A DNA stretch of 64,000 bases from Eledone cirrhosa (Eukaryota), in contig OZ024742.1 of assembly GCA_964016885.1 (NCBI GenBank), positions 17,298,001 to 17,362,000 of the forward strand, read 5' to 3'. Shown here one piece after another: positions 1 to 64,000 of the stretch. A program made the translations under genes and the position numbers. The number at the start of each line of letters is the position of its first letter. Position 1 is the stretch's first letter. A model generated the notes under the pieces. It had not been told where the DNA came from, searched no databases, and worked only from the letters and a program-made list of their open reading frames with translations.

Positions 1-219
1 ACTCTGGTCCACCTGGTTCCTTACCACACTTACCAGAATCAGACAGATCCACACAATGATCGCGTATCGAGCTGTCCGCCGGCGAAACAATTGTAACACA
101 ATAAATTGAGTTCAGATGCATCACTGATATTTCGTTTTCTATTATATCATACTCTGCTCTGTAAGAGCATAGAGTGCTCAACCGGCACTCCGCCTATGGA
201 AGCATCATAGCTACCATCT

Positions 220-1196
<977 letters not shown>

Positions 1197-2273
1197 TAAA
1201 CAGATTGAAAATTAAAATGACTGAAATCGAGTGAAAAGTATGAAACACATTAGTAAAAAGTTAGAATATAAAACTATAAAATGAAACGTGATCTAAAATA
1301 ACTATAATATTTGTCTAAGTAGAAGTAATTTGAGGAAAAAGAAGAATAGTACATTCTTTGTTATAATGTTTGAAATTCAGAATTTATTCTTTGTTTTGCG
1401 GGGATTTTTTTAATGAATCACCAATGAGAAAATCTACAAATAATTTTAGAAAGAAAATATGAGACAAATTTGTACATACTGAATGTTTATAGCTGAAGAC
1501 GAATTACTAGTTTGTAGATTGATACATAACGAAAGAAAGAAAAAATGTGAACAATTGGTAAAATGTTCAATAAGTAAACAGTTGAGGATATTTTAAATAG
1601 AGAGATTAAAAGGTGAGAATTCAAAATATACTAAAAGGTATTATTACATCTAGAATGAATTAAAACAGAAACATATAATTTTAGAAAATAAAAATAAATT
1701 AATTAGTTTTTCCAATGAAATGGAAGTCTGTCGAGCAGTATGGGGTGCCTACTCGTTATATCAGCGTCATAAGTAGGGTTGTATTTAGACCGAGAGGAAG
1801 ACCCAAGATACTTCAGGTTTTTGGATGGGAGTGGGGATCATACACAAAAAAATAGAATTCACAGCAAATCCCCCAATTTTACAAAGTTAGTTTGAGGCAA
1901 GTAATTGGAATTGAAAAATTATAAATTCAAAAATTCTAACCATCCTAAAACTAAAAAACCCAGCTGAAGGAACAAATAAATGTCTATGGCCGTTACTGGT
2001 GGGGCCCTTCACTACAGGGGCCCGAGTCAATTGCCCCATTTGCCTCACATTAAATCCGGCCCTGATGACCCTAACGTGGAAAGTCGTCGAGGTCCCATAT
2101 TGTCACAGTATCATGAATGTATACTATTTACTCCTGCTGAATGTTATCATTAGAAGGTGCGTGATAAAGAGACGACAGAATGTCTTACACGGCGGTCATG
2201 TGTGTGTGTGTGTGTGTGTATGTGTTTGTGCTACCCTTTACGGTGAAGACCCCAGATAACTACTTCTTCTCTC

Positions 2274-2306
<33 letters not shown>

Positions 2307-2925
2307 ATCTGCCACATATATATTCACACTCTCTCATAGTACGTGTATCTTCATTTTGATAAGGATCTTCTACATAGAATATTAAAAAACAAGCAAAAAA
2401 CAACTATAAATTTCTGTTTTATTTAATGGCATTGTCTGCTGTTTATATGTCATTAGACTCTGTATGAAACAATGCTTGAAATTTAGCCTGAAACTTACGT
2501 GTCATATGTCAACAACATCAAACCAGGTGAACACGACGTCTGTGTTTCTTATTGTCTGGTTAATCTATTGCTTTTGTCACCTCCGAGAAAGAAGCGATAT
2601 TAGATGACTGGTTTTATTGGCGGGAAGTCTCTACACATTGTACTTACTGTTTTTACTCATTGATCTCTCTCTTTCTCTCTCTCTCTATCACAGCCCGGCC
2701 CTCATATATAGAAGGTGGATTTAATTAAACATACGGCATATTGCCAATATTGCCAAACATACTATACATACATTCATATTATACATCGCTATTTCAGAGC
2801 ACCAATCCTAATACTATATATATATTTTTTTTTGGATCGATCGACTTTCGTCAAATCGGACCTAGGAAACACTGTTTCCGTTGGTCTTTCCAATTGCTAT
2901 TACTATCTATCGGTCGCAACTCCAG

Positions 2926-3048
2926 GTAGAAGGAGCAACGTGAAATAAAGTGTCTTGCTCAAGGACATAACGCGTCGCCGGGTTCAGGAATCGAACTCAC
3001 AACCTCAAGATTGTGAATCCAATTCTCTAACCACTCTGCCACACGCCT
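2926..3048 (-). mobile_element. tRNA-derived SINE, 5' part
   Basis: Minus strand has A-box TGGCAGAGTGG, B-box GTTCGATTCC, then TGTCCTTGAGCAAGACAC. A partial second head lies at 3612-3662. Confidence 0.75.
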
Positions 3049-3273
3049 TATATATATATATAATAAACTTAGGAAAATTAACAAAGACAAGACAACGAAC
3101 GAAAACAAAACAAAGCGACAACATTTTTTAGAAGGGGAACCTTAAAAATTCCTTTCATTCATTTGAAATCCTATTTTTCCTGGTGATTTCAAATGAAAGG
3201 AACAGTTCTAGTCCTGTAGAAGTTATTGACAACCTAATTTAAATGTGGTCCCTCCCCTTACCAGAAAACCATT

Positions 3274-3276
<3 letters not shown>

Positions 3277-3351
<75 letters not shown>

Positions 3352-3380
3352 CATATATATATACATATATATATATATAC

Positions 3381-3427
<47 letters not shown>

Positions 3428-3487
3428 CATATATATATATATATTTACATATATATATATACATATATATATATATATTTACATATA

Positions 3488-3519
<32 letters not shown>

Positions 3520-3520
3520 C

Positions 3521-3572
<52 letters not shown>

Positions 3573-3586
3573 ACATATATATATAT
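3277..3586. repeat. (TA)n microsatellite with CA interruptions
   Basis: Direct reading. It generates the spurious YI-rich ORFs. Confidence 0.95.
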
Positions 3587-3695
3587 CGACAGTCGATCGA
3601 CTTTCGTCAAATCAACCTCACGATTGTGAATCCAGTTCTCTAACCACTCAGCCACGCGCCTCCACTATAAATATATATATATGTATATGTATATG

Positions 3696-3767
<72 letters not shown>

Positions 3768-5260
3768 TGTGTATTTGTGCGACTGTGTCTGTGTGCGAGT
3801 GTGTTTGTGAGTCTATGTATGTGTGCATGTGTGTTTGTGTGTGTGTATGTGTGTGACGTATATGTATTCATGTACGTATGTATATATGTATGCTTGTATG
3901 TATGTAGTTATGTATGTATGTATACATGAGTCTATGTAAGTATGTATGCATGTATGTATATACTGTATAGAGATAATCCTTTAACTGGTGTGGTGTAGTC
4001 TATAACATAATTGTGAGTGAAGTCAATGAAATATTAGATTTGATTAAACTAACTACACACCTCACGCAAACTATATGGCCTTCACAGCAATGTTTATAAA
4101 ATCGATAGCACAAGTATGAGAGCACGCTTATGCATGTGCCTGTTGCATAACTACGCTGAATTCATTCAGAGAGAAAATAAAACATTTATTTATGTATTCA
4201 TTTGTATTTCTATAGTATATTACTGTGATACTGTATAATTGTAAAGTGTGTTGATAGCTATAGTTCTACAGTTCCGAGTTTCAAACTTACTTAAGTATTA
4301 GTAGTTTCAGTGTGTGTGTGAGCCCGTGAAATATATACATATACACTAGGTCCGAACACAAAGGAACCAAACCCCCACTGTCACTGTCTCTCCCACTCTC
4401 CCCATCTCTCATATACACCAGGTCCAAACACAAAGGAACCAAACTCCCACTGTCACTGCCTCTGTCTCTCTCACTCTCCTCATCTCTCACTATTATGAGC
4501 AAATAGGGACATATACGGACGGAATAGAGAAGCCTTTCTCCGAAGGATTGTGAGTGAGATACGCTGGAAGAGCCATTACAGCTCGCAAACCTACTCAAGT
4601 ATTAGTAGCAAATATCTCCCGTAGAATCACTGTATGTAGAACTTTTCAATTCCAATTACTTGCACCAAGCTAACTTTGATATGTAAAATTGGGGGAGCAG
4701 GGGTTGCTGTGTATTCTAACTTTTGTCGATGATCCCCCCCCCCCCACCACCTGAAGCTCCGCAGGCTCCACAAGGTCTAAATCCAACCCTAACCTCGGTT
4801 TGGATTTGAACTGAGAAGGTAAAAGGTAAAGGGTCGTAACTCTATGACGAAAATCACGTTGCCGGAAGCTCTACCGATACTGCCAATCTACTGCCCTAGT
4901 GTTATAATCATGCTTATCGAAAAGTTGAGATGCGGGGAAATTATATTTGAGCGATCGTAGTAAATATATTGTATAATTTCATAGTTTTTCCGTATATATT
5001 ATATTTGCAGAGTGTTAGCATGTCTCTTTCTTTCCCTGAACACAAGCATTTCGAGATTACTACTTAGACATATAGTAATATAGTAATATTAAAATGTGGA
5101 CGTATGATTATGGATAAATAGGATTATGGATATATATCCAAACATATGTTCTTGGTAGAGAAGCTGCAGACTTCGAAGCAATTGTCAATACATTTCCTCT
5201 TTCTCATTGACTTGAAAAAACAAATGTGCACATTCGTTGGGGAATTGACCAGAGCATAGT

Positions 5261-5359
<99 letters not shown>

Positions 5360-6295
5360 ATACATATATGTATATGTATATATATATATATATGTAATAT
5401 CTATTCCTGGTATATTATGCTTGCATTTTCTAGGAAATTTGATGCAAACTTTCCATCAATATTCCTTGTCTTCAAGCATATAAGCATATCAATCTACTCA
5501 GTGTTAGATATTTTTCATATTCCCATGCCCTTTTTCTTCCGTTTGTTTGGTTGGCTTTTTTTCGTACGAATGGCATTCTATAATGCTTTAACAAGTTATT
5601 GTTTCAGTCTTACCATCTAAGAATGTTGCACTCTGTTGGGCTTTTGCGGCTTTTGCTTATATTTTTAATATCTTACAAATATGTGATATAATCGACATTT
5701 TCGCTCATATTTTCGATTTAATAATTTCAATTCATCATTTTCTCAGCAGGTATTTTATAGCCAATGGCTGATCTAGGATTGCAAAGATATATAAATTTAC
5801 GCTTCCCTTTACTATTGGTATTACTCTCACGTTTTAGAGAAACAAAACCATGTGTAACGGCTTCTTAGAGTGTTTAAGTTTTAGGTCTTGGTTGCTGTTC
5901 TCATTACATTTGAATTATTGGTGAAAGTATTTGGTGCTGTTGCTTGTCACTTGATCTCCGAGTTACAAACTACGAAATTCAAATCCTGCCTGGTTAATTA
6001 TTAAGCCCCCCCCCCTTCGATCTTTGCTTCTAAAATAAATTGTATTTGTGTGAAGGCTTCTAGTTGGTGTCTCGATATGGCAGGGTTTTATATGACTGGT
6101 GTTATAGTTCCTCCAATATGGCCGTGTTAGCTACTTTAACTTTGGGACCAGTACTTGTAATACAAATGTATTCTGGGATAGTAGTCTTATTGTAAGGGGG
6201 AAGCTACAACTGATTCAAAGCAGATATATAGGCCCTTGATCACCCTATCATTGATTCTAAAGGCTAAAATCTGTCTCGAGACTGGAGGCTCATCA

Positions 6296-6470
6296 GACCG
6301 GTGCTTACATCGGTTTCTGTGGCATGAAGCGACTGAGAGTACAAGACTCCCCCTTGGAGAGGACGCCAGTCCATCGCAGGGTTAGACATCCAGCTATTGC
6401 TGGTACTCATTTTCAACTGAGTATACTGGAGTAACGTGAAATGAGGTATTTTGCTCTAGAACACAGCACG
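6296..6470 (-). mobile_element. SINE body fragment (V-SINE-like central motif)
   Basis: Minus strand contains CCCTGCGATGGACTGGCGTCC and shares the GAGxAACGTGAAAT segment with the SINE at 2926-3048. Confidence 0.55.
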
Positions 6471-7365
6471 TATTAATTAGAAAACAGTTATTGGATACTT
6501 TGGCCACTGTCTAGAAATTGTATTTATTTATATATTCATTTAGACTTTTTAAAAGTTCGCATGGTGTTAGTAAACCATGGCAGACTAAGAGAGGTACCGA
6601 ATACCATTTATTATCTAAAACCTAAAAAAACGACAGAGAGAGATTGAATAAGGAAAATACAGAGAAGGAAAAAAAGAACCAAAAGAAAAGAAAAAAAAAG
6701 AACATTTGTGAAAAAAAAACAAGTACAACAATAATTGTTTATACTTTTTGGCACAAGGCCAGCAATTACCCAGTACATTACTGGTACTTTATTTTATCGA
6801 CCCAGTACAACAAGTTCAACAATAATGAAGTTAAATATTTTTGTTAGTAAATGTTTTTGCAGCTTCCATTCCCAAGAAGATCTTGTTTATCGGTGGTAGA
6901 TCATGGAAAAAATATTGCACCCCCAATCTTGGTAGCGTTTTAAAGACCAGCTTCAAGATGTCTTTTCTCTAAGAGTATTTACTCATTCTGTGGAACAAGG
7001 AAGATAGTGAGTTTCTTTTGGATAGAAGGTGTTTCCAAATTCGTATATTACATATGAATATTTCCTACGGTCAAATTTCCTTTGCAGCTGAAATTGTTTT
7101 GAAATCTAGTTTCTCAGCATTGTAAATATTTTCACATTATATGTATGCATGATTATATCACTATAAACATTCCATGCGCTTAATTAATTATATAGAGAAA
7201 TATATGTAGCTGATAATGTAAATAAATATGAATATAAATACTTGAATGATTCAATATTTACGCATAGTTGCGTCAACGAACATATCGTGTAAATGATAAT
7301 GTAAAGATTAAATAATTGTTAATTGTATAAAAGGAATGCTCATAAGTATATATATTGAAACATAA

Positions 7366-7498
7366 GCATGGATATGTGTTTAAGAAGTTCGCTTCGCAAT
7401 GTATGGCACTTTAAGCAGGTATCTTCCTCTATAGCCTTGGATTAATCAGTGCCTGTTAAATGAAATTTGGTAGATGGAAATTATACAGAAGCCCGTCG
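7366..7498 (+). mobile_element. Degenerate SINE fragment
   Basis: ...TCTATAGCCTTGG...TTTGGTAGATGGAAA..CAGAAGCCCGTCG resembles an abundant octopus SINE as I recall it. Likely 3' parts of the same family lie at ~34265-34400 (-) and ~60410-60545 (+). Confidence 0.45.
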
Positions 7499-7513
7499 AA
7501 CGCGCGTGCACAT

Positions 7514-7582
<69 letters not shown>

Positions 7583-7675
7583 ATATATATATTAAATATA
7601 TATATATATATTATATATATAGATATATTATATATATATATTATATATATATATATATTATATATATATATATAT

Positions 7676-7707
<32 letters not shown>

Positions 7708-7816
7708 ATATTATATATAGTGCTAGAACACTGGAAGGTAATATCCGTAGTGGTAGAGCACTCAGTCCATGGGACGAGTTAGGTAGAAGTGGTTACACAA
7801 CAATTAGTTCACCATA

Positions 7817-7856
7817 ACGAGAACAATTCTTTCACCTTAGCGGATCCTCATCTCGT
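7817..7856 (-). ncRNA. Degenerate hammerhead ribozyme in PLE pLTR
   Basis: ACGAG-ATGAGGA-TCC GCTAA GGT-GAAA-GAATTG-TT^CTCGT; core C3 is changed to A. Confidence 0.6.
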
Positions 7857-8043
7857 AATGAAAATGGTTATACGGAACAGGAAGGACAACCGTACGAACG
7901 CGCATGTGCAGAAACGATCACTTCACACAGGCTATACTAAATTGCCTGCGAGAGGTGTAAGGGAGATAACTACGAAAGACCGAAAGTTTCTAGTTGATAA
8001 GAAAATTACGATGTTGTTGTAATTCAATCCGGAGCTTTGTAGT

Positions 8044-8545
8044 TATGTAAGGGGTGTTTCCAGACGTGTGGACAACGTGTGAAGAATTCATTGCTCGTGT
8101 TTAGGCAATCACTATTGCGTAATCTCTTTAGAATATTTATTCGTTCATCAATACATAGTCCACACGACGGATTGCCCCTTGCGTATGGCTTGGACTTAGT
8201 GATGGCTTTCCAATGGATGGAGTAGTCTATACTTGAGTCCTTGAGAGACCATACGTGTCTCGCGAGTTTTATGGGTACCTAAAGGTCGACTGGTGGTTCA
8301 GGAAGCGTTTATTAAATTGGCCCTCCGACATACTCACATAGGATTTTACCTCCTGTGGTTGATTTGGTCGGTTGGAAGTGACCACAGCTTCATAAACTAC
8401 AGCGGGTTTATTGCATTGCTGTTGTAGGGGACAAACTTCGGGTTTACGTCAAGAGCACCCTGGTGGGGTCTTGCTCTTAGGGCTGTTGGTGATGTGGACC
8501 TTCATGTTCTTAGCGCAGGAGTATCCTAGTTTTACTTTGTGTCGG
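8044..8545 (-). pseudogene. Penelope-type GIY-YIG endonuclease domain (disrupted)
   Basis: Manual translation: RHKVKLGYSCAKNM...GCS*RKPEVCPLQQQCNKPAVVYEAVV...KSYVSMSEGQFNKRFLNHQSTF...HVWSLK..IDYSIHW..CGLCIDERINI...CLNTSNEFFTRCPH. This is the Cys-rich linker plus VVY/Y(I)G pattern of PLE endonucleases; it contains stops and a frameshift. Confidence 0.8.
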
Positions 8546-8890
8546 TTAAAGAAGGAACGCTTCCTGAACCACCAGTCGACCTTTAGGTACCCGGACAGAC
8601 ATTACATCGCCCCGCCGTCAAGCAAGTGGCGTGAATAGGGTTATCGGCAGCTAGAAATAGCAGCCGAGTCCTTTCGAAGGGGAATGTAGTCTTGACAACC
8701 GCTTACAAGTGATAAACGGCACCATCGATTACTCCGTTTTGCTCTGCCGAGACTAGGTATGTGACGTTAGTCACTGCTTTTAAATCCATAGCCAATAGCT
8801 TTCAAAATGTGTTTAAATAAACATATAGTATATTATTAAATATACCCTACGTACATTCATATATACAGCGGTATTTCAGGGCACCAATAC

Positions 8891-8961
<71 letters not shown>

Positions 8962-8963
<2 letters not shown>

Positions 8964-9090
8964 TTTATCCCGGGTTCAATCGGGGGTAACACAGTAAGTT
9001 ACTCAATACAAAGCAGAGGCTTCCAGTTGATTTCTCAGGAGTGAAACAGTTCTAGTCTTGTAGAAGCTTTTCTATATTAAATATATAAAT
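8962..9090 (+). mobile_element. Short (TA)n-associated element family B with degenerate hammerhead
   Basis: An inverted 3' piece is followed by ...GTGAAACAGTTCTAGTC^TTGTAGAAG. Other copies lie at ~3180-3222, ~10733-10765, 55311-55440 (-), 58165-58304 (hairpin) and 58385-58482. Confidence 0.6.
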
Positions 9091-9132
9091 ATATATTCAC
9101 AAGTGTTTTTTAACCTTCATATCATGTCTCCC

Positions 9133-9203
9133 TATTTTATCTGACGAAAACGCAAATGTCATCGCATGATGATATTTGTTTTTGAAATGCGCATAATAAA
9201 ATA
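9133..9203 (+). ncRNA. Type I hammerhead ribozyme (intact core)
   Basis: TATTTTAT-CTGACGA-[AAACGCAAATGTCATC GCAT GATGATATTTGTTTTT]-GAAA-TGCGCA-TA^ATAAAATA. 8-bp stem I, long stem II, palindromic stem III. Confidence 0.85.
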
Positions 9204-10177
9204 CATGGAACTCTTTTAACCATCTTTTGATCTTGAATATTTATCAATTAAGCAATATAAACCACGATTAGATGTTTAGGAGTTACATTCTGCAAAAAGT
9301 CCCGTACCACTACACGTGGCTACTGCTAGGAAACGTACGCACACACACACGTGTAGACAACATTATAGTAATACACTTATTTTTGCACGCAGATATTTGG
9401 CCTGCCATGTGTCTTAATGCAAATGGTGTCCTAGGACTGTTGTAGTAATATAAAAAGTGCCATTGACCTTTAAATCTGCTGAATCCAATCCTTTTCCGTG
9501 TTTGAACAATTTTTTCCAGAGAAAGTGCGATAGGGAATGTGTCAGATATATAGAGATAGAATCATCTTGACTGCTTCTTCATTTATGGTCCTCCAAATGA
9601 TGAAAGTCGAAGTTAACCTCGGAATAATTTTAATTCAGGGTGAAGAGAGGCAGAACAAATAGCACGAAATATTCTCACCTAACATTCTAATAAGGTCCTT
9701 TATTTACCTTTACCTTACACTATCTCCTAATTTGCTAAATTCTTTTCAATTAAAATTTAGATTATTTAAAACATTTCCCACTTCTTTATTCATATTATTT
9801 AATGTGAATTTTCATGCTAAATAATCATCAAATTTTAAATTTATATTTATGTTGAAATTTTCAAATTATTCTAATGTTATTCGTAATTATCTCTATTCGT
9901 GCATTATTCAGTTTATACTCATTTTTACGGATGTATAACTAATTCATATGTAATTATTATCGAAGTGTATGGATGTAGACAGACAGAAAACGTGTGACGG
10001 GTATGTATAGACAAATATATAGATATGCAGATAGAGGCACTGAGATAAGTAACATATACAAATACTAATAGTCTGCTTCTAAGATCTTCCAATTTTATTA
10101 TCCATTATATTTATCTCTGAATTATTCATCTTAATCCATAATGTATATCTAGTTCGTACGTCTTCATGTTCATTTCT

Positions 10178-10216
<39 letters not shown>

Positions 10217-10764
10217 TGAGAAGAAAGAGGAATACTGCGTGGTTGCTCATGGGTTACATATTATTAAATTAGTCCCTCGTCAATGATTTGCCAACCATCA
10301 TTGGTATTTCATCGCATTAAAAATCATATACCTCAGGTTTGTGCGAGCAATAACTAAAAAAACTATTGGGACAAGTGAGTCGCGTAAAGCGAGTGAGACA
10401 AGTAAACAACATAGAAGGATAAAAGAAAACCGAAGATAGGAAAAAAAACAAGCAACATGGTTATCCGATCAGCATAAACTGGGTGAATTTCATGAGCGTT
10501 CAGAATACAGACCGTCCGACGTGAATGAGATGTGAGCAAGAAAGGACCCCACTACAAACGAAACGGGAGGAAGTGAGAAGGGGAGAAACAGAGAGTGAGT
10601 GAGTGGAAGTGCGAGGAAGAGGTCAGTTGAGAGAAAGTGTAACTGACAGAGGGGGCTAAAGAAGGTGAGAGAAACAGAGAGAACGGGGGAGCAGTACTAG
10701 TACTGAATGAACGGGGGAGCAGGACTAGTACTGAATGAAACAGTACTAGTCCTGTAGAAGCTCC

Positions 10765-10804
<40 letters not shown>

Positions 10805-10805
<1 letters not shown>

Positions 10806-11252
10806 AAAAAAAAGGTAAAATCGAAAATACAACTAGAGTCTTTTTTTTTTGAAATATATATTTATTTCGTTGGTTGGTGAATAAGTATAATAAATTTCGC
10901 GGCAGTTCGCGTTTCAAAGTTCTTATTATATTTGCCTGGCGCGAAATTTATTATACTTATTCACCAACCAACCAAATTACTTCTCTAAAACCTAGCATTT
11001 CGAGCCACTTTTTTCCATATAAAACAGAAGTAACATTCAACCACCAACCATATGTGAGAAAAACCACAAACCCTCCTACTCAATTCTACTTTTGAAAAGC
11101 AGAAGAAATGCGAAACCGGTAAACGAGCAAAATAAATATATATTTTTAAAAAAAAAGACTCCAGTTGCATTTTCAATATCATCTTTTTTCCTTATCCTTT
11201 CACTCGTGAAGGACACGTCGTTTCTTTTTCATTTGGTAAAAAAAAACCTCAC

Positions 11253-11260
<8 letters not shown>
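10805..11260. mobile_element. Unclassified repeat with internal inverted repeat, between (TA)n tracts
   Basis: 10864-10901 is inverted at ~10940-10978. ~11050-11260 is the reverse complement of a copy at ~31285-31470. Confidence 0.55.
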
Positions 11261-11305
<45 letters not shown>

Positions 11306-11398
11306 AAGAGAGAGAGAGAGAGTGAGAGAGAAAGAGAGAGAGAGAGGGAGAGAGAGAGAGAGAGAGATTGGTAAATATATGAATCGATAGATGGCTAT

Positions 11399-12010
11399 AT
11401 GGTAGCTGCCAACTCGTTTTCGAGTACGGCCACTACTTTATATCCATGTAGGAGAACCCCTACCGATGCGCTGAACGAGTGTGACTTTTTAGTCCCGCCA
11501 GCGACTTGAAAACTCTGGTACAAACACTACACCTGTGACAACTATTGACACATAGTGCTGGGCCCATGGTACCATGTGACGACAAGTGCAGAGAGATCTC
11601 CAGATATAAAGCAATGCCTGTGCCGTGAAGCTTTTATAGTGAGCAAAGGCACTGCACAAAGCCAGTCCCACTCTCTTAACCAAGATGATATTTACCAAAA
11701 AGAAGAACAAGTCAACATCATTGGATACCATCAGGGTTGCAGGTGTTATATCAGAGTTTTCCTTCTCCTAGAATTCTGCCTTGACAAAGGCTAAGGGGTC
11801 ATCTCTCCCGGTGAATTTGGATGGCCATTGACTCTTAAGAGCTCCTTTGCCCTTTGACAGGTTTTGTTTTTAGTCCTGCAGGATGTCCAAAGTCACCCTC
11901 CTCACCAAGAAACCTTGGTGGGGTTGCCAGTTTAGTCGCCAACGACCCGACCATGGGACAGTTTGTAATGGGATACATGTTACCAGTAGCACCAACTGGT
12001 GACCTGACAT
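11399..12010 (-). mobile_element. RTE-derived non-autonomous element, copy 1
   Basis: The 3' part encodes a remnant C2H2 motif and ends GGCCGTACTCGAAAACGAG...CAGC, typical of RTE 3' ends. Near-identical to copy 2. Confidence 0.65.
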
Positions 12011-12130
12011 AGTATATATACATATATATATACATATATACATACATATATACCTATATATATACATATATACACATATACATACACATATATATATATA
12101 TATATATACACATATATATATATATATATT

Positions 12131-12196
<66 letters not shown>

Positions 12197-12335
12197 TACA
12201 TATATACATAAACACATATATACATATATACATATACATATATATATATACATATACATATATATATATACATATACATATATATATACACATATATATA
12301 TATACATATATATACATACATATATATATCTATAT

Positions 12336-12951
12336 ATGGTGGCTGCCAACTCGTTTTCGAGTACGGCCACTACTTTACATCCATGTAGGATAACCCCTAC
12401 CGAAGCGCTGAACGAGTGTGACTTTTTAGTCCAGCCAGCGACTTGAAACCTCTGGTACAAACACTACACCTGTGACAATTATTGACACATAGTGCTAGGC
12501 CCATGGTAGGACAATTATTGACACATAGTGCTGGGCCCATGTGAGGACAAGTGCAGAGAGATCTCCAGATATAAAGCAATGCCTGTGCCGTGAAGCTTTT
12601 ATAGTGAGCAAAGGCACTGCACAAAGCCAGTCCCACTCTCTTAACCAAGATGCTATTTACCAAAAAGAAGAACAAGTCAACATCATTGGATACCATCAGG
12701 GTTGCAGGTGTTATATCAGAGTTTTCCTTCTCCTAGAATTCTGCCTTGACTAAGGCTAAAGGGGTCATCTCTCCCGGTGATTTTGGATGGCCATTGACTC
12801 TTAAGAGCTCCTTTGCCCTTTGACAGGTTTTGTTTTTAGTCCTGCAGGATGTCCAAAGTCACCCTCCTCACCAAGAAACCTTGGTGGGGTTGCCAGTTTA
12901 GTCGCCAACGACCCGACCATGAGACAGGTTGTACTGGGATACATGTTACCA
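12336..12951 (-). mobile_element. RTE-derived non-autonomous element, copy 2
   Basis: Direct repeat of 11399-12010. Minus-strand [22 protein letters not shown]. Has a ~35-bp internal duplication and is ~25 bp shorter at the 5' end. Confidence 0.65.
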
Positions 12952-13131
12952 TATCTATATATACATATATATATACATACATATATATATACATATATAT
13001 ATATATATATGGTGGCTATATAGATACATACATACACACATACATATATACACACATACATGCATATATACATACATACATAATGTACTTCATTTGTGAA
13101 CTAAATTTACAGAATTAATTCTGTACAGTAC

Positions 13132-13256
<125 letters not shown>

Positions 13257-13800
13257 ATAGCCAGTTGTTGAATAATACTAATTATTACACGTGGTGCCTG
13301 TTTCAGCACCAAATGCTTTTACGTGAATTAGATATTCGGTGTTAAAATGTGTTAACACCGACACCAGCTGTTCGCTATTGGCCTAATATTCTGATTGATT
13401 ACATTAATAAAGTTGTTGCAGTTTCAGTTCAACGTGGTTTATTTGTAATCATGCGGCAAACATGATTCACAAATGACCAGCTTGAAACTTTCATCTAGGA
13501 TCGATTTCCTCATCAGATACAATAAATATTAGAATCATAATATGAAAATTTCTGAAATCAGATGTTCATTTATTGATGTTCCCATACCCGACAAATGATA
13601 CATATCTGAGAGAGATTACCTTAGTCTAATCTCCATTGAATTTGATGAGCAAATCTCTCCTAGAGACAAGCTGATAGTAATCCATTAATGAACTAACAGC
13701 GAAACATATGTTATACGTGATTGGTAATAAAATATTTTGAACTAAAAACATAGATTTCTTTCTTAATGTAAAGCATATATATATACTTACACACACACAC

Positions 13801-13893
<93 letters not shown>

Positions 13894-14128
13894 TAGATAG
13901 ATAGATAGATAGATTTCTTTATTTACCATAAAGGCATAAAAAGAAGGGACAGATACGAAGGGGGAGTTTACATAAAATCGAGTAAAAAGGGTATAAAATG
14001 AAAATAATCGAAAATAACCTCAAAAGGGAGGGGACGTGATGGGGGATGCACACACACCCGAAAAAGTGTGCAATCCTTTGCCCGGGGAGCACATGGAGAA
14101 GGTGCTCCCCTCTCCTTCACTTCTTTAC

Positions 14129-17100
14129 CTACAGGATGGTATACAGAGAAGGCCCATTTACACGAGCCATTCTCGCCACTATCACCCACCTTTCATAAAT
14201 TGCCTGTGGCCAAGCACCTCTCTCTCCATTCTTATCCTTCTTCCGAAGTGATATCGGAAGAAGTAGACCAGACTATGGCCAGAGAGGAAGTTGCCTGACC
14301 TCAGACCTTTCAATCGTGTCCACCAAACAACCTCTTTCAACATGGCTATTACGCACAGAAAAACCGCCTTTGCTTCCTTTGTGAAGAGGGAAGGCGGCTT
14401 GATTGTCATCACGGACTCGGTGGTCAATCGAATCGGCGCCACCCGCGACAGCAGTCGTTCGGCTTAGCCCCACAGATCAGCCACGCCCGGACATTGCACC
14501 AATGCGTGCGCAACGGTTTCTTCGTGACGCGCGTATCTAGGGAAAATCTTTTTCGAAGGATCCCTGCCCGGGCGCCCGTGTCTGTAGAGCCTCTCTCGAA
14601 CGAGTAGAGCCCCCCGGTAGCACTGCCAGGCTAGTGACTTCTGGAAGTTGTCCATTGGTCCCGGGCCGAAAGTCCTACCGAACAGGCGGGCCAGTTCGTC
14701 CTCTTCCATGTCCAGCGACTCTCCAAGGGTCTCATCGCCCTTGCTAGCCACCAGCCCTCTATACAATGATGAGGTGGATTCTCCACCGATGGCCTGGCCC
14801 GCTTGCCAGAGAGCCCTGAGCGCCTGGGCACACTCAGTGTGCCAGTCTCCCAGTTTTCCGGATCTTTGCTTTACCCAGGACTGCAGCTCGGTGAGCGAGA
14901 CGAGTCTCGGAAAGGCTCGTTTCACGAACGGAACCCACACCAGTTGACCAGTGAGGAATACCTGTAGGTGCCGTACCCTTAATGCGTGCCTACGCATCAT
15001 CAACCACGGCATCCCCAGCCCTCCTTTCGAAGGTTGTTGGCAGAAGATGGATCTTCTCACCATAGGAGGGCGCTTCTTCCAAAGAAATTGGAAGAGCATG
15101 CGTTCCATGGTGGTGAGTGTTTCCTTGGGGCAAGGCACGACAGTCAGGCGGTAGTAAGTGACGGACGCTATGTAAATGTTCGCCACCTCCACCCGGCCTT
15201 TTAGGGACAGCTTACACTAGGCCCATTTCTGGGTTAGTGCAAACACCTTGTTCGTAACCTCGTCCCAGTTCTTTTCCACCTGGAGGTCCGGTCCAAACCA
15301 GACCCCAAGCAACTTTACCGGGCCCTCCGTCCAGTGTCCGACGACACCCTCGGGAGGCATCGGTCTGCCTCTCCACGTTCCGAGTTGCAGCCCGATGGAT
15401 TTTTTCCGGTTCAATTTCGCTCCTGACAACCTTTCGTAATCCTCCAGTAAGGTACCGATCGCCTCGATCTCCGAGTCGGTCGATACCATTACTGTTACGT
15501 CATCAGCGTAGGCCGACACCGCTTTGCTCAATCCTGGTTCCAGGGGGATACCCTGCAATAACTCCAACTTCCTCAGTAAAGGCTCGAGAGTCAATACGTA
15601 CAGAAGGGAGGAGAGAGGGCACCCCTGTCGAATGGATCGTGTGATTTCGAACGGCTTCGAAAGGTAGCCGTTCACCTTGATCCCAGAACAGATGTGATTG
15701 CTATGTAAGGCAGTGATCCAGCCTCTGAAAACAGGACCGAACCCAGCCGCCGCTAGCACCGCATCCAGATAACCATGGTCGACCCTATCGAAGGCCTTAG
15801 ACTGATCCAAGTTGATCAGGGCCCCACCGAAGCCGGGTTTGTTGCCAACCCTCTCTATGATGTATCGCATGAGGTGGAGGTTATCGTGAATGGACCTGGA
15901 TAGGATAGCACATGTCTGCGCATCTCGCACCAGGCTACCCACGACAAGCGCCAACCTCTTTGCTAACACCTTGGCCAAAATCTTTAACTCTGTGTTTAGC
16001 AGGGTTATGGGCCGAAAATTATTTATACTATCCCCCTTGTTCTCGTCCTTCCTCACCAGCGAGACTACGCCCTTGGCTACAGAACAAGGAATTCTCCCGT
16101 TCTGCTGCCAATTGCAGTAGACCGCTTCGAGGAGTTCGGAGAAGAAGACCGGCATTGCTAAATAAAGTTCGTAAGGTATACCATCGAGACCTGGAGATTT
16201 GCGTCTGCTGCATTGGCTCAGCGCATCCCCGATCTCATCAGCCGAGATTGGTCCCTCGCAGGACTCTGCTTCTTCGCTCGAGAGACGCGGCAGGCCGTCG
16301 AGGTATGGACCGAAATCCACGTCCCTGCCCGGACCCTCGCCTCCCCCGAATAATCGGGCAAAGTGTCTTTGAAAGGCCTCGCACATCTGCTTAGGCTCCC
16401 TGATCACCCGTCCATCCTCGTCTTGCAACAACCGGATGGTGGATCGATTTCCACTCTTAGCTTCTGTCACGCAGGCCCAGCCAACGGCTTTGGCCCCCTC
16501 ATTACCTAGAGCACGTATTTTACTTCGAATGACGCAGACTTCGTGCTTTGCATCGAAAAACTGGTTCAAGGCCGTCCTCGATGCCAGCACTCTGGCCACA
16601 TCTTCGCTCTTGATTGCCTCTTCTAATTTACCTGTTAATTCTTTCTCGTTTCTATTCCTATCGGCAGCTAACATCTTGCTATAACTTATTGATTCTGTTC
16701 TAATCTCTCTTTTGAGAGATGCCCACCATCGGTTGTTGACGATTGCACCCGTCAACTTCTCCTTAACTAATCTGCTAATCCGGTTTCTGTAAGTCTCTTT
16801 TGCCGGTAAAGACAAATTAAGTTTCCAGTAACCGGGACCCTGTTTATGTGTTTTCTCGAGATTGACTACGCAGATCACTAATTTGTGATCCGTATAGCCA
16901 ACCGTGAGCATTTCTGGACAGCTTAATATGTCCCTATCCTTACTTCTAACTAAGAATCTATCTAAGTACGATCTAGATTGACCACTGTGGTTCGTCCAAG
17001 TCCAGGTAGGCACAGTTGGAAAATCTAGTCGATATTAATCGACCAAGTTAAAACGGTCGAGTAACCCCTTGAGGCTGTTACACCCCCCTCTATTAGGAAA

Positions 17101-17570
17101 TGCTCCTGCATAGTCCCAACGTGCATCTAGGATGTCATTCCAATCCCCCGCTAGAAGCAGGGAACGCGACGTTCCCAGAAAAGTCTCCAAACGCTGGAAG
17201 AAGTCGGGCCGTTCAGCTCCGAAAGGGGAGTAGACGGCGACCAGTCTCAAGGCCGCACCTTCACTACTGCCAACGTCTAGCACCAACAAACGACCCTCCG
17301 GGTCCGAGTGAACAACCTGTACGGCAAGACCCAGGTGTTTTTGCAGCAGTACGAAAACCCCACCCCGACCTCCAGGTTGACAGAGAGATGCATGCACCTC
17401 AAAGTCATCGAAGGTAGGGGCCAGCTGCCGCACGACGCTGATCCGAGTCTCACAGATAACCATTACATTTATACCACATGACCTGAGGTCATTTAGAAGC
17501 TTTGCTTGCTTCCAAGTTGAGCCCAGGCCACGTGCATTCAAACATCCTACTCTTAACACATCCACGTGGG
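14129..17570 (-). pseudogene. T1 ORF2: APE endonuclease, reverse transcriptase, CCHC (stops/frameshift)
   Basis: GCLNARGL, AGDWN, SYLDRF, KSPGLDG, FRPITLLN, QGCPLS, AYADD, HALVQC. Split by stops at 17035, 15217 and 14464. Confidence 0.9.
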
Positions 17571-19305
17571 CGGCAAAGCCAAAGGAGAGTGTAGAGACAT
17601 ACCTTTCTGCTTCCCGGGGTTCGGGTCGCACGACTTCCATGGGGTCGGGGGTGTTGGGTGAAGGGGTGTCTTGTGGTGGTGTGGGGTCTTCAGTGTGTGG
17701 TGGGGTTGGGGTGTTTGGAGTTGTGTTGGGGAGGGGAAGGGGAGGGGAGGGGGAAAGCTTTTTAGTAGGACGCGGTTTATGGGTTTGACAGAGGGTGGTC
17801 CTACGTCCTCCTTAAAATCCTTTTTTAGTTTTTGGTAGAGGTTCATTGGGATCTTTATTAGTTTTAAATGTGGGTAGTTTTCTCAAGAAACAAAGTTTAC
17901 ACCTTCGGTTTGTACCGAAGGATTATTGTTTATGAGTTCATTTAATTTATTATTGTTTCTGTTGATGTAAGTATAGTGTAATGTCTTTTTTTCGGATGGT
18001 GTGAGTGTTTCGAAGAGGGGAGGGGCAGGTTTGGTTTTGTTTGTTGCTGGAGGGGTGTTTTGTGTTTTGTTGGATTGTGTTGACATTTGGGTGGGGGTTG
18101 TTTGGCCTTGTCTGTTTTGCACATGTTTTCTTTTTTTCCTTTTAATCTGTCTGAAGGACTCCGTTTCTTCCTCCGAATTCGTTGCGTTATCTTCAGTGTT
18201 GGAGGGAAGAGGTATGTCTGCTGGTAATGTTTCCGTGTTGGTTTTCTTTGTGGGGGAGATGGATGTCACTATGTTAGACTGTGTTGTGTGTTGTGGCTGC
18301 GGTGGTTGTGTTGTTTTATTGAGTGAGGGGTTGGGTGGGCCTGTATTTTGTTTTGGGGTAATGTGTTGTGACTGTTTGTGTTGTGGTGGTGGTGTAGTTT
18401 TACTGAGGGACGGGTTGGGTGGGACTGAGTTTTGTTGTTTGTTTATCTGTTGTGGTGGTGGTGGTGGAGCTGGTGTTGGTAGCAGGGTTTTCTTTTTGTT
18501 AAGTTGGGGACAAGCGGCCTTCAGGTGCCCTCTGCCTGCACAGATATGGCAGGACGGCCTTCTCCCCTCCACGCTAATGTTTATATACCCGTGGCCCTCT
18601 AATAGGATTCTGTCGGGTATTTGGGCGATGCGTTCAGGCTTCATTTGCACTACAAGTTCTATACCTGTTCCACTGAACGCATTGCCTGTGGTTTTCCCAA
18701 TCGTAATCACGTTGTCATTCGCTGGATCGATGAAGCCAGCTATGAGCCAGCAGTAGTCCACATCTGGCATCATTGCATCCAGCCATATGCGTTGAGTTCT
18801 TTTACCCATATAAGATGGATAAAAGGTAAAATTTTTTGAACGAATCGGTGACAAAACACATTTTTGCCGCCGATTCGTTCTTCATAATAATCGCTAGGCT
18901 TCCATACAGTCTGTCTTTTCTTATGAAAGTGGTTTCATTAAGTACTTCTGTAAGTACTGTTTTTATTTCTGTTTGAGTTGGCTGTTCAGGTTTTTTAGAA
19001 ATGTTGTTGATGGTGCGGAAAACGACCGTTCGACTTTCAATGTCTTTGGTGAGTTCTTGAGGCATTTTTACCGATAAAATACCATTTTCTCCTTCAGTTA
19101 TATATTGTTTGGCGTCTGTAATTCTTTGTGCCACATCTGAAATATTTTCAGGTATATATGTCAAAGATTTCTTTGTTGTTTGTGCAAATGAAATATTATT
19201 GGTGTTGACTTTATCGTCTGCTTTGCTTTCTGTTATGATGTTGTTTTCAAATGTTATTTTTGTGTTTGTCGTGTCTTTGTTTGTGGTATTAATATTGTCA
19301 TGCAA
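17553..19305 (-). pseudogene. T1 ORF1 (gag-like, zinc knuckle), frameshifted
   Basis: Fragments 18802-19305, 17883-18854 and 17553-17846. CHICAGRGHLKAAC knuckle. PSYMGKRT motif shared with ORF1 of T6. The true start is probably further upstream. Confidence 0.8.
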
Positions 19306-19753
19306 TTTTTCAAATTTTTTCTTTTCGTTGTTGGAATCAATGTCCAGATTTGTGTTTTCGTCATTTTTCTCCGCAAATTCGTCTGTTTTTATTTTATTTT
19401 TTCTTTCCTTCTCTATGACGTTAGTTGGGAAGGAAGGGGGGGGGGGACTAAAGCGTGCGAGCTTACAACTCTTACCGCTGTTCGCCCACCACTATTTTCG
19501 TTAGCTTCGTTTAACATTTCTGTCAGACGATTGAAATTTTTTATGCCACAACATTTTTAAAAACAGGTTTTTCACCCCTAGGAGGGGTAAAGATGAGCTG
19601 ACCCACCGCCTGACAGTTCAGACGGGGGGTCAAGCTACACAATAGTATCAAAATTAAAATTGAACTTACAAAATTTCCGCAATAAATTTGAACAAAACTT
19701 CTGCGCGAAGTGAATTACATCTACGCTGTAGAACATACGACAACTAGATTAAT

Positions 19754-19829
<76 letters not shown>

Positions 19830-19908
19830 AAGGGGAGGAAACATAATAGAACCACTGATGATGTCACAGGTGTGTGATGAAAGAACTTTGATAGACTATA
19901 TATATATA

Positions 19909-20816
19909 TAGTATTTTAAGACTATATAGTGCATTTGTAGATTTCCCCAAATTGATGGGTAAGTATTTCTTCTTGATTTTATTTTGAGTTAAGATTGTAT
20001 TGGTTTTTTTCCCCCCAGCTTACACAAAGTCTGAGGATAAAATTTTTCTTCTTGACTTGTTTTGAATTAAGATTGAATTATTTCCCATATCTTACGTTAA
20101 ACATTGTTCATCTTGATGTTATAGTCACTTATATGTGTGGATTATTGTCGGCTTGTTGCTTACATTAATTTCTCTATTTTCATTTATATATTTAAACTCG
20201 GAGCTGTCCTTGAGTGCTTACTAATATTTGTGACTAATCCCAGTTTTTTTGTTGTTTTTTTTAAACTGCGATAATATTGCTTTATGCTGAACTCCATATT
20301 TTTGTTGAGTTCTTTCGGGATGTTTTGACTGGTGTTTCTTGTAAACAGATTTCGTTTCATCCCGACATCACTAGCCTGTGTCCACATGTGTTTGTTATTT
20401 CAATTCAACACGCTGTTCACTTGACTGCTTTTAAATTCCCCTCTGGCATCTAAGCAGTGTGTTTTATTTACCATGTTTAGCACTACTGATGAACGATGAA
20501 AAAAGTGACTAACCCCACTGAAAAGTTTCGTGAAATAGTCTTTTAAGACTATATAGTGCATTTATAGATTTCTCCAAATTGACGATTAAGTATTTCTTGA
20601 TTTTATTTTGAGCTAAGATTGTATTGGTTTTTTCTCCAGCTTACACAAAGTTAGAGGATAAAACTTTTCTTCTTGACTTGTTTTGAATTAAGATTGAATT
20701 ATTTATCCCATATCTTACGTTAAAAATGTTTCATCTAGATGTTATAGTCACTTATATGTCTGGATTATTGTCGGCTTTTTGCTAACATTAATTTCTCTAT
20801 TTTCATATATATATAT

Positions 20817-20848
<32 letters not shown>

Positions 20849-20879
20849 GAAAATAGAGAAGTTAATGTTAGCAAGCCGA
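19909..20879 (+). mobile_element. Non-coding hammerhead-containing tandem unit (retrozyme-like / non-autonomous PLE)
   Basis: ~275-bp direct repeats at 19909-20183 and 20536-20806 (period ~627). Hammerhead at 20480-20559. Inverted fragment at 20847-20879. (TA)n flanks. Confidence 0.75.
20480..20559 (+). ncRNA. Type I hammerhead ribozyme (intact, long stem III)
   Basis: GCACTA-CTGATGA-[ACGA...TCGT]-GAAA-TAGTC TTTTAA GACTA-TA^TAGTGC. Confidence 0.9.
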
Positions 20880-21746
20880 ATATTACATAAAAGAGGGACA
20901 TCCCCCAACTATATAAACCTTAATCTAGTTAGAAAAATATAAAAACAATCTCTTCTCAACATATATTAATAACCTTAAATTACCACACTAATAATGGAAA
21001 GATATGCTGATGAGAATAGGTGCAAATATGCGATAATGAATGTGTCTAAAAACGTCCATAAGTATGTATATATATATGTGAAAATGTATATAAATAAGTA
21101 AATATATATATATGTTTGATGTGTATAGTTAGATGTAAGTGTATTCATGTATTAAAGTGCTTATATATATATATATATATATGTATGTATATATGTGTAT
21201 ATAGATGTGTATGTATGTGTATGTGTGTACACATGGACTAGAGTATGTATGTATATATGTGTGTGTCTATACGTGTGTATATAAAGATAAGTTGAGTATG
21301 AAAATGTATACACATGAGCGCGTATGTATGTACATGAATACATGTGTGTATATATATGTGTATGCATGTGTATATATATGTAAGTATGAATATGTGAATT
21401 GTGAGTATATGTATTTTGTAGAGGTGTGCAAATATATTTGTGTGTGAATGCGTGGGTGAAAGGATACGTACACTTGAAAGAAAAATTTAAGTCTGAATGT
21501 TAATTAAGTGCAAACACAAAACCAACCACGCATATCTTTACTATCTCTAATCCTTCTATAGATTTAGAAAAATAACCAATAATATATTCTATAAAAAATG
21601 TCAAAACAACAGATGGGAATCTAATTACTCACTGCCACCAAGAATTCTCACTGCTATCGAAAAACCACTCCTTCGACTATTCTTCTAACAACTTCACCCC
21701 TCCCTCCTAATATTCTCTATAAAAACTAAATAGGTCCTCAGTAATA

Positions 21747-21866
21747 TTATTCTGATGAAATGACAGTAAATAATAACATTGAAATATTGAATGTCTGCAT
21801 AACTAAAAGTTTGTAGATAGCAGCTGTTTTAGGTTATGTAACTGTTATAGAAACACGTGTCAATAA
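21747..21866 (+). ncRNA. Type I hammerhead ribozyme with expanded stem II
   Basis: TTATT-CTGATGA-[A ATGACAGT...ACTGTTAT A]-GAAA-CACGTG-TC^AATAA. Internal hairpin TGCATAAC..TAAAA/TTTTAG.GTTATGTA. Lies ~40 nt upstream of (TA)n. Confidence 0.8.
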
Positions 21867-21903
21867 ATTCCTTTCAACTAAACTGTATCCATTCAAATCT
21901 TTC

Positions 21904-22004
<101 letters not shown>

Positions 22005-22157
22005 TTTTAACCGTTGGTCAATCAATGATAAACATTGATTGCCAGATAAGTTATCTATGGAGATATAAAAGATACAGAAGCGAAAACCAACCCCAACCAA
22101 ACAGTGAGTGTGTTTTATTATTATTTCTGGCAATATTATAACAATATATATATAGTA

Positions 22158-22213
<56 letters not shown>

Positions 22214-22350
22214 ACACACGTGTGTATATATATATTAATAATAAATGTAATCTGAGATTTTAGAATATAATAATAATATTCGATTCGTTCGCAATTATGC
22301 AAACAGCCTCTTTAAAGCCATGTCATTATATATATATATATATATATATG

Positions 22351-22403
<53 letters not shown>

Positions 22404-22444
22404 TTATATATATATATTGTCATTGATCTCAATTTCATCAATAA

Positions 22445-22863
22445 TTTAAAATACATTTTGATCAACCAGGCAGCTCTTGCAATTTACAACCGTGTTTGTA
22501 CTAAGCATCTCAACATATTTTTGGCCCGTAGATTGAGAGTCAGTGTTTTATTGGTAGAATCGTAGAAAACTTTCAAACTTGGATTAATGATCTTGTGCAG
22601 AGTCATCATAGCACCACAAGATTTATCGTTTTCGGTAAAATCAAATGATTTGATAGATGGCTCTGCAATTTAGTCTTTTAAAGATAGTTTTCATGTGTTG
22701 GGCTTATTCTATGCAACTCAACAATTTGCCTTTTATCGTGTTTGACATCAACGAGGCATAGTCTGTAGTGCAGGTCGTTATTATGTGTCAATACAAATTC
22801 TTTCCAGAATTCTTTTGTAAATTCAAGGGCTCTTGCCTTCTGACTTGTTGCTGGTTTTGGCAT
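22445..22863 (-). pseudogene. Decayed hAT-like (CGGBP/DUF659-type) transposase N-terminus
   Basis: MPKPATSQKARALEFTKEF..EFVLTHNNDLHYRLCLVDVKHDKRQIVELH...TH resembles the N-terminal zinc finger of this group. It continues through stops and frameshifts into CGAMM..LHKIINPSLKVF. Confidence 0.5.
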
Positions 22864-23999
22864 CTGAGTTAAGAATCAGAAACTCATAATAATTAAAGTT
22901 AAGATTACTTGAAACAGCAACAGGCAGCTCAATAGGGCAATGGCAAAAGAACTCCACAATCAACTTCACAAAGATCCTGCAAGTCAAAAACTACAGAAAA
23001 TGATTCAATTTAATTAATCAGAGATGAAAGTTTACATAATGGTTAACAAGTTTAAACGATATATAAAAAATATATATATTGAAATATTATTGAGAATGAG
23101 CTAACATTACTGTACATTAACGTATAGTAATAAGAATAGCAAGGAAAAGCACATACTGTAATTCCCGGCATGAAGACGCTATTTCTTTCCTACAATATTT
23201 CACGAAAATCTATCATGCATTCTGGGGGGGGGGCCGAAGGTTGCGTTTCTCATAGGCATGTCCTGACCCCTATGGAAAGTTATCTATGGTAAACAGAAAA
23301 CTGAACCCCTGTATATGACCTCTCAATGAAGTGTGTAAATTATATTTAGTTAAAGTAGTAAATAAACAAAATATTGTAAAAAAAATAAGGTAACAAGACC
23401 CTAAGTGGAAAGAATTAAAACTATAAGTGATTACACTTACAATTGGTTGATAATAAATAATTATATTCCTAAAAAGGCCCGTATCATGGATCGGAAAAGA
23501 AAATGAAAATAATCAAAATTATCGATTGATATCGATCACCAACAATCAATATTGGTAAAATACCTCCAAATAGGAAATTTGTCTCACAGAAAAATTATAC
23601 AGACATGATAGATTTTATTTCATGTTCAAATGACTGAACGTACATTGTATCAAATGATTTTAAATCTCAAAGAGTAGGACAAGCCATAGAGAATGCTAAA
23701 AATGACAGAAGTATATATCAAATTTAAATTTAATCAATACATGATTATATATATATCATTTCAATATCTACTGAAAAATTCATTTAGCGAACAATTCAAT
23801 TTTTTAACTTATTTTAAATTTATTGCATGATAATGACTTTATTAACTTTGAAAAGTAATTAATTACGATAATTAATTGTAAAAACATGTTTACTGTCCTC
23901 TGGTCATGAATCTTGGGAAATAACCGAAAGAAATAAGAGCACAAATACAAGCGACCGAAAAAGGGTTCCTCCAAAGGGTCCTTGTAGTAAGGTTACCTG

Positions 24000-24140
24000 A
24001 TAAAGTGGGTAGCTCGGAGATAGTGTCCATCCAGGTAGAGCCACTACTTCTCCGAAATGAGAGATCACAGCTCTGATACTACGGACATGTGGTTAGAATG
24101 TCTGAGGAAAGAATAACTGGACATATTTGACGGGCAGATG
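24000..24140 (+). mobile_element. RTE-clade LINE ORF fragment
   Basis: VEPLLLRNERSQL*YYGHVVRMSEERI matches the RTE L-R-W-x-G-H-V-x-R-M motif. Confidence 0.65.
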
Positions 24141-24179
24141 GATAGATTCATTGACACACACTTAGACACATAGATACAA

Positions 24180-24264
24180 AGAAGAAGAAGAAGAAGAAGA
24201 AGAAGAAGAAGAAGAAGAAGAAGAAGAAGAAGAAGAAGAAGAAGAAGAAGAAGAAGAAGAAGAA
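24180..24264. repeat. (GAA)n microsatellite
   Basis: Direct reading. Confidence 0.95.
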
Positions 24265-24354
24265 TCAGTAATGCACTGGGGTCGATTTAATCGACTTTCC
24301 CCTCCCCTTAAATTGCTGGCCTTGTGCCAAATGTTGACAGAATTATCAATTCAT

Positions 24355-24565
24355 TGGCAGAATCGGTTGAGGGTCGAACAACATGCTTAGCGGCATAGAG
24401 TAACGATTCTTTAGGTTATGAGTTCAATTCCCGCCGAGGTTAACTTTGCCTTTCATCCTTACGGGGTCGATAAAATAAAGTACCATTAATACACTGGGAT
24501 CGATATATTTGACTTTCCATTTACCCCGAAATTGTTGGCCTTTTACCTAAATCAAAAATGATAAT
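24355..24565 (+). mobile_element. tRNA-like SINE family D
   Basis: TGGCAGAATCGG head, B-box GAGTTCAATTCC, central GCCTTTCATCCTTACGGGGTCGATAAAAT. Multiple copies in the window. Confidence 0.7.
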
Positions 24566-25332
24566 TAATTCGTTATGTTTATTTTGGAGCAGTTTTACCT
24601 AAATCAGAAATGATAATTAATTCGTTATGTTTATTTTGGAGCAGTTTTACCTAAATCAGAAATGATAATTAATTCGTTATGTTTATTTTGGAGCAGTATT
24701 ACCTAAATCAGAAATGATAATTAATTCGTTATGTTTATTTTGGAGCAGTTTTACCTAAATCAGAAATGATAATTAATTCGTTATGTTTATTTTGGAGCAG
24801 TATTACCTAAATCAGAAATGATAATTAATTCGTTATGTTTATTTTGGAGCAGTTTTACCTAAATCAGAAATGATAATTAATTCGTTATGTTTATTTTGGA
24901 GCCGTATTACCTAATTCAGAAATGATAATTAATTCGTTATGTTTATTTTGGAGCAGTATTACCTAAATCAGAAATGATAATTAATTCGTTATGTTTATTT
25001 TGGATCAGTTTTACCTAAATCAGAAATGATAATTAATTCGTTATGTTTATTTTGGAGCAGTATTACCTAATTCAGAAATGATAATTAATTCGTTATGTTT
25101 ATTTTGGAGCAGTATTACCTAATTCAGAAATGATAATTAATTCGTTATGTTTATTTTGGAGCAGTGTTACCTAAATCAGAAATGATAATTAATTCGTTAT
25201 GTTTATTTTGGAGCAGTATTACCTAATTCAGAAATGATAATTAATTCGTTATGTTTATTTTGGAGCAGTATTACCTAATTCAGAAATGATAATTAATTCG
25301 TTATGTTTATTTTGGAGCAGTATTACCTAAAT
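24543..25332. repeat. 52-bp minisatellite, 15 units plus a partial unit
   Basis: Unit TTACCTAAATCAGAAATGATAATTAATTCGTTATGTTTATTTTGGAGCAGT(T/A). ACCT recurs every 52 nt from 24545 to 25325. Confidence 0.95.
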
Positions 25333-25511
25333 CCATTAACAAGGTGAACTCATCAAATACTAATGTTAATGGTGTATTGGCTAGGTGGTGTTGAAGTATC
25401 AATTCTCCCCCTCTCCAGCCACCAATATTAGCGAAGAGAAAGTAAAGGACTATATACCTTCACATATAGTGATGTTGGAGGCGAGATAGATACTAAAGCA
25501 TCCAGTGCTCT

Positions 25512-25705
25512 AATAATTGTTTCTACTTTTGGCACATGGGTAGCAAATACCCAGTGCATTACTGGTACTTTATTTTATCGACCCCATAAGGATGAAAGGC
25601 AAAGTTAACCTCGGCGGGATTTGAACTCAGAATGGCAAGAGCCGTAAATCTATGCGTCAAAGCATGGAGTCCGACTCTCTACCGGTACTGCCAATCCACT
25701 GACCC
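25512..25705 (-). mobile_element. SINE family D copy
   Basis: Reverse complement of the 24355 element; ends ...GTGCCAAAAGTAGAAACAATTATT. Confidence 0.7.
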
Positions 25706-25882
25706 TTGCCAATCCCCCACCCCTACCAATCCACCGCTCTAACAATAGCAATATTTCACTAGAACTTTAGTTATCGACCCGAAAGGAAGAAAAGCATTAT
25801 TAAGAACAGCAGTATTTGAACTAAAGACGCAGAACACACAGATATACTGCAACTTATTGTAATCCGTCAGACAAATGAATCT

Positions 25883-25936
<54 letters not shown>

Positions 25937-26038
25937 CGGGTAAATTGGTTATATAAATAACGAATATATATATATACATGTGTGTGTATGTGTGTAAATA
26001 TATATAAATATATATATATGTGTCTGTGTGTGTGTGTT

Positions 26039-26105
<67 letters not shown>

Positions 26106-27254
26106 GTGTGTATGTATATATATATACATTTTTATCTATATTTATATGTGCGTAAGAACGTTTTGTATTTGTGTCTGTATTTGAGCGTGTGAGTGTGCGT
26201 TTGTCTGTGCATGTGTGTACGTGTGTGTGAGTGTGTGTGTTTCTGTGCCCGTGTGTGTGACTGTGTGTGACTGTGTGTTGATTAGATAACCAGCTGCCCA
26301 CGAAATTGTCTTCTCCATGCAATAACTTAAACCTATTTTTGTCGTTCACAACTCTTTTCCTTCAATATCACTTTTATTAATTCTGCAACACTTGTAATGT
26401 TTCCTCATACCTCCTTATACACACATATATATATATACATACATACACACTTACACATATATATATATACTTACACACTTACACACTGACACAGTTACAC
26501 ACATATATATATATATACATACACACTTACACATATATATATTTATACATACACACTTACACATATATATATATATACATACACACTTACACACATATAT
26601 ATATACATACACACTTACACATATATATATATATACTTACACACATATACACTTGCACACTTAAACACATATACACACTTACACTCATACACACTTACAC
26701 ACACATATATATACATACACACTTACACATATATATATACTTACACACTTACACATATATATATATATACATACACACTTTTACATATATATATATATAC
26801 TGACACACTTACACACATATACACTTACACACTGACACACATATACACACTAACATACTTATACACTTACACAGATATACACTTACACATTTACACACAT
26901 ACACACATACACACTTACACACTTATTCACTTACACGCATACACACTTACACACTTATTCACTTACACACATATACACTTACACACATACACACATGCGT
27001 GTATACATGCACATTTACAGACATGCACAGATATACACTTACACGCGGCGTGCACACATGCACACACACATTTACACACGCACAGCAACAACTATGATGA
27101 TGATGATGACGAACAACGTGTGGGAAGAGGATGAGGAAAAAGAGGAAGAGGAGGTGAAGGTGGCGACAACAACAACAACAACAGCTATGATGACGTCACT
27201 GAATGATCCAAAATATGTACCACTCTCATTATTTCCTCTATTCTCATATATCAG

Positions 27255-28562
27255 ACTCACATCTCACATCTACACCGACATCTCATATCTCACACCTCAC
27301 ATCTCAATTCTACACCTCACATCTCACACCTCACATCTCACATCTACATCTCACACCTCACATCTCACATCTCACATCTACACCTCACATCTCACACCTC
27401 ACATCTCACACCTCACATCTCACATCTCACACCTCACATCTACACCTCACACTTCACATCTCACATCTACACCTCAGATCTCACATCTCACATCTACACC
27501 TCACACCACATCTCACACACCACATCTCACACACCACATCTCACATCTCACACCTCCCATCTCACATCTCACACCTCACATCTCACATCTCACATCTCAC
27601 ATCTCATATCTCACATCCCCCATCTCATATCTCACATCCCCCATCTCACACTTCACACCTCCCATCTACACGCCATATCTCACACCTCCCATTTCACATC
27701 TCACATCTCACACTCCACATCTCACACCTCCCATCTCACATCTCACACCTCACATCTCACATCTCACATCTCACATCTCATATCTCACATCCCCCATCTC
27801 AGACTTCACACCTCCCTCCCATCTACACGCCATATCTCACACCTCCCATTTCACATCTCACATCTCACACATCACATCTCACATCTCACATCTCACACAC
27901 CACATCTCACATCTCACACCTCCCATCTCACATCTCACACCTCACATCTCATATCTCATATCTCACATCCCCCATCTCACACTTCACACCTCCCATCTAC
28001 ACCCAAATGTCACACCTCCCATTTCACATCTCACACATCACATCTCACATCTCACACACCACATCTCACATCTCCCATCTCACATCTCACACCTCACATC
28101 TCACATCTCACACCTCCCATCTCACATCTCACACCTCACACCTCACACCTCACACCTCACATCTCACATTTCACATCTCACACCACATCCCACATCTCAC
28201 ATCTCACACCACATCTCACATCTCATATCTCATATCTCATATCTCACATCCCCCATCTCACACTTCACACCTCCCATCTACACCCACATGTCACACCTCC
28301 CATTTCACATCTCACACATCACATCTCACATCTCACACACCACATCTCACATCTCACACCTCCCATCTCACATCTCACGCCTCACATCTCACATCTCACA
28401 CCTCCCATCTCACATCTCACACCTCACACCTCACATCTCACACCTCACATCTCACATCTCACATCTCACACCACATCCCACATCTCACATCTCACACCAC
28501 ATCTCACATCTCACATCTCACACATCACATTTCACATCTCACACCTACATCTCACATCTACA
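27255..28562. repeat. Degenerate (CACATCT)n satellite
   Basis: 7-mer-based low-complexity array; source of the spurious His/Ser/Thr ORFs. Confidence 0.9.
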
Positions 28563-29197
28563 CCAACCAACTGTTATTCCTTCAACTATTGTTAATCATA
28601 TAAATACAAACATACTTACAGGCACGCACTTAAACCCAAACATACACACACACATACTCAAACATACTTACACACATATTCAAACACACTTACACACGTA
28701 CTCAAACACACTTACACACATACTCAAACACACACACACACGTAGTCAAACTCACACATTGTCAACACAATATGATTTCAGTCATCATGTCTTGATATGC
28801 AAGAAAGAGTAGTTAGAAATGTTTCTTGAACACCCCTACCACCCCCACCCCACAACCATCACCCATTGTCGTAAAAAGAAAGACTCATTAAATAGTGTAG
28901 TCCGCGATACACTGTGTCTGAGTAGATGACATGAACACCTTTCATCATAAGTTTGATTAATCAAGGTTGATATACAGGTAAATATCTATAGCTCAACACT
29001 CGCAACACATCCACCCATACATACGTAGATACAGGTAGATAGAGGTAGATACAGGTAGAATGTGTATGTGAAGGCACATTCACATACACATTCTACCTTT
29101 CTTTCTCTTTGCCGCCCATTCTCATTCATAAATCGATAGATAGCTAGAAAGACGGATAGGCAGACAGGTATATAGATAGATGATAAATAGATAGATA

Positions 29198-30171
29198 GAT
29201 TTCTTTATTTGACACATGTGCGTACAAAAATGGGACATTACAAGACGTGACGGCGGGGGTTTTACATAAAAATAACTTTAACATTGATAAATAACAATAA
29301 ACTATATATAATAAAATAACAATTGAAATCGCCAATAGGGGGAACGTTACTGCAGAGTTGTTTTACAGCCCGTGGATAGAACAACCCTCAACACCTGGAA
29401 CACGTTTTGTAGGTGTTCCCGTCTTCCCTCTGTTTATCTTCCTCAACCTACAGGTTTATATACAGAGAAGGCCCATTCACTCGGGCCATTTTCTCCACAT
29501 TCATCCACCTTTCAGCGAATTTACTGGGGTGTAGCACCTCTCTCTCCACTCTCACCTTCCTTCTGAAGTGGTACTTAAAGAAGGGGATAAGTTGTTGTTC
29601 GGAGAGAAAGGTGTTTGCCCTCAGTCCTTTTAAACTCGTCCACCATATTACCTCTTTCGCCATAGCCACCAGACAGAGAAAAACCGCCTCTCCTTCATTC
29701 TTAAATGAAGGCGGCGGGATGATCCTCACGATGGACTCGGCTGACAACTGGATGCGTCCCACACGTGACAGTAGCTGTTCGACATAATTCCACAGGTCGG
29801 TCACCCCTGGGCACTGAACAATTGCGTACAGAACGGTTTCGATGTCCTGCTCGCATCTTGGACAGGTCCTTTTGGCAGGATCTCTGCCAGGGCGTCCGTG
29901 CCTGTAGATTTTGTCTCGAACTAGTAGAGCTCCTCGGTAGCACTGCCAGGCCAGAGACCTCTGGAAGTTATCCATAGGCCCTGGACGGAAAGTCCTCGCG
30001 AACAGACTTGCCAGTTCGTCCTCCTCGATGCCTACAGTTTCCCCGAGAACGTCGTCGCACTTATCCTCCATTAATCCCCTATAGAATGTCGAAGTGGAGT
30101 CTTTGCTGATTGCCGTTTCCGCTTGGTATAGGGCTGTGAGCGCCTTTCGGCACTCGAGGTGCCAGGCACCC
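29198..30171 (-). mobile_element. 5'-truncated Tx1-clade LINE (T2) in (GATA)n
   Basis: ORF2 C-terminus (AWQCYRGAL, CPRC..QC) to the stop at 29448. 3' end AAATAAAGAAATC+TATC. GATA repeats on both sides. Confidence 0.9.
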
Positions 30172-30173
30172 AT

Positions 30174-30205
<32 letters not shown>

Positions 30206-30237
30206 GATAGACAGGCTGGCAGGTAGGTAGATAGATA

Positions 30238-30402
30238 CATTTCTTTATTAGCCACAAGGGCACAAAAGAAGGGGACAAATACAAATGGGGAGTTTACATA
30301 CAGGTATATGAAAATATAACTATTAATAAAATAACAAATAACAATTGATATCCCCTATAGGGGGGACGTGTTACAGAGGGGTTGTACACACCCCGAAAAA
30401 AT
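30238..30402 (-). mobile_element. Tx1-clade LINE 3'-UTR-only insertion (T3) in (GATA)n
   Basis: CCCTTGTGGCTAATAAAGAAATG terminus homologous to the T1/T5/T6 3' UTRs; flanked by GATA repeats. Confidence 0.75.
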
Positions 30403-30418
30403 GTAGATAGATAGATAA

Positions 30419-30455
<37 letters not shown>

Positions 30456-30656
30456 CAGGTAGATAGATAGATAGTAAGGCAGGCAGGTGGGTAGGTAGGT
30501 AGGGTAGGTAGGTAGGTAGGTAGGTAGGTAGGTAGGTAGGTAGGTAGGTAGGTAGGTAGGTAGGTAGGTAGGTAGGTAGGTAGGTAGGTAGGTAGGTAGG
30601 TAGGTAGGTAGGTAGGTAAGTAGGTACGTGGATAGGCAGGTAGGTGGATAGCTAGC

Positions 30657-30703
<47 letters not shown>

Positions 30704-30730
30704 ATAGAGGGGGAGAGAGAGAGAGAGAGG

Positions 30731-30777
<47 letters not shown>

Positions 30778-30925
30778 GCGTGGTCAAGCACAAAAACACT
30801 CACGCAACAGGCCAAAAATATACTTTAAATATATACATACAAAACCTCGCGCACACACGCACAACTTACGTACATATACACACACATTCATTGATACATA
30901 CATACAAGAGCACGTACACACACAC

Positions 30926-30971
<46 letters not shown>

Positions 30972-31029
30972 ATATATATATATATATACATGTGTGTATA
31001 TATATATATACATGTGTATATATATATAC

Positions 31030-31079
<50 letters not shown>

Positions 31080-31111
31080 ATGTGTTTATATATATATATA
31101 ATTATATATAT

Positions 31112-31213
<102 letters not shown>

Positions 31214-31216
31214 GTA

Positions 31217-31248
<32 letters not shown>

Positions 31249-31572
31249 CATATGTATGTGTGTGTATATATATATATATATATATTAGAAAATGAGGTAT
31301 TTTTACAAATTGAAAATAAACGAGATGTCCTAGACGTGTGAAAGTGTAAGGAAAAAAGAGGATATCGAAAATGCAACTGGAGACTTTTTAAAAATATTTA
31401 TTTGTTTCCTTTACCGGTTTCACAGTTCTTATGCTTTTCAAAAGTAGAATTGAGATGGAGGGTTTGTGGTTTATATGTATTGTATATATTTTCAAGTGCG
31501 GTGCCCCAGCCTGGCCTAAGCCGGATTGCTGGAACAGGTAAAATAGTAAAAGGGTATATATATGTATGTATA

Positions 31573-31629
<57 letters not shown>

Positions 31630-31668
31630 GATATTAATAAATGGAAACTATATTTATAAAACCATATC

Positions 31669-31733
31669 TATTTCATTATACATATTTCAGGGATACCAAA
31701 TTAAATTATGGTATGCCTTCATCAGACAAAATA
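31669..31733 (-). ncRNA. Type I hammerhead ribozyme (inverted twin)
   Basis: Minus-strand copy of the above, with fully paired stem I TATTTTGT/ATGAAATA (two G-U). Confidence 0.75.
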
Positions 31734-31775
31734 CAATATATAACAGTTTTATATTGTATATATTGTTATATATTG

Positions 31776-31840
31776 TATTGTGTCTGATGAAGGCATACCA
31801 TAATTTAATTTGGTATCCCTGAAATATGTATAATGAAATA
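31776..31840 (+). ncRNA. Type I hammerhead ribozyme
   Basis: TATTGTGT-CTGATGA-AGGCATACCA..TGGTATCCCT-GAAA-TATGTA-TA^ATGAAATA. Confidence 0.75.
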
Positions 31841-31970
31841 GATATGGTTTTATAAATATAGTTTCCATTTATTAATATCGTCTATCTACTCCAAATACTT
31901 GTCGAGTGCTTTATATCAGTTATAAATATATTTACTTGTTGTATCCCAACAATTTTAAATAGAACTTTTG

Positions 31971-32008
<38 letters not shown>

Positions 32009-32019
32009 TAACAGATTAA

Positions 32020-32070
32020 AGTTTAAGCAAAGAATCGCTGCTTTCACCCTTAACGGGATCTTCTGAAACT
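32020..32070 (-). ncRNA. Degenerate hammerhead ribozyme
   Basis: AGTTT-CAGAAGA-TCCC GTTAA GGGT-GAAA-GCA...TGC-TT^AAACT. A related hairpin copy at ~55095-55195 shows CTGAAGA on the minus strand. Confidence 0.6.
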
Positions 32071-32181
32071 AACTTTAATCTGTTATTTTAATAAATAGTT
32101 TCTCTACGGTTCTTATATATTTGATATATATGTATCCTTATCCTGCCCTCTTTGGATTTTAGTCTTCAAATTTATTATTAT

Positions 32182-32227
<46 letters not shown>

Positions 32228-32254
32228 ATATATATATATGTATATATATACATG

Positions 32255-32349
<95 letters not shown>

Positions 32350-32451
32350 AATAGGAAAAAGTCTGACCCCAATTTTACCCACTCTACTACCCTAAGTATT
32401 GAGTACTCTGGTGCGTTATGGTCCCTCTGGTTCCTTACCACAATTCCTTCG

Positions 32452-32492
<41 letters not shown>

Positions 32493-32696
32493 CATACATA
32501 CACGATTTCGTGTATACGCACAGAGGAACACAGATACATACATACATACACATACACACACACAAACACTACTTAACGTACCCACATACAAGGACACCCA
32601 CATAACAAACACACATACATACATACACAAAATCTCACACGTAGTTAGTTAGATGCGCTCACGTTTACACATTCACACACTAACACACACACACAC

Positions 32697-32787
<91 letters not shown>

Positions 32788-33011
32788 AAAAGACGCACTC
32801 TCACGCAATCTGAAACGCACACCTAATTTTCTGATGTGTGGTGGGTTTAATACAAATATAACTCCAGATAGAGCTCTATTCTCATTGGACGGTTATCAAC
32901 AAAAGCTTCGTTTTCATTAGTCAATTCTTGTCACCCCTCCCCACCAACATGACCACGTGGTTCTGGCAAATACCACTTTGATGTTGTGTAGTCCTAGGCA
33001 TAATACTGTGT

Positions 33012-33047
<36 letters not shown>

Positions 33048-34504
33048 GTGTGTGTGTCTATGTGAGAGTGTGTGTGTCTATGTGAGTGTGTGTGTGTGTG
33101 TGTGTGAATGAGTGTCTGTATGAGTGAGTGCGTGTGTGTGTGTGTGTGTGTGCGTGTAAGTAAGTGTGTGTATAAGTGAGTGTGTGTGTCTGTATGAGTG
33201 AGTGCGTGTGTGTGTGTGTGTGTATGTAAGTGTGTGTGTGTAAGTGTGTGTGTGTATGAGTGAGTGTATATGTGTTTGAATGTGAGTAGTTGTGGTTGTG
33301 GAAGTTGGATTATATGTGCGTGTGTAAGTGTGTGTTTGTGAGTGTGCGTGGGTGCACGTGTATGTGTGTATGTGTGTGTGTGTGTATGTGTGTGAATATG
33401 CATGTCTATGTGTGTGTGCGAATGTGCATGTGTGTGTATGTGTGTGTGTGTGAATATGCATTTGTCTGTGTCTATGTGTATGTGCGTTTGTGTATATGTG
33501 TTAGTGAATATACACTGTAATTTCTCAGTGTATTTCTGTTTATGTGCGAATGTTGTTTGTGTGCGTGTGTATGTGTGTGTGCGTGTGTGTATGTCTGTGC
33601 GTGTATATATGTGTTAGTGAAATATCTCAGTATATTTCTGTTTATGTGCTAATGTGTGTGTATGTGTGTGTGTATATGTGTGTGTGTGTGTTTGTGTATA
33701 TATGTGTTAGTGAATATACACAGTGTAATTTCTGTTTCTGTGCTAATGTTGTGTGTGGGTGGCTGTGCGATGTAGGGCTGCAATTTGTGCGGTGGCGTAA
33801 TGTCAGTTTGCTGTGTATGGCCGAGGGCGTTGTTTTACAAGTTATTAGTGTTATATATGTTGTTGTTGTTGTGGTTCTGTGTGTGTTTGAGAGGGGTGGG
33901 TGGGGAGAGAGGGGGGGGGGGAGTGCGTGAGATAGAGAGAGGGAGAGAGGGGGAGAGAGTGAGTGAGAGAGAGAGAATGAGAGAGAGTGAGGGAGGGGGG
34001 AGGGAGAGAGAGAGTGAGAGAGTGAGAGATAGAATGAGAGAGAGAGTGTGAGTGAGTGAGAGAGAGAGAGAATGAGAGAGAGTGTGTGAGTGAGTGAGAG
34101 AGAGAGCGCGGTCTGAGAGAGAGAGCGCGAGAGAGAGCAGGGGGGTATGTCTATAAGGCTGGGGGTAATATGTACGAGGGTTGTCGTATGGCTGTTCATA
34201 TGTTTGGCAAGATTTAAATAGCAGAATGTGGGTGGAATGAAAAATGTGTCAATTTTATTCATTTATTGGTTTCAATCATTAAACTACGGCCATGCCACGG
34301 CTCCATCTTGAAAGTTTCTTGATATTACCGACATCAGTAGTTAGTTTTTGAAGTCTGGAAGTTATTTTATCGATTTCTTTTCAACAAACCGCTATGTTGC
34401 AAGACATAAAAAACATATACGCTCCCTTCAATTTATATGTACACACACACACACACTCACACACACACACGCACACACACGCACACACGCACACACGCAC
34501 ACAC

Positions 34505-34581
<77 letters not shown>

Positions 34582-34583
34582 CA

Positions 34584-34792
34584 GGCAAGTTCAGCCACCC
34601 CCACCCCCACCTCCAACTGCCATGACAGATTTAATTGTGTTGACAAAAAATTTTACCAATCCTCTTGACAACTACAATCTTCCCATATAAGGAATTTCCG
34701 TTTGAAAAGTTCGGCTATTTATTACCACGCTAAAAATTCTAATTCAGTCCAGAAATAGCCATCGAAACGGCTTGAGCTCTACCGTCGGGGTT
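34584..34792 (+). mobile_element. pLTR-like family C copy with degenerate hammerhead
   Basis: Homologous to 57800-58010 (CGAAACGG..GAGCTCT.CCGTC^GGGG). 3' tails of the family also lie at 1-30, ~32380-32455 and ~57400-57485. Confidence 0.6.
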
Positions 34793-34839
34793 AACATTTT
34801 CCTATATATATATATTCTTTCTAGGGTGGGTAAAATTCC

Positions 34840-35042
34840 CGAGATCCATGGACGAATTCTCTCCAGCGGTCTCTGTCCCTCATTATCGCTGCCATGTCCT
34901 GCGTCTCCAACAGACCAGTGTCTGTCCTTAGGGCATCAACATACGTTAACCTTGGTCTTTTGGTCTTCCTCTTCTAGTGTGTCCATGTAGGGGCTCCCGC
35001 AGGAGCACTGAGAGCAATGTCAACTCTGGATGTCGGTGAGCA
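34840..35042 (-). mobile_element. RTE/RTE-X LINE 3' fragment
   Basis: HRHPELTLLSVLLREPLHGHTRRGRP...TYVDAL..DTGL...IMRDRDRWR-like C-terminal motif. Confidence 0.65.
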
Positions 35043-35133
<91 letters not shown>

Positions 35134-35388
35134 GGGAAAAATGAAATTTCATTTCTCACTCTTAGTACGGTTGATACTTAAATGTAAGTATTTATACGTA
35201 CATACATTTATGTATACAGACGTACAGCAGTATGTATATACATACATACATGCACACATATATATATGTACGTATGGGTTTACGGACATTTATTATAATG
35301 TTCGGCTTGTTTGTAAACAAACAGCCCGAATTAAGCCGTACAGTATTCGGCAACCATCGTTGCCATTTTGTTCAACACTGACAAACGA

Positions 35389-35431
35389 ACGATGAACTAG
35401 TTTCGAGCTTCTTAGCTGTCATCAGCACCGT
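35389..35431 (-). ncRNA. Minimal type I hammerhead ribozyme
   Basis: ACGGTG-CTGATGA-C AGCT AAGA AGCT C-GAAA-CTAG-TT^CATCGT. Confidence 0.8.
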
Positions 35432-35551
35432 ATACCTTTCTGTCAGATTATTGAACGTTTGAAAGTATATACTTTCCTTATGCAAATTAACGGCTGAGCA
35501 GACTAATTTGCATATCGAGTGAGTATGTGTGACTATATCTCTAGATAGATA

Positions 35552-36920
35552 ACTTTCTTTTTATTTGCCACCAGGGCGTCAAAAGGGGGACGAGTACAAA
35601 GGGGGGAGTTTACATGCAAAGGCGTCCTCAATATGGAGGAGGCAATAACAAGATATAAAATTATGAAAATAAAATAAAATATAACAAAATAAATTTTGTA
35701 ACAAAATCCTCAATGGGGAGGAGGCGACTTGGGGGGTCGCACACGCCCCCGAAAAAAAGTGTGCAACCCTTCTCCTCAGGAGCACAGAGAGGGGATGTTC
35801 CCTTGGTCTTTCATCTTCCTCACCTATAGTCTGATGTAGAGTGAAGGCCCATTCACACGGGCCATTCTCGCCACTTTCACCCATCTTTCATAAAAACGGC
35901 TGGGGTGCAGCACTTCTCTCTCCATCCTGATCCTTCTTCCGAAATGATATCGGAAGAAACGGACCAGTTGTTGGCCAGAGAGAAAGGTGTCTGACCTCAG
36001 TCCTTTCAGACGCGTCTACCATACAACCTCTTTCGCCATGGCTATTACGCACAGAAACACCACCTCTCCTTCGTTTTTGAAAAGGGGATGCGGTTTGATC
36101 GTTACAATAGACTCGGTGGTCAACCGGATCGGTCCCACCCTTGACAGCAGTTGTTCGACATAGCCCCACAGATCGGCAATGCCCGAGCAGTGTACCAATG
36201 CGTGTGCAACGGTTTCCTCGTCGCACACGCATCTGGGACAGATCTTTTTCGAGGGGTCCCTACCCGGGCGCCCGTGTCTGTAGAGCCTTTCTCGAACGGG
36301 CAGAGCCCCTCGGTAGCACTGCCAGGCCAGTGACCTCTGGAAGTTATCCATGGGTCCCGGGCTGAATGTCCTACCGAACAGGTTGGCCAGTTCGTCTTCC
36401 TCCATTACTAGGGATTCTCCGAGGGCGTCGTCGCACCCGCTAACCACCAGCCCTCTATAGAATGACGAGGTGGATTCTCCACTGACAGCCGGGTCCGCCT
36501 GCCAGAGAGCCGTGAACGCCTGGGCACACTCGGTGTGCCAGGCGCCCAGTTTTCTCGGTCTTTGCTTGACCCAAGATTGCAGCTCGGTGAGTGAGACGAG
36601 TCTGGGAAAGGCTCGCCTCACAAACGGGGCCCACACCGGTTGACCGGTGAGGAATACCTGGAGGTGTTGTAGCCTTAATGCGTGTTTACGTATCATTAGC
36701 CACGGCATCCCCAGCTTTCCTTTCGAAGGGTGTTGACAGCAGATGGATCTCCTCACCATAGGAGCCCGTGCCTGTAGATCTTGTCTCGAACAGGTAGAAC
36801 TCCTCGGTAGCACTGCCAGGACAGGGACCTCTGGAATTTATCCATAGGGCCCGGGCAGAAAGTCCTACCAAACAGACTAGTGAGCTCGTCGTCTTCGACA
36901 CCCAGAGTCTCCCCGGGCAC
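35552..36920 (-). mobile_element. 5'-truncated, chimeric Tx1-clade LINE (T4) in GATA/GGTA repeats
   Basis: ORF2 C-terminus 35820-36765 is T1-like; 36765-36920 repeats an internal ORF2 segment resembling T2. AGATAGAT on the left, (GATA)/(GGTA)n on the right. Confidence 0.85.
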
Positions 36921-37329
36921 GTGTATATGTATTGAGATAGATAGATAGGTAGGCAGATAGATAGGTAGGTAGGTAGGTAGGTAGGTAGGTCGGTAGGTAG
37001 GTAGGTAGGTAGGTAGGTAGGTAGGTAGGTAGGTAGGTAGGTAGGTAGGTAGGTAGGTAATGTGTGGCTGTAGATTACATTAGTTTGATTTCCTATTTCA
37101 TGTTGTTCCACATATACCTACACTATTGGTGATAACACGGCATACATTTCTGTGCTAGATGTACAATGCCATGTGTATTTACACTACAAGTTCATAATCT
37201 TCTCTAAAGATTTCTACATCCAAGATGTACCACAAACTGGAGGAATAAAAGGCGATGAAACATCCGTACCGATGTATCAATAAATAATAATAATAAAAAT
37301 ATCTTTCGTTTTCTTAAAACTTGAATTAA

Positions 37330-37365
<36 letters not shown>

Positions 37366-37426
37366 CTGTGTGTGTGTGTGTGTGTGTGCGTGTGTGTGTG
37401 TGTGTGTGTGTATGTGTGTATATATG

Positions 37427-37459
<33 letters not shown>

Positions 37460-37937
37460 ATACATGTGAATTAATTGTGAAAGAAAAATGCAAATAATAC
37501 ATAGAGTTTGCCCTATCACTGCATTACCACTGGTTTCAAAACGAAGACACATCCAGCTCTTCAGATGCCCGGGAGAAAAATAAAAAAAGATGTACAATGC
37601 ACCTTAGGGATATATTTTTCACTGATTCAATTGGTTGGGTGTGTTCACCTGGTAATGTTGGTAAATTACCGACATAGAATGAAACAGCCAACGGCGAACA
37701 AATACCGACTCAGTTGCTCCATTAATTTGGAGTATTTTCCGACATCAGAAGAGATCGACATATTCCCCACGTGGTATTACGAAATGTTATGCAGAAATAA
37801 GTCAAGCTGTTAAATATAAATGTACTTAGAGAGAGGTGGGGGTGGAGCTATGTATGTATATGAATGTATGCTTGCATGTATGTATATGTACAACAACATA
37901 CACACACACTCATAAATATATATATATATATTATTGT

Positions 37938-37967
<30 letters not shown>

Positions 37968-37970
<3 letters not shown>

Positions 37971-38145
37971 TGTTTCTACTTTAGGCACAAGGCCAGCAAT
38001 TACCCAGTACATAACTTGTACTTTATTTTATCTATCCCGTAAGGATGAAAGGCAAAGTTAACCTCGGCGGAATTTGAACTTAGACCGCAAAGGGACGTAA
38101 CTATGCTGGAAAGCATGGCGTCCGACTCTCTACCGATACTGTAAA
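37968..38145 (-). mobile_element. SINE family D copy with (ATT)n tail
   Basis: Same body as 25512-25705. The (AAT)n at ~37940-37970 is its tail on the opposite strand. Confidence 0.7.
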
Positions 38146-38194
38146 TCAACCGCACAAGGCCAGTAATTAACCAGTGCATTACTGGTACTTTAAC

Positions 38195-38449
38195 GATTTG
38201 GAACTGCCATGAAATCATAGTCGTCCCGATTGTCATAGGTGCACTAGCTACTATCTCAAAGAGTTTCCAATGATGGTTAAAAAAGATTAGTCCAGCCCAG
38301 CTTTTTGGAACACTTCAAAAGGCAAGCTTGCTGGGAACAGCAAGAATCCTCCGATACGTCCTGAATATCTGAGGCTGCAGGTAGCGGCTTAATATTCATT
38401 TCAACAAACTTTCCAGTTAAATAACATCAATGACTGAGACTCAAAGAAC
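38195..38449 (+). mobile_element. R4/Dong-type LINE family B, short 3' fragment with (AAT)n tail
   Basis: Closely matches 48718-48971 (GATTTGGAACTGCCATGAA...GACTGAGACTCAA). Followed by (AAT)n at 38450-38533. Confidence 0.85.
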
Positions 38450-38535
<86 letters not shown>

Positions 38536-38795
38536 TTTCTTTATTAACCACAAGGGTTTACATAAAGTAGACATTAAGGACAGTGCAGGACAATGCAGGA
38601 CGGTACAAATGGGCATTTCTGCGTGTAAAAAAACAAAAACAGAGGATGTAACAAAAATAACAATGAAAATAACAATGAAAAATTCCCCAATAGGGGGGAG
38701 ACTTCGGAGGGACATTTGTGGAGAAAGCCCAGTAAAAAGCCACAATGACCCTGACCACCAAGGCAAGTGCCCTCTCCCAGTTTTCCACCTTTAGT

Positions 38796-41700
38796 TTACA
38801 GATATATACTCAGAGTCGGCCCATTCACTCGGGCCATTCTTGCTTCTCTCACCCATCTTTCAACAAAATGCTGGGAAGAGAGCACTTCCTTCTCTACTCT
38901 GATTTTCCTTTTCAAATGAAATTTGAAAAAGTCAATCAGAGCATCACCGAAGAGGTAAGTGCTCGTCTTCAGCCCTTTCAAACGTGTCCACCATACTATC
39001 TCTTTCGCCATGGCCACCAGACAGATAAAAACTGCCTGCCCTTCCCGGCTAAAGGAGGAGGGCGGGGCAATCCTCACGATAGACTCAGATGATAGCTGGA
39101 TCCGTCCTAAACGCGACAGCAGGTGTTCGACATAAACCCACAAGTCAGCAATTTTCGGACACTGGACGAGTGCGTGCATGACGGTTTCGTCGCCCTGCGC
39201 GCATCTCGGACATGCCCGGCTGACGGCACCTCCATGCCTGTAGAGTTTATCCCGAACTGGCAAGGCTCCTCGGTAGCACTGCCAGGCCAGAGATTTCTGG
39301 AAGTTGTCCATAGGCCCTGGTCCGAAAGTTCTTCCGAAGAGATTGGCTAGTTGATTTTCGTTGACGCCTAGAGTTTCCCCAAGTACGTCGTCGCTCTTCC
39401 CCTCCACTAATCCTCTATAGAACGCCGAGGTGGAGTTTCCACCGATCACATTGCCCGATTGGTCGAGGGCTGTGAGCGCCTGAAGACATTCCAGTCTCCA
39501 GGCGCTCCCTCTCGGTCTTCGCTTGACCCAGGACTGCAGCTCCGTCAAGGAAACGAGCTGGGGAAAAACGCGTCTAGCAAACGGCGACCACACCTGATCA
39601 CCGTCGAGGAAGAGGTGGAGATGTCGTAGCCTGAGCGCGTGCCTGCGCATCATCAGCCACGGCATGCCCAGCCCTCCACGTAGCGGGTGTTGACAACAGA
39701 TGGACCGCCTGACCATCGGAGCACGTCCCTTCCACAAAAAGCGAAAGAGCAAACGCTCCAGCGCAGTCAGGCGAGGCTTAGGACAAGGTACGACGGTTAG
39801 GCGGTAGCAGATGACAGACGCGATGTACGCGTTAGCCACCTCCGCTCGACCTTTCAGGGATAGCTTCCTCTCCGCCCATTTCTGGGTGAGAGAAGCCACC
39901 CTGCTCGTCACCTCGTCCCAGTTTTTGTCCGTCTGGAGGTCCGGACCGAACCAGACCCCTAGCAATTTAACCGGTCCGTCCGTCCAGCGCCCGACGACGC
40001 TGTTGGACGGCATGGACCTGCCTCTCCAGGTGCCGAGCTGCAGGCCCACTGACTTTTCCTGGTTGATCATTGCTCCTGTCACCGCTTCGTATTCTCTTAG
40101 TGTAGTGCCGATCGCCTCGATGTGTTTGGCGTTCGACACCACTACGGTGACATCGTCCGCATATGCTGACACGGATCTTCCGCATCCTAGTTTGCGCGGG
40201 ACTCCCCTCAACGTCTCCAGTTTGTGCAGTAATGGCTCGAGAGTCAATACGTACAAGAGGGACGAGAGGGGACATCCTTGGCGGACCGAGCGCATGATGT
40301 TGAACGGTTCCGACAGGTGACCGTTCACTCTCACCACAGAGCAGATGTCGCTGTGCATGGCAGCGATCCAGCCTCTGAAGACGGGCCCAAAGCCAGCCGC
40401 CCTCAGGACTGCCGCTAGGTAACGATGGTCGACCCTATCGAAAGCTTTCGACTGATCTAAATTGATCAAGGACCCACCCGTGCCAGGTTCTCTAGCTACC
40501 CTCTCTACGATGTATCGCATGAGGTGGAGGTTGTCGTGGATGGATCTGTCGGGAATGGCGCATGTCTGCGCCTCTCCCACCAGACCACCAACGACAAGCG
40601 CCAACCTCTTTGCTAGCACCTTGGCCAAAATCTTAAACTCTGTGTTTAGCAGAGTTATGGGCCGGAAATTGTCTATGTTATCCCCCTTGTTCGGATCCTT
40701 TCTCAGCAGTGCCACCGCTCCTCGGCTCACAGAACTGAGAATTCTCCCGTTCTGTTGCCAGTTGCAGTAGACGTCCGCCAAGAGGCCTCCGAACAAGTCT
40801 GGCATCTGTACGTAAAGTTCATAGGGCAGACCATCCAAACCAGGCGATTTACCCCTTGTGCAGCCAGTCATTGCCTCCCGTACTTCAGCGGCTGTTATCG
40901 GCTTTTCGCAACACTTCGCCTCAGTGGCCGAGAGCCGCGGCAGTCCGTCGAGGTAGACACTAAAGTCCATCCCTCTACCCGGCCCACCGCTGCCCCCGAA
41001 CAGCTGAGCGAAGTGTCGCTGAAAAGCTTCACACATTTTCCCGGGATCGAGTAGCATGCGCCCGTCGTGGTCCACCAAAGACCGGATCGTGGCTTTGTTG
41101 CCACGACGCGCCTCCGCCACTCGGGCCCATTGAACGGCTTTCGTCCCCTCGTGTCTGAGAGCACGCACCCTTGCTCTGACAACGCAGCCTTCGTGCTTTG
41201 CATTGAAGAATTGGTCAAGGGCCAATTTCGCCGCAAGCACGTCGGTCGCAATGCCTTTGCTAAGCGCCTCGTCTAATTTTCTAACTAGTTCTCCCTCTGC
41301 TCTATTTTTCTCTATTGCTAAAGCCTTACTAAATCTAATCGATTCTATTCTAATCGCTCTTTTCAGAGCAAACCACCACTTGTTGTTGACGATGGCCCCC
41401 GTCAACGCCCGCTTAACTAGTTCGCTAATCCGGTCTCTGTAGGCCTTGCGCGCTGGTAAGGACGCGTTTAGCTTCCAGTAGCCGGGTCCTCGTCTATGAA
41501 GCCTATCTAAGTCAAGCACACAGATCACGAATTTGTGGTCCGTGTAGCTGACTATCTTGAATTGTGGACAGCCTATGCTAGACCTATCTATTTCCCTACA
41601 AAATACTCTATCTAGATATGATCTGGATGACCCTATGCGGTTTGTCCAAGTCCACATTGGCACATTCGGGAAATCCAATCGGTACCTGTCAGATAGTTCA

Positions 41701-42215
41701 AAACGCCTGAGCAGGTTGGTGAGGCTCTTGCACCCTCCACCCCTATCCGCTAATCCCACACAGTCCCAGCGTGCATCTAAGATCCCGTTCCAGTCGCCCA
41801 CTAACACTAAAGAGCGCGACGTTCCAAGAAAGGTCTCCAGACGCCGGAAGAAATCAGGCCGCCCTGCTCCTGTCGGGGCATAGACGGCCACTAGCCTGAA
41901 AGCTTGCCCGTCTCCGCTGGTCACGTCCAGCACCACCAGCTTACCCTCTGGGTCCAGGAAGATGGCCCGTATGGCGAGATCCAAACCTCTCCGAAAAAGT
42001 ACAGCATCTCCTCCACCGGATCCAGGACGGCTGGGAGATGCGTACACATCGTAGCCGCCGAAGATCGGTGCGAAGGTCCGTGCTTCGGAGATTCTGGTCT
42101 CGCTGATGGCCACTACATCTATGTTTAGTGACCTGAGGTCGTTGAGCAGGTGACCCTGCTTCCATGACGACCCCAAGCCACGCGCATTTATGCTGCCTAT
42201 TCTGAGTGAGGTCAT
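38796..42215 (-). CDS. LINE ORF2, 1139 aa: APE endonuclease, reverse transcriptase, C-terminal CCHC
   Basis: GSINARGL, ISET, VGDWN, SYLDRV, TDH; KSPGLDG, FRPITLLN, DQSKAFDRV, QGCPLS, AYADD, LLGV; CPRC..ETVMHALVQC. Confidence 0.95.
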   Translation of the reverse strand: MTSLRIGSINARGLGSSWKQGHLLNDLRSLNIDVVAISETRISEARTFAPIFGGYDVYASPSRPGSGGGDAVLFRRGLDLAIRAIFLDPEGKLVVLDVTSGDGQAFRLVAVYAPTGAGRPDFFRRLETFLGTSRSLVLVGDWNGILDARWDCVGLADRGGGCKSLTNLLRRFELSDRYRLDFPNVPMWTWTNRIGSSRSYLDRVFCREIDRSSIGCPQFKIVSYTDHKFVICVLDLDRLHRRGPGYWKLNASLPARKAYRDRISELVKRALTGAIVNNKWWFALKRAIRIESIRFSKALAIEKNRAEGELVRKLDEALSKGIATDVLAAKLALDQFFNAKHEGCVVRARVRALRHEGTKAVQWARVAEARRGNKATIRSLVDHDGRMLLDPGKMCEAFQRHFAQLFGGSGGPGRGMDFSVYLDGLPRLSATEAKCCEKPITAAEVREAMTGCTRGKSPGLDGLPYELYVQMPDLFGGLLADVYCNWQQNGRILSSVSRGAVALLRKDPNKGDNIDNFRPITLLNTEFKILAKVLAKRLALVVGGLVGEAQTCAIPDRSIHDNLHLMRYIVERVAREPGTGGSLINLDQSKAFDRVDHRYLAAVLRAAGFGPVFRGWIAAMHSDICSVVRVNGHLSEPFNIMRSVRQGCPLSSLLYVLTLEPLLHKLETLRGVPRKLGCGRSVSAYADDVTVVVSNAKHIEAIGTTLREYEAVTGAMINQEKSVGLQLGTWRGRSMPSNSVVGRWTDGPVKLLGVWFGPDLQTDKNWDEVTSRVASLTQKWAERKLSLKGRAEVANAYIASVICYRLTVVPCPKPRLTALERLLFRFLWKGRAPMVRRSICCQHPLRGGLGMPWLMMRRHALRLRHLHLFLDGDQVWSPFARRVFPQLVSLTELQSWVKRRPRGSAWRLECLQALTALDQSGNVIGGNSTSAFYRGLVEGKSDDVLGETLGVNENQLANLFGRTFGPGPMDNFQKSLAWQCYRGALPVRDKLYRHGGAVSRACPRCAQGDETVMHALVQCPKIADLWVYVEHLLSRLGRIQLSSESIVRIAPPSSFSREGQAVFICLVAMAKEIVWWTRLKGLKTSTYLFGDALIDFFKFHLKRKIRVEKEVLSSQHFVERWVREARMARVNGPTLSIYL

Positions 42216-42250
42216 GTTTAAAATAGAGTGGAAAAGATGGGAAAGACCAC

Positions 42251-44374
42251 TTACCGTACTTTTGGTAGAGGAGGGATGGTTTTTACATCCCTTTTCACTT
42301 GATCGTCTGGTGAAGGGACCGTTGAATCGTCCCTTCGGCTGGTCGTCGGCTCTTCTAAGAGAATGTCTGAGTATACTCTTCGATTGATGGTTCCTCCTAG
42401 GTCCCTGAAATCACCAACTGCGTTGGGGAATTTCGTTTTAATATTTGTGTATTGTTTCTGTGCTATTTTTAGCAGTCTTATGTTAGTTGGCGTTTTGATT
42501 GGTGCTGGTATTATGTAGTCCTGTTGTGAAATGTCTGTGTGTTCAATTATGTAAGTCATTAGTTTCTTGTTGTGTGTATTTATTGCCGTGCATTTGTTTT
42601 TCTGGGGGTGGGGTGTGGTTCTGCTATTTTCTTGTCGTTGTTGCTGGGTGTGTGTGTTTTGTTGTTGTGTTTGCGATGTTGGTGCTTGTGGTGGTGGTGT
42701 TGAAGGTGTTGTTGGCGGTGGGGTTGTCGCCGGTGGTGATGGTGGCGCTAGTGTGGGTGGTGATGGTGTTGGTGTTGTTGCTGCTGTGGGTCTCTTTGCA
42801 GTAGACTTTACCCTTTTCTCATTTCTTTCCTCCCTTTTCAAAGGCGACGATGCGCTGCTTCTGCGTTTGTGCCTTCTTACGACCTTTTGCCATCTCTCTC
42901 CCACCTCACACTCCATGTCTGATTCTGTGAGGTCGGGGAGGGGTACCAACTCCACTCTTTCACTTGTTGTTGTTGGTGATGTTTGCACTGGAGTCTCTGT
43001 TGCAGCTGCATTTGGTATTGCTGTTGTTGTTGTTAGTATTTCCACTGCTGCTGCTGTTTTTGATTTCCGTGGAGTGGGTATGGGTGCCACGGGCCTATCG
43101 TTCCTGGTTGCCGCTTGTCCTGTTGCTGGTAGCCGTGGAGCCGGATTCGGAAGGAGGGGGGTTTTCTCCTTTCTCAGGGTCTTCTCGTTGCAGAAGGCCC
43201 TGAGGTGAGTCTTCGATCCACAGCGAAAGCATTTCGGGCGTTTGCCCTCAACACTTATGGGCAGTTGAGTGCCGTTATCGAAGTCTATCACATCCGGGAT
43301 AGCTTCGATGCACTCCTGGTTGGTTTGGATTAGCATCTCAATGGAGGAGCCGACCCAATCTTCTCTTACTTTTTTCTGTACTTGCAGTACAGTTGTTTTG
43401 TCCTCGATTCCGACGAGGACAGACGCGGCCAGCCAAGAAGGGGTCATTCCGGGGGGGACGTGGGTCAGTTTGACCCTCACAATTTTTTGCCCACAGTAGG
43501 AGGGCACCAACACCATTTCCTCGCTCCTTAGGGTCACTACTGATTGGGCCTTTGCCTCCTGGGGTGTGGAAAAAAGTACGTCTACGGTGGCATATTTTTT
43601 GCCTCGGGTGATGTGCGTTTTCCGCTGCCACACAGACCCCAAGGCTTTTTGTATTTGGGCCTCTGTGGCTCTTTCCACCCTACGGGATTTTGTACTTACT
43701 GTACGGTACGTGACCGTACAGTGCTCTTGGGTTTCGAAAAATTTTTTCGCTGCCTTGCAGATTGCTCGGTGTCCGTTCTTTGTCACCATCTTCTTCGCTT
43801 CCTCTAATTCCTCATTTGTTATGAGGATTGTTTCCAAGTTTTTCGCAATACCTGCAAATGAGATTGGTTTTTCTCTGCTGTTGTTGTTGTCGTCAGAGCT
43901 GCTGGTACTTTTGTTGCTGCAGGTACTACGACTACTGCCTCCGCCGCTGTTGCTGTGGTTGTTGTTGGTGTTGCTGCTGCTAATGCTGTTGTTGTTTATG
44001 CTGCTGGTGATGCTGTTGCGGCTGCTACTGTTGTTTTCATTGTCACTGTTGCTGTTGTTATTACGGCTGCTACTGCTATTATTCCTGACGTCAGACGAAT
44101 GAACTGGGTTTTCGTATTTCCCGCACACCTGTTTCGTCGCTGTCGTCGTCGTCGTGGAGAAACCTTGCACGCTTTGCACGAGACTTTTCTTTTCTTTCGT
44201 CGCTTGCGAAAGAGAAGGGAGGGAGAGAGACACATTTAAAGAAGGGAGGGAGAGAGACAATCTTCTCTCTGCTGTAGTGATGATTGAGGAAGAAGACGGA
44301 ATGAGTGGGAGTGACGTATGAAATTTCTTTTTGGTAGCCATGTTTTTTTGTTTAAAATGAAATTTTGGGTACAA
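42251..44374 (-). CDS. LINE ORF1 (gag-like, CCHC knuckle, low-complexity N/S and T/P tracts)
   Basis: 707-aa open frame with CFRCGSKTHLRAFC. The real start may be the MATKKK methionine. Confidence 0.85.
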   Translation of the reverse strand: MYPKFHFKQKNMATKKKFHTSLPLIPSSSSIITTAERRLSLSLPSLNVSLSLPSLSQATKEKKSLVQSVQGFSTTTTTATKQVCGKYENPVHSSDVRNNSSSSRNNNSNSDNENNSSSRNSITSSINNNSISSSNTNNNHSNSGGGSSRSTCSNKSTSSSDDNNNSREKPISFAGIAKNLETILITNEELEEAKKMVTKNGHRAICKAAKKFFETQEHCTVTYRTVSTKSRRVERATEAQIQKALGSVWQRKTHITRGKKYATVDVLFSTPQEAKAQSVVTLRSEEMVLVPSYCGQKIVRVKLTHVPPGMTPSWLAASVLVGIEDKTTVLQVQKKVREDWVGSSIEMLIQTNQECIEAIPDVIDFDNGTQLPISVEGKRPKCFRCGSKTHLRAFCNEKTLRKEKTPLLPNPAPRLPATGQAATRNDRPVAPIPTPRKSKTAAAVEILTTTTAIPNAAATETPVQTSPTTTSERVELVPLPDLTESDMECEVGERWQKVVRRHKRRSSASSPLKREERNEKRVKSTAKRPTAATTPTPSPPTLAPPSPPATTPPPTTPSTPPPQAPTSQTQQQNTHTQQQRQENSRTTPHPQKNKCTAINTHNKKLMTYIIEHTDISQQDYIIPAPIKTPTNIRLLKIAQKQYTNIKTKFPNAVGDFRDLGGTINRRVYSDILLEEPTTSRRDDSTVPSPDDQVKRDVKTIPPLPKVR

Positions 44375-44554
44375 AACCCCAATAACTGGTTATTTAACCC
44401 CGAAGGGCCAAATAACGGACAGAAAGACCCCTCTCACGAGGAGGAGGGTGTCTTTATCAACAATTTGGTTCAAGTTTTAAACAATTTACAATTGTTTTAA
44501 CGGTTAAAAATTACTATACCTTACAGAGCCGAGCCTCCGTCAACCATGGCATTC

Positions 44555-44592
<38 letters not shown>

Positions 44593-44604
44593 TAAAAAAA
44601 AAAT

Positions 44605-47600
44605 AAACATCCCGAAAACAGAGGCTATATTGACAGTAACAAACTAGCCAATATACGAAGAAATATTGTAAGAAAAAAGTTACTAACTGATATAGAAATT
44701 GATCAGATTAAGCTATTAGCACAAAGTCAGCGAAGGGAAAATGAAACATGTGTCAGTGAAAACGAGGTAAACTGTAACACTTCGAATCCCAGGGTTGGGG
44801 CGGAATCACTGGCAACAGAACAAATTAAAGAAAGGATCGAAAAAGTGGAGGGAGTGCATGCTCAGGATGAAACTCCAAATGAAAATAATGAGATCGTAAA
44901 TGATAAAGAAATGAATGAGAATGAACTTGCCAACTTGAAGGATGAAATTATGATCGAATGGATGAAAATGAAAGAATCTGACATGGGGCAACGAGACACC
45001 CTCCCTAAGATCCAGAACTCCAAACAGAACCAAAAGATAATACACAAGACTAACATAATTCTCAAAAACATTATCATCACAAACAAACTAAACATTACTG
45101 ATTTAAATCATCTCTATTATGCATCGGCTAAAGTCACCACTCACTTATGTGGAGTGAAGATGAAAAAACAAAGGAATTCCCACAAGAAATCTACTTGGCA
45201 AGAGAACATCAATCGCCAAATAAACCTTCTCCGATCTGACATAGAAATTTTAACAAACTATAAAGTAGGTGAACATGTTAAACAAACTAAACTTAGAAAA
45301 TTGAAAAAAAAGTACAGTATAAAATCAACATGTGACATAGACATGCTGATAGAAATAATCAAGCAAAAAGTGTCGGCCAAAGCTGCTCGTATAAGGCGCT
45401 TTGAAAAACGATCTAGATTCTATAAGGACAATAATATGTTCAAAAACAACCAAAGAAACTTCTACAGAAAAATTGGTAAGTCAACAATAACTGCTAAATC
45501 AATACCACCCAAGGAGGAAGTGCAAGAATTCTGGGAAAAGATCTGGGCCGAAGAAAAAGTTCATAACATACATGCCCCATGGATAGACAGACAAATGAAA
45601 GATACAGCTCACCTTGAGGAACAAACATGGGAAAATATAACAGTTGAACAGTTGCGCTTGGCTCTAAGAAAAACCAGCAAATGGAAATCCCCAGGAAAAG
45701 ACAAAATACAAAACTTTTGGATAAATGCCTTCACAGAGTCTCATGAGCTGTTAGCCCAACTTTACAATGAAATAGTTAAGGAGCCAGAAAAGATACCTTC
45801 ATGGCTAGTTAACGGCATTACATTCCTGCTTCCGAAGAATGATGAGACAAACAATCCCAAAAATTACAGACCGATAACTTGCTTGACCACAATGTATAAA
45901 ATTTTAACATCAGTCCTAACTGAATACACATATGACCACCTGATAACAAATGACCTATTTCCCATTGAGCAGAAAGGGTGTAAACGAGGCTCATATGGCT
46001 GTAAGGATCAGCTTCTGGTTAACAAAATGATACTGGAAGATTGTCATAATAGACACAAAAATCTATCGATTGCTTGGATAGATTATAAAAAAGAATTTGA
46101 TAGTTTGCCACACAGTTGGATTGAAAAATGTTTAGAGATTTTCAAAATATCCCCCGTTGTCAGGAGGTTTTTGTCATTCAGTATGAAGACATGGAAAACG
46201 ACACTCCTTTTGAATAGTGAAACAAAATCACTGGAAGCTGGAGAAGTTAATATTAATTATGGAATTTTTCAGGGTGACTCTTTATCACCGCTTTTATTCT
46301 GCATCGCACTTATACCATTAAATAAAATGCTCAATGAAACAAAACATGGATATAAAGTCTATGACAAAACCATTAATCACCTGTTCTACATGGATGACCT
46401 GAAACTATTTGCAAAAAATGATGAACAATTGCAAGGGCTATTATCCACTGTGAAGCAGTTCAGTGATGACATTAAAATGGAGTTTGGACTATATAAATGC
46501 GCCAAAGCAACGTTCACCAGAGGAAAGCTGCTGAAGAGTTCAGACATTAATCTTGATCGGGGGAACGTGATAAGAGAACTTGATCAAGAAAAAACTTACA
46601 CATTTCTAGGTGTTTGTGAAGGAGACGGAATCAAGCACTCGACAATGAGGGAAAGGATAAGGAAGGAATGTTACCGCAGAGTAAGAGCAATCTTAAGAAC
46701 GGAATTGAATGCAAGGAATAGGATCGATGCCATAAACACGCTTGCCATACCAGTAGTAACCTACAGTTACAATGTCATCAACTGGTCAAGCACAGAGATC
46801 CGTAGGCTCGATACAAAAATTCGAAAATTCTTAACCATGCACAGAATGCATCACCCTAAGGCAGATATAGATAGAATATATCTCCCTAGGAAAGAAGGAG
46901 GGCGTGAGTTAATCCAGTTAGACATTACGTTGAAAACTGCAACAATTGGATTATCTACATATCTAAGGGAATCACATGATTGGATGATCAAACTCGTTTT
47001 GAAACACGAAAGCATCAAAAGATCATATTCCATTACAAAAGATGCACAAAGATACAGTAATGGACTACAAATTTCAGAAGTCCCATTTACTGATGAAATG
47101 GAAAACACAGAAAAAGCAAAGCAGGTAAAAGTAACTGCAAAGAAAGAACTGCTACAGAAACTGGCTAAGAAATGGCAAGAAAAGCCTCTGTATGGAAAAT
47201 ACCCAGAGCGAGCTAACAATCCTGATGTTGACAAAACTTTAACCCATCAGTGGTTGGCATCCTCTGGACTGAAATCGGAGACTGAAGAACTGATTATATC
47301 GGCACAAGATCAGTGTCTGCCAACAAAAAATTACCAAGCCAACATAATAAAAAATGGGTGCAGCCCATTATGCCGTGTATGCAAAAAACAACCAGAGACC
47401 ATTGACCATATAATTTCAATGTGCAGTCCTATAGCTCCAACCGAATACCTAAACAGGCATGACAGAGCTGCACAATACATACATTGGATAATGTGTAAGC
47501 ATTTTGACCTGCCCCATCAAAAGAATTGGTGGGAGCATCAACCACCTCCCATACTTGAAAAAGATCACATCTCAATCTTGTGGAACTTTAGCATCCAAAC

Positions 47601-47937
47601 AGACCGAAAAATAGATGCAAACAGACCTGATATAATATTGAAAGACTTTCAAAAGAGGGTATGCCTGCTAATTGATATGTCTGTTCCAATAGACAAGAAT
47701 GTATCTATAAAAACATTTGAAAAATTGAGCAAGTATAAGGACCTGGAGATAGAAATTGGAAAAATGTGGAAATTGAGAACTAAAACAATACCAGTGGTTG
47801 TAGGCGCTCTGGGAATGATACCTAAGGGGTCTAATGATTACTTATCGCAAATCCCAGGAAACCCGCGTATAGGAGAAATACAAAAGATAGTACTAATGGG
47901 AACTGCCCATATACTAAGGAAGATTCTGTCAATATAA
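44605..47937 (+). CDS. R4/Dong-type ORF: RT, CCHC and restriction-like endonuclease (no start codon)
   Basis: The frame is open from ~44605 (KLANIRRNI..LLTDIEI). Motifs: WKSPGKD, NYRPITCL, EQKGC, GIFQGDSLSPLLF, HLFYMDDLK, CRVC..ETIDHIISMC, RHD, NRPDI..LIDMSVP..EKLSKY. Confidence 0.88.
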   Translation, partial: KHPENRGYIDSNKLANIRRNIVRKKLLTDIEIDQIKLLAQSQRRENETCVSENEVNCNTSNPRVGAESLATEQIKERIEKVEGVHAQDETPNENNEIVNDKEMNENELANLKDEIMIEWMKMKESDMGQRDTLPKIQNSKQNQKIIHKTNIILKNIIITNKLNITDLNHLYYASAKVTTHLCGVKMKKQRNSHKKSTWQENINRQINLLRSDIEILTNYKVGEHVKQTKLRKLKKKYSIKSTCDIDMLIEIIKQKVSAKAARIRRFEKRSRFYKDNNMFKNNQRNFYRKIGKSTITAKSIPPKEEVQEFWEKIWAEEKVHNIHAPWIDRQMKDTAHLEEQTWENITVEQLRLALRKTSKWKSPGKDKIQNFWINAFTESHELLAQLYNEIVKEPEKIPSWLVNGITFLLPKNDETNNPKNYRPITCLTTMYKILTSVLTEYTYDHLITNDLFPIEQKGCKRGSYGCKDQLLVNKMILEDCHNRHKNLSIAWIDYKKEFDSLPHSWIEKCLEIFKISPVVRRFLSFSMKTWKTTLLLNSETKSLEAGEVNINYGIFQGDSLSPLLFCIALIPLNKMLNETKHGYKVYDKTINHLFYMDDLKLFAKNDEQLQGLLSTVKQFSDDIKMEFGLYKCAKATFTRGKLLKSSDINLDRGNVIRELDQEKTYTFLGVCEGDGIKHSTMRERIRKECYRRVRAILRTELNARNRIDAINTLAIPVVTYSYNVINWSSTEIRRLDTKIRKFLTMHRMHHPKADIDRIYLPRKEGGRELIQLDITLKTATIGLSTYLRESHDWMIKLVLKHESIKRSYSITKDAQRYSNGLQISEVPFTDEMENTEKAKQVKVTAKKELLQKLAKKWQEKPLYGKYPERANNPDVDKTLTHQWLASSGLKSETEELIISAQDQCLPTKNYQANIIKNGCSPLCRVCKKQPETIDHIISMCSPIAPTEYLNRHDRAAQYIHWIMCKHFDLPHQKNWWEHQPPPILEKDHISILWNFSIQTDRKIDANRPDIILKDFQKRVCLLIDMSVPIDKNVSIKTFEKLSKYKDLEIEIGKMWKLRTKTIPVVVGALGMIPKGSNDYLSQIPGNPRIGEIQKIVLMGTAHILRKILSI

Positions 47938-48080
47938 GTACATCACAAGTCTAAACACTAAAGATGCATGTGTGAATATGTATGTTCTTTCTTGAACATG
48001 GCGGACCTTGTTGTCTCTTGAGGTCACTGGTTGTGACTTGGTGATAACTCGTATGAACATAAAGCAAGATAAATGCAACT

Positions 48081-48082
<2 letters not shown>
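44605..48082 (+). mobile_element. R4/Dong-type RLE LINE family A, 5'-truncated, with (AAT)n tail
   Basis: Single ORF, short 3' UTR, (AAT)n at 48083-48120, (AAT)n upstream at 44555-44586. Confidence 0.9.
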
Positions 48083-48120
<38 letters not shown>

Positions 48121-48971
48121 GAGAAAGAGCAGCCTTCAGGAAAAATCCCTTCATAGTACCTTCTTTGAGAAAACTGAATTTAGAGATCCACAGACATGCA
48201 ACTGGTTGAGAAGAGGAGACCTTAAAAAGGCTACAGAAGGAATGTTAATGGCTGCGCAGGAGCAGGCCCTCAAAACGAAGTGGTTGAAACACCATATTTA
48301 CAAGGAGGAGGCTAGCCCACTGTGCAGGATCTGTGGAGAGAGAGAGGAGACTGTGGCTCACATTGTATCCGAGTGTAAACACCTAGCCCAGACCCACTAT
48401 AAGGGCTGGAGACATGATGTGATAGGCAGGGTGATCCACTGGCACCTGTGCAAAGTAAACAATTTACCACATTCTGAGAAATGGTATGAGCATAAGCCAG
48501 AGGCGGTGATGGAGAACGATCAGGTGAAGGTGCTGTGGGATTTTAGGATACAGACGGACAAGAAACTGGAACACAATAGACCTGACCTGGTGGTTGTGGA
48601 CAAAGAAAAAAGATCGTGTCTGATTGTGGATGTGGCCTGCCCATTCGACACGAGAGTGCAAGAGAAGGAGAGGGAGAACATTAACCGATACCAGGACTTA
48701 AAGTGGGAGTTAAAAAGGATTTGGAACTGCCATGAAGTCAAAGTGATCCCGATTGTCATAGGCGCACTAGGGACTATCTCCAAAAGTTTCCAGGGATGGT
48801 TAAAGAAAATCGGCCCCTTCACGCTTTTTGGAACGCTTCAAAAGGCATGCTTGCTGGGAACAGCAAGAACCCTCCGATACGTCCTGAATATCTGAGGCTG
48901 CAGGTAGTGGCTTGATATTCATTCCAACGGACTTTCCGGTGAACTAACATCAATGACTGAGACTCAAGGAG
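48121..48971 (+). mobile_element. R4/Dong-type LINE family B, 5'-truncated (CCHC plus RLE), with (AAT)n tail
   Basis: AAQEQAL, CRICG..EETVAHIVSEC, RHD, HNRPDLVV..IVDVACPFD; stop at 48895; tail 48972-49005. The first 37 aa of the track ORF are flank and microsatellite. Confidence 0.9.
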
Positions 48972-49000
48972 TAATAACAATAATAATAATAATAATAATA

Positions 49001-49106
49001 ATAATTGCGTCTACTTTTGGCACAATGCCAGCAATTACCGAGTACATAAAGTACCAGTAATGTACTGTAAAATTACTGGCCTTGTGCCAAAAGTAGAAAC
49101 AATTAT
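49001..49106. repeat. Two head-to-head SINE D 3' ends forming an inverted repeat
   Basis: ATAATTGCGTCTACTTTTGGCACAATGCCAGCAATT versus AATTACTGGCCTTGTGCCAAAAGTAGAAACAATTAT. Confidence 0.8.
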
Positions 49107-49131
49107 TATTATAGTTATTATTATTATTATT

Positions 49132-52100
49132 CCATTGGACGCAGGAGGAAAAGGTTCGTAACATTAAGCTGTTTTAAAGTATCATTTTTTGTATTTTCTT
49201 GTCGTTAACGAAACGTAAGGTACCCACCTTGGTTCCAAGGAAGGGAGATCTCTCAATATTCGGGCTTTAAGCCCGAATATTGAGATTTATTTTTAAAAAC
49301 TTCGAAAAAAACCGCTTTTCCACAAAAAAAAAAAATATGGAAATTTTCGACCTTGAAACAGTAAAAAAGGTTGAGGTCAAAAGTTCAAAAGCAGCCACTG
49401 TAGATCTCACCACAACTACGACTACTACAGACATGTCTGTCGAACATTCCACTGAATGTGAAGGCAAAACACAAAAGCTACCATCACAACCGCTCTCTTC
49501 TGTGTTAGTAGCAATATCATCTGAAACTGACATCACCACCACTACCACCACCACCACCACCACCACCACAACAACAAAAACTCAGAGCAATAGCGACAAT
49601 AACACCAACAGCTTCAATGTAAACACGGATTGCGGTGGCAACAGCAACAACAAACAAAACAACAACAACACCAACAACAACAGCAAGAACGTCAACACCA
49701 ACAACAGGAGCAATAGAGGCAGCAAAAACAAAGCGCTTATTGAATATTGATATTAGCGATAAAGACGAACAGTTGGCCCAGATGTGGAGGTTAATTAAAC
49801 GGGAGATGTCTTGGGCAAATCTGACCATCCCGGACGGGACAATAGCGGCCATGCAAAGGAGGACGGTGTACTTTTGATGCATTTCAGTGCAGACACGCAA
49901 AGTGGAACTTGCCAGCCAAGCAGAGGTCGAGACTACTTTGGAGTGCATCGGAAGTGACATAGAGTATAAAGCAAGGGCCAAACCGTTCGGTACCATCTCG
50001 GTATATTTCAAAACCGAGGCCCTTGCTATTAAGCACTCGGTGACCCCGTGCAGAACGGAACGCATTATCATGCACCCATCCTACATGGGCAAAAGGACAG
50101 TAAAGGTCCGCATTCCCAGGATCCCACCAGGAATGAACATATGGTGGCTCCTGGGATGCGTAATCGAGGAGGGGACAGACACTACCCTCCTGAATATCAA
50201 AAGGACATAGAGAGAAGACAGGTCCGGAATGGAGAGAAGACTGATCGGGGATAGATTTTTCTCAAAATGAAACCAGAGGACATGAACAACATCCCGGATT
50301 TTGCCCGCCCACAGGACGGGACAACAATCCAACTGGTCACTGAGGGATGAAGGCCGCACTTCTTCGTCTGCGGGGAAGCAACGCATCTGCACACCTTCTG
50401 CCCGCAGCGCAAAAATGCAGAGGGTCACAAACCTCCTTTGTTGCCAACGCCAGTGTCAGCACGGAAAGCTGTACCACCACCACCAAAAACAACACCAACA
50501 AAGACACGGACACAACATCAAAAACAGCCGGACAACGACCAAAACCAATCCAAGGGGAAAACGAGGAAAGCTCTCCCACTCCCCCTACCCCTCCAATTAT
50601 ACACATAGACAAAACAATAAACGCACACACAGACACAGAGACACTCACAGCCAGCAGCGAAAATGAAGGAAAACCCAAAAGTGCAAAAAAACATAAAACT
50701 CACCTAAAAAAGCCCCAACAAAACACAAAAACATACACAACAAAAAATACAGACACCACTAACACAAACACTTCCCCAATAACATCAGCACCAACAGCAA
50801 CATCGACACCACCCCCACAATCCCCGAAACGCAAACAGCCTAAACAAACACAAGTACAAATAAACACACAAATACCTGAAATTGCAGAGACCACACCTAC
50901 AATAAACACAGACATACCCGAAACAACACCACCAAAACCATCACCACCACAGTCACCAAAACGAAAACAAATAAAGCCACAATAACAAAATGTTAAAAAC
51001 TTCGTGCTTGTCAGAAGGGCCAACGATAAACTGATGACCCTCTTAGCACGAAGCGAGGACATTCAAACAGAGGGGGAGATCTTTGAAATGAGCACATTTT
51101 GCGTGCCAGAAAATTTGCTTCTGGTCCGAATGTCACTCGATTCCTTCAAAGAAATTCGGGAGAGCTTTCCTCAAGACGTGGGAACCCCAAATGTGAAACC
51201 CACATCGAGACTTTTAAAGGGGTTCCCAAAAGAAACCCCACCAACCATGGAGGTCGAACCACCCGAACTTCACAAGACCCCGGGAGGTAAGTAAACCTTC
51301 CCTCTCTATTTTAGCTTGCCAACATGGCCATATTAAGAGTAGGAAGTTTAAATCTTCGCGGCCTGGGGTCACCCTGGAAGCAGGGTCGCCTGCTCAACGA
51401 CCTCAGGCCGCTGGAAATGGATGTGATTGCCGTTAGCGAGACCAGAATTTCTGACACGCGCGCACTAGCCCCCATTTTCGACGACTATCAGATCTTCGCA
51501 TCTGTTAGCAGGCCGGGAATGGGAGGTGGGGTGGCAGTGCTGTTTAGGAAAGGACTGGATCTCGAGGTAAGGTCGATCTTCCGGGACCCGGACGGTAAGT
51601 TGATGGTCTTGGATGTGAGCAGTAGCGAAGGTGGTGCCTTTAGACTGCTGGCCGTCTACGCCCCTACTGGGGCCGGACGACCGGACTTCTTTAGGTGCCT
51701 GGAGACCTTTCTGGGTACGTCTCGCCCTCTACTGCTAGCGGGGGACTGGAACGCCATCTTAGACGCACGCTGGGATTGTGTGGGAGTAGCTGATAGGAGC
51801 GGGGGGGGGGGTGCAAAAGCCTCAAGCACCTAATCAGCCTGTTCCAACTGTCTGACAGGTATCGACTAGATTTCCCCAATGCGCCAGTATGGGCATGGAC
51901 CAACCGCATGGGGTCATCTAGATCGTATATAGACAGGAACTTCATTAGGAAAATAGATAGAAATAGTGTAGGCTGCCCACTTTTTAAAACGTTCGCCTAT
52001 TCAAATCACAAATTTGTGATCTGTATGGTCGACCTAGATAAAACGCGTAGGTTGGGACCGGGTTACTGGAAGCTGAACATGTCATTTCCGGCACGTAAGG

Positions 52101-54965
52101 CTTACAGGAACCATGTCAACAACTTAGTTAAGCAAAAGTTGACAGGGGGATCATCAACAACAGAAGGTCGGGGGCTCTCAAAAGAGAGATTAGAGTAACT
52201 TCGATAGAGTTCAGCAAAGAACTAGCGTTAGAGAAAAATAGAAAGAAGGGGGAGCTGGTAGATAAGTTAGACGAGGCTATTTGTAGTGGCATTGCAACTG
52301 ACGTGCTAGCGGCTTGAATTGCTTTAGACCATTTCTTCAATGCGAAACACGAAGGTTGCATTGTCAGAGCTAAGGCGCGTGCGCTGAGAAATGTGGTAAT
52401 AAAACCACAATTCGGTCTTTGGCGGACCGAGACGGACACGAGATAAGCGATTCCAAGCGGATGTGTGAGGCCTTTCGCCAGCACTCTCCTCAGTTGTCCG
52501 GGGAGAGTGGCGAGTCAAAGATAGTAGCGGATTCAGTCCCTACCTTGACGACTTGCCGCGCATCACGACGATCGACGCTGAGCACTGCGAAACGCCGATT
52601 ACTTCAGGCGAAATTCAGGACTCCCTTGTCGACTGCATGAGGCGCAAGTCACCCGCTTTGGATGGCCTGCCCAACGAGTTTTACGTAAATATGCCAGACT
52701 TGTTCTCCGAACTCCTCGAAGCACTCTACTGAAACTGGCAGCAAAATGGGAGTATTCCCAGTTCTGTGAGCGGGTGAGTGGTGACGCTGATAAGGAAAGA
52801 CGAGAACAAGAGGGATACATTAGACAACTTCCGGCCCATAACTCTGCTCAGCGCAGAGTTTAAGATTTTGGCCAAGGTGTTAGAAAAGAGATTGGCGCTT
52901 GTCGTCGAGGATTTGGTTGGGGAGGCACAAACTTGCGCACTCTCATCCAGTTCCATACACGACAATCTCCAACTCATGCGATACATCATAGAGAGGGTAG
53001 GGTGTAAACCTGGCTTCGGTGGGGCACTGATCAATTTAGATCAATCGAAAGCATTCGATAGGGTTGACCATTGGTATCTGGAGTTTGTCCTCAAAGCGGC
53101 TGGTTTCGGCCCTGTCTTCAGAAGCTGGATCGCTGCAATGCACAGCGGCACACGCTCGGTGGTCAAGGTTAATGGCCACCTCTCGGAACCATTTCGGCTC
53201 TCCCGATCGGTCCGTCAAGGGTGCCCTCTCTCGTCCCTTCTGTACGTATTGACTCCCGAGCCTTTACTGCGGAAGCAGAAGCTGTTGCAGAGCATCACAC
53301 TCGAACCGGGACGTGGAAAGGCTGTGTCGGCTTCTGCGGACGACATCACCGTGATGGTGTCGGACACCTCAGAAATCGAAGTGGTCGGCACCTTATTGAA
53401 GGAATATGAAAGGTTGACAGGAGCCAAACTTAACCCGGAAAAGTCGGTGGGCTTGCAGCTCGGAACCTGGAGAGGCAGCCGTCCAACAGCGTGATAAGGC
53501 GCTGGACGGACGGACCGGTAAAGTTGCTCGGGGTTTGGTTCGGACCAGACCTCCAGATGGAAAAGAATTGGGACGAGGTAACCAGCAGAGTAGCCAGTAT
53601 ACCCAAAAATGGGCTGGGAGGAAGCTATCACTGAAAGGTCGCGCGGAGGTGGCGAATGCGTACATCGCGTCCGTCATCTACTACCGGCTGACCGTCGTGC
53701 CTTGCCCCCGTCCGCGCCTCGTCAAGTTGGAACGGCTCCTCTTCAAATTCTTGTGGAGGGGACAAGTTCCGTTGGTGAGGCGGTCCATCTGCTGCCAGCA
53801 CCCTCTACGCGGAGGGCTGGGCATGTTGTGGCTAATGATGTGCAGACATGTGTTGAGGCTGTGACACATCTACAGATATTCTGCCTAAACGGTGAACAGG
53901 TGTGGTCGACGTTTATCAGACGGGCCTTTCTGCAGCTTGTTTATTTGACTGAGCTGCAGTCCTGGGTCAAGCAGAGACCAAGGCTGGATGACTGGCACCT
54001 GGAATGTTGCCAGGCACTCACTGCCCTCTACCAAGCGGGCAATGCGATCAGTGGAACTTCCACTCTCGAGTTCTATAGAGGATTAGTGGTGGGCAAGTGC
54101 GATGACGCACTCGGAGAAGCTTTAGGCCTCGACGAAGTCGAACTGACCAGTCTGTACCGGAGGACTTTCGAGACGGGGACGATGAACAATTTCTAGAAAT
54201 TCCTCACTTGGCAGTGCTACCGGGAGGCACTGCCGGTTCAGGATAAACTCTACAGGCACGGAAGTGCTGTCAGACGGACCTGCCCAAGAGGCGAAACCGT
54301 TCTGCACGCACTTCTCCAATGTACGTGCATTACTGACTTATGGAGTTATGTCGAACACCTACTGTCGCGTGTGGAACGAATCCGGCTATCGGCCGAGACC
54401 ATAGTGAAGATAGATCCACCACCTTACTTAGGTCAAGAAGAGCAGGAAATTTTACTATGTCTGGTGGCCGTTGCGAAAGAGGTTATATGGTGGACCAGAT
54501 TAAAAGGAGTGAAGACAGACACTTTTCTATCCGGCCAATCCCTCATCAACTTCTTTAATTTCACCTGGAAAGGAAGGTGAGGGTGGAGAGAGAGAAGTGC
54601 TTCCTCCCCAGTACATTTGCTAAAAGTGGATGAATGTGGCGAGAATGGCCCGTGTGAATGGGCCTACTCTGGTCATGCGGCTGTAGGCTAGCTAACTTGA
54701 GGAGAGGGGTGCTCTCCCTGGGTGCCCTAGAAGCGCAGGGTGGTTCAGGATTGGTGGGAAACCTGAGTCACCCCAGGGTCGTCCAACTCCTATCGGGGAA
54801 TTTATTTTGTTATATTTATGCATAGTTTATTTTATATTTTTATATCTTCATTGTTAAATTAGTCTTGCCATTGTGCACTTTTACTCGACCTTATTGTAAC
54901 CCCCCACAGTCCCTGTCTTTGTATTGTCCCCTACATGTCGGCCCTTGTGGCTAATAAATGAAATC
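49132..54965 (+). mobile_element. Full-length degenerate L1/Tx1-clade LINE (T6) inserted in (ATT)n
   Basis: Fragmented ORF1 (~49337-51294) and ORF2 (51324-~54686). 3' end TAATAAATGAAATC followed by (ATT)n; (TTA)n upstream. Confidence 0.9.
51324..54686 (+). pseudogene. T6 ORF2 (APE-RT), multiply frameshifted
   Basis: GSLNLRGL, AGDWN, FRPITLL, DQSKAFDRV, QGCPLS; YADD is changed to SADD. Confidence 0.88.
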
Positions 54966-55020
54966 ATTTTTATTATTATTATTATTATTATTATAATTAT
55001 TATTATTATTATTATTATTT

Positions 55021-55089
<69 letters not shown>

Positions 55090-55232
55090 CAAACTAAAGG
55101 TTAAGCAACGAATTTCTACTTTCACCTTATACGGGATCTTCAGAAGATTCCCTATAGGATGAAAGCAGTGATTCTTTGCTTAAACTTTAATCTGTACTTA
55201 TAATAAATATATGCTCTACATGTTTTTATATA

Positions 55233-55303
<71 letters not shown>

Positions 55304-55588
55304 TATATATAAGTTTATGTCGGGTTCAATCAGGGGTAACCACATTAAGTAAGGTACTCAATACAAAGCAGAGTATAAATATTTAATATAGAAAAGGCTT
55401 CTACAGGACTAGAACTGTTTCATTCAGGAGAAATCATCATATATATATATATGTGTGTATGTGTGTGTGTGTGTGCATGTAAGTATATATGTATGTATGT
55501 ATATATTTAATGAATAGACAAGGCAAACACAGAGATGAAAAAGCAGAAAGTCGTAGTAGTTTCACGCTTAGGAAGAAGTAGATGTGGG

Positions 55589-55624
55589 ATTCGACGTGTC
55601 GGACATAAGCCCTTCTTCGGAAAA
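55589..55624 (-). ncRNA. Degenerate minimal hammerhead of Penelope type
   Basis: TTTT-CCGAAGA-AGGGC TTAT GTCC-GACA-CG-TC^GAAT; two core deviations. Confidence 0.5.
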
Positions 55625-55984
55625 TGGGGAGTACAGAGAGAGTTCGGAGAGAGTGGGAGAAAAAAAAGGTTAGAACAACGGAGTTTGAAAAAAAAAGATT
55701 TAAAATGGCTGGAGAAGGGAGGGAACTAGTTCGGGGGGTGGGGGCCGAGGTTTTATAGGTGCTGTTATGTGTGTTGCAGAAAGAGTATATTTCGTGGGTG
55801 TGAATTATTGCTTCTGTATGTTGTTTGTGTGTGCGTGGGTGTCTGCATGTGCCTGTAAATTTTATACGCAGTTTTGTTTGTGTGTTCGTGTGTGTTTGTG
55901 TATATATGTGCGCGTGTCCACTTGCGTATATGTGTATGTTTTTGTTTGAGTGTGTGTGTGTGTGTATGTTTATGTATGAGTCTG

Positions 55985-56720
55985 TATGTATATACGCGTG
56001 TGTCTATGAAAATGAAATGTGTGTATGTGTGTGAAATGTTTGTATGTGTGTGGGTGTATGTATATACACGTGTGTCTTTGAAATGTTTGTATGTGTGTGT
56101 GTGTATGTATATACATGTGTGTCTGGGAAATGTTTGTATGTGTGTGTGCGTGTATGTATATACACGTGTGTCTGAGAAATGTTTATGTATGTGTGTGTAT
56201 GTATATACATGTGTGTCTGGGAAATGTTTGTATGTGTGTGTGTGTGTATGTATATAGACGTGTGTCTGTGAAATGTTTGTATGTGTGTGTGTATGTATAT
56301 ACACGTGTGTCTGTGAAATGTGTGTATGTATACACACGTGTGTCTGTGAAATGTGTGTGTGTGTATGTATATACACGTGTGTCTGTGAAATGTGTGTGTG
56401 TGTATGTATATACACGTGTGTCTGTGAAATGTGTGTGTGTGTATGTATATACACGTGTGTCTGTGAAATGTGTGTATGTGAGTGTGTGTATGTATATACA
56501 CGTGTGTCTGTGAAATGTGTGTATGTGAGTGTGTGTATGTATATACACGTGTGTCTGTGAAATGTGTGTATGTGTGTGTGTATGTATATACACGTGTGTC
56601 TGTGAAATGTGTGTATGTGAGTGTGTGTATGTATATACACGTGTGTCTGTGAAATGTTTATGTATGTATGTGTGTGTATGTATATACACGTCTGTCTGTG
56701 AAATGTGTGTATGTGTGTGT
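55985..56720. repeat. Microsatellite-derived minisatellite (~35-45 bp variable unit)
   Basis: Recurring TGTATGTATATACACGTGTGTCTGTGAAATG with variable (TG)n spacers. Confidence 0.9.
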
Positions 56721-57058
56721 GTGTAAGTGTGAGAATATTTTGAACAATGAAGTACTGTAACCAACTTACACATGACTTGTTTTATTTTCATTGTTCAAGA
56801 TACACGTTAATCACTCTGTAGCCTGTGTACATTCTTCAAAGGGATTTATGTGAGTAGTACCTACCTCATCATCTAAAGCCCTGAAACAATTACCTTAATC
56901 AATCTACTACTATATCAATCCATTGAGCTTTAGCAATATTATCCGCCCCACCTTCAATAGGTGTATATATATATTTATATATATATGTGTGGTGTGTGTG
57001 AGTCTGTGTGTGTGTGTGCATATGTGTGTGTGATTGTGTGTGTGTGTGTGTGTGTGAT

Positions 57059-57106
<48 letters not shown>

Positions 57107-57270
57107 ATTGTGTGTATATATATATATATGTGTGTGTGTACATGTGTGTGTGTATGTATGTGTGTGATTGTGTGTGTATATATATATAAACATATAAGGA
57201 GAAAAGTTACTCATGTATACCGTTGCGTGTATACACAATATATATGTATATATATTCTCTCTTCATAATG

Positions 57271-57307
<37 letters not shown>

Positions 57308-57538
57308 GGAAAAGAGACTGAACCCCGACGTCTGAGTTCCGGCCGTTTCGGATCTAGCTGTCGAAACGGCCGGAACTCAGCCGTCGGGGCCCTAACTCTT
57401 TTCCTATTACCCACTCTACTACTCTAAGTATCGAGTACTCTGGTACTATGGTCCACCTGCTTCCTTACCACACCCTCTTTGTTATATATATATATAAATA
57501 TATATATAGTTATGTAATAAACAACATAAGATAATTAT

Positions 57539-57600
57539 TTCATTTACCAGTGGTTTCTTGAGGACAGATATTTATATCTGTCTTCAGTCATCAGAAAGAA
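57539..57600 (-). ncRNA. Type I hammerhead ribozyme
   Basis: TTCTTT-CTGATGA-C TGAAGACAGATAT AA ATATCTGTCCTCA A-GAAA-CCACTGG-TA^AATGAA, in a ~105-bp island between (TA)n tracts. Confidence 0.75.
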
Positions 57601-57609
57601 TAGTAAGGA

Positions 57610-57685
<76 letters not shown>

Positions 57686-57688
<3 letters not shown>

Positions 57689-58102
57689 AACAAGTATGAC
57701 CCTCACGGTAGAGCTCAAGCCGTTTCGACGGCTAATTCTGGACTAAATAAGAATTTTTAGCCTGGTAAATAAATAGCCGAACTCCCTCTTTGTTCTACCG
57801 GCAAGTTCAGCCACACCTACCTCCCACTAAATGCCATGATAGAATCATCTGTCTTTACAACAAATTTTTGACCAATCCTTTTTGACAATTACTATCTTCC
57901 CATATAAGGAATTACCCCCTGAGAAGTTCGGCTATTTATTTACCAAGCTAAAAATTCTTATTTCGTCCAGAATTAGCCTTCGAAACGGTTTGAGCTCTGC
58001 CGTCGGGGTCATACTTGTTCCTATTACCGACTCTACTACCCTAAGTATTGAGTACTTTGGTGCGTTATGGTCCATCTGGTTCCTTACCATCTGGTTCCTT
58101 CG

Positions 58103-58105
<3 letters not shown>
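57686..58105 (+). mobile_element. pLTR-like family C element with inverted 5' copy and hammerhead
   Basis: 57686-57783 is the reverse complement of ~57925-58024. Hammerhead 57914-58009: ACCCC-CTGAGA-...-GAAACGG..CCGTC^GGGGT (core one nt short). A hairpin copy lies at 57323-57389. Confidence 0.7.
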
Positions 58106-58165
<60 letters not shown>

Positions 58166-58314
58166 TAAGTTATTCCGGGTTGAATTGGAGGTAACCACAG
58201 TAAGTAAGGTACTCAATACATAGCAGATAATAAAAGTTTTAATATAGATGACATTCTACAGGACTAGAACTGTTTCAGTTCTAGTCCTGTAGAATGTCTT
58301 CTATCTATCTATCT

Positions 58315-58388
<74 letters not shown>

Positions 58389-58485
58389 AATGGCTACTAC
58401 GAGACTAGAAGCCATTTCTATATTAAATATTTATACTGTGATATGTATTGAGTACCTTACTGTGGTTACCCCCGACCCCGGGATA

Positions 58486-58555
<70 letters not shown>

Positions 58556-58676
58556 CATACGACGTGGCCGAAACCTCACTGGATTTTAAAATATGTTAAC
58601 TTTTTTTTACAATTAATTTAATAAGAGGCTTTTTTTATATTTTGAAATGATCTAGAGACCTACAAGTATCTCTCTC

Positions 58677-58707
<31 letters not shown>

Positions 58708-58735
58708 ACCTATCTCTGTCTCTCTCGCTCTCTCT

Positions 58736-58787
<52 letters not shown>

Positions 58788-58846
58788 TCTCTCTACTCTA
58801 CAGTAACTCGGCGTTACATTCCCTGGATATATATATATATATATAG

Positions 58847-58916
<70 letters not shown>

Positions 58917-58951
58917 CGCTTTTACTCTGTTACCTGTTCTAGCCATCCGGC

Positions 58952-58982
<31 letters not shown>

Positions 58983-59091
58983 ATAAATATGTATATATAT
59001 ATATATATATATATAAACATGTATGTATATGTATGTATGTATATACATATAAATATATGTACATATATATATATGTGTGTGTGTGTAAAGG

Positions 59092-59163
<72 letters not shown>

Positions 59164-59341
59164 GAGTGTATGAGACTCTCTTCCTGCTATTTCAAGCGTT
59201 AAACTAATATACTTGTTTCATGTACTCGTTATTTCTGTTATTACTTCATATACTTGTATATATATACACATATTATTATATTATAAAATTAAATCAAATT
59301 ATTTAACACTACAAGTGATGTCATTCTCTTCCTTTTTTTTC

Positions 59342-60220
<879 letters not shown>

Positions 60221-60708
60221 ATGTCCATTCACTGACAAACGATACATCAATAACAACAACTACCTTCAGAATACTCCGAGTACCTCTGAAGGTAGTATAT
60301 GACAGTATGGTGTTTTATATAGTATAATATACTATATATGTGAGTGTGTATGGGTTTGTGTGGGTGTGTTTCTGTGTGTGGGTGGGTGTCTCTGTATATT
60401 TTGTTTTTCTATGACCCGTAACATAGCGGTTCGATAAGATATCCATCGATTTAAAATCAATAATTACTGGGTCCATCATGATCAACTGCTATCCTTGACT
60501 CTGGTGCCCCAGGATGGCCGTTACTTAATGACTTAAACCAATAAAACAGTATAGATGCATTCAAAGTTTTGCATATTGGAGTGTATATGTGACGCGGGAA
60601 AGATCGATTCTATAAGCTGCACATGAGAGAAAATAAATCAAGTTGTAAAAAATACACCTACACACTGTTGCACGTGAATTAAAGTTATATTCCTGCACAT
60701 ATATATAT

Positions 60709-60744
<36 letters not shown>

Positions 60745-60874
60745 CAATGGTATCCTTACGCAGAGATTGTAGAACACACACATACGCACACTGAAAACAC
60801 AATACAATACAACTGATGCACTCACATACACACACATGCACACATACACACACACACACACGCACGCACACACG

Positions 60875-60939
<65 letters not shown>

Positions 60940-61023
60940 TCACACACACGTATATTCCTACAGAGAAAAGTGGGAGGGAAGAACGAAGTGAAGGAGGAGA
61001 CTGAAATATCGTGGGCACGAGAA

Positions 61024-61340
61024 TATATAACACAACAGAATCGACAGCAGCGGCAACAGCAGCAAGTAAATAAGAGCAGCAGCAGCTAAAGCATCAACAG
61101 CTGCAGCATCAACAGCAGCAGTCAACCAAACTATATCAACATCAGCTTTTGCCATCATATATCGCTGTTCTTTACTCTTGACTACAAAGCAACTCTCCAA
61201 CAAACAAAGCTAAGAAAAACTAACCACCCTAGGAGCACATTATAACCAGAAGCAACATTTAACTTCACAAACTACCAGCCTTTTCTTTCTGCTTGTTCGT
61301 TTGTTGTTTTGTCTCAATTAATTAGATCCAGAAGGTATGT
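61024..61340 (+). promoter_or_regulatory. Possible TATA box, non-coding first exon and splice donor of a host gene
   Basis: TATATAA at 61024-61030, CAG-rich unique sequence, AAG|GTATGT at 61334/61335, then repeat-poor DNA. Confidence 0.3.
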
Positions 61341-63310
61341 GGAACAAACTTTTCCAACACTTAAATAACCTTTTTTTTAGTTTCTAAGTTACTTATATTT
61401 TTTCTTGTTTCATTGACTTATATATCATGTTTTAACGTTATTTTTTACTTCATCATCGCCATTATCAATCATCATTTTTATCATTTTTATCATTTTCATC
61501 GTTATGGTGTTCAAAGTTGATAAAATATGCAATAATTATTTATTCATAATCCATGTAAATATTGTTATAGGTATTTCCAAGACAGTTCATAACATGGTTG
61601 CTTTTGACTCCCAACTCATTAGAAACTGATTAAGTACACAAGGGTCAAGCACAGTAATCGGTTGTATAAAGTTATGTTACTTTAAAGCCTCCTGTGAATG
61701 GCTCAGTTGACAATGTAGAATACAAAACTTTGGGGAAGTTGACCGTTAATGTCTTATACCCGTGCTGAGTAAGGTCCAATGCAACGGTACATAATTCACA
61801 ATATTCCAATCTATATAGCTTCTGTTAGAAACCACTGAAAATAGCAACATAATTGTTGAATTGAATATTTCATTTGCTTGTAGTTTTGAATACAATATTT
61901 CCAAAAGTAAAAGCCACATGAAATACAACAGTGATCCATCTAAGAGATTCTTATTCAGTTAACACTATTCAGGTCGCCCTAACACAACGAAGTGCTAAGT
62001 TTTGGAAATTGTCTTTAGCCATTGTAAGAAGCCATTATTATCAGATCAGCTAATTCCAAGATATATTTGTAGAATCAACCATTCTATTTAAATGTCTCTT
62101 TCTAGATTTCAATTTCAAATCATATCGATTTAAATTTTACATTTCATTCCCCAAGGTCGATAATATAAGTAGATGTAATACATTTAAATCTGATCCATTC
62201 TTTATAATATTCTACAAGAAATATCAACCTGAATTGATTGAGTGCAGGACTAGAAACTTTACAGTTGGACGTCATATTACAGTTTTTACCCGTAACCCAC
62301 CACCGTAGTCAACTTCGACATTTCTAACTCCCCAGGCTAGAATCAATGATTGATTTTATTAGATATATATTGATATATTTCACAAAGGTTCTTCCTGTAC
62401 CTGTGTAATAAATAAAGACTAAACCTCTGTATAATAACTTGATCGGCTATAATCTCTCTTAAATCACACGTAGAAAAGGAGAAACGTATTGGAAATATAG
62501 TTTTAGTTACCGCTAAAGAGATAGGATGGTCATGTCTGGAATTCCTTTCTTAAGATATCGTTGATCATAACTGACTTGGAGTTAAACAACAATTGCGACA
62601 TCTAATACTTTCTTGATTTGACATAGGTAGTATAAAGCTAGTTATAAAAAGATCACATTGATTAGTTTAGCTTGTTTGTAATCAAGGTTTGAACGACACT
62701 GTGTCGGATTTGTCAATGTTTGTGGGTCCTGAATAGAAGTACCAGTAATATACTAGTACATCTACTATACTACTTCAATTTGCAACTATTAAAAATAAAT
62801 AACTTCAGTTTGTAGTAAGACGAATGCGGAAACCTAGAGATAAATGGATTTTCGTCAATTATAATTTATATCATACCAAGAAAAATAGATCTAACACATA
62901 CACTAAACTGTGTCATTGTATACCGTGGAATATTGCACATTATCCACTTTCCTCTTTTGTTTTATATTTCCAGTGTCATTAAATAGGATAATTGGATGTG
63001 TAATAAATTATAAAATATATGAACAAGTTATGATACCATAACTTTACAAACTTGACCATGGGATGTTATTAAATATCCATTCTTCTCTAAGTTTAAATGT
63101 TTCTCTGTTTGAATTAGTAAAACAGAGGAGGAGGGAGAAATTCGAGAGTAATGATATATATTGAGTTAGAAATTCAAATAGTCTGTTTACGTGTAGTGAG
63201 AATAGATTATCTGAGTCAGAAGTAAAACTAACTGTAAAGTTAAGCTCATATAAGATCGTAAAATCATTTGACCTTTAACTCTACAAAATGCTGGTATAGT
63301 CACTGCCTCC

Positions 63311-63370
<60 letters not shown>

Positions 63371-64000
63371 CTCTCTCTCTCCCTCCATCTCTCACAGGGG
63401 GTCAAACTCTGTAACATCTGTTTCGTTGTATATTTGTATAAAGTATAAATTAGTGAACGAGTGTCTATGTAAGTGATCGATCTGCTAGAAATATTAGCTA
63501 ATTTTCTCACTATTGGAAACACTAATCAAAGATGTACTGTAACTGAATAAATATGGAGTGATCAACGCTGAAACAGTCTCCATCAGGAGTCTGCTCTATT
63601 ACGGTGGAACCTGAGCTAAATAATAAAAGCAACTTATTTATATATTTGTCTTAGTTCGCTTACCTTAGGCATCTTGGAGAGCCCTATACTGAGGAAGGTT
63701 TTCATTCACTTAGCTAAATAAAGGCACCACCTATTCTTTTTTATGGGCTGTGTTCGCATTCCTGTTTGGAGCTTAATATAGTTTTTAAACAAGTCTCTTT
63801 CCATCATCATTACTGAGGATCGGGGCCCCTAGACAATTGCAGCAATTTTCATTTATATGATGCTGTGTTTATGATTCTGATCGGGAAAAAAGTGATATCG
63901 GTGACTCCCGAATCCTCGTCAAACAATTAATCAGAATCTGACTACCGAGTCATATCACATCCACCCTCATCACAAGGATGAAACCGTTGGCCACTTGAAA

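Follow-up and report, generated by a model that had tools for sequence, protein, structure and literature searches.

LINEs of two clades, one with a restriction-like endonuclease (RLE) and one with an APE endonuclease, occupy the same microsatellite in opposite orientation in the genome of Eledone cirrhosa. With a probability of roughly 0.8, we attribute this to unrelated endonucleases that would nick (AAT)n on opposite strands and to insertions that would split and lengthen the tract, giving chains in which RLE elements lie in AAT and Tx1 elements in ATT. The chain studied here spans 17 kb of a 64-kb stretch of DNA, referred to as the window, and is real and typical of the E. cirrhosa genome.

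Composition of the 17-kb Chain

The chain at 37940..55020 comprises the following features.

37941..37970: (AAT)10, which is SINE D's (ATT)n tail
37971..38151, minus strand: SINE D, head slightly cut (best identity to fetched copies 92.4%)
38152..38192, minus strand: second SINE 3' piece, 41 bp, SINE positions 127-167, without tail
38192..38449, plus strand: R4-B 3' fragment of an older subfamily, without (AAT)n on its 5' side (best identity 93.7%)
38450..38533: (AAT)28, common to the 3' ends of the R4-B fragment and T5 (tail to tail)
38534..44554, minus strand: T5, full-length Tx1-like LINE (best identity 99.7%)
44555..44598: (AAT)10 and A-rich linker, T5/R4-A junction
44599..48082, plus strand: R4-A, RLE-type LINE without its first ~1,460 nt (best identity 99.4%)
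48083..48118: (AAT)12 between R4-A and R4-B
48121..48969, plus strand: R4-B, a second RLE family, of which the 3' 850 nt are present (best identity 98.0%)
48970..49005: variant units and (AAT)9, common to R4-B and the left SINE arm
49006..49101: SINE hairpin of head-to-head SINE 3' ends, left arm minus, right arm plus
49102..49131: right-arm SINE tail, an interrupted (ATT)n
49132..54967, plus strand: T6, full-length but decayed Tx1-like LINE (best identity 89.4%)
54968..55088: (ATT)n up to 55019, then (AGT)22

The order of elements, their strands and the tracts are as originally predicted; absent from that listing was the 41-bp SINE piece that follows SINE D and precedes the R4-B fragment; this piece has a tract at neither of its ends (38151/38152 and 38192). 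All (AAT) or (ATT) runs of at least 5 units in the window lie within the chain, and the T5/R4-A junction sequence occurs only once genome-wide. A single landing pad had been proposed. Instead, tracts switch from AAT to ATT at the SINE hairpin, with a pad that reads AAT on its left and one that reads ATT on its right. In the left pad, the four tracts together hold about 61 units; lone tracts in an evenly taken 990-kb sample (48 tracts) have at most 16.

R4-A and R4-B both carry RT, CCHC and PD-(D/E)xK restriction-like endonuclease motifs in that order, with an RPD..D..K motif in the open frame of R4-A. Pfam found no APE in the window copy, and PDB matches to the R4 protein were R2 proteins only. 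The two families share 37-41% protein identity, and both window copies are 5'-truncated (full length, ~4.9 kb). Both lie in a (TAA)n target, with TAA on the sense strand. No named Dong, R4, HERO or NeSL sequence appeared among the 120 homologues listed or the Atlas clusters; the putative R4/Dong label rests on structure, target and motifs that we take to resemble those of this clade. Dong has an HDV-like ribozyme at its 5' end; standard Rfam models gave no match at gathering score at the R4 5' ends of two full-length loci.

T5 retains both reading frames open: ORF1 (44341-42251, 696 aa) with a CCHC knuckle, and ORF2 (42215-38796, 1139 aa) with APE, RT and zf-RVT. The ORF2 of this type has an N-terminal APE, an RT and a C-terminal zinc motif by Pfam (PF03372, PF00078 and PF13966, respectively). 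T6, 73-76% identical to T5, has its ORF2 split into 10 frame pieces. The Tx1-like ORF2 matched YTX2_XENLA with 291 bits over residues 65-900 (30% over 888 aa) and, in a separate search, human L1 ORF2 with 174 bits. By these protein matches, T5 and T6 are Tx1-like, with Xenopus Tx1L a nearer match than mammalian L1, and both show a target-sequence preference. The ATT-using Tx1 families may not form one clade: T6 paired with the (TATC)n family in a 17-row tree, with support (93/98) short of the starred threshold; that tree had no L1 row and a long-branch outgroup only.

Orientation across the Genome

Junctions were counted genome-wide by sequence patterns, whose gap patterns were checked and found to function. 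The Tx1 3' motif had 5,576 matches, of which 3,172 were followed by (ATT)3 and none by (AAT)3 within 4 nt. The R4-B 3' marker had 9,220 matches; (ATT)3 lay within 9 nt of the end in only 15 matches at 14 sites, and AAC/AAT-type units preceded it in all of these. Among 30 T6-type 3' ends, 3 start with AAT and 6 carry only 1-2 ATT units. At the 5' side, where a 3' tail offers no explanation, (ATT)n preceded 30 of 30 T5 ends, and 25 of these tracts, counted by eye, adjoin another element. Full-length R4 5' ends were preceded by (AAT)n in 26 of 30 cases and by (ATT)n in none. With 5' truncations included, de-duplicated junctions gave 113 AAT, 0 ATT and 21 neither for R4-A/B (n=134), and 52 ATT, 0 AAT and 7 neither for T5 (n=59). 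A wrong-way R4-B piece was met at two sampled tracts: that at L226 is likely a 5' inversion, and that at L230 is a 76% match. The genome-wide orientation check called for by the original prediction thus upholds opposite polarity and a common target at both 3' and 5' ends.

The further claim that Tx1 elements always read ATT holds for the AAT-using families (T5, T6 and T7) and fails for the clade as a whole. Other Tx1 copies in the window (13.9-19.8, 29.4-30.2 and 35.7-36.9 kb) have (TATC)n or (TACC)n at their flanks. Repeat polarity is therefore family-specific and not clade-wide, given the Tx1 families that use (TATC)n.

The same polarity could arise if the tracts were element-encoded 3' tails, with orientation set by RNA ends and targeting by pairing of tail and primer at breaks instead of endonuclease specificity. 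Subfamily-specific variant units (AAC, AGT) do stand at the start of R4-B tails and recur across the 100 junctions listed, so the tail is in part inherited, and most SINE copies have a short ATTAT end only and lie outside long tracts. However, 5' ends, full-length and truncated alike, follow tracts of the same polarity with unrelated DNA beyond, which indicates that the tract preceded the insertion. Moreover, Tx1 families with near-identical 3' ends differ in their repeat, (ATT)n or (TATC)n. We consider this alternative unlikely, and tail-primer pairing may contribute to targeting.

Under the preferred reading of opposite-strand nicking, the RLE and Tx1 APE endonucleases probably cut opposite (AAT)n strands for target-primed reverse transcription. 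The Tx1 enzyme would nick the AAT strand, leaving ...ATAAT-3'OH, and the RLE would nick the ATT strand. A single tract, bounded by the older R4-B fragment on one side and by the left SINE arm on the other, likely received R4-B, R4-A and T5, and T6 likely inserted into the right arm's tail. Tracts flank each element on both sides, and the polarity is seen at both ends and recurs genome-wide.

Growth of Tracts and Chains

Tail-to-tail junctions of R4-B and Tx1 number at least 487 genome-wide, against a random expectation of about 0.6. The adjacency that had been predicted is thus abundant, but it shows no excess over the base rate of any (AAT)n tract: 487 of 9,220 R4-B tails (~5-8%) meet Tx1, compared with 3 of the 48 sampled tracts. 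Since these rates agree, the elements target the repeat and not each other. A preference for R4-B tails, suggested by 10 of 30 vs 5 of 48 tracts (p=0.018), disappeared against long tracts (4 of 23, p=0.23) and was rejected, the genome-wide ratio also agreeing with the base rate.

Nineteen of the 48 sampled tracts adjoin the RLE/Tx1 LINEs (6 of these stem from one chain, L220), and 12 others adjoin a SINE. In this 990-kb sample, LINE-adjoining tracts were the longer ones, with a median of 11 vs 6 units (one-sided p=0.006), and 9 of the 12 tracts of at least 13 units adjoin an RLE/Tx1 LINE. Regeneration of the target by each insertion, as first proposed, finds indirect support in these longer tracts, which point to a likely net gain of repeat. 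LINE target duplications lie inside the repeat and are not directly readable; insertion order and net tract growth are inferred. Each insertion would likely split and lengthen its tract, so that chains accumulate, with units gained via target duplication, RNA-carried repeat and slippage. Element tails would form the bulk of long tracts, with no mutual seeking among elements.

Another possible main route of chain growth is tandem duplication, unequal exchange at tracts or co-mobilisation of neighbours by read-through RNA. Duplication is evident at several places: a fourfold unit in which an R4-A carrying one private deletion is always joined to the same R4-A fragment (G000:C1 131.99-132.02 Mb), two copies of a T5 and R4-A fragment unit (C1 55.42-55.46 Mb) and the duplicated composites L069/L070 and L288/L290. 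Within the 17-kb chain, however, the elements are not copies of one another (R4-B pair 87%, T5/T6 76%), identities to the nearest copies range from 89 to 99.7%, and the R4-A 5' junction is unique among 11 sites truncated near the same point. Tandem duplication lengthens some chains elsewhere, not the 17-kb chain, and as the main route of growth it is improbable.

Misassembly, with repeats joined at microsatellites, is more improbable still. Short-read contigs and RAD reads bridge no tract; 17 of the 23 listed runs, which had small shares only, were left out. Against such mis-joins stand the strict polarity, the private truncation points and tracts of 27-84 nt. Raw reads of another sample also place (AAT)n directly 5' of truncated R4-B (127 reads at 48814, from other loci), and the unique left-flank DNA was found in read runs.

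SINE D as a Candidate Tx1 Passenger

SINE D is abundant, with 110 3'-containing pieces per 990 kb sampled. Presumably it resembles the tRNA-derived octopus SINEs of the OK/OR type; ARAGORN and Rfam gave no tRNA match in its head. Its 3' end aligns in register with those of T5 and T7 at 15 of 22 terminal bases (19 of 30 for T7), a score reached by at most 4 of ~5,600-5,900 internal T5/T7 windows. Local alignment alone gave a weak match to Tx1 ends (p 0.02-0.12), and in the in-register comparison, which covered Tx1 and R4 ends, R4 3' ends did not match the SINE. Target duplications of at least 10 nt flank 24 of 54 copies, compared with 2.3% in shuffled pairs, and 21 of these 24 start with ATTAT. 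Approximately one tenth of the copies, judged by eye, lie in long tracts. The in-register 3' match and the ATTAT-starting duplications suggest that SINE D likely rides on Tx1 machinery. The stable fold of the hairpin (z -10) arises because it is an inverted SINE pair; a miRNA or other RNA gene was considered and rejected, as Rfam matches were sub-threshold only.

A broader picture, to which we give somewhat less than even odds, is a self-feeding dispersed niche. RLE and APE clades would use opposite (AAT)n strands, the SINE would be a Tx1 passenger seeding ATT tracts, head-to-head SINE pairs would act as polarity switches, and the elements would make most long (AAT)n.

Significance and Comparison with Known Systems

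In O. vulgaris, no recently active LINE group is larger than Dong-R4 (PMC13282606, Table 1). Octopus TE hotspots are described there with no target mechanism, and the words 'target' and 'nested' are absent from the text. Our reading offers a sequence-level cause for the clustering of TEs and the long (AAT)n tracts in octopus, and it puts Tx1 forward as a candidate partner LINE for a major octopus SINE. Octopus (AAT)n markers often have multicopy flanks. Young intact elements such as T5, with both ORFs open, suit tests of opposite-strand reading by unrelated endonucleases. If Tx1 families have radiated and changed target along the way, to (ATT)n or (TATC)n, APE specificity could be mapped on the natural series they form.

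In Bombyx mori, (TAA)n lies 5' of Dong in the sense direction (PMC3774820), in agreement with the (TAA)n targeting earlier cited as established. R4-A and R4-B resemble this R4-clade element in being RLE-type and single-ORF and in the (TAA)n that precedes them in sense; unlike Dong, two distant families here share the repeat with Tx1 and form chains. Tx1 families occupy other microsatellites, namely (TC)n for Kibi, (TTC)n for Koshi and (TTCC)n/(TTTC)n in crocodilians (PMC4494074, in the sections available). T5 and T6 likewise have APE and RT, two ORFs and a simple-repeat target, but theirs is common with an RLE clade, and neither (ATT)n nor (TATC)n is named in those sections. Crocodilian SINEU is thought to use Tx1-Mar machinery on the basis of a common target, according to the same sections. 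A similar dependence is proposed for SINE D; its link is instead the in-register 3' match and ATTAT-starting duplications, and it lies mostly outside long tracts.

A parallel in arrangement is given by TRAS and SART, which insert in opposite orientation in (TTAGG)n telomeric repeats and form arrays (PMC10088271). There, as here, two kinds of family enter one simple repeat in opposite ways and build arrays. Both of those are R1-clade APE elements and telomeric, whereas E. cirrhosa combines RLE and APE clades in a dispersed microsatellite at thousands of sites. Every single ingredient thus has precedent in Dong, Kibi/Koshi or TRAS/SART; what differs here is the sharing of one dispersed microsatellite by RLE and APE clades in opposite orientation.

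Organization of the chain

Every piece listed in the original prediction for the chain at 37940..55020 (SINE D, an R4-B fragment, T5, R4-A, R4-B, a SINE hairpin and T6) was found with its claimed order and strand in the 3.0 Gb assembly (window G000:C3:17,298,001-17,362,000). A second SINE piece (38152-38192), with no (AAT)n/(ATT)n tract at either junction, had been overlooked. The APE-RT element T5 is present at full length with both ORFs open and shares 30% identity with Xenopus Tx1L; the closest named relative of its ORF2 is an Argonauta protein (72%). T6 is a decayed T5 relative. The R4-A and R4-B copies are 5'-truncated members of two families of roughly 4.9 kb, both with RT, CCHC and RPD..D..K motifs, and the PDB matches of R4-A were R2 proteins only. 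From this structure, the (TAA)n target and motif likeness, both are probably Dong/R4 elements. Dong-R4 and L1-Tx1 are described as LINE groups active in Octopus (PMC13282606, PMC9115989 and PMC8967140). The R4-A and R4-B proteins are 37-41% alike, yet the first 340 nt of the elements are 79% identical, and a 33-52 nt SINE 3' piece also lies within the R4-A 5' region (loci L124-L126 and L128; G000:C1:2.61-2.82 Mb).

In the chain, tracts read AAT everywhere left of 49006 and ATT everywhere right of 49101. The hairpin between these positions consists of two head-to-head SINE 3' ends with both tails facing outward. The repeat is a target common to both clades, but the proposed single landing pad is not supported here, where an AAT pad and an ATT pad are joined at the hairpin. 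Head-to-head SINE pairs occurred once among 110 SINE 3' pieces in an even sample of 99 evenly spaced 10-kb stretches, and four times among 38 in targeted loci, where two represent one duplicated event. Near-perfect palindromes of 46-405 bp, some beside (TA)n, also occur at 319-723, 10864-10977, 20779-20874, 29053-29098, 57306-57406 and 58244-58304; these are possibly fold-back or head-to-head repeat pairs resembling the hairpin. The window additionally carries 15 copies (97%) of a 52-bp minisatellite at 24543-25333 and an array of 190 copies of a 7-bp unit at 27256-28559.

Identity to the nearest copy was 89% for T6, 92% for SINE D, 94% for the R4-B fragment, 98% for R4-B, 99.4% for R4-A and 99.7% for T5. 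These values suggest that R4-B, R4-A and T5 inserted into a tract bounded by the old R4-B fragment on one side and the left SINE arm on the other, T5 and R4-A being the latest arrivals. Misassembly is an unlikely source of the chain, although short-read contigs and RAD reads bridge none of its tracts. Among 11 sites with a truncation close to that of R4-A, no other has its junction. Growth through duplication was seen at other loci, with none visible in the present chain. Tandem arrays include four repeats of an R4-A unit marked by a private deletion (G000:C1:131.99-132.02 Mb) and a head-to-tail series of five T5 copies, each of full length (G000:C1:55.42-55.46 Mb).

Genome-wide polarity

Search patterns for element ends were picked without tail sequence. 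The Tx1 3' motif had 5,576 matches, of which 3,172 run on into (ATT)3 and 0 have (AAT)3 within 4 nt. The first 30 loci, which like all 30-locus samples are the first matches on contig C1 and include some belonging to one chain, comprised 21 T5/T7-type loci (at least three ATT units in 17, AAT in 0), 8 from a (TATC)n family and 1 in (TC)n. The R4-B 3' marker had 9,220 matches, with an (AAT)n tail at 29 of the first 30 and the remaining one cut short; (ATT)3 lay nearby at 14 sites among all matches, always preceded by AAC/AAT-type units. T6-type ends (2,781 matches) showed looser polarity, with 21/30 ATT, 6/30 short and 3/30 AAT-first.

Targeting is properly tested by the 5' side rather than by the 3' tail. 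(ATT)n lay upstream of T5 5' ends (1,604 matches) in 30/30 sampled, and (AAT)n upstream of full-length R4 5' ends (1,574 matches) in 26/30, with (ATT)n in 0/30. De-duplicated over all sampled loci, R4-A/B junctions were 113 AAT, 0 ATT and 21 neither, and T5 junctions 52 ATT, 0 AAT and 7 neither, the last class taking in alignment breaks. The predicted rule that Tx1 always reads ATT and RLE elements AAT describes the AAT/ATT-using families genome-wide, with the looser T6-type ends noted above. It holds per family and not clade-wide, because the remaining Tx1 copies of the window are placed in (TATC)n or (TACC)n. Tx1 families that share the AATAAAGAAATC-type 3' end but have such flanks make up chains of their own, parallel to these, in another microsatellite, also at loci L048, L049, L054 and L059.

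AATAAAGAAATC-type Tx1 copies with (TATC)n/(TACC)n flanks in the window
13914-19753 (-), Tx1 copy
29430-30172 (-), Tx1 copy
35703-36922 (-), Tx1 copy

ATT-type Tx1 3' ends at times continue into (ACT)n/(AGT)n (L289, L291, L046; window 55023-55088), suggesting that these elements tolerate related triplets. Another family, so far unannotated, has a fixed end that starts GGCGACCTACGTAG and is probably a further Tx1 5' end; it is placed after (ATT)n at L038, L056, L146, L240, L241, L254 and L283. At L003, L025 and L175, (AAT)n is followed by another recurring flank.

In the established target-primed model, the nicked strand is the one opposite the element's sense strand. With the observed polarity, the Tx1 enzyme would nick the AAT strand and the R4 enzyme the ATT strand.

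Adjacency and probable tract growth

In at least 487 cases, the 3' ends of R4-B and Tx1 face each other with no more than 42 nt of tract between them, against about 0.6 by random placement. The fair null is any tract, and the predicted adjacency excess, large over random placement, shows no preference beyond this base rate. The even sample held 48 tracts of at least 5 units (about 145,000 genome-wide by extrapolation): 19 touch R4-A/B or T5/6/7 (6 of them from the single chain L220), 12 SINE only and 17 none of the element library. The same Tx1 end motif adjoined 3/48 (~6%), compared to 487/9,220 (5.3%) of R4-B ends, or ~8% once the tract length limit is allowed for (20/30 tails short enough); the comparison is rough because the two patterns differ. 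Therefore, the repeat is targeted, not other elements, and elements meet because their tails form a large share of tracts.

LINE-touching tracts were longer than lone ones in the even sample (median 11 vs 6 units, p=0.006), and 9/12 tracts of at least 13 units adjoin a LINE. The four tracts of the chain's left pad sum to ~61 units, while lone sampled tracts reach at most 16. R4-B tails start with inherited variant units, and therefore the RNA carries repeat. SINE duplications of 10-28 nt suggest the kind of gain that a Tx1-type insertion would bring.

A likely SINE partner

The last 22 nt of the SINE match T5 and T7 ends at 15 positions in register, with lengths picked after the match was seen and the comparison made with Tx1 and R4 ends. 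Internal windows almost never reach this level, R4 ends have no match, and the likeness was weak in an unanchored test. Target duplications of at least 10 nt flank 24/54 near-full SINE copies (control 2.3%); 21/24 begin ATTAT, with strand and phase equal to the T5 3' junction. SINE copies are mostly located outside long tracts. Judging from these sequence features, the SINE likely depends on Tx1 machinery, acting at relaxed specificity, and it likely can seed ATT tracts.

Comparison with known systems

The portions available of earlier papers describe Dong with (TAA)n upstream (PMC3774820), microsatellite targets of Tx1 elements and SINEU (PMC4494074), and RLE clades with their targets (PMC4640811); those of PMC4758252, PMC3124438 and PMC3747384 hold nothing on an (AAT)n RLE/Tx1 system. 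Our literature search found no description of Tx1 in (ATT)n, of a microsatellite target common to RLE and APE clades, or of an octopus SINE partnered with Tx1; such notes may exist in supplements, Repbase Reports or subscription papers, which lay outside it. TRAS and SART insert in opposite orientation (PMC10088271). The arrangement in E. cirrhosa is a real counterpart of TRAS/SART that extends across clades and genome-wide, assembled from known element kinds.
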